Positions 1 to 64,000 of a stretch of 64,000 bases of DNA are shown here, one piece after another (within the stretch, counting starts at the first letter, position 1; every line of letters begins with the position of its first letter). Made by a program: the position numbers and the translations under genes. Under the pieces are notes generated by a model that saw only the letters and a program-made list of their open reading frames with translations, had not been told where the DNA came from and searched no databases. The stretch is taken from positions 4,716-68,715 of the forward strand of contig JANRKA010000084.1 of NCBI GenBank assembly GCA_033875325.1, written 5' to 3'. The DNA comes from Elusimicrobiota bacterium (GTDB lineage: Bacteria > Elusimicrobiota > Elusimicrobia > UBA1565 > UBA9628).

Positions 1-1449
1 GGCGACCGCGCGGCCCTGCTCGTGCCGCCGTCGCGCGACCTCTACGCCTTGGTGTTCGCCATGTATCGGGCCGGCGTCGTGCCCGTGCTCGTGGACCCCG
101 GCCTGGGTTTGCCCGCCGTGGGCCGCTGCCTGGCGGAGACCGAGCCCAAGGCCTTCATCGGCACGCCCAAGGCCCATCTCGGCCGCTTCCTGGGCAAGTG
201 GGCGCCGACGGCGACCGTGTCCGTCGTGGCCGACGGCAAGCTCCCGGGCATGTGGGACACGAGGGAGCTGCGCCGCATGGGCGCGGCCGGGGCCGGGCGC
301 GAGGCTCGCCCCGAGGAGCTCGCGGCCGTGTTGTTCACCTCCGGCAGCACGGGTCCGGCCAAAGGCGTGCTCTACACGCACGGCATGTTCGCGGCCCAGG
401 TGGAGGCGCTGCGCGCCCTGTTCGACATAAAGGAAGGAGAGGTGTCCATCCCGACCTTCCCGCTGTTCGGGCTCTTCGACGCGGCGTTGGGCCTGACCAG
501 CGTCATCCCGCGCATGGATTTCACCAAACCCGCGCGCGTGGACCCCATGGAGCTCGTGCGTCTGGCCCAGGGGCGGCGCGCCCAGCAGCTCTTCGGCTCC
601 CCGGCGCTGCTCGACCGCCTCGGCCGTTTCGGCGAGCGCTTCGGCATCGCCTTGCCCGACCTGCGCCGCGTGATGTCGGCCGGCGCGCCCGTGCCGGCCA
701 AGGTCGTCATACGCGTGCGCAAGATGCTCGCGCCGGGCGTCGAGGTGTACACGCCTTACGGCGCCACCGAGGCCCTGCCCGTCGCGCTCATCGGCTCCGA
801 GGAGATCCTGCACGGGGCCGACGCGGCCTGCGCCGACGGCAAGGGCACCTGCGTGGGCCGGCCCGTGCCCGGCGTGGACGCCTGCGTCATCCCCGTGAGC
901 GACGGCCCCGTCGCCGCCTGGGACGAGTCGCTGCGCCTGCCCGCCGGGGCCGTGGGCGAAGTGACGGTCAAAGGGCCGATGGTGTCGGCCGCCTACTGGC
1001 GCCGTCCCGAGGCCGACGCCGCGGCCAAGATCGCGGACGGCGGCGGCGCGCGCCACCGCATGGGGGACCTGGGCCGCTTCGACGCGGACGGGCGCCTGTG
1101 GTTCCTCGGCCGCAAGTCCCAGCGCGTGCGCGCCTCGCACGGGGACATGCCCACGGAGGGCGTCGAAGGCGTGTTCAACGCGCTCCCGGCGGTGCGCCGC
1201 AGCGCCCTGGTCGGCGTGGGGCCGGCCGGCGCGCAGACCCCGGTCTTGTGCGTGGAGCGCGAGCCGGGTCAGCCCATCGCCGAGGACGCGCTGCGCCGCC
1301 AGCTGCTGGAGCTGGCGCAGCGGCGCGAGGTCACGCGGCCGGTGCGCGTCGTGTTGTTCCACCCGGGCTTCCCGGTGGACGCGCGCCACAACGCGAAGAT
1401 CCATCGCGAGACGCTCGCCGCGTGGGCCGCGTCGGAGCTGCGGCGGTGA
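1..1449 (+). CDS. AMP-dependent synthetase/ligase, OleC-like (5' end outside window)
   Basis: The frame is open from base 1 (GDRAALLVPPSRD...; track ORF 22..1449). Adenylate-forming motifs are present: FTSGSTGPAKGV, TPYGATE, MGDLGRFDADGRLWFLGRK. The stop overlaps the next start (GTGA at 1446-1449). Confidence 0.85.
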   Translation, partial: GDRAALLVPPSRDLYALVFAMYRAGVVPVLVDPGLGLPAVGRCLAETEPKAFIGTPKAHLGRFLGKWAPTATVSVVADGKLPGMWDTRELRRMGAAGAGREARPEELAAVLFTSGSTGPAKGVLYTHGMFAAQVEALRALFDIKEGEVSIPTFPLFGLFDAALGLTSVIPRMDFTKPARVDPMELVRLAQGRRAQQLFGSPALLDRLGRFGERFGIALPDLRRVMSAGAPVPAKVVIRVRKMLAPGVEVYTPYGATEALPVALIGSEEILHGADAACADGKGTCVGRPVPGVDACVIPVSDGPVAAWDESLRLPAGAVGEVTVKGPMVSAAYWRRPEADAAAKIADGGGARHRMGDLGRFDADGRLWFLGRKSQRVRASHGDMPTEGVEGVFNALPAVRRSALVGVGPAGAQTPVLCVEREPGQPIAEDALRRQLLELAQRREVTRPVRVVLFHPGFPVDARHNAKIHRETLAAWAASELRR

Positions 1450-2447
1450 GGGCTCTGGTCACGGGCGGCGGCGGTTTCCTGGGCGGCGCGTTGGCGCGCA
1501 AGCTGCGCGAGCGCGGCGACGCCGTCGTCGTGTTCGGCCGCGGCTCCTACCCGGACCTCGAGGCCGTGGGCATCGACGCGCTGCGCGGCGACGTCATGGA
1601 CGCCGATGCCGTGAAGGAGGCCGTCGAAGGGGTGGACGCCGTGTTCCACGTCGCGGCCAAGGTCGGGTTGTGGGGCGACCCGCGGGAGTACGAGCAGGTC
1701 AACGTCGAAGGCACGAAAAACGTCATCGCGGCCTGCCTGGCGCACGGCGTGGACCGCCTCATCTTCACCTCCTCGCCCAGCGTCGTTTTCCACGGGGGGG
1801 ACGTCTCGGGCGTGGACGAGAGCGCGCCTTACCCGGAGCGCTTCGATTCCGACTACTCGCGCACCAAGGCCAAGGCCGAGGAGATCGTGCTCGCCGCCAA
1901 CCACGACCGGCTGGCCACCGTGGCCCTTCGCCCGCACCTGGTCTGGGGGCCCGGGGACCGCCACCTCCTGCCGCGCCTGGTGGGCCGGGCCAAGTCGGGG
2001 CGCCTGTTCCGCATCGGCGACGAGGACAAGCTCATCGACACGGTGTTCATCGACGACGCGGTGGAGGCGCACCTCCTGGCCGCCGTCCAGCTCTCGCCGC
2101 TCTCCGACATCGCGGGCAAGCCCTACTTCATCTCCGCCGGCGACCCCCGCCCGGTGTGGGAGATCGTGGACCGCATGTTGGCCGCCGCCGGCCTGGGCCC
2201 CGTGCGCCGCAAGGTGCCCAAAGCGGCGGCGTTCGCCGCGGCCGGGGCCTGCGAGAGCCTGTGGCGCCTGCTCGGGCGTCGCTCCGAGCCGCCGCTCACG
2301 CGTTTCCTCGTCAGCCAGCTCACCACGGACCATTGGTTCGACATCTCGGCGGCCAAACGCGACCTCGGCTGGGCCCCGCGCGTGCGCATCGAGGACGGCA
2401 TGGAGCGTTTGGCGCATTGGTTGAGAGCCGCCAGGCCGTGGGGCTAG
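1446..2447 (+). CDS. NAD(P)-dependent 3-beta-hydroxysteroid dehydrogenase/epimerase-family reductase, OleD-like
   Basis: GTG 1446 is in the frame of track ORF 198..2447. It has a Rossmann motif VTGGGGFLGG, a YSRTK (YxxxK) catalytic motif, and the FHVAA and IFTSSPSVV blocks typical of the 3-beta-HSD family. Confidence 0.85.
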   Translation: MRALVTGGGGFLGGALARKLRERGDAVVVFGRGSYPDLEAVGIDALRGDVMDADAVKEAVEGVDAVFHVAAKVGLWGDPREYEQVNVEGTKNVIAACLAHGVDRLIFTSSPSVVFHGGDVSGVDESAPYPERFDSDYSRTKAKAEEIVLAANHDRLATVALRPHLVWGPGDRHLLPRLVGRAKSGRLFRIGDEDKLIDTVFIDDAVEAHLLAAVQLSPLSDIAGKPYFISAGDPRPVWEIVDRMLAAAGLGPVRRKVPKAAAFAAAGACESLWRLLGRRSEPPLTRFLVSQLTTDHWFDISAAKRDLGWAPRVRIEDGMERLAHWLRAARPWG

Positions 2448-2630
2448 GCGCTGGAAAAGGCCGCTTCAGGACTTAAAGCCCGGCACTTTTAGGTCTTCTC
2501 TCTGTGATTTCCCTTTGCAAACACGGAGTTTCGTAATCTCTTAAGCCTGGCACCGGGGGGTCCATTAGACGGCCTTTGTCTAGGACCAAAGACCTACTCG
2601 TTCCGCGGCTCGATTGCCTACACTGCGGGC

Positions 2631-3758
2631 ATGAAACGACTGACCCTCGCGCTGGCCGTCTCGGCGCCCCTGCTGCTCTCGGGCTGTGATTTCATCAAGA
2701 AGATCTTCGGCGGAGCCGAAGACGCGGTCAACACGGCCGCCGGCCGGCAATCGGCCTGGCCGCGGGACCCGGCCGCCGACATCCGCAACCAGGGCGACAT
2801 CTACAGCGGCGGACAACTCGTGCGCGCCGCCGACCGGGCGGGTCAGGCCGTCGGCGCCGCGGACGGCCGCGACCCGGGCCGCGTGACCTTCGACGGCGGC
2901 GTGGACCGTCCCGGCGACGCCGGCTTCCCCGGAGCGCCGCTCCTCGGCCGCGACTCCGGCGGCACCTACGTCGGCGACATCGCGGTCGGTCCGCGGCCGC
3001 CGCTGGCCATGACGCCCGGCCAGGACCGCCGCTCGGACCTGCAGACCGCGCCTCCGCCGGCTCTCACCTTGCCTCCCGGCACCGCCGTGGGCTCGGCGGT
3101 GGGCGGCGGACCGACCTTGGCCCAGTACGACGCTTTCCAGCGCATGCCGCAGCTGTTCCACCGCGTCTACGACGTGGTCAGCCGGTCGGGTTGGGGCGCC
3201 CAGGCGCCGCGCACCGACTCGGGGCGGCAGAACCCCAACAAAGTCACCGTGCATCACACCGACGGCACCCGTCCCACCGAGCTCGCGCAAAGCATCGCCG
3301 TCGTGCGCGCCATCCAGCACGACCACCGCAACATCTCCGACGCCCGCAAGGGCGGGCGCTGGGCCGACATCGGCTACCACTTCCTCATCGACGGGGCCGG
3401 CCGCGTGTTCGAAGGCCGCCATGCCGAGACCATCGGCGCGCACGCGGGCGCGGGCAACAACCGCAACAACGTGGGCATCGCGCTGATGGGCAACTTCGAC
3501 CGCATGCAGCTGCTCGACCCGCAGCGCGAGTCGCTGGTGCGCCTGGTGACTTTCTTGTCCATCCGGTACCGCCGCGACCCTTCGGCCAGGGGCTTCATCG
3601 AGTCGCATGAGCACTACACCGGCACCGACTGCCCCGGCCGCAACGTGCTGGACTTCCTCAACAGCGGCGAGTTGATGCGCCAGGCGAGCGTGGAGTACGC
3701 GCGGGTCGCGTCCGACTCGCGGCTGCAGCCGCTGGCCATCATCCCGCCCTCGGCCTGA
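2631..3758 (+). CDS. Lipoprotein N-acetylmuramoyl-L-alanine amidase (Amidase_2/PGRP-type domain)
   Basis: There is a signal peptide plus lipobox LLLSGC. The C-terminal half carries VTVHHTDG, GYHFLIDGAGRVFEGR, GAHAGAGNNRNNVGIALMGNF and HYTGTDCPG. A TACACT hexamer lies 6 nt upstream of the ATG. Confidence 0.85.
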   Translation: MKRLTLALAVSAPLLLSGCDFIKKIFGGAEDAVNTAAGRQSAWPRDPAADIRNQGDIYSGGQLVRAADRAGQAVGAADGRDPGRVTFDGGVDRPGDAGFPGAPLLGRDSGGTYVGDIAVGPRPPLAMTPGQDRRSDLQTAPPPALTLPPGTAVGSAVGGGPTLAQYDAFQRMPQLFHRVYDVVSRSGWGAQAPRTDSGRQNPNKVTVHHTDGTRPTELAQSIAVVRAIQHDHRNISDARKGGRWADIGYHFLIDGAGRVFEGRHAETIGAHAGAGNNRNNVGIALMGNFDRMQLLDPQRESLVRLVTFLSIRYRRDPSARGFIESHEHYTGTDCPGRNVLDFLNSGELMRQASVEYARVASDSRLQPLAIIPPSA

Positions 3759-3759
3759 C

Positions 3760-4251
3760 ATGAGGCGGGTCGTCCTGCCGCTGCTGCTCGCGCTCGCGGC
3801 CTGTCGCCAGGCGCCGCCCCCGGTAGAGACGGTCGTCTTCCATTACGAGAAAAGCGTGGAGGGCGTGGTGCGCGAGTCCACCTTCAAGGAGCTGCCGCTG
3901 CGGGCCGTCTTGGGAGAAGGCCGGCTCCTGGCCGGCCTGGAGGAGAGCCTGCGCGCGCTGAAGCCCGGCGAGGAGAGGAGTTTCGCCCTGCCGCCGGAGA
4001 AGGCTTACGGCCCGCGCGACCCCAAACTCGTCGAGACCATGGCGGTCGCCGACTTCGGCGCGATGGCCGACCAGCTCGTGCCCGGCGCGCGCATCCTGGG
4101 CATGCGCGACGGCCAGGCGCAGAAGGCGGTCGTCGAGAAGGTCGAGAACGGCCGCGTGACGCTCGACTTCAACCAGCCCGACGCCGGCAAAACCGTGACC
4201 TTCCGCCTGCGCCTCGTCTCGCGCGAGCCCGGCGCCCATCAGGACCCCTGA
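3760..4251 (+). CDS. FKBP-type peptidyl-prolyl isomerase, lipoprotein-like signal
   Basis: It has a lipobox LLLALAAC and FKBP-like blocks GEGRLLAGLEESLRALKPGEERSFALPPEKAYG and VTLDFNQPDAGKTVTFRLRLV. It starts 1 nt after the amidase stop. Confidence 0.7.
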   Translation: MRRVVLPLLLALAACRQAPPPVETVVFHYEKSVEGVVRESTFKELPLRAVLGEGRLLAGLEESLRALKPGEERSFALPPEKAYGPRDPKLVETMAVADFGAMADQLVPGARILGMRDGQAQKAVVEKVENGRVTLDFNQPDAGKTVTFRLRLVSREPGAHQDP

Positions 4252-4276
4252 CGCTCCCGTTTGGTAACATGAGGGC

Positions 4277-4993
4277 GTGATCGTCCTCTTCACCGACGGC
4301 GCCTGCTCGGGCAACCCCGGACCCGGCGGCTGGGCCTGCGTGTTGGCCCTGCCCGACGGCCGCGCGCGCGAGTTGGCGGGCGGGGAACGCGCCACCACGA
4401 ACAACCGCATGGAGATGCGCGCGGTGCTCGAGGGTCTGCTCGCGGTCCAGGGGCTGCCCGGCGTCGCGGTCGTGCACACGGACTCGACCTACGTCCTCGG
4501 CGGCATGACCAAGTGGATGAGCGGCTGGAAGCGCCGCGGCTGGCGCACCGCCGCGGGCGAGCCGGTCAAGAACGAGGACCTGTGGCGCGCGCTCGACGCC
4601 GCGCGCGAGGCGCGCGGGCGCGGCGGCGTGTCCTGGCGCTGGGTCCGCGGGCACGACGGCCACGACGCCAACGAGCGCTGCGACGAGCTGGCGGTGGCCT
4701 TCAGCAAAGGCCGCCCCGTCACGCTCTACGACGGCGCGCTCGTCGGCTACCCCTACGGCTCGCTCGCCCCCAGCCCGGAGGCCCCGCTGCCCGAGAGCAA
4801 GCCTGGAGGCGGTCGCCCGGCCGAGCCGGCGGGCCCGGCCACCTACCTGAGCCTGGTGGACGGGCGCCTGGAGCGCCACGCCGCCTGGAAGGACTGCGAG
4901 GCGCGCGTGAAGGGGCGCGGCGGCGCCAGGTTCAAGAAAGTACGCTCGCCCGAAGAGGAGCGCGCCGTGTTGTCGGCGTGGGGGGTCTCATGA
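4277..4993 (+). CDS. rnhA: Ribonuclease HI with an extra C-terminal hybrid-binding-like domain
   Basis: GTG start with TAACAT 6 nt upstream. The RNase HI core is present: TDGACSGNPGPGGWA, NNRMEMRA, HTDSTYV, WVRGHDGHDANERCDELA. An additional C-terminal segment reads YLSLVDGRLERHAAWKDCEARVKGRGGARFKKVRSPEEERAVL. Confidence 0.9.
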   Translation: MIVLFTDGACSGNPGPGGWACVLALPDGRARELAGGERATTNNRMEMRAVLEGLLAVQGLPGVAVVHTDSTYVLGGMTKWMSGWKRRGWRTAAGEPVKNEDLWRALDAAREARGRGGVSWRWVRGHDGHDANERCDELAVAFSKGRPVTLYDGALVGYPYGSLAPSPEAPLPESKPGGGRPAEPAGPATYLSLVDGRLERHAAWKDCEARVKGRGGARFKKVRSPEEERAVLSAWGVS

Positions 4994-6312
4994 TCGTCAT
5001 GAAGTTCGGCGGCTCCAGCGTGGGCGCGCCCGACCGCGTCAAACGCGTCGTCGCCATCATCAAGGGCCGCCTGACGCGCAAACCCGTCGTCGTGGTGTCG
5101 GCCTTCCGCGGCGTCACCGACGACCTCCTGGAGCTGGGGCGCGAGGCGCTGCGCGGCGACCTCTCGCGCCTGGCCGCCGTCGAGGCGCGCCACCGCGACG
5201 CGGCGCGCGAGCTGGGCGTGGACGCGGCCGCCGTCGAGCCGCTTTTCGCGGAGCTGGCCGAGCTCGCGCGCGGCGTCTCCCTGCTCAAGGAGCTGACGCC
5301 CCGCACCCTCGACCGGCTCGCCGGCTACGGGGAGCGCCTGTCCGTGCGCCGCGTGGCCGCGGCGATGACCGCGGCGGGGCTGCCCGCGCGCGCCGTGGAC
5401 GCGCCCGACGCGGGCCTGGTCACCGACGAGCGGTTCGGCGGGGCCGCGCCGCTGCCCGAGGCCGACGAGCTGCTGCGACGCTCCCTGGGCGGCGACGGGC
5501 CCGTGCCCATCGTCACCGGCTTCATCGGCCGCACGCGGGACGGGGAGCTCACCACCCTGGGACGCAACGGCTCCGACTACACCGCCACCATCTTGGGCGC
5601 CGCCCTGGGCGCCGAGGAGGTCGAGATCTGGTCGGACGTGGACGGCATCATGACCGCCGACCCGCGCATCGTCCCCGCGGCCAAGCCGCTGGAGACCCTG
5701 AGCTTCGCCGAGGCCTGCGAGCTGGCCTACTACGGCGGCAAGGTCCTGCACCCGCACACCTTGGTCCCGGCGATGCGCAAGGGCATCCCCGTGCGGGCGC
5801 TGAACACCTTCAAGCCCGAACACCCGGGCACCCGCATCGTGGCCGAGCCCGCTCCCGCCCACGGGAGCGCGCTCAAGTCCATCGCCTTCAAGCGCCGGCA
5901 GCTCATCTTGACCGCGGAGAGCCCGCGCATGTTGTCGGGCCCCGGCTTCCTCGCCCGCATCTTCGGCGCGCTGGCGCGCCACGACATCGACGTGGACATG
6001 GTCGCCACCTCCGAGGTCTCGGTCTCGGCCACCACCGGCGACGAGAGGGGCGTGGCCAAGGCCGTCGAGGAGCTGTCGCCCGAGTTCGAGACGACCGTGG
6101 AGCGCGGCATGTCCGTGGTGTGCGCCGTCGGCGACGCCATCTCCTCGACCCAAGGTGTGGCCGGAGAGATCTTCTCCGCCATGAAGGAGGCCCGCGTCAA
6201 CGTGCGTATGATCTCCCAAGGCGCGTCCAAGAACAACGTCGCCTTCGTCGTCGCCGACCAAGACGTCGAAACCGCCGTCCGCGCCCTCCACGCCCGCTTC
6301 TTCAGAACCTAA
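4990..6312 (+). CDS. lysC: Aspartate kinase (monofunctional, C-terminal ACT repeats)
   Basis: ATG 4990 overlaps the rnhA stop (ATGA). It has the N-terminal signature MKFGGSSV, then GRNGSDYTA and IWSDVDGIMTADPR, and a C-terminal ACT-like duplication. Confidence 0.9.
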   Translation: MIVMKFGGSSVGAPDRVKRVVAIIKGRLTRKPVVVVSAFRGVTDDLLELGREALRGDLSRLAAVEARHRDAARELGVDAAAVEPLFAELAELARGVSLLKELTPRTLDRLAGYGERLSVRRVAAAMTAAGLPARAVDAPDAGLVTDERFGGAAPLPEADELLRRSLGGDGPVPIVTGFIGRTRDGELTTLGRNGSDYTATILGAALGAEEVEIWSDVDGIMTADPRIVPAAKPLETLSFAEACELAYYGGKVLHPHTLVPAMRKGIPVRALNTFKPEHPGTRIVAEPAPAHGSALKSIAFKRRQLILTAESPRMLSGPGFLARIFGALARHDIDVDMVATSEVSVSATTGDERGVAKAVEELSPEFETTVERGMSVVCAVGDAISSTQGVAGEIFSAMKEARVNVRMISQGASKNNVAFVVADQDVETAVRALHARFFRT

Positions 6313-6337
6313 CAGAAGGGTCAGGCACTTCGTTAGG
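6308..6337. repeat. REP monomer (left flank of RAYT)
   Basis: The sequence cctaacagaagggtcaggcacttcgttagg is an imperfect hairpin (cctaac/gttagg, gaag/cttc). It contains the stop codons of both lysC (6310-6312) and the RAYT gene (6333-6335). Confidence 0.85.
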
Positions 6338-7103
6338 TCGTGCGCGCCCTCAGCATGTAGAGAGCTTCCGGCGTGCAGTTCAAGGCTCGCGCCAACTTGG
6401 TGAGCCGGTGGCCGCTCTTCAACGCGCGCGCGACGAGGCTGATTTTCGCTCGCGTGTACGCACTGCCCCGTGCGCCCGAGCACATCGCCCCCGCAGAGAC
6501 GCCGAACTCCGCCGCGCAGCGCGCGATCAGTTCCTCGATGGAGTGCGCCGAGGGCGAGGCGGACACGGCCTCATCGATGATCCGCTGATGGCTCATTCGC
6601 ACCACGCTGGCGCTCCGTCCTGCCAATGACGAAAGCCGCTCGAAATCGACCTTCGCATGGACGCCAGACTCCCATTCGGCGCAGCTGGACCAGGCCCAGC
6701 GGCCCGGCGTCGGCGTGAGGTGCGCCCTGACCGGATTCAGGTGGATGTACGCGGCGACGTGCTCGATGCGTCCCGGATCCGCGCATTCCGACGACCAGAA
6801 TCGCGCCTCGAAGAGATGCCCGCAGCGACGATACAGCTTGTTGAAGCGCACCGAGTACGCCGTGAGTGCTGCCTGAAGCGGCCGACCGAGGGGGGTAGCT
6901 CCTGTGCCAATCAGCAGATGAAAGTGATTCGGCATGAGGCAGTACGCAAGCATGCGCGCGCCCGCGTGAGCGAGTTGGGGATCGAGCATCGTCAGAAAGG
7001 TCTCGCGGTCGCGGTCCGTGAGAAAAATGGGCTGTCTATCCACGCCGCGACTGACGATGTGGAAGACCGAATCTACCCGGTGATGACGACTCTTTCTGGG
7101 CAT
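6333..7103 (-). CDS. REP-associated tyrosine transposase (IS200/Y1 HUH fold) with C-terminal DnaA-domain-IV-like HTH
   Basis: This is the C-terminal part of track ORF 6333..8168, starting at MPRKSRHH (ATG 7103, preceded by aagaggg). It has the HUH motif MPNHFHLLI and the catalytic Tyr block AAYIHLNPV. The C-terminus IEELIARCAAEFGVSAGAMCSGARGSAYTRAKISLVARAL...LARALNCTPEAL resembles the DnaA C-terminal DNA-binding domain. GC content is visibly lower than in the surrounding sequence. Confidence 0.85.
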   Translation of the reverse strand: MPRKSRHHRVDSVFHIVSRGVDRQPIFLTDRDRETFLTMLDPQLAHAGARMLAYCLMPNHFHLLIGTGATPLGRPLQAALTAYSVRFNKLYRRCGHLFEARFWSSECADPGRIEHVAAYIHLNPVRAHLTPTPGRWAWSSCAEWESGVHAKVDFERLSSLAGRSASVVRMSHQRIIDEAVSASPSAHSIEELIARCAAEFGVSAGAMCSGARGSAYTRAKISLVARALKSGHRLTKLARALNCTPEALYMLRARTT

Positions 7104-7143
7104 CCCTCTTACATACGAACGAGGGGGGCCAAAAGTTCCCGGA

Positions 7144-7173
7144 CCTAACGAAGTGCCTGACCCTTCTGTTAGG
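7144..7173. repeat. REP monomer (right flank of RAYT, inverted)
   Basis: The sequence cctaacgaagtgcctgacccttctgttagg is the exact reverse complement of 6308-6337. It contains the stop codon (7169-7171) of the CDP-alcohol transferase gene. Confidence 0.85.
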
Positions 7174-8320
7174 TTTTCGTGAGGCGGTTGGATTGCCACC
7201 AGAGCCAGAGCCAGAAGGCGTGGGAGCCGTAGGCGGCGGCCCAGACGAACCAGTCGAGGCGGCCCAGTGCGGTGAGGACGAGGAGGAGGTAGACGTAGTC
7301 GCGGCTGGCGATGCGCTCGACGGTCAGCGCGAGCGGGCCGCGTTCCTCGTCGGGGACGCTGAGCACGAGTTTCCAGACCGTGTAGCCGCAGGCGAGGAAG
7401 CCGCTGACCAGGAGGACGCCGGGGACGGTCCAGTCCGTGCCGGGGTGGACGCGCGCCACGCCGAACGGGAGAGCGACGAAGGTCGCCAGGTGGGCGACGT
7501 GGTCGGCCCAGATGTCGTAGGCCGCGCCCGAGGGCGAGGAGAGATGTTTGAGACGGGCGATCTCGCCGTCGCAGCCGTCGAGGAGGGCGCACACCCAGAG
7601 CAGGAAGGCGCCGATGAAGTGGTCCGCGGTCGTCGGCCCGGCGAGCTTCCAGGCTCCCCATAGGCCGACGAGCAGGCTCGCGGTCGTCACGGCGTTGGGC
7701 GTGACGGGGAAGGGCAGCATGAGCCGCGAGAGGCGGACGGAGAGGGCGCGGTCGAAGCGGGCGAGGTAGCCGTCCTTGGGGTTGCCCAGGCGCGAGTAGA
7801 GCTCGCGCGCGGCGGCGGCGGCGGCGGCGGGGGTGTCCGCGACGAACCAGCGCGCGGCGGCGACCTCGGGCAGAGGGGCCTGCAGGGCCTTCATCAAGGC
7901 GTCGGCGGGCATGGCCTTGCCGGCGCCGGCGTCGCCGGCGCGGCGCAGGAGCGCGGCGACCGGGCGGCCTCCGTCGAGGCGGCGCGCGTCGCCGCCGTTG
8001 GCGGCGCGCAGGTCCTCCGCGGCGGCTCGGAAGGCCGACAGGAAGCCGGCGTCGGGGAAACCTTCGGGGTCGAGGGCGAGCAGGGGCGCGTGCGGGTCGA
8101 GCAGGGCCGCGTCGGAGAACAGGCCGACGCGCAGCTCGACGCCCGGGGCGCTCAGCTGGGTCTTCCAACGCTCGGCGAAACGCGCGTCCGTGGTCAGCAC
8201 GACCAGGCGGCAGGGCGCGAGTTCCTTGGCGGCGCGGAAGGCCTGGCGCACGGCGACCGGCAGGCCGGCCACGACGGCCGCGGTGGGGCGCTGCGACACC
8301 AGCACCTGCAGGAGGCTCAC
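7169..8320 (-). CDS. CDP-alcohol phosphatidyltransferase family membrane protein with ~170-aa N-terminal soluble domain
   Basis: GTG 8320 overlaps the upstream stop (GTGA). The CDP-OH transferase motif DGCDGEIARL...G...D...D lies in the TM-rich C-terminal half. The N-terminal part of track ORF 7169..9163 beyond 8320 is a shadow frame. Confidence 0.75.
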   Translation of the reverse strand: MSLLQVLVSQRPTAAVVAGLPVAVRQAFRAAKELAPCRLVVLTTDARFAERWKTQLSAPGVELRVGLFSDAALLDPHAPLLALDPEGFPDAGFLSAFRAAAEDLRAANGGDARRLDGGRPVAALLRRAGDAGAGKAMPADALMKALQAPLPEVAAARWFVADTPAAAAAAARELYSRLGNPKDGYLARFDRALSVRLSRLMLPFPVTPNAVTTASLLVGLWGAWKLAGPTTADHFIGAFLLWVCALLDGCDGEIARLKHLSSPSGAAYDIWADHVAHLATFVALPFGVARVHPGTDWTVPGVLLVSGFLACGYTVWKLVLSVPDEERGPLALTVERIASRDYVYLLLVLTALGRLDWFVWAAAYGSHAFWLWLWWQSNRLTKT

Positions 8321-9207
8321 GCCTTCCTCCTCGTCATCTCGAAGAGGTTCGTCGCCTGGCCGCCGAGGAAGCCCTCGAAGCGGCGGCCGTCGATGAGCGG
8401 GCGCTCGGCCAGCTCGAAGTAGGCGTAGGTCCAAGGCGCGCGCACGGTCTTGCGGCCCGCGCGCATCTCGGTGGGCAGGACGACGGCCTCGGTGGAGGAC
8501 TGGCGCAAGCGCGAGCCCGGCTCGCCCTCGATGGCGGGCTTCATGGGCACGCCGGCGGCCTTGAGCGCGGCGACGGTCTTCTCGATGTCGCCGAGAGCGT
8601 CCACCCCGTGCGCGTGGATGGCCGAGGTGAAGTGGTTGACCGCGTGGCCGTGCAGCAGCACCCAGGCGCCGAACTGCGACTCGCGCTCCAGGGCTTCGGC
8701 GTCGCTCCGGGCGGGGGCGGGCCACGGGCGGCCGAAGTGGGCGACGAGGCGGCCGCCGAGGGCCTTGGCCCGCGGGGCGGGCAGGGCGTCGGCGCGGGCC
8801 AGCTCGGCCAGGTCGCCGTCGGACAACGCTCCGCGCGCCTTGGACGCGGCCGCGAGAGCGATGCGGCGGCCGGCGGGGCTCAGCTCCCAGACGCGCAGCT
8901 CGGAGACGAAGACCTTGGGCAGCTCCGGCGACGGCGGCGCGAAGTGGACGGAGGTGAGTCTCTTGTCCGGGAAGTCGTAGGCCGCGGCCGCGCGCCAGCC
9001 GAGCGCCTCGAAGGGACGCGACAGGGCGGCGATGCCGGACCAGGGGTTCTGGGCGGCGAAGGTGCGGAAGGCGACGTGGTCGTTCTGGAAGACGCCGCCG
9101 TGGCGCGCGACCAGCTCTTGATAGACGCGAGCGTACGAGACGCGCTCGCGGTAGCGCTCCCACAGCGCGTCGAAGAGACGCCGCGCGAAGGCGTGCTTGT
9201 CGGCCAT
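8317..9207 (-). CDS. DUF1338 family protein (HglS/YdcJ-like 2-oxoacid dioxygenase/decarboxylase fold)
   Basis: This is the last 296 codons of track ORF 8317..13314, starting at MADKHAFARRLFDALWERY. It has the family-typical blocks NDHVAFRTF, HLTSAIHAHG-like (NHFTSAIHAHG) and YAYFELAER. TAGAAT lies 7 nt upstream of the ATG. Confidence 0.65.
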   Translation of the reverse strand: MADKHAFARRLFDALWERYRERVSYARVYQELVARHGGVFQNDHVAFRTFAAQNPWSGIAALSRPFEALGWRAAAAYDFPDKRLTSVHFAPPSPELPKVFVSELRVWELSPAGRRIALAAASKARGALSDGDLAELARADALPAPRAKALGGRLVAHFGRPWPAPARSDAEALERESQFGAWVLLHGHAVNHFTSAIHAHGVDALGDIEKTVAALKAAGVPMKPAIEGEPGSRLRQSSTEAVVLPTEMRAGRKTVRAPWTYAYFELAERPLIDGRRFEGFLGGQATNLFEMTRRKA

Positions 9208-9245
9208 GCGGCCGATTCTACCAGAATCGCCCGCGGGCGCGCCCG

Positions 9246-11633
9246 TCAGGGGAGGGGATGCAGGTCGAACGCGCGCCGCAGGGCGGCGATGCGGCGCCGC
9301 TCCTCCGGGCGCAGCGGCGCGCGCCGCTCGCGCAGGTGCCGCGCCAAGAGGAGCGGGGAGCCGGGCTCCAGCCGGCGCGCCTCGTCGAACCAGCGCAGCA
9401 GGCCGCTGGAGCGGTCGAGGAAGAACGCGCGCGGGGCGAGGAACTCGAGCCAGGGGAAGCGGTCCTCGTGCAGGCGTCCCTCGCCGGCGAGCACGCGGGC
9501 GAGCCCGTCCGACTGGGACTGCAGGGCGAGCAATGTCGGCAAGGCGTCCACGCCCAGCTCCGCGAGCTGCTCGCGCACGCCGGGGCGCGCCAGCGCCGCG
9601 GCGGACGCGGCCAGGTCCGGCGCGAGCGGCTGCTCCGCGCCGATGAACAGGACGTCGCCCGGCGCGGCGTGCCACACCGTCACGTGCGGGAAGGCCGCCG
9701 CGAAGGTCCGCAGCGCCATGCGGACCGACTCGTCGTCCATCTCGTAGAGGTGGAACCACTGGGTCATCAGGCCGCCGGGCGCCAGGCGCCCGCGCGCGGC
9801 GCGGTAGAACTCCAGGGTGAACAGGCCGGCCTCGCCCGCGACCCAGGGGTTCGAGGGCTGGCTGATGATGGCGTCCCAGCGCCGGCCCGCGCCGGCGAGG
9901 GTCGCGCGCGCGTCGCCGACGACGAGCGCGGAACGCGGGTCGTCGAGCGGGGCGCCGCTCGCGTGGTCGAAGAAGCGTGACGCCTCGACCACGGCGGGGA
10001 CGATCTCGACGGTGTCGACGCGCTCCAGGGGGTGGCGCAGGGCCGCGCCGGTCGTCACGCCCGAGCCCAGGCCGATGACGAGCGCGGTCCTGGCGTCCGG
10101 CCGCAGGACGAGCGGCAGGTGCGCGAGCAGGCGCTGCGTGGCCATGTCCGGGCCGTCGGAGGCGTCGGTCTTGCCGTTGACCTTGAGGAACAGCCGTCCG
10201 CTGGGCTCGCGCACGACGGCGACGGAGGCGTCGCGGTCGTCGCGGTAGAAGGGCAGGGATTTCTCCGCGAGGGCCGCGCGCACCTGCGCCCAGGCCGGAG
10301 CCGGACCGGGCTGGCGGCGATAACCGCCCAACGAGAGCAGGCGAGGGTCCCAAGGGGAGAGCGACGCCGACGCCGCGAGCGCCAACGCCGCGAGCGCGCC
10401 CGCGCGGCGGCGGTCCGGGCCCGGCAGGACCGCGACGGCCGCCGCGGCGTTGGCGGCGGCGCCGAGCAGCAGCAGGCCGCGCAGTCCGAGCAGAGGCAAC
10501 AGCCACAGCGGGGCGAGCGCGGCCGTCACGGTGCCGAGCGTGTTCGCGGCGAAGACCCGGCCCGTCGCCGCGGCGCGCCCGGCGCCGGGCAGGAGGCGCG
10601 CGGCCAGCGGCAGGGCCGCGCCGAGGCAGAAGGCGGGCGCGGCCATGACCGCCAGGCAGAAGGCGAACTGGCCGGCCTGGTACGCCGGGAGGTAGGCGGG
10701 CTCGCGCGGCACGAGCGCGCCGAAGCGCATGAAGGCGTAGGGCAGCAGCCCCCAGAGAGGCAGGCCCGCGAGCACGGCCAGGGTCGCGCCGAGCTGGAGC
10801 GCGCCGAAGAGGCGTCGCGGCCCGAGCGCGGGCAGCAGCCCGCGCGCGAGCGCGAAGCCGCCGGCGGCGACGCCCGCGATGAAGGCGGCGAGCATGAGGG
10901 CGAACGCGTGGGTCGAGCCGCCCAGCGTCAGCCCGAGCAGGCGCGTCCACGCCGCCTCGTAGGCCAGCGCGGCGAACCCGGAGGAGAAGACCGCGGCGTA
11001 GAGCGCGGCGCGCGGGACGCTCACGCCGGCGGCAGGCGCCGCGGGCGCGTCCTGCGCGGGGGCGCGCGCCGCCAGACGCGGGGCGAGCAGCCCCGCCGCG
11101 GCGGAGAGGCAGGCGCCGGAGAGCACGGCCAGGTCGGCGCCGACGGCCGGCAGCAGCACCATCGTCGCGGCGAGCGCGCCCGTCGCGGCGCCCGCGCTGT
11201 TGACGAAGTACAGCCACGAGAGGTCCTTCTCCCAACGCTCGCCGCGGGCGCGCCAGGACACGAGCGCGGGCAAGGTGCCGCCCATGAGGAACGCGGGCCC
11301 GCCGACGGCGAGCGCCGCGAGCGCCAGGCGCGGGGCGCCGGAGGGGACCCCGGCGAGGAGGGGGAGGGCGAACACGCTCAGAGTCGCGCAGGCCGCCACG
11401 GACAACTCCAGGCGCGCGAACAGGCCGAGGGGGTCGCGGCTGCGCTGCGCGACGGCGCCGAGGCGGGCGTTGCCCAGCGCGAGCCCGCCGAGGAAGGAGG
11501 CCAGCACCGCGGCCTGCGCCAACGCCGTGCTGCCCAGCGAGACCGCGAGCGCGCGCGCCCAGAGCACCTCGTAGACGAGCCCCGCGGCGCCCGACGCGAA
11601 CAGCAGGAGGTCCAGCACCTCCGGATAGTACAA
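9246..11633 (-). CDS. Membrane-fused spermidine-synthase-like (aminopropyl/methyl-transferase fold) protein
   Basis: About 450 aa of MFS-like TM helices (LLFASGAAGLVYEVLWAR...) are followed by the spermidine-synthase block VIGLGSGVTTGA ... VEIVPAVV ... WDAIISQPSNPW and a C-terminal extension. Track start 11633 is TTG. An alternative GTG start at 11618 has TACTAT 6 nt upstream. Confidence 0.75.
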   Translation of the reverse strand: MYYPEVLDLLLFASGAAGLVYEVLWARALAVSLGSTALAQAAVLASFLGGLALGNARLGAVAQRSRDPLGLFARLELSVAACATLSVFALPLLAGVPSGAPRLALAALAVGGPAFLMGGTLPALVSWRARGERWEKDLSWLYFVNSAGAATGALAATMVLLPAVGADLAVLSGACLSAAAGLLAPRLAARAPAQDAPAAPAAGVSVPRAALYAAVFSSGFAALAYEAAWTRLLGLTLGGSTHAFALMLAAFIAGVAAGGFALARGLLPALGPRRLFGALQLGATLAVLAGLPLWGLLPYAFMRFGALVPREPAYLPAYQAGQFAFCLAVMAAPAFCLGAALPLAARLLPGAGRAAATGRVFAANTLGTVTAALAPLWLLPLLGLRGLLLLGAAANAAAAVAVLPGPDRRRAGALAALALAASASLSPWDPRLLSLGGYRRQPGPAPAWAQVRAALAEKSLPFYRDDRDASVAVVREPSGRLFLKVNGKTDASDGPDMATQRLLAHLPLVLRPDARTALVIGLGSGVTTGAALRHPLERVDTVEIVPAVVEASRFFDHASGAPLDDPRSALVVGDARATLAGAGRRWDAIISQPSNPWVAGEAGLFTLEFYRAARGRLAPGGLMTQWFHLYEMDDESVRMALRTFAAAFPHVTVWHAAPGDVLFIGAEQPLAPDLAASAAALARPGVREQLAELGVDALPTLLALQSQSDGLARVLAGEGRLHEDRFPWLEFLAPRAFFLDRSSGLLRWFDEARRLEPGSPLLLARHLRERRAPLRPEERRRIAALRRAFDLHPLP

Positions 11634-11634
11634 T
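11625..11634. promoter_or_regulatory. Overlapping divergent -10 boxes (TACTAT on minus, TACAAT on plus)
   Basis: atagtacaat: plus-strand TACAAT (11629-11634) lies 6 nt before ATG 11641, and minus-strand TACTAT (11630-11625) lies 6 nt before GTG 11618. Confidence 0.45.
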
Positions 11635-11640
11635 CTTCCG

Positions 11641-12738
11641 ATGGCCCGGCTCCCGCGCGTCGTCTTCGCCGTGTCGGGGCACGGCTACGGCCATGCCACG
11701 CGTTCCGCGCTGCTGCTCGAGCGCCTGGCCGCGGCCGTCCCGGTCGAGGCGTTCGTGCGCAGCAGCGCGCCCGCGCGCCTCTTCGCGGGGACGGGGGCCG
11801 CGCTCTCGGCCGGCGACGACGAGCCGCCGCTGCTGCAGCGCGGCGGGCTCGAGGTGGACTGGGAGGGCTCCCTGCGCGCGCATCAGCAGGCTCTCGCGCG
11901 TCGCCCGGCGGCGGTCGCGGCGGAGGCGGCCTGGCTGGCCGGCGTCCGCCCGGACCTGGTGCTCAGCGACGCGTCCTCGCTCGCCTGCGAGGCCGCCGCG
12001 AAGGCGGGCGTGCCCTGTCGCCTGTTCTCCAACTTCACCTGGGATTGGGTCCTGGGCGAGCGCGCCAAGGCCGACCCGCGTTGGCTGCCGGTCGCGGGCC
12101 GCTTGGCCGAGGCCTACGCCTGCGCCGCCGGGGCGTGGCGGCTGCCCGGCAGCGGAGGGTTCGCCACGGTCCGGTCCGTCGAGGACGCGCCCTTGGTCGC
12201 GCGTCGCTCGCGCCTCGAACGCGCGGCGGCGCGCGCGGCGCTCGGCGTGCCCGCCGACGGCAAGCCGCTCGTGCTGGTGAGTTTCGGCGGCTTCGGCGCG
12301 ACGCTGCCGCGCCTGGGCGCCCCGGGGCTCGACGCCTACCGCTTCGCGGGTTTCGGCCCCAAGCCCGCGGGCCTGGCGGCGCAGTGGACCGAGCTCGACG
12401 CGAGCCCGGCGTCGCCTCATGCCGAAGCCGTCGCGGCCTGCGACGCCATCGTCTGCAAGCCGGGGTACGGGACCTTCGCCGAGGCCGCGGCCCACGGCGC
12501 GCGGGTGTTGTTCGTGGACCGTCCCGATTACGCCGAGGCCGCCGCGCTCACCGGCTGGCTGCGCGGCGTCGCGGCGTGCCGCGAGCTGCCGCGAGGCGAC
12601 TTCGAGGAGGGCCGTTGGGCCGCGCACCTCGACGCCCTGTTGAGCCGGCCCGCGCCGCCGCCGGTCCCCGCCGCGGGCGCGGACGCCGTGGCCGTGCGCG
12701 TGCGCGCGCTGCTCGGTCAGCCGAACAGGTCGCCCTGA
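11641..12738 (+). CDS. GT-B fold glycosyltransferase (MurG/GT28-GT1-like)
   Basis: The N-terminal FAVSGHGYGHATRS loop and the C-terminal ACDAIVCKPGYGTFAEAAAHGARVLFV are typical of MurG-like GT-B enzymes. Confidence 0.6.
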   Translation: MARLPRVVFAVSGHGYGHATRSALLLERLAAAVPVEAFVRSSAPARLFAGTGAALSAGDDEPPLLQRGGLEVDWEGSLRAHQQALARRPAAVAAEAAWLAGVRPDLVLSDASSLACEAAAKAGVPCRLFSNFTWDWVLGERAKADPRWLPVAGRLAEAYACAAGAWRLPGSGGFATVRSVEDAPLVARRSRLERAAARAALGVPADGKPLVLVSFGGFGATLPRLGAPGLDAYRFAGFGPKPAGLAAQWTELDASPASPHAEAVAACDAIVCKPGYGTFAEAAAHGARVLFVDRPDYAEAAALTGWLRGVAACRELPRGDFEEGRWAAHLDALLSRPAPPPVPAAGADAVAVRVRALLGQPNRSP

Positions 12739-13316
12739 GGCGAGGCCTCGTCGTGGCGGCAGGAAAGGCGCTCGGCCGGGTAGGGCCGCAGCAGCTCGGC
12801 CAGCCGCGACGGCGGCGTCTTGGGGTCGAGCCACGCCGCCTCGTCTCCCGGCGCGAGCAGCGCGGGCATGCGGTCGTGGATGGCGCGCACGAGGGCGTTG
12901 GGCTCGACCGTGACGACGGCGAAGCAGCCCGGTTCCCAGACGCCCGCGAAGGCGAACAGCGCCCCGTCGGCCAGCGCGAGCCGGCGCGGGGACTTGTCGG
13001 CGCCGCGCTTGGGACGCTCGAGCCAGGCCGCGGCCGGCACGAGGCAGCGGCGCAGGCGGAACGCGTCCCGGAAGTACGGCTTGTCGGCCAGCGACTCGGC
13101 GCGGGCGTTGGGCGCGGTCTTCGCGTCCTCGCCGGCCCATGAGGGCTTGAGCCCGAAGCGCAGCAGGCTGAAGCGGCGCTCCGGGGCCGCGATGAGCACG
13201 GGCGCCGCGGTCCCGACGACGACGCCGGCCGCCGGCGTCCAGCCCGGGGGCGGACTCGCGCCGAAGCGCTTGGTCAGCTGAGCGCCGGTGGCCTCCACGC
13301 GGTAGCTCGTGCACAT
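12717..13316 (-). CDS. SOS-response-associated peptidase (SRAP/YedK family)
   Basis: It starts MCTSY (catalytic Cys2) and its length and blocks (PVLIA...RFGL, AFAGVWE, RMPALL) fit SRAP. A perfect TATAAT lies 6 nt upstream of the ATG. Confidence 0.7.
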   Translation of the reverse strand: MCTSYRVEATGAQLTKRFGASPPPGWTPAAGVVVGTAAPVLIAAPERRFSLLRFGLKPSWAGEDAKTAPNARAESLADKPYFRDAFRLRRCLVPAAAWLERPKRGADKSPRRLALADGALFAFAGVWEPGCFAVVTVEPNALVRAIHDRMPALLAPGDEAAWLDPKTPPSRLAELLRPYPAERLSCRHDEASPQGDLFG

Positions 13317-13322
13317 GCCCCT

Positions 13323-13332
13323 ATTATAGAAT
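13323..13332. promoter_or_regulatory. Overlapping divergent -10 boxes (TATAAT on minus, TAGAAT on plus)
   Basis: attatagaat lies in a 22-bp intergenic gap. Minus-strand TATAAT lies 6 nt before ATG 13316, and plus-strand TAGAAT lies 6 nt before ATG 13339. Confidence 0.5.
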
Positions 13333-13338
13333 GCGGCG

Positions 13339-14778
13339 ATGTCCGCCCGTCCCGACCTTTCGCGCCGCGCCTGCGGCGTGTTGCTGCACCCGACCTCCCT
13401 GCCCTCCGCGCGCGGCGGGGCGCTGGGCCCGCGCGCGCGGGAGTTCGCGGACTTCCTCGCCGACTGCGGCCAGACCTGGTGGCAGATGCTGCCCGTCTGC
13501 CCGCCCGACGAGACCGGGTCGCCCTACGCCTCGCCGTCCGGCTTCGCGGGCGACCCGGCGCTGGCGGGGACGCCGCGCGCGCTGCGCGAGGAGCAGGCCC
13601 GCCTCAAGGACGGCCCGAAGGAGGAGCGCGACGACTACGCGCTGTTCCGCGAGCGGGAGAAGGCCTGGCTGGAGGACCACGCGCTGTTCTTCGCGCTGAA
13701 GGCCGCGCACAAAGGCCGCCCGTGGACGGCGTGGGCCGCGGACCTGCGGCGGCGCGAGCCTGAGTCCTTGGCGCGCGCCTCGCGCGAGCTGCGCGTCGAG
13801 GTCGAGCGGCACGCGTTCGCTCAATGGGCCTTCCAGCGGCGTTGGAGCGCGCTGCGGCGCCACGCCGCCTCGCGCGGCGTGGGCCTGATCGGCGACCTGC
13901 CCATCTATCCGCGCCACGACAGCGCCGACGTCTGGGCGCGCCAGGACCTCTTCCAGCTCGACGCCGACGGGCGCCCGCTCGCGGTGGCCGGCGTGCCGCC
14001 GGACTACTTCTCCGCGGACGGGCAGTTGTGGGGCAACCCGCTGTACGCGTGGGAGCGCCACCTCCAGACCGGCTTCGACTGGTGGCTGGCGCGCCTGCGG
14101 ACGGTGGCCGAGCGCTTCGACGCGGTGCGCCTCGACCACTTCATCGGCTTCCGCCGCTACTGGGAGGTCCCCGCCGGCGCCGAGAACGCCCGCGGCGGGC
14201 GCTGGGTGGAGGCGCCGGGCGACGCGCTCTTCGAGGCGGTGACGCGCGCCCTGCCGGACCTCGGCATCCTGGCCGAGGACCTCGGCTCGGTCACGCCCGA
14301 GGTCCACGCCTTGCGCGACCGCTTCGGCTTCCCGGGCATGCGCCTGGGCCAGTTCTCCTTCGGGAGCGGGCTCGAGGACCGGCCGTCGCGCTGGCCCGAG
14401 GCCTGCGTCGCCTACACCGGCACGCACGACAACGACACGACGCGCGGCTGGTACGAGGACGACGGCAGCGCCAACAACCTGCGGCCCGCGCAGGCCGTCG
14501 CGCGCGAGCGCGGCGCCTTCCACGAGGAGGCCGGCGGCGCCCCCGCCGACCCGGCCTGGGCGATGGTGCGCCTGGTCTGGCGCTCGCCCGCGCGCCTGGC
14601 GCTCGCGCCGATGCAGGACCTGCTCAGCCTCCCGGGCTCGGCGCGGATGAACCGCCCGGGCACGACGACGGGCAACTGGTCGTGGCGCATGGACCCCGGC
14701 GCGCTGACCGCGTCCCTGGCGGGACGGCTGGGGCTGCTCACCGGCGCGTCCGGGCGCGCGCGCGAGGGCGCGTGCTGA
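13339..14778 (+). CDS. malQ: 4-alpha-glucanotransferase (amylomaltase, GH77)
   Basis: Family blocks [41 protein letters not shown] and YTGTHDNDT are present. Confidence 0.9.
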
Positions 14779-16640
14779 CCGACCTCGACCTGCACCTCTT
14801 CAACGAAGGCACCCACCTGCGCCTGTGGGAGAAGCTCGGGGCCCACCTCGAGGCGGGCGGCGCCCGCTTCGCGGTCTGGGCGCCGGCGGCCAAGAAGGTC
14901 CACGTGATGGGCGACTTCAACGGCTGGGCCAAGACCAAACACGCGCTCAAGCCGCGCGGCTCCTCCGGCATCTGGGAGGGCTTCGTCCCGGGCGTGGCCG
15001 AAGGCGCTCTCTACAAATACCGCGTCACCGGCCCGGACGGCGGCAAACACGAGAAGGCCGACCCGGTCGGCTTCCGTCACGAGGAGCCTCCACGCACCGC
15101 GTCGGTGGTGTGGGGCCTCGACTACGAGTGGCGCGACGCCGAATGGATGGCGGGCCGCGCCGCGCGCAACGCGCTGGCCGCGCCGCAGTCCATCTATGAG
15201 GTCCACCTGGGTTCCTGGCGGCGCATGCCCGAGGAGGGCGGCCGCTCGCTGAACTACCGCGAGCTGGCGCCCAAACTCGTCGAACACGCCAAGCGGCTCG
15301 GCTTCACGCACGTGGAGCTGATGCCGGTGATGGAGCACCCCTTCTACGGCTCCTGGGGTTATCAGACCACGGGCTACTACGCGCCGACCGCGCGCTACGG
15401 GACGCCCCAGGACTTCATGTTCCTCATCGACGAGCTCCACCGCGAGGGCATCGGCGTCATCCTCGACTGGGTGCCCAGCCACTTCCCCAACGACGCGCAC
15501 GGTCTCGCGTGTTTCGACGGCACCCACCTCTACGAGCACGCCGACCCGCGCCAAGGCTTCCACCCGGACTGGAAAAGCGCCATCTTCAACTACGGCCGCG
15601 ACGAGGTGCGCGCGTTCCTCGTCTCCAACGCCTTGTTCTGGCTGGAGAAGTACCACGCCGACGGCCTGCGCGTGGACGCGGTCGCCTCCATGCTCTACCT
15701 CGACTACTCGCGCCGGGAGGGGGAATGGGTCCCCAACCGCCATGGCGGGCGCGAGAACCTCGAGGCCATCGCGTTCCTCAAGACGCTCAACACCGAGGTC
15801 TACAAGGCCTTCCCCGGCGTCCAGACCTACGCCGAGGAGAGCACCGCTTGGGCCGGCGTGTCCAAACCCGTCTACACGGGCGGACTGGGCTTCGGCTTGA
15901 AGTGGGACATGGGCTGGATGCACGACACGCTCAAGTACTTCCGCAAGGACCCCGTCCACCGCAAGTACCACCAGAACGACGTCACCTTCCGCGCCATCTA
16001 CCAGTTCCACGAGAACTTCGTCATGCCGCTGTCCCACGACGAGGTGGTGCACGGCAAAGGCTCGCTGCTCGAGCCCATGCCCGGCGACGACTGGCGCAAG
16101 TTCGCGGGCCTGCGTCAGCTCTACGCCTGGCAGTGGGCGCTCCCCGGCAAGAAGCTCCTCTTCATGGGGGGGGAGCTGGCCCAACGGCGCGAGTGGAGCC
16201 ATGAGTCCTCGCTGGACTGGCACCTGCTCGAGCACGAGAGCCACAAGGGCGTGATGCGCTGGGTGGAGCGCCTCAACCGCGTGTACCGCTCGGAGCGCGC
16301 CCTCCACGAGTTGGACTGCGACCCCGCCGGCTTCGAGTGGATCGACGCCGCCGACGCGGACAACTGCGTCGTCTCCTTCCTGCGCAAGGGCCGCGACGCG
16401 GCCGACGCCGTGGTCTGCGTGTTCAACTTCACGCCCGTGCCCCGCGCCGGCTACCGCGTCGGCGTGCCCGCGCCGGGTTGGTGGGAGGAGCTCGCCTGCT
16501 CCGACGCCTCCGAGTTCTGGGGCTCCGGCAAGACCACCCCCGGCGGCGGCGCGAAGGCCTCCAAGACCCCTTGGCACGGCCGCCCCTTCTCCATCGAGCT
16601 GACCTTGCCCCCGCTCGGCGCCGTCTTCCTCAAGGCATAA
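14772..16640 (+). CDS. glgB: 1,4-alpha-glucan branching enzyme (GH13)
   Basis: GTG 14772 is in the frame of track ORF 13824..16640 and overlaps the malQ end. Blocks [41 protein letters not shown] and [10 protein letters not shown] are present. Confidence 0.9.
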
Positions 16641-16649
16641 CAAAGGGAC

Positions 16650-16719
16650 ATAACAAAGGGGACAGGCACTTTGGTTATACCCGACGGGGTATAACCAAAG
16701 TGCCTGTCCCCTTTGTTAT
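16650..16719. repeat. REPIN (inverted REP doublet), likely bidirectional terminator
   Basis: Two perfect 30-bp arms, ataacaaaggggacaggcactttggttata (16650-16679) and its reverse complement (16690-16719), are separated by cccgacgggg. Partial half-copies flank them (16636-16649, 16720-16733). The element lies between convergent genes. Confidence 0.85.
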
Positions 16720-16734
16720 ATCCCCGTTGTTACG

Positions 16735-17454
16735 TCAGAAGCGGGTGGTGTAGGCGAGGCCGACTTGCTCGGAGGCGAGGCGGCCGCGGCGCAGGCCCCA
16801 GGCGGACTTCAGGGACAGGGGGGAGGAGCGGGGGGAGAGGCGCAGCTCGACGAGACGGCCCTCGCCGGAGCGGGCGGCGGAGGCGAGCGCGGAGCCGGCG
16901 GGGGAGTCGAGGTCCACGCGCACGGCGCCGGCGGTCCAGTCGGCGCGCAGGCCCGCGGCGTAGAGGTAGGCGCCGCCGAGCACGGTCGCGGAAGCGAGGA
17001 ACTCGGCGTCCCAGTTGCGCGGGTCCAAGGCGTAGCGGCCGCTGTCCTGACCGAAGCGCTCGAGCTCGTAGCGCGTCACCAAGGTGTCGGCCAGGGCGTC
17101 GGTCACGGCGGCGGTCTGGGCGGAAAGGGCGGTGTCGCGCCAGACGGCCAACGCGGCGGGGGTGGAGGCCTGGCCGAGGGGCCGGGCTTCGAGGATGCGC
17201 ACGCGGGCGCGGTCCTGGCGGCGGGCCATGCGCCGGGCGAACACCGCGTCGGAGGACGCCGCCGGCGTCGCGGACATGCGCCGGGAGAGGCGTCCCGGCA
17301 GCACCGCGGAGAACAGATGCCCGCGCATCAGGCCGTAGAACCGGTCGGCCACGCGCTCGAAGCCGCGGTACACCGGACGCGCCGCGTCCCAGTCATCCGC
17401 GCGGGCGGGACCCGCGAAAAAGAGAAGGAGGGCGGCGGCGAGCAGGTTCTTCAT
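16735..17454 (-). CDS. Secreted hypothetical protein, possible outer-membrane protein
   Basis: It has a signal peptide MKNLLAAALLLFFAGPARA and ends in ...AYTTRF (C-terminal aromatic residue as in OM beta-barrels). I recognise no family. Confidence 0.55.
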   Translation of the reverse strand: MKNLLAAALLLFFAGPARADDWDAARPVYRGFERVADRFYGLMRGHLFSAVLPGRLSRRMSATPAASSDAVFARRMARRQDRARVRILEARPLGQASTPAALAVWRDTALSAQTAAVTDALADTLVTRYELERFGQDSGRYALDPRNWDAEFLASATVLGGAYLYAAGLRADWTAGAVRVDLDSPAGSALASAARSGEGRLVELRLSPRSSPLSLKSAWGLRRGRLASEQVGLAYTTRF

Positions 17455-17605
17455 CCTTAATAAGAGGGTAGCCGGCGGCCCGCCTCCCGTCGGGGGCCTA
17501 TGGCGCCCGCCGGGGGTGGGCCCAAAGGCCCGGTCCCGTTTTTACCGTAACATTACCGTGTTGCGGCCTCATTACGGGGCGGTCGAATTTTGCTATTTTC
17601 ACCGG

Positions 17606-18376
17606 ATGAGACTCGCCCTCCTCGCCGCGCTTATGGCCGTCGCCGCAGCACCCGCCTCCGCCATCATCAAGACCCGGGCCGTGGAGTACAAACACGGCGA
17701 GGTCACGCTCTCCGGGTGGGCCGCCTGGGAGGACGGGTTCAAGGAGAAACGCCCGGGCGTCCTGGTCGTGCACGAGTGGTGGGGGCACGGGCCCTACGCG
17801 CGCAAACGCGCCGAGCAGCTCGCCAAGCAGGGCTACACCGCCTTCGCCCTCGACATGTACGGCAAAGGCGTGCTCGCCAAGGACCATGAGGAGGCCGGAA
17901 AACTCGCCGGCGCCTTCAACAACGACCGGCTCGCCATGCGCGAACGCGCGCTGGCCGGCCTGGCCGAGCTCAAGAAGCTGCCGTTCGTGGACCCGCAGCG
18001 CCTGGCCGCCATCGGCTACTGCTTCGGCGGCACGACCGTGCTCGAGCTCGCGCGCGCCGGGACCGATCTGAAGGGCGTGGCCAGCTTCCACGGCAACCTC
18101 GCGAGCCCGACTCCCGCGGCCGAGACGCCCAAGGCCAAGATACTGGTCCTGCACGGAGCCGACGACGGCTTCGTCAACGCGGCGCTGCCCGGCTTCGTCG
18201 AGGAGATGCGCAAGGTCAAGGCCGACTGGCAGCTCGTGCAGTACGGGGGCGCGGTGCACTCCTTCACGGTGCCCGAGGCCGGCAACGATCCGTCCAAGGG
18301 GATGGCCTACGACAAACGCGCCGACGAGCGCTCATGGAAGGCGCTGCTGGCCTTCTTCGAGGAACTTTTCCTCTAG
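17606..18376 (+). CDS. Dienelactone hydrolase family protein (secreted)
   Basis: I chose the internal ATG 17606 (MRLALLAALMAVAAAPASA signal), which has TATTTT 6 nt upstream. DLH blocks PGVLVVHEWWG, IGYCFGG and VLHGADD are present. Confidence 0.8.
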   Translation: MRLALLAALMAVAAAPASAIIKTRAVEYKHGEVTLSGWAAWEDGFKEKRPGVLVVHEWWGHGPYARKRAEQLAKQGYTAFALDMYGKGVLAKDHEEAGKLAGAFNNDRLAMRERALAGLAELKKLPFVDPQRLAAIGYCFGGTTVLELARAGTDLKGVASFHGNLASPTPAAETPKAKILVLHGADDGFVNAALPGFVEEMRKVKADWQLVQYGGAVHSFTVPEAGNDPSKGMAYDKRADERSWKALLAFFEELFL

Positions 18377-18529
18377 TCGGCGCGGCGAGCCGTCGCCGCT
18401 CGGACCCGCCTCATGGGTCCTAGGGCCCGAGCGAAAAAGGGCCAAATGCCGCTTGACCCTGAGGGCGCTTCGCGGTATGATATTTGCAAGGCCGCAAGCA
18501 ACAGCCGGACCAGACGTACCTGGAGGAGC

Positions 18530-18973
18530 ATGTCCCGAGCCCGCAACATCGTCGTCATCCTCATCCTCTGCATCATCGGCGGTTATTCGATGATGAAGAA
18601 GAACGGCCCGATCCTGACCATGCCTGCCGCCGATGAACTCCGCGACACCGTCGCCGGCGGCCCCACCACCAAGGCTTCCCGCCCCGGCCTCAACTTCGGA
18701 CAGACCAACGACGGCGAGCTGCGCGACGCCGTCGCCAACAACGCCGCCGAGAACGGCGGCAACGGCCCGATCTTCGGCAACTCCGACGGCGGCAACCCGC
18801 CGCCTCCGCGCGGCTCCGGCACCGGCGGCTTCGGCCCCCTCGGCAACGGCGGCCCCGGACAGAACCTCCCGCCCAACGACCCGCCCGAGGACCTGTCTCC
18901 TTCGGCGCCGCCGTCGGACGAGAAGCCCATTTGCGTCCGCGATTACGACGAGTGCTACAGCCCGCAGCCCTGA
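18530..18973 (+). CDS. Hypothetical single-pass membrane protein with Gly/Asn/Pro-rich tail
   Basis: ATG 18530 is preceded by ggagga. A TM segment IVVILILCIIGGY is followed by a low-complexity tail. GC content is locally lower, and an intrinsic terminator follows the gene. Confidence 0.5.
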   Translation: MSRARNIVVILILCIIGGYSMMKKNGPILTMPAADELRDTVAGGPTTKASRPGLNFGQTNDGELRDAVANNAAENGGNGPIFGNSDGGNPPPPRGSGTGGFGPLGNGGPGQNLPPNDPPEDLSPSAPPSDEKPICVRDYDECYSPQP

Positions 18974-18993
18974 TGTAGCCCCGTTCGACCGGG

Positions 18994-19031
18994 AGCCCAG
19001 TCCCCCTGAAAAAGGGACTGGGCTTCTTGTT
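18994..19031 (+). terminator. Intrinsic terminator
   Basis: An 11-bp stem agcccagtccc / gggactgggct with a 9-nt loop is followed by tcttgttg. Confidence 0.7.
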
Positions 19032-19079
19032 GCCTCCACCGTATAGCATTGGTAATAGATAAGCCTCAAAAGGAAACAC

Positions 19080-20336
19080 ATGCGTAAGCTCATCGCCGCC
19101 GTCCTGATTCTCGGCATCGTCTCCCCGGCCTCCGCCGGCAACTGGGACTGGCTCACCCAATACAAGCGGCCCAACCTCCACTGGGGCCAGCTCGCGCTCC
19201 ATCCTTATTACAAGCTCACCCAGATCTACGACTCGAACATCTACCTCGTGCCGCCGCCCAACGGCGGCTTCTCGGTCGGCAGCGGCGTGCGCGGCTCCTG
19301 GATCACCCGCAACGACCTCGGCCTGGAGACCGTGCTCCCCATCGGCAACCTGCAGAAGGTCTCCGCCGGCTACCTGTTCCAGTCCGACAAGTATTCGACC
19401 CAGCCCGAGCTCAACGACACCATCAACCAGGTCGCGCACCTGGACTACGAGTACCGCGGCGCCTACGGCCTGACGGCCCGCGTCGGGGACCGCTACGAGA
19501 ACACCACCGACCAGGCCTTCTCCCAGCTCGTCGAGCGCGCGCGCCGCTGGTCCAACCGGGCCGGCGCCTCGTTGGACTACCGCCCCGAGAACGGGCGCCT
19601 GGCCGGCGGCATCGACGTCTCCCAGACCACCCACAAGTACCTGCCGCCCGCCTTCGCCCGCCTGCTCAACCGCTACGAGCAGCGTTTCGGCTTCAATCTC
19701 GGCTACATGGTGATGCCCAAGACCAAGGCCTACGCGTCCTACCACCGCGGCGTCATCCATTACACCGTCGGCCGCCAACTGCCCGACCAGGACAAGAACA
19801 GCAAGTCCCACAACTTCGGCTTCGGCGTGGAGGGCCAGCTCACGCCCAAGCTCGAGGGCCGCGTCGAGACCGGCATGACCCACCGCGAGTACGACGAGGC
19901 GCCCATCGGCGCCAACACGCGCACGACGAAGAACCTCACCGTGGCGACCTACCTGACCTACAAGCCGCAGGACCGCACCACGGTCGCCTTCCGCGCGTCG
20001 CGCTACCTGCAGGAGTCCATCTTCGCCGGCAACCGCTTCTACATCAGCAACGACGTGGGCCTGGACGTCTCGCACAAGCTGCCCTACAAGTTCTCCGTGG
20101 GCGGCGGCGTCGCCTTCGGCCTCGACAAGTACCCCGACGTCGTCACCGCCTCCTCGGGCGCGCGCGGCCAGCGCCGCGACGACATCTACCAGGGCGGCGC
20201 CTGGCTCGAGTACGACATCCAGGAGTGGCTGACGACCGGCATCTCCTACGTCTACCGCGAGCGCAACTCGACGCTCCCGGCGGACTTCAACTACGAGGAC
20301 CAGCGGACGGCCGTGAACCTGGCGCTGAAGTTCTAA
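19080..20336 (+). CDS. Outer-membrane beta-barrel protein of polysaccharide loci
   Basis: It has a signal peptide ...SPASA, alternating beta-strand pattern throughout, and a terminal ...NLALKF. It is the first gene of the EPS locus. Confidence 0.7.
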   Translation: MRKLIAAVLILGIVSPASAGNWDWLTQYKRPNLHWGQLALHPYYKLTQIYDSNIYLVPPPNGGFSVGSGVRGSWITRNDLGLETVLPIGNLQKVSAGYLFQSDKYSTQPELNDTINQVAHLDYEYRGAYGLTARVGDRYENTTDQAFSQLVERARRWSNRAGASLDYRPENGRLAGGIDVSQTTHKYLPPAFARLLNRYEQRFGFNLGYMVMPKTKAYASYHRGVIHYTVGRQLPDQDKNSKSHNFGFGVEGQLTPKLEGRVETGMTHREYDEAPIGANTRTTKNLTVATYLTYKPQDRTTVAFRASRYLQESIFAGNRFYISNDVGLDVSHKLPYKFSVGGGVAFGLDKYPDVVTASSGARGQRRDDIYQGGAWLEYDIQEWLTTGISYVYRERNSTLPADFNYEDQRTAVNLALKF

Positions 20337-20356
20337 GCAGGCTATAATAGCCCGCG

Positions 20357-21280
20357 ATGAACCGACAGGCTCTGTGGGCCCCGTCCGCCGCGCTCCTGGT
20401 CGCGGCCCTGTCCGGGTGCATGAGCACCCCGCTGCACGGCGAGCAGAAGGAGCCCGCGGTCCGCATCGTCCCGTTCGCGCTCCCGCCGCAGCCTGACGGG
20501 ACGGTCTCGGCCGCTCCCGACCCCGAAGCCGCGCCGTTCGCCCCGGAGCCGGTCAAGACCGAGGTCGCGGTCCGTCCCATCGAGGCCGCCAGGCCCGAGC
20601 CCGCGAAGCCCGAGCCCGCGAAGCCCGAGCCGAAGGCGGCGCCCGCGCCGGAGCCCGTCCCCGAGCCGGTCAAGGCGGCCGCGGCCCGTCCCGCTCCCGC
20701 GCCGGAGGCGGCCAAGGCCGCCGACAGCAAGGAGGCGGCCGCCATCGCGGCGGCGATGATGCAGGTCGCCCGCTCCAAGACCGACTACAAGATATCCTCG
20801 GCCGACCTGGTGGCCGTGACCGTGTACCAGGACCCGGACATGTCGCGCAAGGTCCGCGTCAACAGCAACGGCACGGCGGCGCTGCCCCTCATCGGGGCCG
20901 TCAAGATCGGCGGGCTCTCCCTGCTCGACGCCCAGGCCGTCATCGAGACGAAGCTGTCGAAGTTCCTGGTCAACCCTCAGGTCTCCCTGTTCATCGAGGA
21001 GTACGGCAACAAGCTCGTCTTCGTCATGGGCGAGGTCCAGAAACCCGGCTCCTACCCCATCCCCACCGAGAAGAGCCTCACCGTGCTCGAGGCCATCAGC
21101 ACCGCGGGCGGCTTCACGCCCATCGCGGCCCAGGACCGCACCAAGGTCCTGCGCAACGTGGGCGGAGCCAGCGTGACCTTCACCATCGAGGTCAAGGCCA
21201 TCACCCAGGGCGGACAGAAGGACAAGGACATCGTGCTCGAGCCCAACGACGTCATCTACGTCCCCCAGAGCTTCTTCTAG
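20357..21280 (+). CDS. Polysaccharide export lipoprotein (Wza/OPX family: Poly_export + SLBB)
   Basis: Lipobox ALSGC, then an Ala/Pro/Glu-rich linker with AKPEP repeats. Blocks YKISSADLVAVTVY, NGTAALPLIG and KDIVLEPNDVIYVP are present. TATAAT lies 8 nt upstream of the ATG. Confidence 0.85.
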   Translation: MNRQALWAPSAALLVAALSGCMSTPLHGEQKEPAVRIVPFALPPQPDGTVSAAPDPEAAPFAPEPVKTEVAVRPIEAARPEPAKPEPAKPEPKAAPAPEPVPEPVKAAAARPAPAPEAAKAADSKEAAAIAAAMMQVARSKTDYKISSADLVAVTVYQDPDMSRKVRVNSNGTAALPLIGAVKIGGLSLLDAQAVIETKLSKFLVNPQVSLFIEEYGNKLVFVMGEVQKPGSYPIPTEKSLTVLEAISTAGGFTPIAAQDRTKVLRNVGGASVTFTIEVKAITQGGQKDKDIVLEPNDVIYVPQSFF

Positions 21281-21283
21281 GCC

Positions 21284-23002
21284 ATGGCCGACCAAGACCA
21301 GGACATCGAGCTCAACTTCGCGCAGTACGTCGAGATCCTCTCCCGCCGCCGCTGGATCGTCGTCCTCATCGCTTTCGTCGTGTTCGCCGCCTCCGCGGGT
21401 TACGCCTTCCTGGCCACCCCGGTGTACCGCGCCTCCACCCTCCTCAACATCGAATACGTCCGCAAGGCCGTGACCTCCGGCGGCCCCACCATCGAGGAGG
21501 ACAGCGAGGACTACTTCGAGACGCAGTTCAAGCTCATCAAGAGCGACACCCTCCTGCGCCGCGTCTATGACGACCAGAAGCTCGCCTTGACGCCCGACTT
21601 CGCCTCGGGCCTGGGCGCGCTGCGCGAGGCCGTGGCCGTGTCGCAGCTGCCGCGCACCCGGCTGGCCACCGTCAGCGTGGACAGCACCGACCCGGCGCTG
21701 GCCGCGCGCCTGTCCAACACCATCACCCAGTACTTCGTCGAGCAGAACCTCAACAACCAGCTGTTCATGTCCAAGGAGGTGCTCGACGCCCTCCAGCAGC
21801 GCATGACCGGCGCCGAGGCCCAACGCGTCAACGAATCCCTGCCCTCGGTCGTCAACAACCGCCTCATCCAGTCCATCAAGGAGCAGATCTTCGGCGTCGA
21901 GGCGCAGCTCGCGGACCTGCGCATGAAATACACCGACCAGCATCCGCAGGTCATCGCGCTGCGCTCCCGCCTGGACTCGATGAAGAAGGTGCTCAACACC
22001 GAGGTCGAGAACGTGGTGCAGAGCCTCAAGACCGAGCTCTCCGGCCAGCTCCAAGGCAACAACGTCCGCATCGTCGACGCCGCCAAGGTCCCCGAGCGCC
22101 CGGTCAAGCCGCGCAAGCTGCTCGCCGTCCTCTTCGGCCTCATCGGCGGCCTCTCGTTGGGCGTGTTCGCGGCGGTCATCGTCGAGCTGCTCGACCAGAC
22201 CGTGCGCACCCAGGACGACCTGGAGCGCAAGATCGGGCTTCCCTTCCTGGGCGTCATCCCTCTCTCGCGCCACAAGAAGAACGCCAAGGCCTACGAGCAC
22301 ATGCTCTCGCCCGACGTCTCTCTGACCAGCGAGGCCTTCCGCAACCTGCGCACGATGGTGGACTTCGCCGAGTCCGTGGACGGGGAGAACGCCATCATCG
22401 TGACCAGCTCGGTGCAGGAGGAGGGGAAAAGCTTCGTCGCCACCAACCTCGCCGTCGCGCTGGCCCAGCTCGGCCGCAACGTCCTGATGGTGGACGGCGA
22501 CCTGCGCCGTCCGCGCCAGCACCGCAACCTGATGGCGTCTTCCGAGAAAGGCCTCAGCGACTTCCTCTCCGGCGCGGTCAAGGACCCCGCCGAGCTCGTG
22601 CAGAAGACCGAGGTCCCGAACCTCGAGATCATCACCTGCGGTCCCCGTCCGCCCAACCCCGCCGAGCTGCTCAACACCGAGAAACTCGCGGAGTTCGTGG
22701 CCTGGGCGCGCAAGCGCTACGGCCGCATCGTCGTGGACTGCACGCCGGTCTTCCCCATCTCCGACACCATGCTCTGGGGCCGCCACGTGCGCCAGGCCGT
22801 GTTCGTCGCGCGCTTCGGACGCACCCGCGCGCCGCTCATCCGCACCGCCTGCGCGCGCCTGCGCTCGGGCGGCCTCAAGCTGCTGGGCGGCATCATCAAC
22901 GGGGCGCGCCAGGGCACGATGAGCTACGCCGACGGCCGCTACTACGAGCAGTACTACCGGGACTACGCCGAGCCCGACGCGCCCAAGACCCGCGGCGCAT
23001 GA
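21284..23002 (+). CDS. Polysaccharide co-polymerase / tyrosine autokinase (Wzc/GumC-like)
   Basis: An N-terminal Wzz-like TM domain and coiled region are followed by the Walker A motif SSVQEEGKSFVATNLA, then MVDGDLRRP. The C-terminal Tyr cluster is YADGRYYEQYYRDY. Confidence 0.85.
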   Translation: MADQDQDIELNFAQYVEILSRRRWIVVLIAFVVFAASAGYAFLATPVYRASTLLNIEYVRKAVTSGGPTIEEDSEDYFETQFKLIKSDTLLRRVYDDQKLALTPDFASGLGALREAVAVSQLPRTRLATVSVDSTDPALAARLSNTITQYFVEQNLNNQLFMSKEVLDALQQRMTGAEAQRVNESLPSVVNNRLIQSIKEQIFGVEAQLADLRMKYTDQHPQVIALRSRLDSMKKVLNTEVENVVQSLKTELSGQLQGNNVRIVDAAKVPERPVKPRKLLAVLFGLIGGLSLGVFAAVIVELLDQTVRTQDDLERKIGLPFLGVIPLSRHKKNAKAYEHMLSPDVSLTSEAFRNLRTMVDFAESVDGENAIIVTSSVQEEGKSFVATNLAVALAQLGRNVLMVDGDLRRPRQHRNLMASSEKGLSDFLSGAVKDPAELVQKTEVPNLEIITCGPRPPNPAELLNTEKLAEFVAWARKRYGRIVVDCTPVFPISDTMLWGRHVRQAVFVARFGRTRAPLIRTACARLRSGGLKLLGGIINGARQGTMSYADGRYYEQYYRDYAEPDAPKTRGA

Positions 23003-24774
23003 GCGGGAGCGTCCCTTCCGCGGCGCTCGAAGGCCTTCTCTACCTCCTCCTGGCCTTCGGACCCTTCGCCTTCGGCTGCGTGGAGCCGTGGGCTCGCGCG
23101 ACGCTCGAGGCGGCGTGTTTCCTCCTGGCGTTCGGCGTGTTCCTGCGCGGCCGCGCGGCCGCCTCGCCCGCGGGAACCTTCCTGTGGACCCTGCCGGCCG
23201 CCTTCGCCGCGCTGGCGCTGCTCCAGGCCGCCAACGCGCCTCTGCCGGACGGGCCTCGCCCGGCGTGGCCCTTCAGCGTCTCGCCCGCCGAGACCGAGGA
23301 CGCCGCCCGGCTGTGGGCGGCCTACGCCTGCCTCGCCTGGTCCGTGCCGCGCGTGCTCATCGACCACGACGCCGCGCGGCGCTTCGCGCGGGTGTTCCTG
23401 GGCCTGGGCGTCGCGGTCGCCGCGTTGGGCTTCGCCCAGGCCTGGACGAGCGTGGACCGCATCTACTGGACGCGACCCACGGCCAAGGGCGTGGCTCCGT
23501 TCGGCCCGTATTACAACATGGACCACGCCGCCGGGTTCCTGCTGCTGAGCCTGGGCTTCGGCTCGGGCCTGTTCGCTTCGCGGTTCTCGGAGTGGAACGA
23601 GGGCCGTCCCACGCGCGAGTGGGGACGCGCGCAGGCCGCGATGGCGGCGCTGCTCGCGCTGGTCTTCGCCGCGCTCACGGCGTGCCGCTCGCAGGCGGCC
23701 ATGCTCGCCCTCGCTCTCGGCGCGTTGTTCGTCGTGTTCCTCGCCGCGGGCTTCCATGAGCGCCGCCGGCGCCTGCTCCAGGCCGGCGGCGCGCTCGCGG
23801 CGGCCGCGGCCGTCGTCGCGCTCGTCTTCCGCGTGGCGACCGCGGGCGAGGCGGCGGGGGCGGTCGTCGAGAAGGCCGTGCGCAGCCGCCTGGCCATCTA
23901 CGCGGACGCGTGGCGCTGGTGGCTCGACGCGCCATGGACCGGGACGGGCCTGGGCACCTTCGACTTCCTCTACCCCGCGTATCAGGACTCCTCGCTGCGC
24001 GCCGCGGTCTCCCACGCCCACAGCGATTGGATCGAGACCGCGCTCGGCGCCGGCCTGCCCGGGCTGTTGCTCGCGGCGGCGGCGGCGCTGCTGCCCGCGG
24101 CCGCGGGCGCGCGCTCCTGGTGGTCGGGCCGCTCCCGGGAGATGCGCGGCCTCCTGGGCGGCGCCTTGGCCGCGGGCGCGTTCGCCGCGGCGCACTCCCT
24201 CTTCGAGTTCAACTTCCAGATACCCGGCAACGCGGTCGCGATGGTCGCCGTCGCGGGGTTCTTGGCGTCGTCGGCCTCCTGGCGCGACAAACGCGTCGAG
24301 CGCCCGTTCCCGGACCGTCCCGACGCGCTCGGCGTCTCGCTGGCCGGGGTCGCGCTCGTCGTCGGCGTCGCGTGGGCGGCGGCGCCGGCCGTCGCGCGGG
24401 CCCGGTTGGCGCCTCAGGCGGCTCCCGCCGCGCGCGCCGCGGGCGCGTCGCGCGCCCTGGCGCTCGACGAGGACCCGCGCCACTGGTACGCGCTGGGCGC
24501 CGCGTCCCACGACCTGGCGATGTCGAGCCCCGAGCCGGACCCCGCGCTGCTGCGCTTCGCCGCGTCGGCGGCCGTGACCGCGGCCGACGCGCGTCCCTAC
24601 GACTCGGCGCCGCTCTACCTCGCCGGCGTGGCGCTGTGGCGCCTGCAGCGCCCGCAGGACGCGGCCGACTTCTTCGCCGCGAGCCGCGCGGTCGGTTTCG
24701 CGCCCTACCGGCCCCCGCGCGGGGCCCGGGCGGCCGCGCGCCGCGCCGCGCCGAGCGCGGGGGTGAAGCCATGA
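22999..24774 (+). CDS. O-antigen ligase/polymerase-like membrane protein (Wzy_C domain) with soluble C-terminal repeat domain
   Basis: It is polytopic, carries the Wzy_C block AHSDWIETALGAGLPGL, and has a ~170-aa helical-repeat C-terminus. ATGA overlap with the Wzc-like gene. Confidence 0.75.
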   Translation: MSGSVPSAALEGLLYLLLAFGPFAFGCVEPWARATLEAACFLLAFGVFLRGRAAASPAGTFLWTLPAAFAALALLQAANAPLPDGPRPAWPFSVSPAETEDAARLWAAYACLAWSVPRVLIDHDAARRFARVFLGLGVAVAALGFAQAWTSVDRIYWTRPTAKGVAPFGPYYNMDHAAGFLLLSLGFGSGLFASRFSEWNEGRPTREWGRAQAAMAALLALVFAALTACRSQAAMLALALGALFVVFLAAGFHERRRRLLQAGGALAAAAAVVALVFRVATAGEAAGAVVEKAVRSRLAIYADAWRWWLDAPWTGTGLGTFDFLYPAYQDSSLRAAVSHAHSDWIETALGAGLPGLLLAAAAALLPAAAGARSWWSGRSREMRGLLGGALAAGAFAAAHSLFEFNFQIPGNAVAMVAVAGFLASSASWRDKRVERPFPDRPDALGVSLAGVALVVGVAWAAAPAVARARLAPQAAPAARAAGASRALALDEDPRHWYALGAASHDLAMSSPEPDPALLRFAASAAVTAADARPYDSAPLYLAGVALWRLQRPQDAADFFAASRAVGFAPYRPPRGARAAARRAAPSAGVKP

Positions 24775-26021
24775 ACGCGACCCGGACGGGTTTCGGCACG
24801 GCCACCGTGCGCCTGCCCAACCCTATGGTCTTGATGGTCTGGTTGACCGTATTCGTGCCGGGGCATCTCTACTTGTGGGCCGTGGAGCGCGCCTTCGCCG
24901 GGCTCGTGCTCTTCGCGGCGGTGTTCCTGAGCCTGGCCCAGACCGCCCCCTGGGAGACGCGCCGCCCCTCCCAACGCGCGTTGGCCTTCGTCTTCCTCAT
25001 TCAGTTCCTCTACGCGGTCTCCTATGTGTACTCGACGGCGTTCAACGGCATCGAGACCGGCATGCGCGACGCCTTCGAGATGCTGCGCTACGTCATCGTC
25101 GGCGGCTTCGCCTTCTACGTCATCCGCCACGCCGACGCCAGCGTGCGCGACGCCGTCGAGAGGGCTCTGTCGGTCATCCCCTACTACTCCTTGTTCGTGC
25201 TCGCCTGCTTCTCGCGTTCCGTGCCGGTGCTCACGGGACTGTTCAAGGACTTCCTCTACGCCCAGACGAAGACCTCGGTCGGCGCGACGACCGGGCAGTT
25301 CCGCGTCGCGGCGCCCTACGCCAATCCCAACTACCTGGGTTACGCGTGCGCTCTGGGGCTGGCTTACTTCCTGTTCTTCGGCCGCTCGCGCCTGCGGTTC
25401 CTCCACGCCGGGGCCATGCTCGTGGCCATCTTCTCCACCGGCAGCCGCACGGCCTGGATCGCGACGGGCGTCATCCTGGCCTACGCGGCGGCGGCCTACG
25501 CCTACCAGGGGCTGGTGCGCGTGCGCCTGCGCTACGCCCTCCAGCTCAGCCTCGGCCTGTTCGTCCTCGTCGTCGCCGGCGTGCGCCTCTCGGGCCGCAT
25601 CATGGAGAACCCGCGCGTGCGCCGCGTGGTCACCGCCGTGCACCGCGGCGGCCTGCAGGAGGAGTCCAACGCGTCCAAACGCCTCGACCAGTTCCGCGAC
25701 GCGCTCTCCTACATCGAGCGCTCGCCGGTGCTGGGCTGGGGCCCCTCCAAATACGAGACCATGACCTACGTGGACAACCAGTACCTGCTCTGGCTGCTGC
25801 GCAACGGGGCGTTGGGCACCGCGGTCATCCTGGCCGCGCTGGCCATGGCGGGTTGGCGCCTGGTCGTCTCCACGCGCGGCGACCCGCTGGCGATGGCCGG
25901 CGCTCTCGCCTTCCTGTCGGCCTTGGCGCTGATGCTCATGACCGGCCAGTTCCTCGACAATTTCCGCCTGCTGTTCCTGACCGGCTTCATCGCGGTCGCC
26001 ATACATCAGAGGCGGGCGTGA
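24771..26021 (+). CDS. Wzy-type polymerase-like membrane protein
   Basis: ATG 24771 (MNATRTGF...) is in the frame of track ORF 23910..26021. It is polytopic, with blocks STGSRTAWIA and VDNQYLLWLLRNGALG. Confidence 0.7.
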   Translation: MNATRTGFGTATVRLPNPMVLMVWLTVFVPGHLYLWAVERAFAGLVLFAAVFLSLAQTAPWETRRPSQRALAFVFLIQFLYAVSYVYSTAFNGIETGMRDAFEMLRYVIVGGFAFYVIRHADASVRDAVERALSVIPYYSLFVLACFSRSVPVLTGLFKDFLYAQTKTSVGATTGQFRVAAPYANPNYLGYACALGLAYFLFFGRSRLRFLHAGAMLVAIFSTGSRTAWIATGVILAYAAAAYAYQGLVRVRLRYALQLSLGLFVLVVAGVRLSGRIMENPRVRRVVTAVHRGGLQEESNASKRLDQFRDALSYIERSPVLGWGPSKYETMTYVDNQYLLWLLRNGALGTAVILAALAMAGWRLVVSTRGDPLAMAGALAFLSALALMLMTGQFLDNFRLLFLTGFIAVAIHQRRA

Positions 26022-27748
26022 GCGTCCTGCTGCTCGCGGCGCTCGCGGCCCACGCGGGCCCGGTCCCGGCGGCCTTATGCCGCGGCGGCCGGCCGGCCAT
26101 GCCCGTCGTCGTCGCGGCCTCGGCGTCCGGCCGCACGCGCCGCGCCGCGGCCGACCTTGCCGCGTCCTTGGGCCGCGTCTGCGGAGCCGCGTTCAAGGTG
26201 CGCGAAGGCGACGGCGCGACCGGGCTCGCCCTGGGCACGGCCGCCGACTTCCCGGCCTTGGTCCCGGCCGGCGGATTCGACGCCCCCGAGCCGATGCGGC
26301 GCGAGCAGTTCCTGCTGCGCTCGGGCCCGGAGGGGCTTCGCGCCGTCGGCGCGACCGAGGCCGGCGTCGAGGCCGCGTCGGCCGAGATCCTGAGGAGGGC
26401 CGGCTGGCGGCGCTACTTCCCCGGTCCCGCCTGGGAGGTCGTGCCGTCGCGTCCGGACCTGGCGCTGGCCGCCGACGAGACGAGCGCGCCCGCCTTCGCG
26501 GCGCGGCGCATCTGGTACGACTTCGGCTACCTCGACTCGTCGCGGTCGGCCTACGACGAGTGGGCGCGGCGCAACCGCGTGCCGGGCGGCTTCGAGCTGC
26601 GTACCGGCCACTCCTTCGACGCGGTGCGCGCCCGCCACGAGGCCGAGTTCGCCGCGCACCCGGAGTACCTCGCCTTGGTGGGGGGGCGGCGCGTCTCCGA
26701 CAAGTTCTGTCTCTCCAACCCCGCGTTGCGACGCCTCGTCGTCGAGGACGCGCTGGGGCGGCTGCAGCGCGGCCGGGCCGACAGCGTCTCCCTCGAGCCT
26801 TCCGACGGCGACGGCTGGTGCGAATGTTCGGCCTGTCGGGCCCTGGGCGGCCCCAGCGACCGCCTGGCCTTGCTGGCGACGGAGGCCGCCGCGGCGCTGG
26901 CGGAGCGTTTCCCGGGACGCGTGGCCGGCTTCTACGCCTACCACCGCCACTCGCCGCCTCCCAAGGCCCGCCTGCCGGCCGGCATCGTGGTGAGCGTGGC
27001 CGCCGCGTACCAAGCTTCCGGCTGGACGACCGAGTCCTTGCTCGAGGCCTGGCGCGAGAAGACGACCTCGCCCCTGGGAGTGCGCGAGTATTACGGCGTG
27101 TTCAAATGGCACCAGGGACTGCCCGGGCGCATGCGCGGCGCGGACCTCTCGTATCTGGCGCGCAGCATCCCGCGCTACCACGCGTTGGGCGCGCGCTTCA
27201 TGTCGGCCGAGAGCGGGGAGGATTGGGGCGCGCACGGCCTGGGCCATTACGCGGCGACGCGCATCCTCTGGGACCTCTCCGAGGCCGGCCGCGTGGACGC
27301 CATCAAGGAGGAGTTCCTCGAGGACTGCTTCGGGCCGGCCAAGGCGCCCATGCGCCGCTGGTACGCGGCGGTGGACGGGTCGCGCGGCCTCGCCGAGCGC
27401 GAGGTCCCGCCCGCGCTCGTCGCCGAGCTCTACGGCCGCCTCGCCGAGGCCTGGCCGCTCGCGGCCGACGCCGCCGCGCGCCGGCGCCTGGCGGACCTGG
27501 CTCTCTACGCCCGTTTCGTCGAGCTGCACGCGGCCTATTCGGCCGCCGGGGCCGGGCGGGGGGAGGCCTTCGCCGCGCTGGTGCGCCACGCGCGGCGCAT
27601 GAGGGGCCGCATGCTCGTGCACCTCAAGGGGCTCGAGGAGTGGCTGCCCGCCCGCGACCCCGCGGCGAAGCTGCCGCCCGACGACGGCGCGCCGGAGTAC
27701 ACCCAGGCCGAGGCGGAGGCCGTCCTGACGGCGGGAGCGGCGAGGTGA
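26018..27748 (+). CDS. DUF4838-like protein (glycoside-hydrolase-like fold, function unknown)
   Basis: GTG 26018 is in the frame of track ORF 24875..27748. It has an N-terminal signal-like segment and the characteristic SLEPSDGDGWCECSACR block. Confidence 0.55.
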   Translation: MSVLLLAALAAHAGPVPAALCRGGRPAMPVVVAASASGRTRRAAADLAASLGRVCGAAFKVREGDGATGLALGTAADFPALVPAGGFDAPEPMRREQFLLRSGPEGLRAVGATEAGVEAASAEILRRAGWRRYFPGPAWEVVPSRPDLALAADETSAPAFAARRIWYDFGYLDSSRSAYDEWARRNRVPGGFELRTGHSFDAVRARHEAEFAAHPEYLALVGGRRVSDKFCLSNPALRRLVVEDALGRLQRGRADSVSLEPSDGDGWCECSACRALGGPSDRLALLATEAAAALAERFPGRVAGFYAYHRHSPPPKARLPAGIVVSVAAAYQASGWTTESLLEAWREKTTSPLGVREYYGVFKWHQGLPGRMRGADLSYLARSIPRYHALGARFMSAESGEDWGAHGLGHYAATRILWDLSEAGRVDAIKEEFLEDCFGPAKAPMRRWYAAVDGSRGLAEREVPPALVAELYGRLAEAWPLAADAAARRRLADLALYARFVELHAAYSAAGAGRGEAFAALVRHARRMRGRMLVHLKGLEEWLPARDPAAKLPPDDGAPEYTQAEAEAVLTAGAAR

Positions 27749-29214
27749 AGAAGGGCTTCCGCGAGCGCACGGCCTCCGGCGTGTTGTGGAGCGTCGCCGG
27801 GCAGGCGGGCCGCCAGTCGGCCCTGCTGGTCACCCAGGTGCTGTTGGCGCGCATCCTCACCCCGCGCGACTTCGGCCTGGTGGCGACCGTGCTCATCTTC
27901 TCGAACTTCGCGGTCATCGTCGCGGAGCAGGGCTTCGGCGCGGCGCTCATCCAGCGCCGGGAGATCGAGGAGCGCCACCGCTCCTCCATCTTCTGGGTCA
28001 ACGCCGCGCTCGGCGCGGGCCTCACGGCGCTGTTCCTCCTCGCCTCGCCGCTCGTCGCCCGCGCCTACGGCGAGCCCGAGCTGGGACCGCTGACGCGCGC
28101 GATGGCCGTCCTCTTCATCGTGCACTCGACGGGCACCTTGCACACGACCTTGCTCAGCCGAGCCCTGGAGTTCAGGCTCGTCGCGCGCGCCGAGGTGACC
28201 GCGGCCTGGGCCGGCGGGGCGGCGGCCCTCGCGCTGGCGCTCGCGGGTTGGGGCGCCTGGGCCATCGTGGCGCAGTCCTTGGTCGCGGCCGCGGCGGGCG
28301 TCGTGATGCTCTGGCGGCTCTCGCCGTGGCGCCCGAGCTTCCTGTTCGACGCGGCGGCCGTGCGCGAGCTCGCGGGCTTCAGCACGAACCACTTCGTGGG
28401 CAACCTCGCCAACTACTGGGTGCGCAACGTGGACAACCTGCTCATCGGGCTGGTGCTGGGCGCGCACCCGTTGGGCGTCTACTCCCGCGCCTACGCGGTG
28501 ATGTTGTTCCCGCTCTCGCGCGTCACGCGCGTGCTGTCGCGGGTCATGCTCCCCTCGTTCTCCCTCATCCAGACCGACAAGGAGCGCGTGCGCGCGTTGT
28601 TCATGCGCATGACGCGCGTCATCGCCCTGGTCACTTTTCCTATGATGTCCGGGGTGGCCGCTTGCGCCCCCGATTTCGTCGCGGCCGTGTTCGGCCCGCG
28701 CTGGGGGGAGATGGTGCCGGTGCTGCGCGTGCTCGCTTTGGTGGGGATGGTCCAGTCGGTCACCTCGCTCATGTCCAACCTCTATCTCTCGCAGAACCGC
28801 ACCGACCTGCGTCTGCGCGTGGTCTTGCCCATGCAGGCCCTCGAGGTGCTGGCCATCGTCTACGGCCTGCGCCACGGCATCCTGGGCGTGGCCGTCTGCT
28901 ACGCGGCGGCCTCGATGCTGACCGCGCCCGTCAACACCCGCTTCGCCGGGGGGCTCGTGGGCATGACGCCGGGCGCCTTCGCCGCGAACCTGGCGCCCGT
29001 GTTGGGCTGCGCGGCGGCGGCCGCCCTGACCGCGGCCGGGGTCGCCGCGCTGCTGCCCGCGCCGTGGCCCGCCGTCCTGCGGCTCGCCGTCGAGGTCGCG
29101 GCGGCGTCGGCGGTGTACTTCGGCCTGCTCACGGCGCTGCGCGTCGAGGCCTGGCGCGACGCCCGCGAGGAGCTCGGGCGCCGCCTGGCCGCGCGCAAGG
29201 AGGCCGCCGCGTGA
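27745..29214 (+). CDS. Wzx-type flippase (MOP/polysaccharide biosynthesis protein family)
   Basis: GTG 27745 (GTGA overlap). The N-terminus WSVAGQAGRQSALLVTQVLLARILTPRDFG and about 12-14 TM segments fit the family. Confidence 0.8.
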   Translation: MKKGFRERTASGVLWSVAGQAGRQSALLVTQVLLARILTPRDFGLVATVLIFSNFAVIVAEQGFGAALIQRREIEERHRSSIFWVNAALGAGLTALFLLASPLVARAYGEPELGPLTRAMAVLFIVHSTGTLHTTLLSRALEFRLVARAEVTAAWAGGAAALALALAGWGAWAIVAQSLVAAAAGVVMLWRLSPWRPSFLFDAAAVRELAGFSTNHFVGNLANYWVRNVDNLLIGLVLGAHPLGVYSRAYAVMLFPLSRVTRVLSRVMLPSFSLIQTDKERVRALFMRMTRVIALVTFPMMSGVAACAPDFVAAVFGPRWGEMVPVLRVLALVGMVQSVTSLMSNLYLSQNRTDLRLRVVLPMQALEVLAIVYGLRHGILGVAVCYAAASMLTAPVNTRFAGGLVGMTPGAFAANLAPVLGCAAAAALTAAGVAALLPAPWPAVLRLAVEVAAASAVYFGLLTALRVEAWRDAREELGRRLAARKEAAA

Positions 29215-29846
29215 GGCGCCTGCTGCCCGCGCTGCTGCTCGCGCTCGCGGCCTGCTCGCCCGAGCCGCGCCGCGCTTTCCGCGTCGGCCTGCTCGGGCCG
29301 CTGGAGGCCAAGGGGCTCGCGGAGGCCGCCCGACTCGGCCTGGTCGTCGCGCTCGAGGCGCCGGCGGGCGCCGCCGTGGAGCCCGCCGCGGACGCTGACG
29401 GCCGGACCAAGCCCGCGTCCGCGTTGTTCTTCGCGGCCACGCGCGCCGCGGTCCGCGGGTCCGTGGGCGTGTACTTCGTGCCGCCGCCGTTCCCGGCGAC
29501 CTACGGTTGGACGGATTACCCCGAGGAGTGGCAGGCGATGGCGCGGACCGCGCGCCGCCTCGCCGCGCTGCGTCCCGTCATCGAGGCCGGCGCGGACGCG
29601 CCGGCCCCGTTCGCGGCCGCGCCGGGACTCGAGGTCCGCGCCTGGCGCCTGCGCGGCCGGCGCTACGCGGCGCTCGTCAACGACACCGCTTCCCCGCTGC
29701 CCGTGGACGCGGCGGCGCTGGCGCCTTGGCGGGCGCTCTTCGAGCCGCGCGCCGACGCGCGCGAGGCGCTGAGCGCCTGCGCCGGCGGCTTGTGCCTGCC
29801 GCCGGGGCGCGCGTTGTGGCTCGAGGGCCGGCCGGGGGGCGCTTGA
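29211..29846 (+). CDS. Hypothetical lipoprotein
   Basis: GTG 29211 (GTGA overlap) and lipobox LLLALAAC. I recognise no family. Confidence 0.55.
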   Translation: MRRLLPALLLALAACSPEPRRAFRVGLLGPLEAKGLAEAARLGLVVALEAPAGAAVEPAADADGRTKPASALFFAATRAAVRGSVGVYFVPPPFPATYGWTDYPEEWQAMARTARRLAALRPVIEAGADAPAPFAAAPGLEVRAWRLRGRRYAALVNDTASPLPVDAAALAPWRALFEPRADAREALSACAGGLCLPPGRALWLEGRPGGA

Positions 29847-31645
29847 GCGCGGGATTGTTCACCGGCGGCCGCGAGGCGTTGCGCCGCTCCGGCGTCCCCG
29901 TCCGCGAGGCCTTCGCGCCCGCGGGCCTCGCGCTGGCCGCCACCGCCGCGGAGGCGGGCGTCTTGTCCTTGCTCGTGCCGCTGACGGGCGCCGCCTTCTC
30001 GGGCTCCTTCGAAGCCATCCGCGAGGCGCGGGGCTTCCGCGCCGCGGCCGCCGTCCTGCCGGGGCTCGACGGGCTCGAGGGGCGCGGGTTGTTCGCGGCG
30101 CTGCTCCTGCTGATCCTCGCCGCCGCGCTGGCCAAGAACGCCTTCACCTACGCGGCGGACCGCCTCGCCTGCCGCTTCGGGACGCGTTTGGCCGACGGAC
30201 TGCGGAGGGCCGTGTTCGCGGGCCTGGTCGGCCGCGGCAAGTCGTTCTTCGACGAACGCAACGCGGGGAGCCTGCAGGGCCTGGTCCTCAACCGGGTCGA
30301 GGAGATCGAGCTGAAGGCCGTCGCCGCTCTCGAGGCCCTGGGCCTGCTGTTCCTTCTGCTCGCCTACCTGGCGGCGTTGTTCTGGCTGTCCTGGCCGCTG
30401 GCGCTGGCCTTCGCGGCCTCCTACCCGTTCCTGCACGCCCTGCAGCGCCGCCTCGTCTCGCGCATCAAGGACTCCTCCGGGGCCTACAACGAGGAGCGCG
30501 GCCGGCTGGAGTCGCACCTGCACAACGCGTTGTCCTCCATCCTGCTCATGAAGTCCGTGTCGGGGGAGGCCGGGGCGGTCGCGGACTTCTCCGCCCGCAG
30601 CGCCCGCCTGGCCGAGGTCGAATACGCCATCGACCGCCGCCGCGTGCTCGCGCGTCCGGCGCAGGAAGCGCTGTTCTCTCTGACCTTGCTGCTGCTGCTG
30701 GGCGCCGCGGCCGCGGCCGCGGGCTCGACCGTGTTGGGGCCTCGCCTGCTCGTGTTCTTCTACGTCCTGCGCCGCGCCGCGACCCAGATCGGCGGGCTGA
30801 CCAACTTTCTCGCGGGTGCCGCGCGCGTCAGCGGGCCGCTGGGCGAGGTCGTCTCCTTCCTGGAGTCCTGCGACCGCCCGGCGCCCGACGGCGTCCGCGA
30901 CTTCCCCTGGCTGGCCTCGGCCATCACCTTCCGCGACGCCCGCTTCACCTACCCGGGCGGCCGCGAGGCCCTGCGCGGGGCGACTTTCGAGGCGCCCAAG
31001 GGCAAGGTCACCGCGCTGGTGGGCGCCAGCGGCGCGGGTAAAAGCACGCTCGCGCACCTGCTCCTGCGCTTCTACGAGCCGGAGCCCGGCTCGGTGCTGC
31101 TCGACGGCGTGGACCTGCGCGAGTTCCGCCGCGAGTCGCTGCGCCGCCGCATGGCCTTCGTCCCGCAGGAGCCCTCGTTGTTCCACGACACGCTCCGCGC
31201 CAACCTCGTCTACGGCCTCTCCGCCGCGCCCGCCGAGGCCGCGCTGCGCGACGCTCTGGGGCGCGCGCGCCTCGACGAGACCGTCGCGCGCCTGCCCGCG
31301 GGCCTGGACACCGTCCTAGGCGACCGCGGGGTGCGCCTCTCGGGCGGCGAGCGCCAGCGCCTGGCCATGGCGCGCGCCTTCCTGCGCGACCCGGAGATCC
31401 TCATCCTCGACGAGGCCACCTCGGCTCTCGACTCGGTGACCGAGGCGGCCGTCCAGGAATCCATTGCCGAGCTGGTCAAGGGCCGCACCGCGCTGGTCAT
31501 CGCTCACCGGTTGGCCACGGTGCGCGACGCCGACCGCATCGTCGTGCTCGCCGAGGGCCGCGTGGCCGAGGCGGGCACGCGCGAGGAGCTGCTCGCCGCG
31601 GGCGGGTTGTTCCGCCGCTATTGGGACGCGCAGAGCTTCGCATGA
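29843..31645 (+). CDS. ABC exporter, fused permease + ATPase (MsbA-like)
   Basis: TTG 29843 (TTGA overlap), so the start is uncertain. There are six TM segments, Walker A GASGAGKST, signature LSGGERQRLAMARA and Walker B ILILDEATSALD. Confidence 0.8.
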   Translation: MSAGLFTGGREALRRSGVPVREAFAPAGLALAATAAEAGVLSLLVPLTGAAFSGSFEAIREARGFRAAAAVLPGLDGLEGRGLFAALLLLILAAALAKNAFTYAADRLACRFGTRLADGLRRAVFAGLVGRGKSFFDERNAGSLQGLVLNRVEEIELKAVAALEALGLLFLLLAYLAALFWLSWPLALAFAASYPFLHALQRRLVSRIKDSSGAYNEERGRLESHLHNALSSILLMKSVSGEAGAVADFSARSARLAEVEYAIDRRRVLARPAQEALFSLTLLLLLGAAAAAAGSTVLGPRLLVFFYVLRRAATQIGGLTNFLAGAARVSGPLGEVVSFLESCDRPAPDGVRDFPWLASAITFRDARFTYPGGREALRGATFEAPKGKVTALVGASGAGKSTLAHLLLRFYEPEPGSVLLDGVDLREFRRESLRRRMAFVPQEPSLFHDTLRANLVYGLSAAPAEAALRDALGRARLDETVARLPAGLDTVLGDRGVRLSGGERQRLAMARAFLRDPEILILDEATSALDSVTEAAVQESIAELVKGRTALVIAHRLATVRDADRIVVLAEGRVAEAGTREELLAAGGLFRRYWDAQSFA

Positions 31646-32784
31646 GCGCCCCCCGGCTTCTTTTTCTCGTCACCGAGGACTGGTACTTCTGCTCGCACCG
31701 CCTGCCGGTGGCGCGCGCGGCGCGCGACGCGGGCTGGCGCGTGAGCGTGGCCTGCCGCGTGGACCGTCACGGCGCGGCCATCACGCGCGAGGGGTTCCAC
31801 CTGGTCCCGCTCTCCTTGTCGCGGCGCAGTCTCAACCCGCTGCGCGAGGCCGCGGCCCTGCGCGAGATCGCCGCCGTCTACCGCCGCGAGCGCCCCGACG
31901 TGGTCCACCACGTCGCGCTCAAGCCCGTGCTCTACGGCTCCATCGCGGCGCGCCTGGCCGGCGTGCGGGGCGTGGTCAACGCCTTCGCGGGGCTGGGGCA
32001 CGCCTTCTCCTCGCGCGACCCTCGCCGCCGCCTGCTGCGCGCCTTCGTCAGCCGCCTGCTGCGCGTCGCGCTGCGCGGCTCGCGCTCCAAGGTCATCGTC
32101 CAGAACCGCGACGACGCCGACACCCTCGTGCGCGGACGCATCATGGGGCGCGAGGACATCGTGCTCATCCGGGGGTCGGGCGTGGACTTGGAGCGTTTCA
32201 GGCCCGCGCCGGAGCCCGCGGGTGACGGCCTGGTGGTGCTGCCCTCGCGCATGATTTGGGAGAAAGGCGTCGGCGAGTTCGTGCAAGCCGCCCGCCGTCT
32301 GCGCCGCGAGGGCAGCAAGTCGCGTTTCGCCCTCGTGGGCGAGCCTGACGCGGACAACCCGGCCGCGGTGCCCGCCGAGAAGCTCCGGGAGTGGAAGACC
32401 GAGGGGGCCGTGGAGGTCTGGGGCCGGCGCGACGACATGCCCGCGGTGCTCGCCCAGTCCTGGGTGGTGTGCCTGCCGTCCTTCTACGGCGAAGGCGTGC
32501 CCAAGTCCCTCATCGAGGCCGCCGCGGCCGGCCGGCCCATCGTGACCACAGACATGCCGGGCTGCCGCGAGGTCGTGCTCGACGGCGAGACCGGGCTCCT
32601 GGTCGCGCCGCGCGACGCCGACGCCTTGGCGCGCGCGCTGAAGACCTTGCTGCGCGACCCCGACATGCGCCTGCGCATGGGCGCGGGCGGGCGGCGCCTG
32701 GCCGAGCGCGAGTTCGACGAGGCCCGGGTGGCGCGCGAGACGCTCGCGGTGTACCGCGGCCTGCTGCCCAAGGAGAAGGCGTGA
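31642..32784 (+). CDS. Glycosyltransferase family 4 (GT-B)
   Basis: ATG 31642 (ATGA overlap). It has the N-terminal LLFLVTEDWYFCSHR block and the EX7E region LPSFYGEGVPKSLIEAAAAGRPIV. Confidence 0.85.
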   Translation: MSAPRLLFLVTEDWYFCSHRLPVARAARDAGWRVSVACRVDRHGAAITREGFHLVPLSLSRRSLNPLREAAALREIAAVYRRERPDVVHHVALKPVLYGSIAARLAGVRGVVNAFAGLGHAFSSRDPRRRLLRAFVSRLLRVALRGSRSKVIVQNRDDADTLVRGRIMGREDIVLIRGSGVDLERFRPAPEPAGDGLVVLPSRMIWEKGVGEFVQAARRLRREGSKSRFALVGEPDADNPAAVPAEKLREWKTEGAVEVWGRRDDMPAVLAQSWVVCLPSFYGEGVPKSLIEAAAAGRPIVTTDMPGCREVVLDGETGLLVAPRDADALARALKTLLRDPDMRLRMGAGGRRLAEREFDEARVARETLAVYRGLLPKEKA

Positions 32785-33674
32785 GGACCGTCCTGCTCAC
32801 CGGCGCGACGGGTTTCGTGGGGTCGGCCGTCGCGCCCGCGCTCGCGGCCGCCGGCTGGACCGTGCGCGCCGACTCGCGCCGCCTGACCCCGGACGCGGAC
32901 TGGTCCGACGCCCTGCGCGGCGCGGCGGCCGTCGTCCATCTCGCGGCCCGCGCCCATCGCCTGGCCGACGGCCCCGCGCAGGCCGGCGAATACCGCCGCG
33001 TCAACGCGGAGGCCACCGAGACCCTCGGGCGCGCCGCCGCCGCCGCGGGCTGCCGCTTCGTGTTCCTGAGCTCGGTGAAAGCCGTCGGCGAGGCCACGCC
33101 GCCCGGCCGCCCCTGGAACGAGGACGCGCCCTGCGTCCCCGAGGACGCCTACGGGAGCAGCAAACTCGACGCCGAGCGCCGACTGGCCGCCGTCGCGGGC
33201 CTGTCGTGGTGCGCGCTGCGTCCGCCGCTCGTGTACGGCCCGGGCGTCAAGGCCAACTTCCTGCGGCTGGTCACGGCCGTGGACCGCGGCGTCCCGTTGC
33301 CGCTGGCGACCGTGGACAACCGCCGCTCTCTGCTCTTCGTCGGCAACCTCGCCTCGGCCGTCGTCCGCGCGCTGGAGGTCCCGAAGGCCGTCGGGCCCTT
33401 CTTCATCCGCGACGGCGAGGACCTCTCCACGCCCGAGCTGCTGCGCCGCATGGCCGCCGCGTTGGGGCGGCCTTCCCGCGTGTTCCCGTTCCCGCTCCCG
33501 CTGCTGCGCGCCGGCGCGTCGCTGCTCGGCCGCGGCCCCGAGGCCGACCGCCTGCTCGGCGACCTGGCCGTGGACGACGCCCGCCTGCGCGCCGCGCTGG
33601 ACTGGACCCCGCCTTTCACCGTGGACCAGGGCCTGGCCGCCGTCGCCCGCTGGTACCGGGAGGGCGCCGGGTGA
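32781..33674 (+). CDS. NAD-dependent sugar epimerase/dehydratase (SDR)
   Basis: GTG 32781 (GTGA overlap), Rossmann motif LLTGATGFVGS and YGSSK (YxxxK). Confidence 0.8.
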   Translation: MRTVLLTGATGFVGSAVAPALAAAGWTVRADSRRLTPDADWSDALRGAAAVVHLAARAHRLADGPAQAGEYRRVNAEATETLGRAAAAAGCRFVFLSSVKAVGEATPPGRPWNEDAPCVPEDAYGSSKLDAERRLAAVAGLSWCALRPPLVYGPGVKANFLRLVTAVDRGVPLPLATVDNRRSLLFVGNLASAVVRALEVPKAVGPFFIRDGEDLSTPELLRRMAAALGRPSRVFPFPLPLLRAGASLLGRGPEADRLLGDLAVDDARLRAALDWTPPFTVDQGLAAVARWYREGAG

Positions 33675-34231
33675 AGCGCCTCTTCGACGCCGTCGCCTCG
33701 GCCGCCGCGCTCGCGCTCCTGTCGCCCGTCCTGCTCGCGGTGGCCGTCGCGGTGAAGCTCACCTCGAAGGGCCCCGTCCTCTACTGGTCCGACCGCGTGG
33801 GCCGCGCCAACGCCCTGTTCCCGATGCCCAAGTTCCGCACCATGCGCACGGACACGCCCGAGGTCGCCACGCACCTGCTGGCCGGCGCGGACTCCTACCT
33901 CACGCCCGTCGGCGCCTTCCTGCGCCGCACCAGCCTCGACGAGTTGCCCCAGCTGTGGTGCGTGCTCAAGGGGGACATGAGCCTCGTGGGGCCGCGTCCC
34001 GCGCTGCACAACCAGCATGACCTCATCGCCCTGCGCACGGAGAAAGGCGTGCCCGCGCTGACCCCGGGCGTCACCGGCTGGGCTCAGATCAACGGCCGCG
34101 ACGACCTGCCCATCCCGGTGAAGGTGGACTACGACGCGGAGTATCTGGCGCGGCGCGGCTTCCTCTTCGACCTGCTCATCCTCTGGCGGACCGTCTTCAA
34201 GGTCGCCAGGGCGGAGGGGGTCAAACACTGA
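33671..34231 (+). CDS. Small phosphoglycosyl transferase (bacterial sugar transferase, PglC/WbaP-C-terminal type)
   Basis: GTG 33671. Blocks [44 protein letters not shown] are present. Confidence 0.85.
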
Positions 34232-35391
34232 TGCGGCTCGCCTATCTCTCCGATTGGAAGCGTTGGCCCTGCGAGGAGGCCCAGCAGGAGGAGATCTTCG
34301 CCAAGGAGTTCGCCGCGCTCGGCCACCGCGTCCACTTCGCGTTCTTCGTCCCGGACCTGCCGGAGGCGGAACGCCGCGAGACCTGGCACGGCCAGCCGGT
34401 GACCTTGTTCCGCCGCGACCGCGGGCAATACGGCCGGCTCAGCCGCTGGTTGTCCGACCTCCTGCTGACCGGCGCCGTGGACGCCGTCCAGGTGCGCAAC
34501 GACCCCGGCTACGCCTCGCTCGCGCACGGGTTGGCGCGCAAGCACCGCGTGCCCTTCGTCTTCCACCTCTCCATCCTCAACGGGCCGGTGCTCGTCGAGG
34601 AGGCGTCCGAGGAGCCGTTCCCGCGCTCCTGGCTGCAACGGGTGAAGGGCCTCGTCGGCGGACGGCTCGTGGACCGCGTCGCGCGTTCCTGCGACCTGCT
34701 CCTGCCCATCTCGGAGGCCATGGCCGCCCATTACGCCGGGCTCGGCCGGACCGGGCCCTCGGTCGCGCTGCCCATGGGCTGCCGCGGCGCGGCCGCATGG
34801 CCGGCGCCCGGGCCGCGGGATTTCGTCGAGGCGCTCTACGTCGGCTCGCTCGACCGCAACCGGCGGCTGGACTTCCTGCTGCGCGCCCTCGCGCGCGCGC
34901 GCGTCGCCCAGCCGCGGCTGCGGCTGAGCTTCCTGGGCTCGGCGCGGCGCCCGGCGAGCCTGGACTTCCTGCGCGCGCGGACGAAGGCCCTGGGTCTGGA
35001 GGAGGCGGTGCGCTTCGAGGAGCCGGTGCCGCGCGCCGCGGTGCCCGGGCGCATCGCGGCCGCGGACTTCTGCGTCTCGCCCGTGCCGCCCACGCCGTAT
35101 TTCCTGCTCAGCTCGCCCACCAAACTCATGGAGAGCCTGGGGGTGGGCCGCCCGGCGGTCGCCAACGACATCCCCGACCAGGCCGTCCTGCTCGCGGACT
35201 CGGGGGGAGGGTTGTGCGTGTCCTATGAAGAGGCCGCCTTCGGCGACGCCATGGCCGCGCTGGCCGCCGACCCGGCGCGGCGCGAGGAGATGGGCCGGCG
35301 CGGCGCCGCGCACATGGCGGCGCACCGCGACTATGGACTTCTCGCGCGACGCGCGCTCGCCGCCTACGCCCGCGTGGGGGTGAAGGCATGA
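34231..35391 (+). CDS. Glycosyltransferase family 4
   Basis: TGATG junction. The C-terminal GT-B region is SPTKLMESLGVGRPAVANDIPDQ. Confidence 0.75.
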   Translation: MRLAYLSDWKRWPCEEAQQEEIFAKEFAALGHRVHFAFFVPDLPEAERRETWHGQPVTLFRRDRGQYGRLSRWLSDLLLTGAVDAVQVRNDPGYASLAHGLARKHRVPFVFHLSILNGPVLVEEASEEPFPRSWLQRVKGLVGGRLVDRVARSCDLLLPISEAMAAHYAGLGRTGPSVALPMGCRGAAAWPAPGPRDFVEALYVGSLDRNRRLDFLLRALARARVAQPRLRLSFLGSARRPASLDFLRARTKALGLEEAVRFEEPVPRAAVPGRIAAADFCVSPVPPTPYFLLSSPTKLMESLGVGRPAVANDIPDQAVLLADSGGGLCVSYEEAAFGDAMAALAADPARREEMGRRGAAHMAAHRDYGLLARRALAAYARVGVKA

Positions 35392-36464
35392 GACGCGTCC
35401 TGGCCGTCGGCAGCATGGACCATCTGACGGTCGTCGTGCTGCGCGCGCTCGCCGAGCGCGGTTTCCGAGTCGCGGTCGCCGGCACGGGAGAGTCCGCCTC
35501 CGTGCGCCTCTCGCGGCGCTGCGCGGAATTCATCCGCGTGGCCGAGGACGACGAGGAGATGATGGCCGCGAGCGACGCCGTGCTCGCCTCCGTCGAAGCC
35601 GCCGCCCGCGAGACCGGGGCCGAACTCGTCGTGCCCGTGGACGTGGCCGGCGCGCTCGTGGCGCACCACCTGCGCCCGCGCCTGCCGGGGGTCTCGTTCT
35701 ACCCCTTCGCCGAGCCGGAGACCTTGAAGGCGCTCGACGACAAGTGGCTGTTCCACGAGACGCTCGCCCGCCACGACCTGCCGCGGCCCGAGGCTCGCCT
35801 CGTCTCCGGGCCCGAGGAGGCTCGCGCGTTGCCCTTGCCCTTCGTGCTCAAGCAGCGCCGCGGCGCGGGCGGCCACGGCGTGCGCCTGCTGCGCGACGAG
35901 GCCGAGCGCGAGTCGGAGCTGGCCGCGCTGACGCCCGAGGACTGGCCGCGGGTCGCGCAGGCCTTCGTGCCCGGGCCCGACGTGGACGTCAGCTTTCTGG
36001 CCGACCGCGGCCGCCTCGTGGCCTACGCGGTCCAGATGCGCGAGCGCGGCGCCATCGAATACTTCGACGACGCGGGAGTCGCGGACTTCGCCCGGCGCCT
36101 GGCCGCGGCCACGGGCTACACGGGCCTGGCCCACGTGGACATGCGCTACACCGACGCGAGCCGCCGCGAGGCCCTGCCCATCGAGTGCAACCCGCGCTTC
36201 TGGGGCTCCTTCTTGCACATGACCGGCCTGGGCACCGACTTCCTCGGGCTCGGCCTGGAGCTGGCGGCGGGCCGCGTCCCGACTTCGCCGCCCGCGCCCG
36301 TGGGCACGGTGCACGGGGCGCGCGCCGCGCTCAAACGCGCGCTGACGGGCGGGGGCCTCTCGGGCCCCGCCTGGGCGCACCTGCGACAGATGTTGTTCGA
36401 TCCGCTGCCGGAGCTGCGCAAGGCCGCGCTCAACGCGCTCGGCCGGGGGGAGGGTTGGCCGTGA
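35388..36464 (+). CDS. ATP-grasp enzyme, module 1 of three paralogues
   Basis: ATGA overlap. It has a pre-ATP-grasp N-terminus, then DDKWLFHE, LPFVLKQRRGAGGHGV and IECNPRFWGSF. Confidence 0.75.
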   Translation: MRRVLAVGSMDHLTVVVLRALAERGFRVAVAGTGESASVRLSRRCAEFIRVAEDDEEMMAASDAVLASVEAAARETGAELVVPVDVAGALVAHHLRPRLPGVSFYPFAEPETLKALDDKWLFHETLARHDLPRPEARLVSGPEEARALPLPFVLKQRRGAGGHGVRLLRDEAERESELAALTPEDWPRVAQAFVPGPDVDVSFLADRGRLVAYAVQMRERGAIEYFDDAGVADFARRLAAATGYTGLAHVDMRYTDASRREALPIECNPRFWGSFLHMTGLGTDFLGLGLELAAGRVPTSPPAPVGTVHGARAALKRALTGGGLSGPAWAHLRQMLFDPLPELRKAALNALGRGEGWP

Positions 36465-38602
36465 AGCGCGCGCTGATCGTGTCGGCGATGGAGAACGTGG
36501 CCCTGCAGACCATGCGGGCGCTGGGCGAGGACGGCGTCGCCTGCGTGCTGGCCGGCGTCGGCCCCGGGCGCGTGCCGCGCGCCTCGCGTTACTGCGCCGA
36601 CTACGCCTCGGTCGCCGCTTCGGAGGAGGCGCTCGCCTTGGGTTCGCCCGAAACGCTCGACGCGATCGTCGAGCTGGCGCAGAGCAGCGGCGCCGAGGCC
36701 GTCCTCCCCGTGGACGTGGCGGGCGGCCGCCTGGCCCCGCGCCTGCGCGAGCGGCTGCCCGGGCTGCTCTTCCTGCCCACACCGCCGCCCGAGGCGCTGG
36801 CGCTCAACGACAAGTGGGCCTTCTCCCGCTTCGTCGCGGGCCTGGGCCTGCCCCAGCCCGGCACCTGGCGCGTGGAGACGCTCGAGCAGGCCCTGGCCCT
36901 GCCTTTGCCCCTCATCCTCAAGCCCCTCGACGACGCGGGCGGGCGCGGGATCGTCGTCGCGCGCGACGCGGCCGCGCTGCGCGCCGCCTTGGCGCCCGGG
37001 GGCTTGCGCCTGCCCTGCCTCGCGCAGGAGTTCCTGCCCGGCGACGAGGTGAGCATGAGTTTCTGCGCCGACGAGGGGCGCCTGCTCTCTTGGACCATCC
37101 ATATCCGCCGCCCGGGCGGCGTGCTCGAGGACCTCGACGACCCGCGCGTGACCGAGTTGGGGCGCAAGGTGCTCGCGGCCGTGCGCTACCGCGGCATCGG
37201 CAACCTCGACATGCGTTACCCCTCGGAGGGCCCCTCGCGCGTGTTGCTCATCGAGTGCAACCCGCGCGTGTGGGGCAGCTTCGCCTACGCCCGCGCCATC
37301 GGCGCCGACATGCTCGTGCCCGCGCTGGCCCTGGCGCGCGGGGAAAAACCCGCGCCGCGCGCCGCACCGCCCGTGGGTTTCTGCCCCGGCCTGGTGGGCA
37401 CGGCGCGCGGGCTGCTCGCCGGGCGCTCCTCGGGCGCCGCGGGGGCGTCCTATCTGCGCACCAAACTCGCCGACCCGGGTCCGGAGCTCGCGAAAGCCGC
37501 CCGCATCGCCTTGCGCCGCGCCTCGGACCGCGACGAGCGCCGCGTGCTCGTCCTGGCGGCGATGGAGAACCTCGCGCTGTCGGTCATCCGCACCTTGGGC
37601 GCGAAGGGCTGCCGCGTGACCGTGGCCGGGGCGGGCGAGGGACGCCTGGTGAGGCTGTCGCGCCATTGCGCGGAGTTCATCCCCATCGCGCGGGACGCGG
37701 CGGAGCTGGCGGCGGCGGGCCCGGAGGTCGTCGCCGCCGCCGCGCGCGCGGCCGCGCGCAGCGGCTCGGAGCTCGTGGTGCCTTCCGACGTCCCGGGCGC
37801 CCTTCTCGCGCACGCGCTCGAACCGCGCCTGCCCGGCGTCGCGTTTTTCCCGTCGCCCGACCCCGCCGTGCTGCGGCGCATGGACGACAAGTGGGCCTTC
37901 TACGGCTTTCTGGGCGAACACGGCCTGCCGTCTCCCAAAACCTGGCGCGTGGACGGGCCCTCGCCGGAGGGCCTGCCGCTGCCGGTGGTCATCAAGCCCC
38001 TCGCCGACTCGGGCGGGCGCGGCGTGGCCGTCCATCACACGGCCGCCGAACGCGACGCGCGCGTCGCGGCGGGGCCGCACCCGCTCCTGGCCCAGGCGTT
38101 CGTGGACGGCCAGGACGTGGACCTCAGCTTCCTGGCCGACCGCGGCCGGCTCGTGGCATGGTCGGTGCAGGTGCGGGAAGCCGGCGCCGTGGTCTACATC
38201 GACGACCCGGCCGTCGTGGACATCGGGCGGCGCCTGGCCGCGGCTTCGGGCTACCATGGCCTGGCGCACATAGACATGCGTTACGACGGCCCGGGCCGCG
38301 AAAAGGTCGTGGTCATCGAGTGCAACCCGCGGTTCTGGGGCACCTTCCAGTACACGCTCGGCCTGGGCGTGGACTTCCTCGGCTTGGGCCTGGAGATGGC
38401 GCGCGGCGCTGCGCCCGCGCCCATCGCCGCCGCGCCGGTCGGCGCGTGTTTCGGCCTGTGGGGGACGCTGCGCCGTCTGGCGCGCGGCCGTCCCGTGACC
38501 GCCGCGTCCCGGGTGTACCTCTGCCAGAAACTGGGCGACCCCGGCCCGGAGCTGCGCAAAGGCACGCGCGCCCTGCTGGGCATCCGGGAGGACGGGCCGT
38601 GA
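36461..38602 (+). CDS. Tandem double ATP-grasp protein (modules 2 and 3 fused in one frame)
   Basis: GTG 36461 (GTGA overlap). There is no stop codon before 38600. Two full copies of the module are present (NDKWAFSRF...IECNPRVWGSF and DDKWAFYGF...IECNPRFWGTF). The junction reads ...RRASDRDERRVLVLAAMEN with an in-frame GTG at 37544. Confidence 0.7.
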   Translation: MKRALIVSAMENVALQTMRALGEDGVACVLAGVGPGRVPRASRYCADYASVAASEEALALGSPETLDAIVELAQSSGAEAVLPVDVAGGRLAPRLRERLPGLLFLPTPPPEALALNDKWAFSRFVAGLGLPQPGTWRVETLEQALALPLPLILKPLDDAGGRGIVVARDAAALRAALAPGGLRLPCLAQEFLPGDEVSMSFCADEGRLLSWTIHIRRPGGVLEDLDDPRVTELGRKVLAAVRYRGIGNLDMRYPSEGPSRVLLIECNPRVWGSFAYARAIGADMLVPALALARGEKPAPRAAPPVGFCPGLVGTARGLLAGRSSGAAGASYLRTKLADPGPELAKAARIALRRASDRDERRVLVLAAMENLALSVIRTLGAKGCRVTVAGAGEGRLVRLSRHCAEFIPIARDAAELAAAGPEVVAAAARAAARSGSELVVPSDVPGALLAHALEPRLPGVAFFPSPDPAVLRRMDDKWAFYGFLGEHGLPSPKTWRVDGPSPEGLPLPVVIKPLADSGGRGVAVHHTAAERDARVAAGPHPLLAQAFVDGQDVDLSFLADRGRLVAWSVQVREAGAVVYIDDPAVVDIGRRLAAASGYHGLAHIDMRYDGPGREKVVVIECNPRFWGTFQYTLGLGVDFLGLGLEMARGAAPAPIAAAPVGACFGLWGTLRRLARGRPVTAASRVYLCQKLGDPGPELRKGTRALLGIREDGP

Positions 38603-39588
38603 GCGCCGCCGTCGGCCTCGTCGTCATCGGCCGCAACGAGGGCGCTCGCCTGGAGCGCGCGCTGCGTTCGGGTTTGGACGCGGGGCTGCCCGTGGTCTAC
38701 GCCGACTCGGCGTCCACCGACGGCAGCGCCGAACGCGCCGAGGCGTTGGGCGCCATCGTCGCGCGGCTGGACCCGTCGCGGCCCTTCGGCGCGGCGCGCG
38801 GCCGCCATGAGGGCTTCGCCCGGCTCCTGGAGGCGCACCCCGCGCTCGAGGCCGTGCAGTTCCTCGACGGCGACTGCGAGCTCGAGCCGGGCTGGCTGGA
38901 GACGGGCCTTGCGGCCCTGCGCGCCGACCCGCGGCTCGGCGGGGTGTGGGGCACACGCGTGGAGCGCGAGCCGGGCTCGACGATTTTCCACGAGCAGCTG
39001 GAGCTGGAGTGGCGCATCCCGGCCGGTCCCGCGACCTGGTTCTGCGGCGACGCGCTCATCCGCGCGGCGGCCTACCGCGAGTCGGGGGGCTTCGATCCCG
39101 CCCTCGTGTCGGGCGAGGAGTCGGACCTGTGCGTGCGGCTGAGGGCCAAGGGTTGGTCTTTGCTCAAGCTCGACGCGCCCATGTCGCGCCACGAGGCGGG
39201 GGAGTTCGGCTTCTCCCAATGGTGGCGGCGCGCCCAACGCACCGGCACGAGTTACGCGGTCGCCACGGCCAAACACGGCGGCCTGCGCGCGTCGTACCGG
39301 GCCCGCAAGATCGTCCGCATCGCGGTCTGGGCGGGTCTGGTCCCGGCGCTCGCCCTGGGCGGCGCGCCGTTCACGAAGGGGGCCTCCTTGCTCCTACTCG
39401 TTGCCTACCCCGCGTTGGCGTGGCGGGCGCGCCGCGAGGGCCGCGGCCAGGGACTCTCCGGGCGGGCGTTGACGGTGTACGCGCTGTTCACCGTGCTCAA
39501 CCGCTTCCCGCAGTTGCTGGGCGTGTTGGCGGTTTGGCTGGGCGTGGACCGGCGCCGCGCCGGGGCCTACCTCTACAAGGAACGATAG
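38599..39588 (+). CDS. Glycosyltransferase family 2 with C-terminal TM segments
   Basis: GTG 38599 (GTGA overlap). Blocks VVIGRNEGARL, YADSASTDGS, QFLDGDC and SGEESDLCVRL are present. Confidence 0.75.
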   Translation: MSAAVGLVVIGRNEGARLERALRSGLDAGLPVVYADSASTDGSAERAEALGAIVARLDPSRPFGAARGRHEGFARLLEAHPALEAVQFLDGDCELEPGWLETGLAALRADPRLGGVWGTRVEREPGSTIFHEQLELEWRIPAGPATWFCGDALIRAAAYRESGGFDPALVSGEESDLCVRLRAKGWSLLKLDAPMSRHEAGEFGFSQWWRRAQRTGTSYAVATAKHGGLRASYRARKIVRIAVWAGLVPALALGGAPFTKGASLLLLVAYPALAWRARREGRGQGLSGRALTVYALFTVLNRFPQLLGVLAVWLGVDRRRAGAYLYKER

Positions 39589-40724
39589 ACGGCTTCGGTG
39601 CGCCGCGCGATGGCGTCGACGCCGAAGAGCTCGGCGCGAGAAAGCGACGCCTCGCGCATGCGCCCGGCCAGCGCGGGGTCCTCCAGCAGCTTGAGCACGG
39701 CCGCCGCGTAGTCGTCCGGCAGCGAGGAGCGCACCAGCAGGCCGGTCTCGCCGTCGGCCACCACCTCGGGGATGCCGTCCACGGCCGCCGCGACCTGGGG
39801 CACGCCCGCGGCCATCGCCTCGATGAGCACGCCGCCCAGCGCCTCGCGCTCGCTGGGCAGGACCAGGACGGAGAAGTTCTGCAGGAGCCGGTAGGCGTCG
39901 GCGCGGTAGCCGGTGAAGACGACGCGCCCGCTCAGTCCGAGCTCCGCGGCGAGCAGGCGCAGCCCCTGCTCGTAGGCGTCGGGGCCGTCGCGGCGCGCGC
40001 CGTAGGGTCCGCCGACGAGGACGAACCAGGCCTTGGGGCGGCGCGCGGCGACGAGCGCCGCCATGCGCAGGAACAGGTCCGGGCGCTTGCGCGGGTCGAG
40101 CGCCGCCAGGAAACCCACGACCTCGGCGTCGCCCGGGACGCCCAACGCCGCGACGGCGGCGCGCTCGCGGGGCAGGGCCTTGAGCGCGGCCGTGTCGCGG
40201 GCGGAGGGCAGTATGACCATGCGCCGGTCGAGCGAGGCGCGCCACCAGTCCGGCGCGCCTTCGTACCAGGGCGCCACGGCCCCGCTCGAGACGGACAGCA
40301 GCCGGTCGGGACGGGCGAGCAGCCAGCGCCGCAGGCCCGTCGGCACGCCTTTGGCGTGCATGCGCTCGCGTTGGACGAGTTTGACCCCGGCGAGGCGGCA
40401 GGCGGCCCAACTCGCGGCCAACAGGTCGTATTTGACGCGGTTGAGCTCGAGGATGTCGACGCGTTCGCGCCTCAGCCACGCCGCCAGGCGGGGCACGGCC
40501 GCGACCGCCCGCCACGGGCGGCCCAACCCGGCGAGCCACTCCAGGCGGTCCACGGCCAGGCCTTTGGCGCGGGCCGCGTCCTCGAGGGGGCCCGGCTCCA
40601 GCGTGACCAGGCGCGCCGAGACGACGGCCGGGTCGAGTCGCGCGAGCGATTCCAGCATGGACAGCCCCGCGCCGAAGAGCTGGGAGAGATGGGAGACGCA
40701 GGCCAGGCGCAGCGGAGCGGGCAC
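39573..40724 (-). CDS. Glycosyltransferase family 4
   Basis: GTG 40724 has TATACT 6 nt upstream. The EX7E region is LPSEREALGGVLIEAMAAGVP. Confidence 0.8.
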   Translation of the reverse strand: MPAPLRLACVSHLSQLFGAGLSMLESLARLDPAVVSARLVTLEPGPLEDAARAKGLAVDRLEWLAGLGRPWRAVAAVPRLAAWLRRERVDILELNRVKYDLLAASWAACRLAGVKLVQRERMHAKGVPTGLRRWLLARPDRLLSVSSGAVAPWYEGAPDWWRASLDRRMVILPSARDTAALKALPRERAAVAALGVPGDAEVVGFLAALDPRKRPDLFLRMAALVAARRPKAWFVLVGGPYGARRDGPDAYEQGLRLLAAELGLSGRVVFTGYRADAYRLLQNFSVLVLPSEREALGGVLIEAMAAGVPQVAAAVDGIPEVVADGETGLLVRSSLPDDYAAAVLKLLEDPALAGRMREASLSRAELFGVDAIARRTEAVYRSL

Positions 40725-40810
40725 CGGGGCAGTATAAAGTAGGCCTTTTGGTCCCGCAAGGGGGGTCGGACGACCCTGGGAAGGTCCGGCCGTTCCCTTA
40801 TCCTATGGGC

Positions 40811-42732
40811 ATGACCCATCAATCCATCCCTAAATGCTACGATGCGCCCGCCATGACCGAACGCAACACCGCCACGCTGTTGCGCCGCCTGGCCGTCGTC
40901 GGCGCGGACCTGATGCTGGTGCTCGCCGCCTACCTCGCGGCCTTCGTCCTGCGCTTCGACGGCCTTCCTGAAGCCAACTTCGCGCTGGCCTTGGTCAAGA
41001 CCTGGCCCGTGGTCCTCGTCACCCATCTCCTGACCTCGTATTACTTCGGGGTCAACCGCGGCCTGCGCCACTACGCGAGCTTCGGCGACATCGTCAACAT
41101 CGGCAAGGCGGTGGGCGCCGCCGGCCTCATCTACGGCGCCGTCATCCTCGCCATGACCCAGGGCAAGTTCCCGCGCTCGGTCCTGCTCATGACGCCCATC
41201 CTCTCCATGTTCGTCATCTGCGCGCTCCACGCGGCGGTCCGCTACGCCAAGGAGCTGCTCCCGGCCAACGGCCGCTCCCGCATGAAGGTCCGCACCGTGA
41301 TCATCGTGGGCGCGGGCGACCTCGGCGAGCTCGTCTACCGCCAGATGCGCACGCACGACGACGTCGAGTACCGCATCGTCTCCTTCATCGACGAGGACGC
41401 CTCCAAGTGGGGCATGCGCCTGCACGGCGTGCCCGTGGCCGGCGGCATGGCCATGCTCGCCGACCTGCTCGGTCGCCGCCCGGTGGACGAGATCGTCGTG
41501 GCCGTGTCCCAGCGCCGCGGCGACGTGGTCGCCCGCGTGGCCGAGGCCCTGCGCGACCTCAAGCAGCGCCCCGAGATCAAGATCGTGCCCGGGCTCGACG
41601 AGATGATGCGCTCGCAGGCCTCCTCGGCCAACCCGCGCAAGGTCCAGCCCGCCGACCTGCTCAACCGCAAGGAAGTGCGCCTGGACGCCGCGCGCATCGC
41701 CCGCTCCATCGAGGGCAAGGTCGTCCTCATCTCCGGCGCCGGCGGCACCATCGGCGGCGAGCTCTCGCGCCAGGTCGCCGACTACAAGCCGCGCACCATC
41801 CTCCTCCTCGAGAACCACGCCACCGCGCTGTTCTACCGCGAGGCCGAGGTGCGCGAGCGCGCCCCGGGCGTCGAGGTGGTGGGCGTGTTGGGCGACGTGC
41901 GCGACCAGGCCCTGCTCGACCGCGTCTTCAAGATGTACCGGCCGCAGGCGGTGTTCCACGCCGCGGCGCACAAACACGTCCTCCAGCTCGAGAACAACCC
42001 GCACGAGGGCGTCAACAACAACGTCATCGGCACCTACCGCCTGGCGACGATGGCCGACAAATACGGGGCCGAGAGCTTCCTGCTCATCTCCACCGACAAG
42101 GCCGTGCGCCCCTCCTGCGTGATGGGCGCGGCCAAACGCGCCGCCGAGATGGTGGTCACCGACTTCGCGCGCCGCTCCAAGACCCGCTTCGTGGCCGTGC
42201 GTTTCGGCAACGTCCTGGGCTCCTCGGGCTCGGTGCTCAAGATCTTCCAGGAGCAGATCGAGCTGGGCCGCCCCATCACCATCACCCACCCCGACGTGAC
42301 GCGTTTCTTCATGACCGTGGAGGAGGCCGTCGGCCTCGTGCTCCAGTCCAGCGCCATGGCCAAGGGCGGCGAGGTCTTCGTCCTCAACATGGGCAAGCCG
42401 GTGCGCATCATGGACATGGCGCGCAACCTCATCCTGCTCTCGGGCCTGGAGCCGGGCAAAGACGTCGAGATCCGCATCACCGGCCTCAAGACCGGCGAGA
42501 AGCTCAACGAGGAACTCGTCGAGGACCCCGCCGGCGAGGAGCCCTCCGAGCACCCCGACATCACCGTCTTGCGCGCCGAGAACAAGCCCATCGAGGCGCT
42601 CGAAGACCGGCTCCTGGAGTTGGAGCTCATGAGCCGCGGCAACGACAAGCTCGCGATGATCCGCAAGCTCGCGGCCTTCGTGCCGACCTTCACCGCGGAC
42701 CCCGTCCACGGGGACGCCGCCGCCGAGACCGC

Positions 42733-42736
<4 letters not shown>
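40811..42736 (+). CDS. Membrane-anchored nucleotide-sugar 4,6-dehydratase (CapD/WbpM/PglF family)
   Basis: N-terminal TM segments, two Rossmann motifs (IIVGAGDLGE; LISGAGGTIGGEL) and the block STDKAVRPSCVMGAAKR. I chose ATG 40811 because TATCCT lies 6 nt upstream. ATG 40853 (MTERN) is an alternative start. Confidence 0.85.
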
Positions 42737-45242
<2,506 letters not shown>

Positions 45243-45246
<4 letters not shown>

Positions 45247-45707
45247 TCGCGCCAGCCGCGGCGGATGAGGGCCTCGAGGCCCTCCTTGAGCGTCGCCAGG
45301 CAGCGCACGAACTCCGCGTCGGGCCGCCCCATCGGGTCGTCCACGTCGCGCTCGCCCAGTCCGGCCTGCTCCAGGAAGAGACGCGTCTTGGCGCCGAACT
45401 CGGGGAAACGGTCCACGAGGAAGTCCTGGTGGGCGCGGGTCATGGCGAGCACGAGGTCGGCGCCGCGCAAGGTCTCGCGGGTCGCCAGGCGGGCCTTGTG
45501 CTCGAAGGGCGGCACGCCTTCGGCGAGCAGGAGGCGGCGGGCGACGGAGGGCATCTCGTACCAGGGCTCGGCGGCGACGCCGCACGAGGAGAGCTCCAGG
45601 CCCAGGCCGCGCTGGGCCGACCAATGGCGCAGCAGGTGTTCGGCCATGGCCGAGCGGCAGATGTTTCCCGTGCAGACGAAGGCGACGCGTTTCACGCCCG
45701 ACATCAT
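45243..45707 (-). CDS. Low-molecular-weight protein-tyrosine phosphatase (Wzb-like)
   Basis: The P-loop VAFVCTGNICRSAMAE is present and the size fits the family. ATGA-type overlap with the upstream gene. Confidence 0.85.
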
Positions 45708-46396
45708 AACTTAGCGCGGAGGGTCAAAACGGCGTCGTCCCGGCGCTCGGCGAGGTGCTCGACGAGCGCGGCCAGGTAGAGGCTCACGCCGAGCATCTCG
45801 AAGAGTTCCTCCAAGTGGTAGCAGAGGGTGTAGAGCGGGGCGGTCCTGTCGTCGGTGAGGGAGAAGGCCTTGGCGCCGACCATCTCCATGCCCACGGCGC
45901 CGCCGACGTAGAGCGCGTCGGCCAGCAGCAGCTGGTTGCGGCGGCGCGCCGGCAGCCGCCTGAGCAGGCCGGAGAACGCGAACAGGCAGAGCAACGCGAC
46001 CGCGCCGCCGGGGATGACCCACCCGAAGTAGAAGAAGCCGTCCAGCTCGTTGAGGATGCGCAGGGCCTTGCCGGCGGATTCGTGCATGCCGACCTGCTCG
46101 TCGAGCGAGAGCAGCGCGAAGCCGGCGGCCAGGGCCTTCCAGGCGAGCCCGTCGCGCGTCTTGGCTTCGCCCGCCGCGACCGCCGCCGTCGTCAGCGCCG
46201 CCGCGGCCAGCAGCAGCACGGAGTACCAGGTCGGCAGGCTCTGCTCGAGGCCGACGCCCAACAGCCGGCCCAGGCCCAGGAGCCTGATGCCGAGGCGCTC
46301 CCTGAGGTACCAGGTGGACGCGCTCAGCGCGCCCAGCGTGAGGGCGACGCCGCAGAGCGTGAGCCACACGCGCCGCGGACGCAAGGTGAGCTCCAT
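45704..46396 (-). CDS. Hypothetical polytopic membrane protein
   Basis: It has 5-6 hydrophobic helices. The competing frame 45711..46433 is Arg/Pro-rich shadow. TATACT lies 8 nt upstream of the ATG. Confidence 0.6.
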   Translation of the reverse strand: MELTLRPRRVWLTLCGVALTLGALSASTWYLRERLGIRLLGLGRLLGVGLEQSLPTWYSVLLLAAAALTTAAVAAGEAKTRDGLAWKALAAGFALLSLDEQVGMHESAGKALRILNELDGFFYFGWVIPGGAVALLCLFAFSGLLRRLPARRRNQLLLADALYVGGAVGMEMVGAKAFSLTDDRTAPLYTLCYHLEELFEMLGVSLYLAALVEHLAERRDDAVLTLRAKL

Positions 46397-46426
46397 GGGA
46401 AGGGAGTATAAACCGCTCGCGAGGGC

Positions 46427-46466
46427 TTGACAAGCCGGATATATGTAGCTATAATGGTTACATATA
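46427..46466 (+). promoter_or_regulatory. Consensus sigma70-type promoter with overlapping palindromic operator
   Basis: TTGACA (46427-46432), a 17-nt spacer, then TATAAT (46450-46455). An inverted repeat tatatgta (46440-46447) / tacatata (46459-46466) brackets the -10. The SD gaggagg precedes ATG 46489. Confidence 0.7.
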
Positions 46467-46488
46467 CGGACGACGCGAGGAGGACGCC

Positions 46489-47367
46489 ATGAACAGGAGC
46501 ATCGAGCGCGCGCTGCGGGGCCTGCCGGAGCATTGGGTCGGCGACGGCTTCCGCGTCAGCAACTATTTCCCCGGGGCGACCGAGGCCATGAAGCGCATGA
46601 GTCCGTTCTTCCTGTTGGACTACCACGCGCCCCGCGAATACACGCCCACGGACAAGCGCCGCGGCGTCGGCACGCACCCGCACCGCGGCTTCGAGACGGT
46701 GACCGTCGCCTACAAGGGCTCCATCGCGCACAAGGACAGCGCGGGGTACGGCGGCGTCATCGCCCCGGGCGAAGTGCAGTGGATGACCGCGGGCGGGGGG
46801 GTGCTGCACAACGAGTACCACCACGAGTCCTTCTCCAAGAGCGGCGGCGTCATGCACATGATCCAGCTGTGGGTGAACCTGCCCCGGAAACACAAGCTCA
46901 CCCCGGCCAAGTACCAGGCGCTGACCCTCGCCGACATCCCCGAGGTCGCCGTGCCCAAGGACGGCGGCAAGGTGCGCGTCATCGCCGGCTCCCACGAGGG
47001 GACCAAGGGCCCGGCCGAGACCTTCACGCCCGCGCACATGCTCGACCTGCGCCTGAAGCCCGGCGCGAAGGTCCGCCTCTCCGCGCCCAAGGACTTCAAC
47101 ACCGCGCTGCTCGTGCTCGGGGGGGAGGTGCGCTCCAACGGCTCCAACACCCTCAAGGACGGCGACTTCCTGCTGTTCAAGAACGACGGGACCGAGGTGG
47201 TCGTGGAGGCTCTGACCGAGGCGACGGCGCTGTTCCTCAGCGGCGCGCCCATCGACGAGCCTTTGGTACACTACGGGCCCTTCGTGATGAACACGGTGGA
47301 CGAGATCAACCAGGCCGTCGAGGACTACCGCGACGGCAAGTTCGGCGAGTTGGCGGACGAAGGTTGA
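46489..47367 (+). CDS. Pirin family protein
   Basis: The cupin block GTHPHRGFETVTVAYKGS and the block WMTAGGGVLHNE are present, with a bicupin length. Confidence 0.85.
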   Translation: MNRSIERALRGLPEHWVGDGFRVSNYFPGATEAMKRMSPFFLLDYHAPREYTPTDKRRGVGTHPHRGFETVTVAYKGSIAHKDSAGYGGVIAPGEVQWMTAGGGVLHNEYHHESFSKSGGVMHMIQLWVNLPRKHKLTPAKYQALTLADIPEVAVPKDGGKVRVIAGSHEGTKGPAETFTPAHMLDLRLKPGAKVRLSAPKDFNTALLVLGGEVRSNGSNTLKDGDFLLFKNDGTEVVVEALTEATALFLSGAPIDEPLVHYGPFVMNTVDEINQAVEDYRDGKFGELADEG

Positions 47368-48332
47368 GTCCGCGGCTCAAACGCGGCCTGGCCGCGGCCG
47401 TCCTGCTATCGCCTCTCGCGCTGGCGGCGGCGGTGGCGCTCAACGTCCGCCTGCGCGAGACCTTGGACCGCCGCCAGGCCGCGCCGCCGGAGGGCCGCTT
47501 CGTGCCCGCCGGGGATGTCGAGCTGTTCGTGAGCGAGTGGGGCCCGCCCGGCGCGCCCGTCGTCCTCTTCACCCACGGCATGGGCGCCTGGAGCGGCCTG
47601 TGGGGCCTGGCGTTGGGCTCGGCCTGCCGAGAAGTGCGCTGCGTGGCCGTGGACCAGAGCCCGTTCGGCTATTCCCAGCGCCCCGCCGATTCTTCCTATG
47701 ACCGCGGCGCCTCGGCGCGCCGCCTGTGGGCGTTGGCCGACTCCCTGGGAGCCGAGAAGGTCTCCATCGTCGGCCACTCCTTCGGCGGGGGCGCCGCCGC
47801 CGAGGCGGCCTTGCTCCATCCCGAACGCGTCCGCCGCCTCGTGCTCATCGCCCCGGCCCTGGGCCTGGGCGCGCCGCCGGCCGCGCCCGGCGTCGCCGGC
47901 GCGCTGCTCAAGCGTCCCGCCGTCGCGCGTCTCGTCGTCGCCGCGACCTTGGCCAACCCGCTCCTGCAGCGCCGCGGCCTGGCCCGCTTCATGGCCGACC
48001 CGTCCCGCGCCACCCCGGCGATGGCCGCCGTTTTGCGCCGCCCGCTGTACTCGAAGGGCTTCGTCGCGGGCCTGGCCGACTGGCTGCCCCGCTTCCTGTT
48101 CGACGCCGAGACCGGCCTCAGCGCCGACCCCAAGTCCTACGCCCGCCTGACCATGCCGACCCTGTTGGTGTGGGGGGACCGCGACACGACCACGCCCCTG
48201 CCCCAAGGCGAGGCCCTGAAAGCCCTCATCCCCGGGTCGCGCCTGGAAATCCTGCCGGGCATCGGCCACATGCCCCAACTCGAATCACCGGCCGCGGTCC
48301 AGGCGCTGCTCGCCGCCCACCTCGCGCCTTAG
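47364..48332 (+). CDS. Alpha/beta hydrolase (secreted or membrane-anchored)
   Basis: TTG 47364 (TTGA overlap). It has an N-terminal hydrophobic segment, the oxyanion block LFTHGMG, the nucleophile elbow GHSFGG, and C-terminal GIGHMPQLE. Confidence 0.75.
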   Translation: MSPRLKRGLAAAVLLSPLALAAAVALNVRLRETLDRRQAAPPEGRFVPAGDVELFVSEWGPPGAPVVLFTHGMGAWSGLWGLALGSACREVRCVAVDQSPFGYSQRPADSSYDRGASARRLWALADSLGAEKVSIVGHSFGGGAAAEAALLHPERVRRLVLIAPALGLGAPPAAPGVAGALLKRPAVARLVVAATLANPLLQRRGLARFMADPSRATPAMAAVLRRPLYSKGFVAGLADWLPRFLFDAETGLSADPKSYARLTMPTLLVWGDRDTTTPLPQGEALKALIPGSRLEILPGIGHMPQLESPAAVQALLAAHLAP

Positions 48333-48487
48333 GCGCGTTTGAGGGCGGCTTCGACGGCGCCGAGCGTGACGCCGGTCTCGAGCGCGACGCGCCCGAGCAG
48401 CTCCCGCCGCCCCAGGCCGCGCCCGAGCAGCTTGCCGGCCGCGTCCATCTCCTGCCACCTCGCCATCGCCTTGCGGATGCGGACCAT
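48329..48487 (-). CDS. Small hypothetical protein (weak call)
   Basis: I kept only the part of track ORF 48329..48625 that does not collide with the tRNA promoter and gene (MVRIRKAMARWQEMD...). There is no clear RBS or -10. Confidence 0.25.
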   Translation of the reverse strand: MVRIRKAMARWQEMDAAGKLLGRGLGRRELLGRVALETGVTLGAVEAALKRA

Positions 48488-48553
48488 CTCGTCGCGGGTA
48501 CCGGCCGGGGTCGTGTTCACGCCCCAAGTGTAGCCTTTATCGCCGCTGAGGTG

Positions 48554-48583
48554 TTGCCTTGTCAAGCCGCGGTGTGTTATACT
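48554..48583 (+). promoter_or_regulatory. tRNA promoter with extended -10
   Basis: TTGCCT, an 18-nt spacer, then TGtTATACT. The -10 ends 5 nt before the first tRNA base. Confidence 0.6.
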
Positions 48584-48588
48584 CCTTC

Positions 48589-48665
48589 TGCGGGGTAGAG
48601 CAGCCTGGTAGCTCGCAAGGCTCATAACCTTGAGGTCGCTGGTTCAAATCCAGCCCCCGCAACCG
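48589..48665 (+). tRNA. tRNA-Met (anticodon CAT at 48623-48625), initiator-like
   Basis: It folds as a cloverleaf by eye: acceptor tgcgggg/ccccgca, D-arm tagagcagcctggtagctc, anticodon loop ctcataa, T-arm gctggttcaaatccagc. It is nearly identical in the acceptor, D and T arms to the E. coli initiator tRNA as I remember it, including A11:U24. The CC of the CCA end is encoded but the final A is not. Confidence 0.85.
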
Positions 48666-48707
48666 ATTTAGACGCATTCGAACCCGAGACGAGAAATGTC
48701 GGGACCG

Positions 48708-48735
48708 ACCCACCGAAAGGTGGGTTTTGTGTTTT
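48708..48735 (+). terminator. Intrinsic terminator at the end of a conserved tRNA trailer element
   Basis: The stem acccacc / ggtgggt with loop gaaa is followed by tttgtgtttt. Confidence 0.7.
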
Positions 48736-48747
48736 ATGGGGACGCGT

Positions 48748-49848
48748 TCAGGCTTGCGTCTCGCGCGGGCCGCCGGGCGCGAGGATGAAGACGCGCAGGC
48801 CGAGGGTGTCCATGAAGCAGTAGCGGCGGCGGCACTCCTCGGCGCGCGCCGCGGCCTGCTCGGCGTCGCGGGCGAAGGCGCGCAGGGACAGGCGGCCGCC
48901 GGGCTCGAGCGCGATGAGCGGGTTGTCGGCGAGGAAGTCGGCGGCGGCGGGGGTCAGGCCCGGGGCGGCGAGGTCGAGGCTGCCGCGGCGCGCGTCGCGC
49001 CGCGCCGCGGCGTAGGCGCCGAGCAGGCATTTGTAGTCGAACACGCCGTCGCGGGCGAAGGGACGGCAGTGGCCCAGGTTCAGGACGCGGACGCCGTTCT
49101 CGCGGCACAGCGCCAGCATGAAGTGATAAACGGCGTCCGCGGCGCCTAGGCGCAGCAGCTCCGGGTCGCCGTCGCGCACGCCCATCTGCCAGAAGTGCGC
49201 CTGGTCGCCGTCGAGCTCCACGGTGCCGCCCGCGACGAGCTCGCCGCCGCCGCGGACCTGGATGAGGCGCAGCTGGCCGCCGCGCAGGCCCGCGAGGACC
49301 TCGGCGCGCGACTGCACGGAGGCGCCTTCGCCGTGGCGCGTGGTGACGAGGGGGAGATGGAAGCGGTCGTAGAACTCGGCGAACTCCGCTTCCGAGCGGC
49401 CGAGCGTCGTCGTGAAGGCGCCCGCGGCCGTGGTCCTGCGGTTGCGGTTGCGTTTGTCCTTGCCGCGTTCGGCGCAAAGGGGGGACTGGAGGTCGATGTC
49501 CATGCGGACCCAGGCGGGCAGGCGCGCCACGACGGGACCGCGCGGCAGGGGCTCGAAAGAGCGCCGCACGAAGCGCAGCACCAGGTCGGCGCCCGGCGCG
49601 CGCCGCGACAAGGCGGCGCAGGTCTCCCACAGCGGCACGGTCCCCAGGGAGCGCCGGCGGGCCCCCGGCGCGAACGCGCGTTTGAGCAGCGCGTCCACGA
49701 GGTCGGCCGGGCCGGCGCACAGCGCGGTCAACGGCTTGCCGCCGGCGCGGCCCTCGCCTTCGAGGAGGTGGAGCTCCTGGCGGCGCGCCAGGCCGACCGC
49801 GAAGCGGGCGGGTTCGAGCAGTCCGTCGAGGCCCGGGGGCAGCCGCAT
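48748..49848 (-). CDS. Hypothetical protein, possibly FemAB/CelD-like GNAT acyltransferase
   Basis: I chose ATG 49848 (MRLPPGLDG). The amino-acid composition is normal, unlike the plus-strand shadow ORFs. The C-terminal block AVYHFMLALCRENGVRVLNLG...FDYKCLLGA is weakly reminiscent of the FemAB-type GNAT fold. Confidence 0.45.
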   Translation of the reverse strand: MRLPPGLDGLLEPARFAVGLARRQELHLLEGEGRAGGKPLTALCAGPADLVDALLKRAFAPGARRRSLGTVPLWETCAALSRRAPGADLVLRFVRRSFEPLPRGPVVARLPAWVRMDIDLQSPLCAERGKDKRNRNRRTTAAGAFTTTLGRSEAEFAEFYDRFHLPLVTTRHGEGASVQSRAEVLAGLRGGQLRLIQVRGGGELVAGGTVELDGDQAHFWQMGVRDGDPELLRLGAADAVYHFMLALCRENGVRVLNLGHCRPFARDGVFDYKCLLGAYAAARRDARRGSLDLAAPGLTPAAADFLADNPLIALEPGGRLSLRAFARDAEQAAARAEECRRRYCFMDTLGLRVFILAPGGPRETQA

Positions 49849-49931
49849 GCGGCAAGTAGACCATACTGCCGCGCGAGCGCGCACCGGCAGAGCTCAGCGC
49901 GCCGGGCCGCGGAGTTGCTAGAATCCCCGCC

Positions 49932-50522
49932 ATGAACTTCGACCTCCTCGTTCTCGTCCTCGCGGCGTTGACGGCCGTCACCGGGTACCGCTCCGGCGCG
50001 GTGCGGCAGCTCTCTTCTTGGATCGGACTGGCGGCGGCTTATGTCTGCGCGCGGCCGCTGGCGGCGGCATGGGGGGAGGGGGCGGCGCGTTGGCTGGGGT
50101 GGGCGCCGGTCGTCGCGACCGTGGCGCTGAGCGCGACGCTGTGGGTGGTCCTCTACGTCGGGGCGAGCCAGGTGGCGCGGCTGGCGCTCAACCTGCTCGA
50201 GCCGGGCAAGGAGCGCGGCCCTCTCGACCAGGCGCTGGGCGCGGTCGCGGGCGCGGCCAAGGGCGCGGCCATCGTGCTCGCCGCGACCTCGGTGCTGGTC
50301 GCGTTGGAGAAGCCTTTGGCCGGCCTGGGCGTGGACATGACGCGGCGCACCGAGGGGTCGCGCGTGATGGCCTTCGTGCGCGAACACCCGCTGGTGGGGG
50401 AGCGCCGGCCGACGGCGGCCTCCGCCGTGGAGCAGGTCAAGGGCAAGGGCGCCGAGGCCGTCTCCAAGGTGAAGGGCGGCGCCGAGGCCGCCTTGAAGAC
50501 CGTCGCGCCCGCCGGGCGTTGA
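49932..50522 (+). CDS. CvpA family membrane protein
   Basis: The N-terminus MNFDLLVLVLAALTAVTGYRSGAVRQL and four TM helices fit the family. TAGAAT lies 7 nt upstream of the ATG. Confidence 0.7.
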   Translation: MNFDLLVLVLAALTAVTGYRSGAVRQLSSWIGLAAAYVCARPLAAAWGEGAARWLGWAPVVATVALSATLWVVLYVGASQVARLALNLLEPGKERGPLDQALGAVAGAAKGAAIVLAATSVLVALEKPLAGLGVDMTRRTEGSRVMAFVREHPLVGERRPTAASAVEQVKGKGAEAVSKVKGGAEAALKTVAPAGR

Positions 50523-50549
50523 GCCGGGCCGCGGCGTAGGACACGGGCC

Positions 50550-51155
50550 ATGCCCGAGCGCTGGAAACTCTTCGTCGCCGCGACCTTCGTCATCGCGGCG
50601 ACCCCGGGCCCCAACATGCTGCTGGTGATGACGACCAGCGTGCGCCATGGGCTGCGCCGCGCGTTGGTCACCATGGCGGGCCTGCTCACGGGGCTGAGCC
50701 TCATGCTCGTCGCCTCCGCCGCGGGGCTCGACGCGCTGCTGCGCGCCTCGCCGTCCTTGTTCGCGGCCCTGCGGCTGCTGGGCGCCGTGTATCTCGTTTA
50801 TCTGGGCGCGGCGCTGTGGCGCGCGCCTTCCGGGGCGGCGCCGGCCGCGGCCCCGCCGGCGCGGGCGGGGCTTTACCGCCAGGCCCTGCTCGTCTCGTTG
50901 AGCAACCCCAAGGCCATCCTCTTCGCGGCCGCCTTCCTGCCGCAGTTCGTGGACGCGGACAAGCCGCGCGGCCCGCAGTTCGCGGCGCTCGTGGCGCTGT
51001 TCGCCGTCATCGAGGTGACCTGTTACCTCGCCTACGCGTTGGGCGGGCGCCAGGCCGCGGCGTGGCTGGCGCGTCCCGCGACGCGGCTGTTCTTCGACCG
51101 CGCCGCCGGCGCGTTGTTCGTGGGCTTCGCGCTGCTGCTGCTCCTGGGGTCCTGA
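50550..51155 (+). CDS. LysE/RhtB family amino-acid exporter
   Basis: Blocks FVIAATPGPNMLLV and SNPKAILFAAAFLPQF are present, and the length is ~200 aa. Confidence 0.8.
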   Translation: MPERWKLFVAATFVIAATPGPNMLLVMTTSVRHGLRRALVTMAGLLTGLSLMLVASAAGLDALLRASPSLFAALRLLGAVYLVYLGAALWRAPSGAAPAAAPPARAGLYRQALLVSLSNPKAILFAAAFLPQFVDADKPRGPQFAALVALFAVIEVTCYLAYALGGRQAAAWLARPATRLFFDRAAGALFVGFALLLLLGS

Positions 51156-51156
51156 G

Positions 51157-52053
51157 TTGCATCCGCGCAACCGCCACCGGGGCCGCTACGACCTGGAGCG
51201 CCTGTGCCAGGGCTCGCCGGAGCTGCGCCCTTTCGTGCGGCCCAGCCCGGCCGGAGAGCCCACCGTGGACTTCGCCGACCCCGCGGCCGTCGCCGCGCTC
51301 AACCGCGCGCTGCTGCGGGAGTACTACGGCGTGCCGGACTGGCGCATCCCGCCCGGCTACCTGTGCCCGCCGGTACCCGGGCGCGCCGATTACATCCACC
51401 ACGCCGCGGACCTGCTCGCGGGCGCCGGGGAGGTCCCGCGCGGCGACGCCGTGCGCGTGCTCGACATGGGCGTGGGCGCCAACGCCATCTATCCCATCAT
51501 CGGACGCCGGGAGTACGGCTGGAGCTTCGTGGGCGTGGACGCGGACCCGGTCGCGCTGGAATCGGCCCGGGCCATCGTGGCCTCGACGCCCGGCCTGGAG
51601 GGCGGCGTCGAGCTGCGCCTGCAGCGCCGCGCCGCGCGCACGCTCGAAGGCGCGCTCGTCCCGGGCGAACGCTTCGACTTGACCGTGTGCAACCCGCCCT
51701 TCCACGCGTCGCCGGCCGAGGCGGACGCCGCGGCCCGGCGCAAGCGGCGCGGCCTCGGCCAGGCGGCGGACGCGCCGCGCAACTTCGCCGGCCGCGCCAC
51801 CGAGCTGTGTTTCCCGGGCGGGGAGGACGCGTTCATCCGCTCGCTCATCGAAGAGAGCGCGGCCGCCCCGCGCGCGGCGCTCTGGTTCACGAGCCTCGTG
51901 TCGAAGGCGGAGAACCTCGCCGACCTCGAGCGCGCGGCGCGCAAGGCGGGCGCCGTCGAGACGCGGGTCGTCCCGATGGGTCAGGGCCGCAAGGTCAGCC
52001 GTTTCCTGGCCTGGACCTTCGAGCGCCAAGAACTCCCGCCGGGCCACCGTTAA
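51157..52053 (+). CDS. rlmF: 23S rRNA (adenine-N6)-methyltransferase RlmF-like
   Basis: TTG start. Blocks HPRNRHRGRYD, LDMGVGANAIYP and VCNPPFHAS are present. Confidence 0.8.
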   Translation: MHPRNRHRGRYDLERLCQGSPELRPFVRPSPAGEPTVDFADPAAVAALNRALLREYYGVPDWRIPPGYLCPPVPGRADYIHHAADLLAGAGEVPRGDAVRVLDMGVGANAIYPIIGRREYGWSFVGVDADPVALESARAIVASTPGLEGGVELRLQRRAARTLEGALVPGERFDLTVCNPPFHASPAEADAAARRKRRGLGQAADAPRNFAGRATELCFPGGEDAFIRSLIEESAAAPRAALWFTSLVSKAENLADLERAARKAGAVETRVVPMGQGRKVSRFLAWTFERQELPPGHR

Positions 52054-52068
52054 AGGTACACTGGGCCA

Positions 52069-52100
52069 CCCCTTGGCCCGACGGGCCGAGGGGTTCGTCG
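52069..52100 (+). terminator. Probable intrinsic terminator
   Basis: An 11-bp stem ccccttggccc / gggccgagggg (one G-U pair) with loop gac is followed by ttcgtcgtt (a weak U-tract). Confidence 0.45.
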
Positions 52101-52141
52101 TTCAGGCGCACTGGGGGTCCCATGGACAAGATGGAGGCGAA

Positions 52142-52294
52142 ATGAAGGCGCATCTTTTCGAGTTCCGATCCGACACGCGCAAGCTCAAGTGCCTGTGCGG
52201 CTGGGAGCGCACGCTCAAGATCACGGACCCCGAAGCCGCGCGCGAGAAGTTCGAGGAGCACCGCGCCGAGGCGACGCGGCCCGAGCCGGACTGA
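52142..52294 (+). CDS. Small hypothetical protein (50 aa)
   Basis: ATG 52142 is preceded by ggaggcgaa. The composition is charged and non-shadow-like (MKAHLFEFRSDTRKLKCLCGWERTLK...). Confidence 0.4.
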   Translation: MKAHLFEFRSDTRKLKCLCGWERTLKITDPEAAREKFEEHRAEATRPEPD

Positions 52295-52355
52295 CGCCGG
52301 GTAACGCGCGACCTCGAGCGGAGAGAGCAGCCGCCGGCCGGGAGCCCGCGGGCCT

Positions 52356-54242
52356 CTAACGCGGCAGCGCCGCGTCCAGGGCCGAGGCAACGCGCGGGTC
52401 CACGGGCGCCGGGGCGGGGCGGCCGAGCCGGGCGGCCAGGCGCGACAGATAGGCCGCGGCGTGCGGGTCCGCGGCCGAAGTCAGCAGCAGTTCCCAGGCG
52501 CGCTCCGGGCGGCCGGCCGAGGCCTCGGCATGGGCCCAGAACAACTTCGCGGCGGGCAAGGCGGGCGAAGCGGCGTTGAGCGCGCGGTAGGCCGCGGCCG
52601 ACTCCTCCCAGCGGCGCAGCCACAACAGCGAGAAGGCCAGGTTCTGCCGCGCGTCGAGGTCGCCGGGGTCCAGGGCGAGGGCCTTCGCCGCGAACGCGGC
52701 GCCTTCGTCCCAGCGCCCGCGGCTCGTCGCGGCCCACGCGCGCTGCGACCACGGACGGGCGGAATCCGGCGCGAGTTCGGAGGCCAAACGCAGGCAGTCG
52801 TCCGCCTCGGACCAGGCGCCGTTGCGGCCGAAGGCCACGCCGAGGTTCAGGTAGCCGAAGGAGGCCCCCGGCTCGCCGCGCCCGGAGGCGGCCAATACGC
52901 GCAGCTCGTCGAGTCGTCCCGACGGCGCGCGCAGCGCTTCGATGGAGGCGCGCAGGACTTTCGTCAGCCACGAGGGGCGCAGGCGCTCGCTGTCGCGCGC
53001 GGCCGTCAGCGCGCGGTCCGGGTCGCCGCGCCGCAGCCAGGACGCGGCGCGTTCGGCCTCGAACTTCCAGCTGTAGGGCGGGTGGGAGTGGCGCTCCAGG
53101 AAGGCGTCGGGGTCGAGGCTCGCGCGGGCGTGCCCCAGGCTCGTCGTCGTCCACCACGCGCCGGCCGCGAGCAGCGCGCCGGAGAGGACCAGTCGCGGGC
53201 GCTCCGGCAGGCCGGGCGCGGCGCGCAGCAGGAGGAAGAGGAGGAAGGCGTAGGTGCCGACGGCCCGCACGGGCAGGACCTCGCCGTTGAGGAGGGTGGC
53301 GACCGCCAGCTCGGAGGCGCAGACGAGGAGGAGGCCCGTCCAGGCCAGGGCTTCGCGGCGGGAGCGCGCGGCGTAGACCGCGAAGGCCGCCGCCGCCGCC
53401 CACGCCGCGGCGTGCGGCGCCGCGGCGCCGGAGGGGACCATGCCGCCGTAGACTCGGAAGGAGCCCGTCACCGCGACGCGGAGGTACTCGGTGGCGGCGA
53501 CCGCGGCCTGCGGCAGCAGGGACCAGCGCCAGACGGTGGGGAAGGGAGGCGGGTCGTGGGCGAGCACGAGCCGGCGCTGGAGCAGGTAGAGGCCCGCGGC
53601 GGCGAAGGCCGCGAGCAGCGCGGCGAGCGTCGCGCGCGTCGGACGGGGGCGCAGCGCGAAGACGGCCAGCGCCAGGCCGAAGGGCAGCGCGACGGCGCTC
53701 TCGCGGGCCAGGCAGGCGACATAGACGCAGGCGGCGGCCGCGACGATGCCCGCGGCTCGACCGCCTTCGGCGGCGCGCACCCCGCGCCACGCGCCGTAGG
53801 ACGCGGGCAGGAGCAGCGCGCCGGTCGCCAGGAGCGGCGAGACGAAGAACCAGCTGTTGTAGGGGTGGACCAGCAGCAGCGCGGCTCCGCCCCAGGCCGC
53901 GGGCGGCGACGCGCCGGCTTCCAGCAGCGCCAAGGCGAGCGCGGCGGCGCAGAGCAGCCACAGCAGCCCCGCGGCCGCGCGGTAGGGGCGGGCGTCGCCG
54001 CAGCCCGCGGCGCGCGCCAGCAGGCCGAGGAACAGGTTCGCCAGAGGGCGGTAATACGCGCCGTCCTCGCCGACCGCGCGCGAGAGGAGGAGCGAGGAGA
54101 CCGGGGCCGAGGTCAGCCGGCTGCAATGCGACGGTATCTGCAGCGCGTCCTCGCGCACGAACGCGCGGCCGTGCGCGGCCCAGAGCAGCGCGGCGCCCAG
54201 GGCGGCGTAGGCCAGCGGCGCGGCGAAGCGAGAGGCGGTCAC
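52356..54242 (-). CDS. GT-C fold membrane glycosyltransferase-like protein with C-terminal TPR repeats (TMTC/PMT-like)
   Basis: GTG 54242 (GTGA overlap). There are about 11 TM helices, with an acidic first-loop motif FVREDALQI followed by YYRPLANL. The C-terminal ~230 aa are TPR-like repeats. Confidence 0.65.
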   Translation of the reverse strand: MTASRFAAPLAYAALGAALLWAAHGRAFVREDALQIPSHCSRLTSAPVSSLLLSRAVGEDGAYYRPLANLFLGLLARAAGCGDARPYRAAAGLLWLLCAAALALALLEAGASPPAAWGGAALLLVHPYNSWFFVSPLLATGALLLPASYGAWRGVRAAEGGRAAGIVAAAACVYVACLARESAVALPFGLALAVFALRPRPTRATLAALLAAFAAAGLYLLQRRLVLAHDPPPFPTVWRWSLLPQAAVAATEYLRVAVTGSFRVYGGMVPSGAAAPHAAAWAAAAAFAVYAARSRREALAWTGLLLVCASELAVATLLNGEVLPVRAVGTYAFLLFLLLRAAPGLPERPRLVLSGALLAAGAWWTTTSLGHARASLDPDAFLERHSHPPYSWKFEAERAASWLRRGDPDRALTAARDSERLRPSWLTKVLRASIEALRAPSGRLDELRVLAASGRGEPGASFGYLNLGVAFGRNGAWSEADDCLRLASELAPDSARPWSQRAWAATSRGRWDEGAAFAAKALALDPGDLDARQNLAFSLLWLRRWEESAAAYRALNAASPALPAAKLFWAHAEASAGRPERAWELLLTSAADPHAAAYLSRLAARLGRPAPAPVDPRVASALDAALPR

Positions 54243-55711
54243 GGCTCGATGAAGCGGGAGCGCTGCGCCGGGTCGGGGAGCCGGCACGCGTCGAAGCGGC
54301 CGAAGAGGCGGTAACGCGCGCCCGCGACGAGGTCGTAGCCGGCGTCGAGCAGCGGCGCGGGCAGGACCTCGAGCAGCGAGAGCAGCCGCCAGCCGGGGCC
54401 GAGGGCGGCGAACACGGCGAAGACGGCCTTCGCCTTGCGCAAGGGCGCGCCCGCGGCGTCGCGCACCAGGTAGACGGTGTCCAACGCCGCCGGGTCGAAG
54501 CCGTGCGGGCGCAGGGCGGCCGCGGCGAACGCGCCCTGCAGCGGCGCGAAGCGGAAGACGGCGTCGCGGTCGCGCTCCAGCACGAAGCGCACGAAGCGGT
54601 CGCAGAGCCCGCAGACCCCGTCGTAGAGGATGACGCCGCCTCCCGCGCGGCGCCGGGACAGGAGGCGGTCCCAGACCGCCTCCAGCGGGGGGAAATAGGC
54701 GAGCAGCAGCGCGACGACGATGAAGGGGCGCAGGCGCTTGTACGGGTGCATGACCATCAGCAGGGCGTAGAGCAGGACGGGGGTCATCCTCAGGGCGAGC
54801 TTGAGCGCGGCGGCGCCCTCGAAGCGGCGGCCGTCCATGACCACGGCCGACGGCGCGCGCGCGGGGCCCGCCTCGACGCGCCACAACCCGTCGAGGTCGC
54901 ACGCCTCGGCCAGGGCGGCCAGGCGCCGCATCGCGCCCGAGCCGGCGTCGTAAACGAGGCGCAGGGGCTCGCGCGGCCAGGCGACGAAGGCCAGCAGCGC
55001 GGCCGCCACGCCGTAGTAGAACTCGGCGAAGGTCGCGCCCCACAGGATGACCAGGATGCCGGAGTGGAGGGACAAGGTGAGCCACACGGTGAGCCGGTCC
55101 CAGCGCGGACGGCAGGCCAGGACGGCGATGGCGAACTCCGCGACGATGACGGACCAGGACATCAGCTTGGAGAGCAGCAGCGGGGGCAGCAGGGCCGCGA
55201 CGGCCATGTAGGGACCGTGCTGCACGCGGCGGGCGAACCAGTTCTCGAAGTACCGCCCGCTCCACCAGTCCGCGTCCAGCGCCTTGCTCAACCCGCAGCC
55301 GAAGTACACGAGCGCGAACTGCGCGCGCAGGAAGGCGGTCCCGGTCTCGGGCGTATAGAGGCCGAGCAGCAGGAACTGGAGGGCGAAGAAGGTCTTGCCG
55401 TTGGAGAAGAAGGCCTTGGACGCGAGGATGTTGAGCATCAGCGCCGCGCCGACGAGCAGGCAGGAGGCGCGCGCGCGGCGCGTGAGGAAGAGGCCCGCGG
55501 CCCCCGCCAGGAACGCGGCCTGGGTCGCGGGCGCGAACAGGCCGAGCCCGCGCAGGGCGTCGAAGGCGGGATGGAACGGCAGGAACGGGTCGCCGAAGGA
55601 CCCCGGCATGCGCTGCCACAGCAGGCTCAGCACCATGAGACGCGCGGCCAGGTGGAGGTTGCCGGGCAGGTCGCCGCCGCCCAGGCGCCACGCCGGGCTC
55701 AGCGGGGCCAT
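54239..55711 (-). CDS. HTTM (vitamin-K-carboxylase-like) membrane domain fused to two DCC-type thiol-disulfide oxidoreductase modules
   Basis: ATG 55711 (MAPLSPAW). The HTTM-like block is FLRAQFALVYFGCGLSKALDADWWSG. The first DCC-like module lacks cysteines (LVYDAGSGAMRRL), and the second is intact (ILYDGVCGLCDRFVRFV). Confidence 0.6.
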   Translation of the reverse strand: MAPLSPAWRLGGGDLPGNLHLAARLMVLSLLWQRMPGSFGDPFLPFHPAFDALRGLGLFAPATQAAFLAGAAGLFLTRRARASCLLVGAALMLNILASKAFFSNGKTFFALQFLLLGLYTPETGTAFLRAQFALVYFGCGLSKALDADWWSGRYFENWFARRVQHGPYMAVAALLPPLLLSKLMSWSVIVAEFAIAVLACRPRWDRLTVWLTLSLHSGILVILWGATFAEFYYGVAAALLAFVAWPREPLRLVYDAGSGAMRRLAALAEACDLDGLWRVEAGPARAPSAVVMDGRRFEGAAALKLALRMTPVLLYALLMVMHPYKRLRPFIVVALLLAYFPPLEAVWDRLLSRRRAGGGVILYDGVCGLCDRFVRFVLERDRDAVFRFAPLQGAFAAAALRPHGFDPAALDTVYLVRDAAGAPLRKAKAVFAVFAALGPGWRLLSLLEVLPAPLLDAGYDLVAGARYRLFGRFDACRLPDPAQRSRFIEP

Positions 55712-56067
55712 CGCCACTCCCGGACCGGGCCGCCGTTGACGTCGTAGCGCACGCGCACGCGCGCCCCGTCGCCGCGGCCGTAGGTCTCCTCGTACTGCCG
55801 GATCTTGTCGAGCACGTTGGCCGGCGAGCGTTGGTCCCAGCCGTGCGCGGGCAGGCGGTAACGCGCGAGCGCCTGTTCCGGCGTCAGGCGGCGGCCGCCG
55901 ACCGCGACCTCCACGCTGAAGCGCGTCTGGCGGTCGTAGGGCGACCAGCGGAAGTAGCGCAGCGGCGTGAAGAAGGAGTAGCCCAGGCACGCGAGCTGGG
56001 CGGCGAGGAGGGAGGCGGCGAGCAGCGGGCGGGGCGCGAGCGGCCAGGGGCGCGCCCCGGGCCTCAT
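55699..56067 (-). CDS. Small membrane-anchored or secreted hypothetical protein (122 aa)
   Basis: ATG 56067 (ATGA overlap with the aminotransferase gene). It has an N-terminal hydrophobic segment LLAASLLAAQLACLGY and overlaps the HTTM gene start by 13 nt. Confidence 0.55.
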   Translation of the reverse strand: MRPGARPWPLAPRPLLAASLLAAQLACLGYSFFTPLRYFRWSPYDRQTRFSVEVAVGGRRLTPEQALARYRLPAHGWDQRSPANVLDKIRQYEETYGRGDGARVRVRYDVNGGPVREWRWPR

Positions 56068-57215
56068 CGGCGGCGGCGCGTCTTGCGCGCGGAGAGCACT
56101 CCGGCGATGACCCTCTCCTGCTCGCGCTCGGTCAGGTTCGAGCCGCTGGGCAGGCACAACCCGCGCGCAAAGAGGTCCTCGCACACCGCGCCGCCGACCA
56201 TGCGGCGGCCCTTGAACACGGGCTGCAGGTGCATCGGCTTCCAGAGGGGGCGCGCCTCGACGTCGCGGGCGGCGAGCGCGAGGCGGACCTCCTCGCGCGA
56301 GGCGCCGAACGCCGCGGCGTCGAAGAGGACGCAGGTGAGCCAATGGGTCGAGAAGCAGTCCGGCGCCTCGGGCATGAAGGTCACGCCGGGCAGGCCGCCG
56401 AGGGCCTCGCGGTAGCGCGCGAAGACGCGGCGGCGCGCGGCCACGCGGCGGTCGAGCACCGCGAGCTGGCCCAGGCCGATGCCCGCGAGCACGTTGCTCA
56501 TGCGGTAGTTGAAGCCGATGTGGGAGTGCTGGTAGTGGGGGGCGTCGTCGCGCGCCTGCGTCGCCAGGAAACGCGCGTGGCGGGCCAGGCGGCCGTCGTC
56601 GGTGACGAGCATGCCGCCGCTGGAGGTGGTGATGATCTTGTTGCCGTTGAAGGAGAACACGCCCGCCCAGCCGAAGGTCCCGGCCGAGCGGCCGCGGTAG
56701 GTCGCGCCCAGCGCTTCGGCCGCGTCCTCGATGAGGGGCACCCCGTGGCGGCGGCAGGCCGCGGCGATGGGGCGGTAGTCGGCGCACTGGCCGTAGAGGT
56801 CCACCGCGATGACGGCGCGCGGCAGGCGCTTCTTCTTGGCCAGGCGGTCGAGCTCGGCGGCGAGCAGGGCCGGGTCCATGTTCCAGGTCGCTCGGTCGCT
56901 GTCGATGAACACCGGCACGCCGCCGTCGTAGGTGATGGCGTTGGCGGTCGCCGCGAAGGTGAACGAGGAACACAACACCTCTTCCCCGGGGCGCAGCTTC
57001 AGCGCGCGCAGCGAGAGGTGGAGGGCCGCCGTGCCGCTGGAGACGGCCACGGCGTGGCGCGCGCCGACGCGCGCGGCGAACGCCTTCTCGAAGGCGGCGA
57101 CGTGGGGGCCCAGCGGGCCGATCCAATTGGTGCGGAACGCCTCGCGGATGAACGCCATCTCGCGCCCGCTCAGATGCGGGGCCGACAGGAAGACATGGCC
57201 GCCCTTCTTGCTCAC
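56064..57215 (-). CDS. DegT/DnrJ/EryC1/StrS-family sugar aminotransferase (PLP)
   Basis: GTG 57215 has CATAAT 6 nt upstream. Blocks AVSSGTAALHL, DAAEALGA and the PLP-lysine region FSFNGNKIITTSSGG are present. Confidence 0.85.
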   Translation of the reverse strand: MSKKGGHVFLSAPHLSGREMAFIREAFRTNWIGPLGPHVAAFEKAFAARVGARHAVAVSSGTAALHLSLRALKLRPGEEVLCSSFTFAATANAITYDGGVPVFIDSDRATWNMDPALLAAELDRLAKKKRLPRAVIAVDLYGQCADYRPIAAACRRHGVPLIEDAAEALGATYRGRSAGTFGWAGVFSFNGNKIITTSSGGMLVTDDGRLARHARFLATQARDDAPHYQHSHIGFNYRMSNVLAGIGLGQLAVLDRRVAARRRVFARYREALGGLPGVTFMPEAPDCFSTHWLTCVLFDAAAFGASREEVRLALAARDVEARPLWKPMHLQPVFKGRRMVGGAVCEDLFARGLCLPSGSNLTEREQERVIAGVLSARKTRRRR

Positions 57216-57273
57216 GCGGCGATTATGCCAAATACCCCTGGCGCCGCGCCCGTCCGTATGTTATACTGAAGGC

Positions 57274-57351
57274 GTCGCAGCGTTTTCGAACCCGTAACTA
57301 GAAATGTCGGGACCGGCCCTTGGGCGAGCAAAGCCCAGGGGTTTTGTGTTT
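57274..57351 (+). ncRNA. Candidate small RNA (second copy of the tRNA-trailer element) with its own promoter and terminator
   Basis: An extended -10 TGtTATACT lies at 57259-57267. The conserved block ttcgaacccg..a..agaaatgtcgggaccg.ccc spans 57285-57319. A 9-bp terminator stem (57317-57341) is followed by ttttgtgttt. No plus-strand gene lies upstream. Confidence 0.35.
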
Positions 57352-57364
57352 CCAGGCGCCCGAA

Positions 57365-57424
57365 GTTAACGAAGGGGACAGGCACTTTCGTTAATTAACG
57401 AAAGTGCCTGTCCCCTTCGTTAAC
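57365..57424. repeat. REPIN: perfect 60-bp palindrome
   Basis: The arm gttaacgaaggggacaggcactttcgttaa is immediately followed by its reverse complement. The palindrome ends 1 nt before ATG 57425. Confidence 0.9.
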
Positions 57425-59212
57425 ATGGCCATCCTCCTCTCCTGTCAGAAGCTGAGCAAGAGTTTCGGGCTGCGCCCCCTTTTCGAGGGGCTGTCGCTCG
57501 GCCTCTTCGAGGGGGAGCGCGCGGGCATGATAGGTCCCAACGGCGCGGGCAAGTCCACCTTGCTGCGCATCCTGGCCGGGCTGGAGACCCCGGACGAGGG
57601 CACGCTGTCGGTGCGGCGCGGGCTGCGCGTGGGCTACCTGGCCCAACGCGACCGTTTCGATGAGGCCGAAGGCGGCCTCACCGTGCGCGGCGCCGTCGCC
57701 GCCGCCTTGGCCGACCTCGGGCTCGAGGACTGGGAGGTGGACATGCGCGTGGAGACCGGCCTGGAGCAGGCCGGCTTCCCCGACCCGGAGCAGAAGGTGG
57801 CGAGCCTCTCCGGCGGCTGGCGCAAACGCCTGGCCATCCTCTCCCAGGTCGCGCGCGAGCCCGACCTGCTCCTGCTCGACGAGCCGACCAACCACCTCGA
57901 CTTGGAGGGCGTGTTGTGGCTGGAGGGCTTCCTCTCCGACCTCTCCTTCCCGTTCCTGGTGGTCACCCACGACCGACGCTTCCTCCAGCGGGTGTGCAAC
58001 CGCATCATCGAGCTCAACAAGCAATACGAGGACGGCCACTTCAGCTCCAAGGGCAACTACGCGGACTTCCTGGAGAAACGCGAGGAGCTCTTCGCCCTGC
58101 AGCGCACCGCCGAGACCAAACTCGCCAATACCGTGCGCGGCGAGATCGAGTGGCTGCGCAAGGGACCCAAGGCGCGCACCACCAAGCAGACCGCGCGCAT
58201 CGACCGCGCCGGGGAGATGATGGGGGAGCTCGCCGAGCTCAAGTTCCGCAACGCGCAGACCCGCGCGACCGAGATCGACTTCCTGGGCACCGAACGCGCG
58301 TCCAAGAGCCTGGTGCGCGCCAAAGGCGTGACCAAGTCCATGGGCGGGCGGCGCCTGTTCGGGCCGCTCGACCTCATGCTCGGTCCGGGCGACAAGCTGG
58401 GTCTCTTGGGCGAGAACGGCTCGGGCAAGAGCACCCTCCTTAAGATACTGGCGGGCACGCTCGCGCCCGACGCCGGCGAGCTCAAGCAGGCCGACCGGCT
58501 CCAGGTGGTGACCTTCGACCAGCACCGCGAGGACCTGGACATGGAGGCCAGCCTGCAGAAGTCTCTGTGCCCCATCGGCGAACACGTCGAGTACAAGGGC
58601 CAGCGCATCCACGTCTACGGCTGGGCCGAGCGTTTCTTGTTCCGCAAGGAGCAGATGCACCTGCCGCTGCGGCTGCTCTCCGGCGGCGAGCAGTCGCGCG
58701 TGCTCATCGCGCGTCTGATGCGGCAGAGCGCCGACCTCCTCCTGCTCGACGAGCCCACCAACGACCTCGACCTTCAGTCCCTGGAGGTCTTGGAGAACAG
58801 CCTGCGCGACTTCCCCGGCGCGCTCGTGCTCGTCACCCACGACCGCTGGCTGTTGGACCGCGTCAGCCAGTCCATCCTGGCGCTCGACGGCAAGGGCGGG
58901 GCGCGGTTCTACGCCGAGCTCTCGCAGTGGGAGACCTGGAAGGACGCCCAGCCCAAAGGCGCGGCCGCGGCCCCGCCGCCTCCTCCCAAACCCGCGCTGA
59001 CGCCCGAGCAGAGCAAGGAGCTCGGCTCCATGGAGTCCAAGATCAAGACCGCGGAGGAGAAACTCGCCGCGGCCAAAGCCGCGCTCGAGGACCCCGCCGT
59101 CGCCACCGACGCCGGCGAGCTGGCCAAACGCCAGGCGGCGGTGGACGCGGCCCAGGCCAAGGCCGACGAGCTCTACCGGCGCTGGGAAGCGCTCGAAGCC
59201 CTACGCCAGTAG
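57425..59212 (+). CDS. ABC-F family ATPase (Uup/EttA-like translation or DNA-associated factor)
   Basis: I chose ATG 57425 (MAILLSCQKLSKSFG). It has two NBDs (GPNGAGKST / LSGGWRKR; GENGSGKST / LSGGEQSR), no TM domain, and a C-terminal coiled-coil tail. Confidence 0.85.
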   Translation: MAILLSCQKLSKSFGLRPLFEGLSLGLFEGERAGMIGPNGAGKSTLLRILAGLETPDEGTLSVRRGLRVGYLAQRDRFDEAEGGLTVRGAVAAALADLGLEDWEVDMRVETGLEQAGFPDPEQKVASLSGGWRKRLAILSQVAREPDLLLLDEPTNHLDLEGVLWLEGFLSDLSFPFLVVTHDRRFLQRVCNRIIELNKQYEDGHFSSKGNYADFLEKREELFALQRTAETKLANTVRGEIEWLRKGPKARTTKQTARIDRAGEMMGELAELKFRNAQTRATEIDFLGTERASKSLVRAKGVTKSMGGRRLFGPLDLMLGPGDKLGLLGENGSGKSTLLKILAGTLAPDAGELKQADRLQVVTFDQHREDLDMEASLQKSLCPIGEHVEYKGQRIHVYGWAERFLFRKEQMHLPLRLLSGGEQSRVLIARLMRQSADLLLLDEPTNDLDLQSLEVLENSLRDFPGALVLVTHDRWLLDRVSQSILALDGKGGARFYAELSQWETWKDAQPKGAAAAPPPPPKPALTPEQSKELGSMESKIKTAEEKLAAAKAALEDPAVATDAGELAKRQAAVDAAQAKADELYRRWEALEALRQ

Positions 59213-59785
59213 GTCGGTGACGGCCGCGCGCAGCTCGCGCAGGCCGTCGTTCTTCTCGGCGCTGACCCAGTGGAGCGCCTTGGCGTCCACGCCGGCCTGC
59301 CGGGCCAGCTCCTGGCGGCGGTGATGCGCGCCGGAGGGTTTGACCTGGTCGGACTTGGTCGCGACGACCAGCCACGGCAGGCCCTCGGCCTGCAGCCACG
59401 TGAGCATCTCCAGGTCCAGCCGCGTCGGGCCGACCTTCGCGTCCACGAGCACCAGCACCATGCGCAGGTTCGGGCGGCCGGTGAGGTAACCCTCGATCAT
59501 CGGCCCCCAGCCGGCGCGTTCGGCCTCGTCGCCTTTGGCGAAGCCGTAGCCCGGCAGGTCCACGAGCCAGCGCGACTCGCCCGCGTCGTAGACGTTGATG
59601 ACGCGCGTGCGCCCGGGCGTGCCGGAGACGTGGGCGAGCTTCTTGTTGCACAGCGCGTTGAGCAAGGTGCTCTTGCCGGCGTTGGAGCGGCCGACGAAGG
59701 CGACCTCGGCGGCGCTCGCGCCCAGCTTGCGGGAGTCGGTCTCGCTGAGGAGGTAGCGCGCCGCCGTCAGGGCGACGCCCATCAC
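59201..59785 (-). CDS. engB: Ribosome-biogenesis GTPase EngB/YsxC
   Basis: G1 motif [14 protein letters not shown], plus DLPGYG and ATKSDQ. Confidence 0.85.
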
Positions 59786-60186
59786 TCGTCCCCGCGCACG
59801 CGGCCGCGGTTCTGCTTGACGGCCGAGCGATGGCGCTTCTGCTCGAGGTTGCGGCGCTTGGCGGCCCTGGAGGGGCCGCGCTTGCGGCGCCGCTCGAGCT
59901 CGGCCTGGTGGCGGCGCGCGGCGGCCTTCTCGCGGGCGGCGCCTTCGAGCTTCTCGGCCATGCGCTCGCGCGCGAGATAGCGGTTTAGCGCTTGCGAGCG
60001 TTCCTCCTCGGCGCGCACCATCATGCCGGTGGGGGTGTGGAAAAGCGTGACGGCGGTCTCCACCTTGTTGACGTTCTGACCGCCGGCCCCGCCCGAGCGC
60101 GTGAACTGCTCGACCAGGTCTCCCGGGCGCACGCCGAGCGCGGCGAGGCGGGCGGCCAGCGCGGCCCAGCGGTCGGAGGTCGTCAT
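59782..60186 (-). CDS. arfB: Peptidyl-tRNA hydrolase ArfB (ribosome rescue, GGQ domain)
   Basis: The GGQ motif [16 protein letters not shown] is present with a basic C-terminal tail, and the length is ~134 aa. Confidence 0.85.
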
Positions 60187-60187
60187 C

Positions 60188-61066
60188 TCAGGGCGCGGCG
60201 TCGAGGCGCGCGAGCGCGGCCTTCGTGCTCAGGCGCACTTCGGCGCTCGCGTCGAGGAGGAGCCCCTCGAGGCTGCGGCGCAGCTCGGGGTCGCGCACGC
60301 CCAACACGCCCAAGGCCCGCGCGGCGCTGGCGCGCACGCGGGCGTCCGGGTCGGAGAGCGCGGCGCGCAGGGGGCCCGCCGCGGCCGCGGCCGCGGGCCC
60401 GAGTCCGCCGAGCTCGTCGGCGGCCAAGGCGCGCCGCCGCGGCTCGGGCGCAGAGAGGTCGGCGAGCAGTCCCGGGACGGGGTCCGTTCGGACGCGGCCC
60501 GTCCCGGCGTCGCGCGCGAAGCGGGCCGGCAGGCCCGCGACGAGCGGGCGGGCGGCGGGTGAGGCGGGCGCCGCGGCCACGAGCGGCTCGGGCCGGCGCG
60601 CGGGTTTCGGCGACCAGCGTTCCAACTGGCGCTCCAACGCCCGGAGGTCGCCCGCGGGCAGCTCGACCTCGGGCCGGGAGGGCTGCCACGGGGCCATGAT
60701 GGCGGCGAGGAGCTCCTCGGCGTCCGGCGCCTCGTCGGGCAGGACGCCGGTCTCCTTGAAAGCCTGCAGCCGCAGCGCGCCGGCCGTGAGCTCGAGCAGC
60801 AGCGGCGCGGTCGCGGCCCGATGCTCGGCCGTGAGGCGCTCGCTCTGCGCGTACGCCGCGCTCGTGAGCTCGCCGTCGGCGGAGCGCACGAGCGGTCCCG
60901 CGACCTCCTGGAGCCGGCGCACGAAGTCGCCGCGTTGGGCCTCCAACGCGGCGGTTTTGGCGCGCAGCTCGGCGCGCAGCGCGGCGGCCTCGTCGGCGCC
61001 GCCCGCGGCGGCGGCGGCGAGGGGCGCGGCGAGGAGGAGCCCGGCCAGTCGTGGCGCGCGCGGCAT
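60188..61066 (-). CDS. Secreted HEAT-repeat protein
   Basis: I chose ATG 61066 ([21 protein letters not shown] signal), which has TATCCT 6 nt upstream. The C-terminus has HEAT/PBS-lyase-type repeats ([15 protein letters not shown]..., [14 protein letters not shown]). Confidence 0.65.
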
Positions 61067-61112
61067 GGGGTTAGGATAGCACGCCGGGGGCCGGTTTTGG
61101 TTTGATGGGGGC

Positions 61113-61445
61113 ATGGAGACATGCGCCCGCTGCGGCAAGGAGTTCGGCTGCGGCATGACCGAGGGCCGGACCTCGTGTTGGTGCGCGGAACTGCCGCCCG
61201 TCCTGCCCGTCCCGGCCGAAGGCGAGGGGACCTGCCTGTGCCCGGCCTGCCTCGAGGAGGACCTGGCGCGTGCGAGGCTGCGCCTGGGGCAATGCCTCGA
61301 CTGCCGTCACCGCCGGCCGTTGCGCTCGAAGGGGGGCGACGACCTCGTGTTGTGCGGCCTTTCCTCGGAGCAGGCGCGTTTCCCCAAATATCCGCCGCTG
61401 CCGATGGCCGGGTGCGCGGGGTTCGAGCGCTTCCGGAAGCGCTGA
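61113..61445 (+). CDS. Cysteine-rich CWC family protein with C-terminal extension
   Basis: The N-terminus CARCGKEFGCGM...CWCAELP...CLCPACL matches the CWC pattern. Confidence 0.6.
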   Translation: METCARCGKEFGCGMTEGRTSCWCAELPPVLPVPAEGEGTCLCPACLEEDLARARLRLGQCLDCRHRRPLRSKGGDDLVLCGLSSEQARFPKYPPLPMAGCAGFERFRKR

Positions 61446-61446
61446 C

Positions 61447-62130
61447 TCAGTAGGGGACGGACAGCGCCGGGCAGCGCGTCGCCAGCCAGGCCTTGAGCGC
61501 CGCGTCGTCGTACTTCAGGCGGTGCTCGCCGTCGGGCGTGTACTCGAACACCTCGTGGTTCTTCACCGTGCAGAACTGGCCGTGGGGCGAGCGGAAGGTC
61601 GAGTCGCCGTTGCGCCGGCCCGAGGGCTGGCCGCCGCGCCGGTAGCCGGCGTCCAGGAGGAGCCCCGCATAACGCGTGATCTCGAAGCCGCCGCGCACGG
61701 AAGGGTCCACGACGGGGGCGACGGTCGCGTCGCCGTCGAGCGCGGCGACCTGCGCGGTCGCGGGGTCGAAGCGGAAGCGGCGCCCGTCGGAGGCGAGGAC
61801 CGAGACGGTGCCGGCCGCGGCGTCCATCTCCAGGCGCGGGGCGTCGAGGCGGGGGAAGAGGTAATACTCCCGCGCCGAAGTGAGGGTCGCGACGTCCTCG
61901 CCGGGGCCGTAGGAGCTGAAGACCATGAGCAGCCCGGTGTCGAAGAAGGTGTAATCGCGGTACACGAGGTTCATCGCGTTCATCGGGTGGATGGACACGA
62001 AACACTTGTCGCCGTAGTCGGCGGAGTAGCCCTGCGTGTTGCCGACGTGGGACGGGCGTTGTGGTGAGCAGGCCGCGACGGCTGGTCCGGCCGAGACGGC
62101 GAGAAGCGCGGCGGCGAGCGCCGCCCTCAT
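61447..62130 (-). CDS. Hypothetical lipoprotein
   Basis: ATG 62130 (ATGA overlap) and lipobox AVAAC. The composition is normal, and I recognise no family. Confidence 0.6.
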   Translation of the reverse strand: MRAALAAALLAVSAGPAVAACSPQRPSHVGNTQGYSADYGDKCFVSIHPMNAMNLVYRDYTFFDTGLLMVFSSYGPGEDVATLTSAREYYLFPRLDAPRLEMDAAAGTVSVLASDGRRFRFDPATAQVAALDGDATVAPVVDPSVRGGFEITRYAGLLLDAGYRRGGQPSGRRNGDSTFRSPHGQFCTVKNHEVFEYTPDGEHRLKYDDAALKAWLATRCPALSVPY

Positions 62131-62543
62131 CCCTTGCGGGCCTCGAAGGCGATGGACGCGACGCAGGCGCAGGTCGCGCCGCCGCCGCCGCCGTAGGAGG
62201 GCATGCCGCACGGCAGGTCCGCGCGTCCGGCGAGGCGGTCGGCGGCCAGGGCCTCGGCGACGAAGTCGGTGAAGTCGAACTTGCCGGAGCCGCAGGCCCC
62301 CGGGCAGTCGGAGGAGACGATGAACGCGTCGCCGGCGCCCAGGTTGATGACGCGCTCCTCGAGGATCTGTCCCTGCGCTCCCTTGACGGACAGGGAGACC
62401 TTCAACCCGGCGACGCCGGGGAAGTTCGCCGACAGCGTGCCGGCCGCGCGTTCGCCGGCCGCGGCGTCCTGGGCGCGTTGGAGCTTCTCGTCGTTCTTGC
62501 TGGGTCCGACCTTGCGCTTCTTCTTCCGGTAGAAATCTGCCAT
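62127..62543 (-). CDS. Hypothetical Cys-containing protein (138 aa)
   Basis: It has a basic N-terminus MADFYRKKKRK and the Cys motifs CPGACGSG, LPCG and ATCAC. It is translationally coupled to the lipoprotein gene. Confidence 0.55.
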   Translation of the reverse strand: MADFYRKKKRKVGPSKNDEKLQRAQDAAAGERAAGTLSANFPGVAGLKVSLSVKGAQGQILEERVINLGAGDAFIVSSDCPGACGSGKFDFTDFVAEALAADRLAGRADLPCGMPSYGGGGGATCACVASIAFEARKG

Positions 62544-62580
62544 GTGGCCTCGACTCTAGCATAGTTGATACGATGCGTGT

Positions 62581-63192
62581 ATGGCCGAGACGCTGAGGGC
62601 GGCGTTGGACGCGGTCGCGGGCATGGGACCGGCCGGCTCGGCGGCCTTCGTCCTCCTCTACGCGTTGTGCTGCGTGGCCTTCGTCCCGGCCGTGGTGCTC
62701 ACGCTCGGCGCGGGCGCGGCGTTCGGCCTCGTCAAAGGCTTCCTGCTGGTCTGGGCTGGCGCCACGCTCGGCGCCTGCCTGGCCTTCCTCGCCGGACGCT
62801 ACCTCCTGCGCGACTGGGTGACCCGCCGGCTGGAGCGTTTCCCCGCCTTCCGCGCGGTCTCGCGCGCGGTGGCCCGGGAGGGTTGGCGCGTCGTGGTGCT
62901 CACGCGCCTCTCGCCGGTGCTGCCCTTCATCCTCCTCAACTACGCCTACGGCCTGACCGCCATCCCGCTGCGCGAGTACGCCTGGGCGTCCTGGCTGGGC
63001 ATGGCGCCGGGGACCTTGCTCTACGTCTGGGTCGGGGCGGCGGCCGGCGAGGCCGTGCGCGCGGGCGCGGGCGGCCGCGCCCGCACGCCGGCGGAGTGGG
63101 CCTTCTTCGGCGTGGGCCTGCTCGCCACGCTCGGCGCGGTGACGCTCGTCGGCCGCGCGGCCAAACGCGCGCTGGCCGAGGAGGCCGCGTGA
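62581..63192 (+). CDS. TVP38/TMEM64 (DedA-related, SNARE-associated) membrane protein
   Basis: The family block is GAGAAFGLVKGFLLVWAGATLGACLAFLAGRYLLRDW. TACGAT lies 6 nt upstream of the ATG. Confidence 0.8.
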   Translation: MAETLRAALDAVAGMGPAGSAAFVLLYALCCVAFVPAVVLTLGAGAAFGLVKGFLLVWAGATLGACLAFLAGRYLLRDWVTRRLERFPAFRAVSRAVAREGWRVVVLTRLSPVLPFILLNYAYGLTAIPLREYAWASWLGMAPGTLLYVWVGAAAGEAVRAGAGGRARTPAEWAFFGVGLLATLGAVTLVGRAAKRALAEEAA

Positions 63193-64000
63193 GCTGGCGC
63201 GACTCGCTCGTGCCCGGCGACGAGCACGACGAAGCCCTCGCCGCGCAGGTCCATCCCGCGGGCTGGACCGCGCCCGAGCCGCGGGAGCGCTACGACCTGG
63301 TGGTGCTGGGGGCGGGCACGGCGGGCCTGGTCGCCGCGGCCGGCGCGGCGGGCGTCGGCGCCTCGGTCGCGCTCGTGGAGCGAGGCCTCATGGGCGGGGA
63401 CTGCCTCAACGTCGGCTGCGTGCCGTCCAAGGCCCTGCTCGCCGCGGCGCGCGCGGTCGCCGACGCGCGCCGGCTCGGCGAGTTCGGCGCCCGCGCCGAC
63501 GGCGTCGCCGCGGATTTCCCCGCGGTGATGGAGAGACTGCGGCGCCTGCGCGCCGGCCTCGCGCCGCACGACGGCGCCGCGCGCTTCGCGTCGCTGGGCG
63601 TGAGCGTGTTCTTGGGGGAAGCGCGCTTCACGGGGCCCGACGCGGTCGCGGTCGCCGGCAAGACGCTGCGCTTCAAGAAGGCGGTCATCGCCACGGGCGC
63701 GCGCGCGGCCGTCCCGGTCCTGCCGGGCCTGGGCGAAGCCGGTTACCTCACCAACGAGACCGTCTTCGCGCTGACGGAGCTGCCGCCCCGGCTGGCCGTG
63801 CTCGGCGGCGGGCCCATCGGTTGCGAGCTGGCCCAGGCCTTCGCGCGCCTGGGCTCGTCGGTGACGCTCGTCTCGTCCACTGCGCGCCTGCTGCCCAAGG
63901 ACCCGCCTGAAGCCGGCGCCCTGGTCGAGGCGGCTTTGCGCCGCGACGGCGTCGAGGTGCTGCTGCGCGCGCGGCCCGCGGCGGTGTCGGGCGCCGGCGC
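63189..64000 (+). CDS. Class I pyridine-nucleotide disulfide oxidoreductase (mercuric reductase/dihydrolipoamide dehydrogenase-like), 3' end outside window
   Basis: GTG 63189 (GTGA overlap). By my own translation: YDLVVLGAGTAGL (FAD) and the redox-active GGDCLNVGCVPSK. The frame stays open to the window end. Confidence 0.8.
   Translation, partial: MSWRDSLVPGDEHDEALAAQVHPAGWTAPEPRERYDLVVLGAGTAGLVAAAGAAGVGASVALVERGLMGGDCLNVGCVPSKALLAAARAVADARRLGEFGARADGVAADFPAVMERLRRLRAGLAPHDGAARFASLGVSVFLGEARFTGPDAVAVAGKTLRFKKAVIATGARAAVPVLPGLGEAGYLTNETVFALTELPPRLAVLGGGPIGCELAQAFARLGSSVTLVSSTARLLPKDPPEAGALVEAALRRDGVEVLLRARPAAVSGAG

Follow-up and report, generated by a model that had tools for sequence, protein, structure and literature searches.

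Three paralogous ATP-grasp modules, two of them fused into a single protein, are encoded in a 64-kb stretch of DNA from an uncultured high-GC Elusimicrobiota bacterium (hereafter the window). Comparative analysis indicates that the modules, designated M1, M2 and M3, are paralogues that diverged long ago within a single uncharacterised family of ATP-grasp ligases, that the M2-M3 protein is a genuine translational fusion as opposed to an assembly indel, and that all three lie among the core glycosyltransferase genes of an exopolysaccharide (EPS) locus of the Wzx/Wzy-dependent type. They probably attach amino-acid-type decorations to a sugar polymer.

Results

The M1 gene (35388..36464, + strand) encodes a stand-alone, 358-aa ATP-grasp ligase, identified from the open reading frame (ORF) listing and a match to ATP-grasp_3. 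Its 5′ end forms an ATGA overlap with the translationally coupled GT4 glycosyltransferase gene (34231..35391, +), and its 3′ end forms a GTGA overlap with the start of the next frame at 36461. This second frame (36461..38602, +) is free of stop codons and encodes a 713-aa didomain protein, in which HMM searches place ATP-grasp domains at residues 5-353 and 361-711, separated by a linker of ~7 residues. The first half corresponds to M2 (36461..37534, +) and the second to M3 (37535..38602, +), and another GTGA overlap couples the end of M3 to a downstream GT2 glycosyltransferase gene (38599..39588, +). The junction (37514..37546, +) reads ALRRASDRDE-RRVLVLAAMEN, includes the short linker (RRASDRDE-RRV), and has neither a stop codon nor a Shine-Dalgarno (SD) signal. 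The layout described in an earlier note on this DNA, with a separate M1, a GTGA overlap and an M2-M3 frame joined without a stop, is thus borne out by the ORF listing and translation.

The earlier note had offered a sequencing or assembly indel as one origin of the joined frame, and had marked the GTG at 37544-37546 as the point where a separate gene would begin. The GTG is in frame, as claimed (37544-36461 = 361 x 3), but its counterpart in M1 (Val, GTC) and in M2 (Ala) is residue 4, and the position in M3 that is homologous to the M1 initiator is a GAG codon (37535-37537). The SD duplex at GTG 37544 is -3.2 kcal/mol (background -3.9 +/- 2.8), and the equivalent site in a relative gives -2.7. 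Duplexes of -8.5 to -12.7 kcal/mol were found at 6/6 overlapping gene starts checked between 32781 and 38599, including those of the GT4 gene (-12.4), M1 (-12.7), M2-M3 (36461; -11.8) and the GT2 gene (38599; -10.3). A GGGAGG motif is present in the tails of M1 and M3 and has been lost from the tail of M2. GTG 37544 is an internal valine codon and does not align with an ancestral start.

An independent Elusimicrobia genome (GCA_965283875.1; L001/P0002) keeps RRVSDRDEKRVLVLAAMEN at the junction, again without a stop. The junction is thus read through at a dS of about 0.6 between the two genomes, and dN/dS is 0.157 over the 85 codons spanning it (32 synonymous differences). The read-through in the independent genome, the low junction dN/dS and the lack of an SD signal at GTG 37544 show the fusion to be real, and it is old, conserved and under purifying selection. 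It is highly improbable that three truly separate genes appear joined here through an error of sequencing or assembly or through a very recent inactivating mutation. Such an explanation would fit the occurrence of the M2 orthologue in L059-L061 as a separate 350-aa gene, the size of nearly all family members (about 360 aa), and a search of JGI metagenome contigs for the junction peptide, which recovered remote single modules only and no other fused copy. It is opposed by the read-through at the divergence and dN/dS given above, and by the absence of a stop and an SD signal from the junction in both genomes; the indel suggestion fails on these grounds.

The mutation behind the fusion is not reconstructable from the junction DNA, and a simple point mutation in a stop codon is an unlikely origin, since neighbouring genes use out-of-frame GTGA overlaps. 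In GCA_965283875.1, M3 is broken by several frameshifts. A pseudogene was considered there and rejected in view of the dN/dS of M3 (0.20; M1 and M2 gave 0.18 and 0.19 against the same relative) and of several other broken genes in that assembly. These observations point to assembly error as the source of the frameshifts, while in principle M3 could be dispensable in that organism.

All three modules exceed the PF02655 (ATP-grasp_3) cut-off of 23.2 bits, with scores of 42.0 for M1, 34.5 for M2 and 40.8 for M3. Across 57 family members, K118, K153, Q186, E261 and N263 (M3 numbering) are invariant, and D246 and R265 are conserved in at least 90%; the module alignment contains the complete Lys/Lys/Gln/Asp/Glu/Asn/Arg ATP-Mg set in M1, M2 and M3. 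The ATP-grasp identity proposed in the earlier note therefore stands for each module on Pfam scores and intact catalytic residues, and structure prediction agrees with it. An AF2 model of M3, to which M1 and M2 are 47-52% identical, was confident (pLDDT 95, pTM 0.92), and a Foldseek search of this model against the PDB gave 522 matches at E <= 1e-3, of which the best 50 are all ATP-grasp enzymes (TM about 0.6). The top matches were biotin carboxylase, the L-amino-acid ligases 3VOT and 4WD3, PurK and PylC. A single-sequence AlphaFold model of the 713-aa fusion (pLDDT 38) was unusable for inter-module geometry.

NCBIfam NF005315 (PRK06849) is the best-scoring NCBIfam model for M1 (60.9 bits) and M3 (50.2) and the second for M2 (34.8), below its cut-off of 406. 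PF15632 (ATPgrasp_Ter; cut-off 29.1) scores 43.5 bits with M2, 35.2 with M3 and 28.9 with M1; the C-terminal halves of M2 and M3 match it over only about 110 residues, and a search of the window revealed no tellurite-resistance (Ter) genes. No module matched the TupA-like ATP-grasp model in Pfam at E <= 1, or an amidoligase family in NCBIfam. A PDB sequence search returned generic ATP-grasp matches only (E >= 3e-8), and neither this search nor Foldseek found a characterised enzyme more than ~20% identical. Ester or thioester formation, carboxylation and phosphorylation are also within the range of ATP-grasp chemistry, and carboxylases are among the best structural matches, which counts against an amide-ligase reading.

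Pairwise BLASTP identities among the modules are 41-52% (E 6e-63 to 8e-101), which places their likeness far above chance. M1 and M3 are the closest pair, as had been noticed (51%, E 8e-101), followed by M2 and M3 (47%, E 2e-88) and by M1 and M2 (41%, E 6e-63). Among the motifs quoted earlier, LP(F/L/V)(V/I)(L/I)K and IECNPR(F/V)WG(S/T)F occur in 3/3 modules, and SFLADRGRLVA and GLG(T/V)DFLGLGLE were both found in M1 and M3. Three other patterns were slightly over-stated: M2 begins ALIVSAMEN, with A at the V position of the N-terminal pattern, and carries NDKWAF where DDKW was quoted, and the C-terminal block of M3 is DPGPELRKG and not the quoted KA.

A recent triplication, as formerly suggested, is contradicted by this level of identity, by third codon positions near saturation (identity 0.54-0.56 among modules vs 0.45 expected from composition alone), and by the distinct orthologues of M1 and M2 elsewhere. 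P0042, from another lineage, is 60% identical to M1 (bootstrap 99), and P0052, an unfused protein from that same lineage, is 53% identical to M2 (bootstrap 90). Paralogue groups A and B are themselves well supported in the tree; assignment of the modules to them was rejected (M3 with B, bootstrap 17; M1 with A, 49), and M3 is not called B-type.

The family comprises about 337 clusters at E < 1e-30. Related loci carry one, two or three copies of differing type, with a single copy in L064 and L065, an A + B pair in L002, and copies of M1 and M2 type, but none of M3 type, in L059. Such variation in module number and type suits independent tailoring enzymes. Fusions of the M2-M3 type are limited to one shallow lineage.

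Alternatively, M2-M3, perhaps with M1, could constitute one hetero-oligomeric ligase that carries out a single step or, like carbamoyl-phosphate synthetase (CPSase), two coupled half-reactions, with the paralogues as obligate partners. ATP-grasp enzymes are usually dimers, and gene fusion is a classic "Rosetta-stone" sign of physical interaction. The ~7-residue linker would imply a fixed arrangement, many related contigs carry paralogues in pairs, and other didomain fusions in the family (P0068 and P0159) are independent. We nevertheless consider such an assembly unlikely, as module sets vary by lineage (L064, L065, L059, L002), nearly all remote relatives have no second copy within about 6 kb on each side, active sites are complete in 3/3 modules, and CPSase-specific domains are absent. 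Pfam and NCBIfam searches found no CPSase oligomerisation or MGS-like domain in the modules; TIGR01369 (CPSase) scored 18.6 bits against a cut-off of 1027, and CPSase_L_D2 gave only a weak match, in M2 (22.6 bits).

The locus encodes an outer-membrane porin, Wza, Wzc, Wzy, Wzx and Wzb, four glycosyltransferases and an ABC exporter. Repeat-unit initiation is assigned to a small (186 aa) Bac_transf phosphoglycosyl transferase (33671..34231, +), and a membrane-anchored Polysacc_synt_2 (PglF/CapD-type) protein is the predicted HexNAc 4,6-dehydratase (40748..42736, start approximate, +). An amino-sugar route is encoded in the window, and no UDP-sugar 6-dehydrogenase or uronic-acid route was found there. 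A stand-alone NRPS-like A-PCP-TE protein (42860..45246, start approximate, +; AMP-binding, PP-binding and Thioesterase domains) is predicted to activate an amino acid (TIGR01733, amino-acid adenylation, 400 bits; cut-off 317), and is also present in the relative L001.

Two further genes are conserved partners of the ATP-grasp genes, co-occurring with them in five lineages. One encodes a polytopic membrane protein of ~230 aa (45704..46396, - strand), which belongs to no known family, is 30-43% identical to neighbours of ATP-grasp genes in L059, L062 and L065 and has invariant residues that include D98, H104, E105, E195, E196 and E199; on one contig an ATP-grasp module is fused to a membrane protein of this type (P0016). 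The other encodes an Acetyltransf_6 (PF13480) GNAT (48748..49884, -) that is 53-54% identical to the products of genes adjoining ATP-grasp genes in L002, L062 and L065, and 38% identical to that in L059. The Acetyltransf_6 gene and an aminotransferase gene sit 10-18 kb from the modules in the window, a separation that weighs against the reading favoured below.

The family recurs in EPS loci of at least five Elusimicrobiota-like lineages and also of Nostoc and Omnitrophota, and remote single-copy relatives lie among GT4, RfbB, Wzz and Bac_transf genes. This distribution, the translational coupling of the modules between glycosyltransferase genes through ATGA and GTGA overlaps, and the P0016 fusion argue against a soluble product unattached to the polymer, whether a small peptide or modified metabolite that the neighbouring ABC transporter exports or a pool of modified nucleotide sugars, for which the position in an EPS locus would be incidental. 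A product of this kind is improbable in our judgement, though it would be consistent with the L-amino-acid ligases and PylC among the structural neighbours, with the ABC exporter and A-PCP-TE in the locus, and with Methylobacterium relatives that are not obviously in sugar loci.

Discussion

On balance, we favour a reading of the modules as three separate ligases that tailor the polysaccharide repeat unit by forming amides; the ligase-type tailoring envisaged in the earlier note is reasonable for genes that lie in a polysaccharide locus. Each module would activate a carboxylate as an acyl-phosphate and join it to an amine, yielding one amide bond, and each would use different substrates. Amino-acid-type substituents would be added either to the repeat unit on its undecaprenyl carrier or to the nucleotide sugar from which it is made. 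Local genes point to a 4-amino-6-deoxy-HexNAc as the acceptor candidate and lend no support to the uronic acids named in the earlier note. The ligases would work together with the GNAT (Acetyltransf_6) and the ~230-aa membrane protein, with the A-PCP-TE added in the lineage studied here, and the M2-M3 fusion may fix 1:1 stoichiometry and proximity for two steps. Sequential assembly of a tripeptide by the three modules is possible; parallel tailoring fits equally. A more speculative proposal, to which we assign a low probability, is that the ATP-grasp proteins, the GNAT and the membrane protein (with the A-PCP-TE here) make up an undescribed system that builds short peptide side chains or cross-links on the EPS repeat unit, giving a peptidoglycan-like "peptido-polysaccharide" in Elusimicrobiota, with one residue added per paralogue and two consecutive steps channelled by M2-M3.

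Several known enzymes share features with the modules. The L-amino-acid ligases BL00235 (3VOT) and RizA (4WD3), together with PylC (4FFL), have the same three-domain ATP-grasp fold at a similar size (TM about 0.62) and catalyse carboxylate-amine ligation through an acyl-phosphate. However, they are only 14-18% identical to M3, their substrates are free amino acids of secondary metabolism or pyrrolysine synthesis, and they are not known from EPS loci or as tandem fusions. The CPSase large subunit is the textbook fusion of two homologous ATP-grasp units in one chain, and M2-M3 likewise has two such units per polypeptide; among both the structural and the sequence matches of the modules, biotin-carboxylase domains rank highest. 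Unlike these enzymes, the modules, at about 355 aa, have no CPSase oligomerisation or allosteric domains, biotin-carboxylase C-terminal domain or biotin carrier partner, and their fusion, unlike that of CPSase, is found in a single shallow lineage.

Two polysaccharide systems offer functional parallels. The C-terminal domain of Campylobacter jejuni Cj1438 is a TupA-like ATP-grasp amidoligase for the glucuronamide of the HS:2 capsule (PMC11800379). Here too an ATP-grasp enzyme is encoded in a polysaccharide locus, and the amide that Cj1438 forms is on a repeat-unit sugar; a GT2 domain is fused within Cj1438, and M3 is translationally coupled to a GT2 gene. In contrast, Cj1438 belongs to the TupA-like subfamily, has one module rather than three, and uses a uronic acid, for which the window offers no genetic support, as it encodes no UDP-sugar dehydrogenase. 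In Vibrio cholerae, VpsH adds glycine to the GulNAcA of VPS (PMC13463779). This enzyme provides a case of amino acid transfer onto a lipid-linked Wzx/Wzy repeat unit before later glycosyl transfers, although its resemblance is to acyl-CoA ligases and CapK and not to ATP-grasp enzymes.

A literature search found nothing on the ATP-grasp family of M1-M3. To our knowledge, characterised enzymes for the attachment of amino acids or amines to surface polysaccharides of bacteria are few; the serine-adding enzyme of E. coli K40 is reportedly a further example. Tandem copies of ATP-grasp genes and a fusion restricted to one lineage are in themselves unremarkable products of genome evolution, and amino-acid-type decoration would be a modest extension of known biology. 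Being widespread in EPS loci and without a characterised member, the family could reasonably be proposed as an additional class of polysaccharide amide ligases, and the didomain fusion and two conserved partner genes provide concrete handles for biochemistry.

Two of the three ATP-grasp modules share one reading frame

The window has a G+C content of ~74% and encodes three paralogous ATP-grasp modules, designated M1, M2 and M3. As shown by ORF listing and translation, M1 is a gene of its own (35388-36464 (+), 358 aa) with an ATGA overlap with the upstream GT4 gene and a GTGA overlap with the next gene, while M2 (~36461-37534 (+)) and M3 (~37535-38602 (+)) form the N- and C-terminal halves of an uninterrupted 713-aa ORF (36461-38602 (+)). 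The halves meet where ...ALRRASDRDE is followed by RRVLVLAAMEN. A family HMM places the two domains at residues 5-353 and 361-711, leaving a linker of ~7 residues. The modules can be aligned over their full length, with BLASTP identities of 51% for M1-M3 (E 8e-101), 47% for M2-M3 (E 2e-88) and 41% for M1-M2 (E 6e-63). These observations bear out the earlier note's description of three modules, two of them in one frame. The motif patterns it listed were essentially right but slightly too general at three points: M2 reads NDKW, the N-terminus of M2 carries A in place of V, and M3 ends in ...RKG. The GTG at 37544, which it took as the place where a separate gene would begin, is indeed in frame, but it lines up with the fourth residue of M1 (Val, GTC) and M2 rather than with a start codon.

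All three modules passed the Pfam ATP-grasp_3 cut-off of 23.2 bits (M1 42.0, M2 34.5, M3 40.8 bits), and M2 and M3 also passed ATPgrasp_Ter. In a 57-sequence family alignment K118, K153, Q186, E261 and N263 (M3 numbering) are invariant and D246 and R265 are conserved at ≥90%; a three-module alignment located equivalents of all seven in M1, M2 and M3, showing each module to be catalytically complete in its predicted active site. An AlphaFold2 model of M3 built from the 57-sequence alignment (pLDDT 95, pTM 0.92) matched biotin-carboxylase domains, the L-amino-acid ligases 3VOT/4WD3, PurK, PylC (4FFL) and 2PN1 in a Foldseek comparison with the PDB (TM ~0.6, identity 14-22%). NCBIfam gave only matches far below threshold, the best overall being PRK06849 (35-61 bits vs. 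a cut-off of 406), and a profile search of PDB sequences returned generic matches only. Membership in the ATP-grasp superfamily, as previously assigned, is therefore secure, with no close characterised relative in Pfam, NCBIfam, the PDB profile search or Foldseek.

The M2-M3 fusion is under purifying selection

The same cluster is present in an independent MAG, 'uncultured Elusimicrobia bacterium NI882-mx-bin12' (GCA_965283875.1, contigs L001 and L003), the closest relative; dS between it and the window is 0.33-0.68. Its gene P0002 continues through the same junction (...RRVSDRDEKRVLVLAAMEN...). Relative to this genome, dN/dS is 0.18 for M1, 0.19 for M2, 0.157 over the 85 junction-spanning codons (with 32 synonymous differences) and 0.20 for the C-terminal part of M3. 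The read-through junction and low dN/dS thus indicate that purifying selection maintains one continuous frame here in both lineages.

Ribosome-binding signals agree with a real fusion. Shine-Dalgarno duplexes at the overlapping starts 32781, 33671, 34231, 35388, 36461 and 38599 range from -8.5 to -12.7 kcal/mol, whereas the value at GTG 37544 is -3.2 kcal/mol (-2.7 in the relative), against an in-gene background of -3.9 ± 2.8. The GGGAGG that serves the following gene is encoded in the C-terminal tails of M1 and M3 and has been lost from that of M2. An artefactual fusion, which the earlier note had offered as a sequencing or assembly indel at the junction, is refuted by the read-through in the independent MAG, the selection acting on the junction and the lack of a Shine-Dalgarno signal at the GTG. 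The M2-M3 fusion is real and selected.

In the relative, M3 is disrupted by an internal stop and several frameshifts, spread over at least three frames. Because other genes of this long-read assembly are also fragmented, and dN/dS of M3 is low, the break is likelier to be an assembly error. On L001, positions 5161-8931 and 11078-12153 hold many broken genes, including a GT4 split into 67 + 233 aa, and a second GT is shortened to 121 aa; dN/dS is still ~0.2, which suggests that the breaks are indel errors in a long-read MAG and that the genes are not pseudogenes.

The triplication is not recent

Third codon positions are 0.54-0.56 identical among the modules, where GC3 composition by itself would predict 0.44-0.46. 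Bootstrapped NJ analysis placed M1 with P0042 (99%) and M2 with P0052 (90%), two family proteins whose genes neighbour each other on Logan contigs L059-L061; there the M2 orthologue is a free-standing gene of 350 aa with other genes after it. These results contradict the recent triplication proposed earlier. The large paralogue groups A (85%) and B (98%) are both well supported, and M1, M2 and M3 fall firmly in neither.

A search with M3 recovered ~55 relatives at 46-61% identity, nearly all of 350-370 aa. When 1.84 billion representatives were searched exhaustively with a profile, 9210 proteins scored E < 1e-3, of which 337 reached E < 1e-30. Apart from M2-M3, a two-module architecture was confined, in the 150 top-ranking hits, to P0068 (846 aa, linker ~60 aa) and P0159 (793 aa); independent fusions therefore exist in the family, though they are rare. 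No further fused copy was found in the JGI metagenome contigs scanned with the junction peptide. Remote relatives (22-38% identity) occur in Nostoc, Omnitrophota, Planctomycetota, Neobacillus, Methylobacterium and others; with one exception they are single-copy in ~6 kb either side, and they often adjoin GT4, RfbB-like, Wzz or Bac_transf genes.

The modules lie in an exopolysaccharide locus

About 19-50 kb of the window is a Wzx/Wzy-type exopolysaccharide (EPS) locus. It begins with genes for a BBP2_2 porin, Wza-like OPX, Wzc-like PCP/kinase, Wzy, a DUF4838 protein, Wzx and a HepA/MsbA-like ABC exporter, followed by GT4, an epimerase/reductase, a Bac_transf phosphoglycosyl transferase (186 aa), GT4, M1 and M2-M3, and then by GT2, GT4 (minus strand), a PglF/CapD-like 4,6-dehydratase and a stand-alone NRPS-like protein, A-PCP-TE (~42860-45246 (+)), which scores 400 bits for amino-acid adenylation (TIGR01733, cut-off 317). 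It ends with an LMW phosphatase, a ~230-aa membrane protein and, at 48.7-49.9 kb, an Acetyltransf_6 GNAT. A-PCP-TE is common to the window and L001 and absent from the related loci L002 and L059.

A LegC/PseC-family aminotransferase is encoded at 56064-57260 (56.1-57.3 kb), and searches of the whole 64-kb window found no UDP-sugar 6-dehydrogenase; the locus thus suggests an amino sugar and not a uronic acid. Translationally, the modules are tightly coupled to glycosyltransferase genes; on a rival reading, their product would be soluble and have nothing to do with the polymer.

Several neighbouring features were also recorded. Within 19059-21277 (+), the gene for the short OPX protein (309 aa, Poly_export + SLBB only) lies directly 3′ of the BBP2_2 beta-barrel porin gene, a pair also seen in L062 and presumably resembling the split OPX-plus-porin export arrangement of Myxococcus. 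The DUF4838 protein (957 aa, 24875-27745 (+)) is encoded between Wzy and Wzx, as in L001 and L002. Adjoining the aminotransferase is a 630-aa protein (54239-56131 (-)) with a weak HTTM match and a C-terminal DCC1-like thiol-disulfide oxidoreductase domain. Upstream of the EPS locus and apparently unrelated to it, 6333-8168 (-) holds an ORF with an IS200-like Y1 transposase segment, and 9246-11684 (-) encodes a protein of 812 aa that has a spermidine-synthase-like domain.

Two further genes accompany the ATP-grasp family

Between related loci the ATP-grasp genes vary in combination and in number, from one to three: two in L002, M1 and M2 orthologues in L059-L061, three in L062 (one divergent), and one each in L064 and L065. 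This lineage-variable set fits independent, substrate-specific tailoring enzymes better than a single enzyme built as an obligate hetero-oligomer.

Co-occurrence of ATP-grasp genes with the GNAT and the membrane protein is conserved. The window GNAT (PF13480, 48748-49884 (-), 378 aa) shares 53-54% identity with proteins whose genes directly neighbour ATP-grasp genes in L002, L062 and L065, and 38% with a 391-aa protein of L059; it had no NCBIfam match and no PDB sequence relative. The polytopic membrane protein is kept beside the family in five lineages (window 45704-46396 (-); L059 2749-3447; L065 7954-8655; L062 17129-17809; L001 19335-20033), the window copy being 30-43% identical to those of L059, L062 and L065. 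It had no match in Pfam or NCBIfam. Its invariant charged residues include E50, E76, D98, H104, E105, R146, R152, E170, E195, E196 and E199, and it appears to be a membrane enzyme or transporter of an undescribed family. In P0016 (603 aa, L066 244-2055), an ATP-grasp module carries this protein fused at its C-terminus (34% identical to the window copy), a hint that the two work together at the membrane, although P0016 comes from a single 2.3-kb Logan contig and may reflect a read-through error.

Proposed function

Each module would form one amide bond via an acyl-phosphate, and amide formation may attach amino-acid-type groups to the repeat unit or to its precursor. The M2-M3 fusion probably fixes the stoichiometry of two steps or holds them close together. 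The modules may act in series on one side chain, as the earlier note's stepwise ligation implied, or on different positions. That they belong to a dedicated peptide-decoration system for the exopolysaccharide, with new partner proteins, is a speculative and rather improbable proposal.

CPSase is the established case of a fused double ATP-grasp architecture, but none of the modules has its specific domains or reaches its scores in Pfam or NCBIfam. The nearest functional counterpart is the C-terminal domain of Cj1438 from C. jejuni, an ATP-grasp amidoligase fused to a GT2 glycosyltransferase that requires the amidated sugar (PMC11800379); that domain is TupA-like, whereas the modules have no TupA-like match in Pfam. 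VpsH, which decorates the repeat unit of Vibrio VPS with glycine (PMC13463779), differs in resembling acyl-CoA ligases. From these comparisons, the modules are new, uncharacterised members of a well-known kind of enzyme, and their didomain architecture is lineage-specific.

What the first reader, a model, noticed from the sequence alone, without database searches (positions are those of the whole stretch)
52356..57215. Tightly overlapped operon: sugar aminotransferase - small membrane protein - HTTM::DCC::DCC fusion - TMTC-like GT-C/TPR protein
Seen in the sequence:
- Four minus-strand genes are joined by ATGA (56064-56067), a 13-nt overlap (55699-55711) and GTGA (54239-54242).
- The 490-aa central protein has an HTTM-like polytopic domain (block LVYFGCGLSKALDADWWSG) followed by two DCC/DUF393-like modules. 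The first has lost its CxxC (SGAM). The second keeps CGLC.
- The last gene has about 11 TM helices with an acidic first-loop motif and YYRPL, as in TMTC/PMT-type GT-C enzymes, plus TPR repeats.

Established knowledge: the HTTM domain is the membrane core of the vertebrate vitamin-K-dependent carboxylase, which depends on a separate CxxC oxidoreductase (VKOR). The Bacillus HTTM protein SdpB is needed to mature the secreted SdpC peptide.

Inference: fusing HTTM to its own CxxC module suggests a self-contained quinone/thiol redox-coupled modification enzyme. The 122-aa signal-bearing protein encoded just upstream (55699-56067) is a candidate substrate or partner. The GT-C/TPR and aminotransferase genes suggest that the target is also glycosylated.
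Basis: partly seen in the sequence, partly recalled or inferred. Interest (0 to 1): 0.65.

Follow-up and report, generated by a model that had tools for sequence, protein, structure and literature searches.

The report
Split vitamin-K-carboxylase-like membrane enzyme pair
Two overlapping genes encode a bacterial two-piece relative of the human blood-clotting vitamin K carboxylase, here with an extra thiol-redox domain on its cytoplasmic side; its target is unknown, and the sugar genes beside it are lineage-specific neighbours rather than conserved partners.

Summary
The four minus-strand genes and their ATGA, 13-nt and GTGA junctions are real. The 490-aa protein is a true relative of the vitamin K-dependent carboxylase GGCX. 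A family profile matches solved GGCX structures at E 1.8e-14, and a confident model (pLDDT 87.7) finds only GGCX in the PDB. The quinol-activating residues are kept: K143, W149 and E192. After the membrane core come a cysteine-less DCC relic and an intact DCC domain (CGLC). By topology inference both lie in the cytoplasm.

The 122-aa protein belongs to an unannotated family. A member sits directly upstream of this HTTM clade in 80 of 89 genome loci, usually overlapping it, so it is most likely an obligate subunit rather than a substrate. Neither the aminotransferase nor the TPR membrane protein was found in any of those 89 loci. The four-gene unit is therefore confined to two genomes of one genus. 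About 60% of clade members have no CxxC, so thiol redox is not essential to the family. GT-C membership of the last gene is unproven.

Verdict: a new variant (double DCC, new partner family) of an uncharacterised but already noticed bacterial HTTM-DCC system.

The parts
56064..57215 (-). DegT/LegC-type PLP sugar aminotransferase (383 aa). First gene of the transcription unit. A lineage-specific neighbour of the core pair.
   Evidence: Pfam DegT_DnrJ_EryC1 4e-100. NCBIfam LegC family 1.6e-107, but below the equivalog cut-off. 90% identical orthologue in the same position in G009. Absent from 89 related loci.
55699..56067 (-). 122-aa signal-anchored protein: TM helix at residues 13-31, then a periplasmic alpha/beta domain of about 90 aa. 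Proposed second subunit of the enzyme. Belongs to an unannotated family.
   Evidence: No Pfam or NCBIfam hit. Homologue found in 80 of 89 loci, directly upstream and usually overlapping by 4-25 nt. Invariant Q24, R37, F39, W41, P43, D45, L61, R69, Y70, E93, W118. AF2 pLDDT 87.7. dN/dS 0.22 against G009. Same phyletic pattern as the HTTM gene.
54974..55711 (-). HTTM (GGCX-type) membrane core of the 490-aa protein, residues 1-246, eight TM helices. The catalytic-type Lys143 codon is at 55283-55285.
   Evidence: Family profile against GGCX structures, E 1.8e-14. Foldseek top 15 hits are all GGCX. K143 in 115/116, W149 in 116/116, E192 in 113/116, F231 in 100/116 family members. Helices from the AF2 model.
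54656..54973 (-). Degenerate, cysteine-less DCC-like module (residues 247-352) with a two-helix hydrophobic hairpin. Predicted cytoplasmic.
   Evidence: Aligns with the intact DxxCxxC DCC of P0007 and P0008. Cys-less in about two thirds of the family. Model pLDDT above 90.
54239..54655 (-). Intact DCC1-like thiol-disulfide module (residues 353-490; CGLC codons at 54602-54613) plus the stop codon. Predicted cytoplasmic. Acquired by fusion, not by tandem duplication.
   Evidence: Pfam DCC1-like 1.3e-25. 51% identical to the DCC of P0009 and P0010, with no BLAST similarity to the first module. Double-DCC architecture seen only in P0003, P0005 and P0006.
52356..54242 (-). 628-aa polytopic membrane protein with C-terminal TPR repeats (about residues 463-560). 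Possibly a very divergent TMTC/PMT_2-like GT-C. A lineage-specific neighbour.
   Evidence: TPR_2 1.9e-10. No GT-C family hit. hhalign against TMTC-like proteins gives E 0.0016-0.008, colinear through the 'FVRED', 'YYRPL' and 'HPYN' motifs. Homologues only in G000 and G009 of 41 genomes. Not adjacent to the HTTM gene in L001, L016 or L017.

Best explanation
The functional unit is the overlapping gene pair 55699-56067 and 54239-55711. Together the two proteins rebuild the architecture of the vitamin K-dependent carboxylase GGCX in two chains.

Shown:
- The 490-aa protein supplies an eight-helix HTTM core.
- It keeps GGCX's quinol-deprotonating set: Lys143 = K218, Trp149 = W223, Glu192 = D263, Phe231 = F299.
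- The 122-aa protein is its near-universal, translationally coupled genomic partner.

Inferred:
- The partner's N-in anchor helix takes the place of GGCX TM9, and its 90-aa domain caps the periplasm-facing active site.
- The enzyme uses reduced membrane quinone plus O2 to make a strong base. That base deprotonates, and probably carboxylates, a periplasmic or envelope substrate that is still unknown.
- Both DCC modules hang on the cytoplasmic face. The first is a cysteine-less structural relic, which is the common state of the clade. The second, with CGLC, is a lineage-specific addition that could feed cytoplasmic reducing equivalents back to the oxidised quinone or quinone epoxide, or could sense redox state.
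- The aminotransferase and the TPR membrane protein are co-transcribed here, but they are accessory neighbours found only in this genus and are not part of the conserved machine.
For: - Homology to GGCX: profile E 1.8e-14 with the catalytic-Lys motif aligned; Foldseek finds only GGCX, probability 1.00; Pfam HTTM in 61 of 116 family members.
- Active-site columns are nearly invariant. Residue roles are taken from PMC12647623.
- Partner: found in 80 of 89 loci, upstream on the same strand in 72 of 79, typical overlap 4-25 nt. Its presence/absence pattern across 41 genomes is identical to the HTTM gene's. Confident TM-plus-domain model. dN/dS 0.22.
- Topology: GGCX has nine TM helices with a cytosolic N-terminus and a lumenal Lys218. 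P0003 aligns to TM2-TM8 and has eight helices, with positive residues in the predicted cytoplasmic loops.
- Literature analogue: a DUF5819 anchored protein plus an HTTM-DCC1 protein is predicted by AF3 to mimic whole GGCX, and MloH is the fused version (preprint 10.64898/2026.08.19.745780).
- Other HTTM-DCC subtypes also carry an overlapping small anchored upstream gene (P0011 type).
- The genome encodes two heme-copper oxidases, so the organism meets O2 and has a respiratory chain.
Against: - No complex was modelled, so the pairing rests on genomic association.
- The partner's fold gave no significant PDB match (best E 0.086, not GGCX).
- Profile comparisons of the partner with the GGCX lumenal segment, LMF1_C and the P0011 family are colinear at best and not significant (E 0.2, 0.036 and 0.24).
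- The GGCX His160 position is Arg or Lys in this family, so the second half-reaction may differ from Glu carboxylation.
- MenA and MenG/UbiE were not found above cut-off in a genome estimated 92% complete.
- 47 of 76 clade members lack CxxC, so any redox role for DCC is optional.
- No substrate candidate is conserved next to the pair.
- The G009 orthologue reads in two frames, and the G006 partner lacks its anchor. The system may therefore be decaying in this genus.
Confidence: 0.5

Rival explanations
1. Glycan- or glycoprotein-directed pathway. All four genes act on one target: the aminotransferase makes an amino sugar, the TPR membrane protein (a GT-C) transfers it in the periplasm, and the GGCX-like pair chemically modifies the sugar or the glycosylated acceptor.
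For: - The four genes are translationally coupled here.
- DegT sits beside the pair in all three genus members that have it. In G006 it is a different paralogue (36% identity), inside a Polysacc_synt_2 / Bac_transf / GT2 / ATP-grasp locus.
- The TPR membrane protein occurs only in two of the three genomes that carry the pair, out of 41 searched.
- An EPS locus lies about 6 kb away, according to earlier notes.
- Earlier unchecked notes report other HTTM-DCC clades inside amino-sugar loci.
Against: - DegT and P0004-like genes were found in 0 of 89 loci of this clade.
- At 50% identity the pair is flanked by unrelated genes.
- The P0004 homologue P0016 has no HTTM neighbour.
- In G009 a helicase gene and RlmF separate P0004 from the pair.
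- GT-C membership of P0004 is unproven.
- In G006 the pair is on the opposite strand to the glycan genes.
Confidence: 0.15
2. Thiol:quinone electron conduit, similar in logic to DsbB, VKOR-Trx, DoxX or MauE. The HTTM/DoxX-like membrane domain only binds quinone and passes electrons between it and the CxxC of the DCC domain. No carboxylase-type chemistry takes place.
For: - Family members also give weak hits to MauE (29 of 116) and DoxX (7 of 116).
- DCC is a thioredoxin-like CxxC family (Pfam PF04134).
- The same genome carries a second fusion of DCC to an HTTM-superfamily domain (DCC1-LMF1).
- DCC is also fused to GT87.
Against: - About 60% of the clade has no cysteine pair, yet it keeps K143, W149 and E192 almost invariantly.
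- Those residues are the GGCX quinol-deprotonation set, not a disulfide relay.
- The only structural neighbours found are GGCX.
- An obligate periplasmic partner domain has no role in a simple conduit.
Confidence: 0.12
3. SdpAB-like peptide maturation system in which the 122-aa protein is the substrate or precursor that the HTTM protein processes.
For: - Weak SdpB family hit (TIGR04033, 2.3e-5).
- In B. subtilis, SdpA and SdpB are needed to process SdpC (PMC6818787).
- The small protein is exported or anchored, and it has invariant acidic residues (E93, D45).
Against: - The small protein has a conserved helix with an invariant Gln instead of a cleavable signal. It has a compact, confidently folded domain and 11 invariant residues spread along the chain.
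- It has no hypervariable core or leader-core layout.
- In the sdp system the gene upstream of the HTTM gene (SdpA) is a helper, not the substrate.
- No third, SdpC-like gene is conserved near the pair.
Confidence: 0.08
4. A decaying accessory island with no current function in this lineage.
For: - Present in only 3 of 25 genus genomes and 12 of 301 phylum genomes.
- The G009 orthologue is split over two frames.
- The G006 partner lacks its anchor in two independent assemblies, and the G006 HTTM protein lacks the second DCC.
Against: - In the window all four frames are intact with coupled junctions.
- dN/dS is 0.22 for the small gene.
- All catalytic-type residues are retained.
- The G009 frameshift may be a sequencing error.
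Confidence: 0.1

Closest known systems
[quoted passage not shown]
   Same: - HTTM membrane fold.
- K218 / W223 / D263 / F299 equivalents conserved as K143 / W149 / E192 / F231.
- Active site at the outer (lumenal or periplasmic) membrane face.
   Different: - GGCX is one 758-aa chain with nine TM helices and a two-clamp lumenal domain of about 350 aa.
- Here there are eight TM helices, plus a separate 122-aa anchored protein whose domain shows no detectable similarity to the clamps.
- The His160 position is Lys.
- Two cytoplasmic DCC modules are appended.
- The substrate is unknown.
DUF5819 protein + HTTM-DCC1 protein pair (Melghirimyces thermohalophilus; AF3 prediction in bioRxiv 10.64898/2026.08.19.745780)
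   Same: - Adjacent genes.
- A small protein with an N-terminal TM helix and an extracytoplasmic domain, next to a membrane protein with HTTM followed by a DCC1-like domain.
- The preprint proposes that they rebuild GGCX.
   Different: - The partner here is not DUF5819: no hit in the protein or anywhere in the genome. It is also shorter (about 90 aa against 169 profile positions).
- The enzyme here has two DCC modules, and the first has lost its cysteines.
MloH, malonomycin aspartyl carboxylase of Streptomyces (Law et al. 2018, as cited in PMC12647623 and the preprint)
   Same: The only bacterial HTTM enzyme with a demonstrated carboxylase activity. It shows that the chemistry exists in bacteria.
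   Different: - MloH is a single fused chain inside a PKS-NRPS cluster and acts on a small-molecule intermediate.
- There is no natural-product cluster here.
- I did not compare the sequences directly.
B. subtilis SdpA/SdpB (and YitP/YitO)
   Same: An HTTM-family membrane protein with a helper gene immediately upstream. Both are needed to mature a secreted product. Weak TIGR04033 hit.
   Different: - The score is far below the family cut-off (24 against 178 bits).
- There is no SdpC-like third gene.
- SdpB has no DCC domain.
LMF1 (lipase maturation factor) and the DCC1-LMF1-LMF1_C fusion in this same genome
   Same: Same superfamily of membrane domains, and a recurrent fusion with DCC.
   Different: - Different subfamily.
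- In the fusion the DCC is N-terminal and the lumenal domain is fused rather than split off.
TMTC / PMT_2-type GT-C glycosyltransferases with TPR domains
   Same: For the last gene only:
- N-terminal polytopic domain plus C-terminal TPR.
- 'FVRED' resembles 'FxWDD', 'YYRPL' resembles 'QYYPL', and 'HPYN' resembles 'HPVxVES'. These motifs are colinear.
   Different: - Not detected by Pfam, by PDB sequence search, or by an HMM that finds about ten canonical paralogues in the same genome.
- Similarity is weak (E 0.002-0.008).

Membership tests
HTTM / GGCX superfamily (Pfam PF05090) | Sequence match to the family model above the curated threshold | tested here: inconclusive
   P0003 alone scores 21.7 bits against a 27.7 cut-off. 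Full-length relatives P0007, P0008 and P0010 pass (30.6-36.4 bits). 61 of 116 family members match at E <= 0.01.
HTTM / GGCX superfamily (Pfam PF05090) | Homology to GGCX across the membrane core | tested here: met
   Family profile against PDB GGCX chains: E 1.8e-14, profile positions 53-259 aligned to native GGCX residues 101-321.
HTTM / GGCX superfamily (Pfam PF05090) | GGCX-type fold | tested here: met
   AF2 pLDDT 87.7, pTM 0.80. The top 15 Foldseek PDB hits are all GGCX, probability 1.00. The core aligns over about 265 columns at rmsd 5.7-6.1 A, and overall TM-scores are low (about 0.35) because GGCX is larger.
Vitamin K-dependent carboxylase (functional class) | Catalytic Lys218 with Trp223 and Asp263 | tested here: met
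   K143 in 115/116, W149 in 116/116, E192 in 113/116 family members. All three are present in P0003. Residue roles from PMC12647623.
Vitamin K-dependent carboxylase (functional class) | His160 and the CO2-stacking Phe299 of the carboxylation half-site | tested here: inconclusive
   F231 (= F299) is kept in 100/116. The His160 column is Arg or Lys (61/116), and Lys106 in P0003.
Vitamin K-dependent carboxylase (functional class) | Lumenal clamp domain that binds the substrate | tested here: not met
   There is no such domain in P0003. The P0002 domain shows no significant similarity to it (Foldseek best E 0.086 to unrelated proteins, hhalign E 0.2-0.28).
Vitamin K-dependent carboxylase (functional class) | Quinol- and O2-dependent epoxidation and carboxylation activity | not testable with these tools
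   This is biochemistry. The genome has two COX1 genes, but MenA and MenG are not above cut-off.
DCC1-like thiol-disulfide oxidoreductase (PF04134) | Family model match and DxxCxxC motif (second module) | tested here: met
   E 1.3e-25, 91.3 bits, profile positions 1-113 of 113; 'YDGVCGLCDR'.
DCC1-like thiol-disulfide oxidoreductase (PF04134) | Family model match and DxxCxxC motif (first module) | tested here: not met
   No Pfam hit, and 'YDAGSGAM' has no cysteine. It is homologous by alignment to the intact DCC of P0007 and P0008. It is therefore a derived, inactive member.
DUF5819 (PF19136) / SdpA partner families | Sequence match of the small upstream protein | tested here: not met
   No hit for P0002 at E <= 1, none in the whole genome, and none for 36 family members at E <= 10.
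GT-C glycosyltransferase (TMTC / PMT_2 type) | Match to a GT-C family model or solved GT-C structure | tested here: not met
   The Pfam N-terminal scan at E <= 10 gave nothing relevant. The PDB profile search found TPR hits only. The TMTC-like HMM finds about ten paralogues in the genome but not this gene.
GT-C glycosyltransferase (TMTC / PMT_2 type) | Acidic motif in the first outer loop and colinear conserved motifs | tested here: inconclusive
   E31-D32 and YYRPL are invariant in 3 homologues. hhalign gives E 0.0016 (probability 16%) and E 0.0078 (probability 5%), colinear over about 200 residues.
GT-C glycosyltransferase (TMTC / PMT_2 type) | GT-C fold | not tested
DegT/DnrJ/EryC1 sugar aminotransferase | Family model match | tested here: met
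   PF01041, 4.1e-100, full length. The LegC family model scores 359.5 bits, below its 420 equivalog cut-off, so the substrate is not assigned.

The most novel reading that the evidence does not exclude
In this lineage a two-chain GGCX-type enzyme has acquired its own cytoplasmic CxxC recycling domain, which would amount to a vitamin K cycle in one complex. It has also been wired into an operon with an amino-sugar aminotransferase and a divergent GT-C/TPR transferase. On this reading, quinol/O2-driven strong-base chemistry (carboxylation or a related C-H activation) is applied to a surface glycan or glycoprotein. That substrate class has never been shown for the vitamin K carboxylase superfamily.
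Probability: 0.12. Interest if true: 0.85.

Novelty: new variant of a known kind. Interest (0 to 1): 0.55.

Why it matters
Bacterial relatives of the vitamin K carboxylase number in the thousands. This one family has 748 representatives of 50%-identity clusters at E <= 1e-30. Only one bacterial relative, MloH, has a known reaction, and none has a known protein or glycan target.

This locus adds three things:
- A previously unannotated family of small anchored proteins that is an almost obligatory partner of one large HTTM clade. Any biochemical reconstitution should include it.
- Evidence that the DCC-like module fused to this clade is usually cysteine-less, which argues against a universal thiol-redox coupling.
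- A rare architecture in which an intact DCC was added back. It offers a natural experiment on what DCC does for the enzyme.

The results also show that operon neighbours in a single genome (the aminotransferase and the TPR protein) can be misleading.

Tried and rejected
- The search for related loci with alignments A1, A3 and A6 failed because no conserved stretch was available. I replaced it with a degenerate DNA pattern for 'YFGxGLxKxLDxDWxSG'.
- P0002 as a DUF5819, SdpA, LMF1_C or GGCX lumenal-domain homologue was not supported. Tests: Pfam and NCBIfam on single sequences and on 36 members; PDB profile search; hhalign against GGCX 362-608, LMF1_C and the P0011 family; Foldseek of a confident model. 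All results were non-significant. The local motif 'RYFRWSPYD' against LMF1_C 'RRFRWKPSD' (E 0.036) is kept as a lead only.
- The first and second DCC modules as tandem duplicates: rejected. They show no BLAST similarity to each other, and the second is 51% identical to the DCCs of other architectures.
- Defining island boundaries from synteny around the ABC-F gene in other genus members: uninformative, because synteny is broken.
- Promoter and terminator scan inside the operon: nothing above chance.
- One genome search with the P0004 N-terminus failed on the server and was repeated with the whole protein.
- P0002 as a lipoprotein: rejected. 'QLAC' is not a lipobox, and the Cys is not conserved.

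Full report
**Observation**

The region holds four minus-strand genes:
- 56064-57215, 383 aa
- 55699-56067, 122 aa
- 54239-55711, 490 aa
- 52356-54242, 628 aa

The unit is bounded by a divergent ABC-F gene and a convergent RlmF gene. A consensus scan found no internal promoter or terminator above chance.

**Gene 1**

It is a DegT/DnrJ/EryC1 aminotransferase (Pfam 4e-100). Its best named match is the LegC family, below that model's equivalog cut-off, so the sugar substrate is not assigned.

**Gene 3, membership**

On its own, P0003 gives a solid C-terminal DCC1-like domain (1.3e-25, residues 361-472, CGLC) and only a sub-threshold HTTM hit of 21.7 bits. The word-index search found six relatives. 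An exhaustive profile search found 16,392 proteins at E <= 1e-3 and 748 at E <= 1e-30. Most of these are 350-400 aa long and cover the membrane domain plus one following module.

A 116-sequence alignment (A3) gave three results:
- It matches Pfam HTTM in 61 members. Weaker hits go to the related MauE, DoxX and LMF1 families.
- It hits the solved GGCX structures at E 1.8e-14. The family's 'YFGAGLNKLLDPDW' aligns with GGCX 'YFIAGVKKLDADW', which contains the catalytic Lys218.
- It supports an AlphaFold2 model of P0003 with pLDDT 87.7 and pTM 0.80. The top 15 PDB neighbours of that model are all GGCX, with probability 1.00.

I used the residue roles described for human GGCX (PMC12647623) to check the active site. 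K143 (= K218) is present in 115 of 116 members, W149 (= W223) in 116 of 116, E192 (= D263) in 113 of 116 and F231 (= F299) in 100 of 116. The His160 position is Arg or Lys in the family. The quinol-deprotonation site is therefore intact. The carboxylation half-site is only partly comparable.

**Gene 3, the two DCC modules**

The stretch 'LVYDAGSGAMRR...' matches no Pfam model and shows no BLAST similarity to the C-terminal DCC. In the alignment with P0007 and P0008 it lies exactly on their intact 'YDGDCGFC' DCC domain, which Pfam does recognise.

About two thirds of the A3 members lack the cysteine pair, as do 47 of 76 full-length genes from genomes. The second DCC is 51% identical to the DCCs of other architectures, such as the HTTM-DCC protein P0010 and the GT87-DCC protein P0009. 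I found the HTTM::dead-DCC::DCC arrangement only in P0003, P0005 and P0006. It is a fusion, not a tandem duplication.

**Topology (inference)**

GGCX has nine TM helices, a cytosolic N-terminus and Lys218 at the lumenal face. The family profile aligns to native GGCX residues 101-321. The model has eight helices in the HTTM part, with K143 at the outer end of the fifth helix and Arg-rich short loops on the predicted inner side. The chain therefore leaves the HTTM core on the cytoplasmic side. After the dead DCC, two further hydrophobic helices form a hairpin and return the chain to the same side. Both DCC modules should therefore be cytoplasmic, opposite the active site.

**Gene 2**

P0002 has no Pfam or NCBIfam match. 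It is not DUF5819, and there is no hit to that family anywhere in the genome. It is nevertheless a real, conserved protein. Its orthologue in genome G009 is 84% identical, with dN/dS 0.22, similar to 0.17 for the aminotransferase.

To survey neighbourhoods I scanned 185,579 species genomes with a degenerate DNA pattern for the active-site motif. This returned 89 loci, mostly Acidobacteriota, with a few Omnitrophota, Nitrospirales and Ktedonobacterales.
- A P0002 homologue is present in 80 of the 89. Six of the nine exceptions are cut off at the locus edge.
- It lies on the same strand directly upstream in 72 of 79, typically overlapping the HTTM start by 4-25 nt.
- Among 41 related genomes, P0002 and full-length P0003 homologues occur in exactly the same three: G000, G009 and G006.

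A 36-sequence alignment shows 11 invariant residues: Q24, R37, F39, W41, P43, D45, L61, R69, Y70, E93 and W118. Q24 lies inside the N-terminal helix. That fits an uncleaved membrane anchor better than a signal peptide. The model (pLDDT 87.7) shows a TM helix at residues 13-31 and a compact alpha/beta domain.

Other HTTM-DCC subtypes have their own small anchored upstream genes. One is the 183-aa P0011 family in L002, L031, L032 and L034. Another is DUF5819 in the literature. A 2026 preprint predicts with AF3 that a DUF5819 protein plus an HTTM-DCC1 protein reproduce the whole GGCX architecture, with the small protein's helix in the place of a GGCX TM helix, and it notes that MloH is the fused form. 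By analogy and by topology, eight helices plus one make nine, so P0002 is best read as the second subunit.

I could not show homology of its domain to the GGCX lumenal domain, to LMF1_C or to the P0011 family. hhalign gave E values of 0.2-0.28, 0.036 and 0.24, and Foldseek found no significant hit. That part remains inference.

**Genes 1 and 4 as partners**

None of the 89 loci contains a DegT or a P0004-like gene.
- At 50% identity (P0006, locus L016) the pair is intact with a 16-nt overlap, but it is flanked by unrelated genes.
- The 51%-identical P0004 homologue P0016 has no HTTM neighbour.
- In the nearest relative, G009 (71% identical), DegT, P0002 and P0003 are syntenic. The P0004 orthologue lies about 3 kb away, beyond a DEAD-box helicase gene and RlmF.

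There is some evidence in favour of a local link.
- P0004 homologues exist only in G000 and G009 among 41 genomes.
- In G006 the pair sits inside a different glycan locus with another DegT paralogue.
- Earlier unchecked notes of this scan report other HTTM-DCC clades in amino-sugar loci.

I therefore keep a glycan-directed reading as a minority hypothesis.

**Gene 4**

The TPR repeats are clear. The N-terminal 430 residues are polytopic and carry 'FVRED' and 'YYRPL', which are invariant in three homologues. They match no Pfam model, no PDB sequence, and not the HMM built from bona fide TMTC/PMT_2-like TPR proteins. That HMM finds about ten paralogues elsewhere in this genome. Profile-profile alignment is colinear through the motifs but weak, at E 0.0016 and 0.0078. 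GT-C membership is unproven.

**Context for the chemistry**

The genome encodes two heme-copper oxidase subunit I genes. This implies exposure to O2 and a respiratory chain. MenA and MenG/UbiE were not found above their cut-offs, so the quinone type is unknown.

**Caveats on function in this genus**

The G009 orthologue of P0003 reads in two frames, which could be a sequencing error or a pseudogene. In G006 the partner lacks its anchor in two independent assemblies, and the HTTM protein lacks the second DCC. The family is present in only 12 of 301 genomes of the phylum. That patchy distribution, together with the predominance of Acidobacteriota among the motif-scan loci, suggests horizontal acquisition; I ran no test of this.

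**Verdict**

The interpretation needs three corrections:
- The conserved machine is a two-gene pair, not four genes.
- The small protein is a subunit, not a substrate.
- The CxxC is optional and cytoplasmic.

HTTM-DCC fusions with a small anchored partner were already noted in Pfam architectures and in one 2026 preprint, and their function is unknown. This locus is a new variant, with a double DCC and an unannotated partner family.

Noticed in passing
Own genome, contig C127, about 50505-52488 (locus L037:5506-7488); outside the window: A second fusion of DCC to an HTTM-superfamily domain in the same genome: N-terminal DCC1-like domain (DGECGFC), then LMF1, then LMF1_C (Pfam 2.5e-12, 3.5e-49, 4.1e-45). 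The recurrent pairing of DCC with this membrane superfamily, in a different domain order, argues for a functional link.
   Followed up: partly
Own genome, contigs C40, C202, C21 (three copies), C51, C12 (two copies), C87, C57: About ten canonical TMTC/PMT_2-like membrane-plus-TPR paralogues (E 1e-117 to 1e-10 against a TMTC-like HMM). This is an unusually large family for a 3.6-Mb genome. P0004 is not among the hits.
   Followed up: no
L002:7462-10128; L034:4769-7230: The P0010-type HTTM-DCC gene has its own 155-183-aa anchored upstream partner (P0011 family, no Pfam hit) and is associated with a FA_hydroxylase (di-iron membrane oxygenase) gene. In L034 the hydroxylase and the partner lie in one open frame.
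   Followed up: partly
Loci L043-L131 (Acidobacteriota and others): Sub-lineage neighbours of the pair:
- a roughly 490-aa protein with an N-terminal response-regulator receiver domain, directly upstream on the same strand, in 18 loci;
- an OMP_b-brl_4 / CarboxypepD_reg outer-membrane barrel downstream in 15 loci, also next to P0033 and P0007.
No neighbour other than the P0002 family was found in more than 18 of the 89 loci.
   Followed up: partly
Proteins P0009 and P0046 (from database searches): DCC also occurs fused to the C-terminus of a GT87 (GT-C) membrane glycosyltransferase (P0009). One family member carries HTTM-like + DCC + an alpha/beta-hydrolase domain (P0046, 727 aa).
   Followed up: no
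L039:3765-5083 (G006) and L040: In genome G006 the pair lies on the opposite strand inside a glycan locus (Polysacc_synt_2, Bac_transf, DegT, GT2, ATP-grasp_3, beta-helix). The partner is called as 83 aa without its anchor helix in two independent assemblies, and the HTTM protein (360 aa) lacks the second DCC. A 67%-identical DCC segment sits on another contig (G006:C167).
   Followed up: partly
L001:7733-9203 (G009): The closest orthologue of the 490-aa protein (71-78% identical) is split between two reading frames near residue 80. This is either a frameshift pseudogene or an assembly indel.
   Followed up: no
window 55957-55983 (P0002 residues 37-45) compared with the LMF1_C domain of the C127 protein: The invariant partner motif R-Y-F-x-W-x-P-x-D resembles 'RRFRWKPSD' of LMF1_C. 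hhalign gives E 0.036, which is not significant. This may hint that the partner derives from the lumenal domain of the superfamily.
   Followed up: partly
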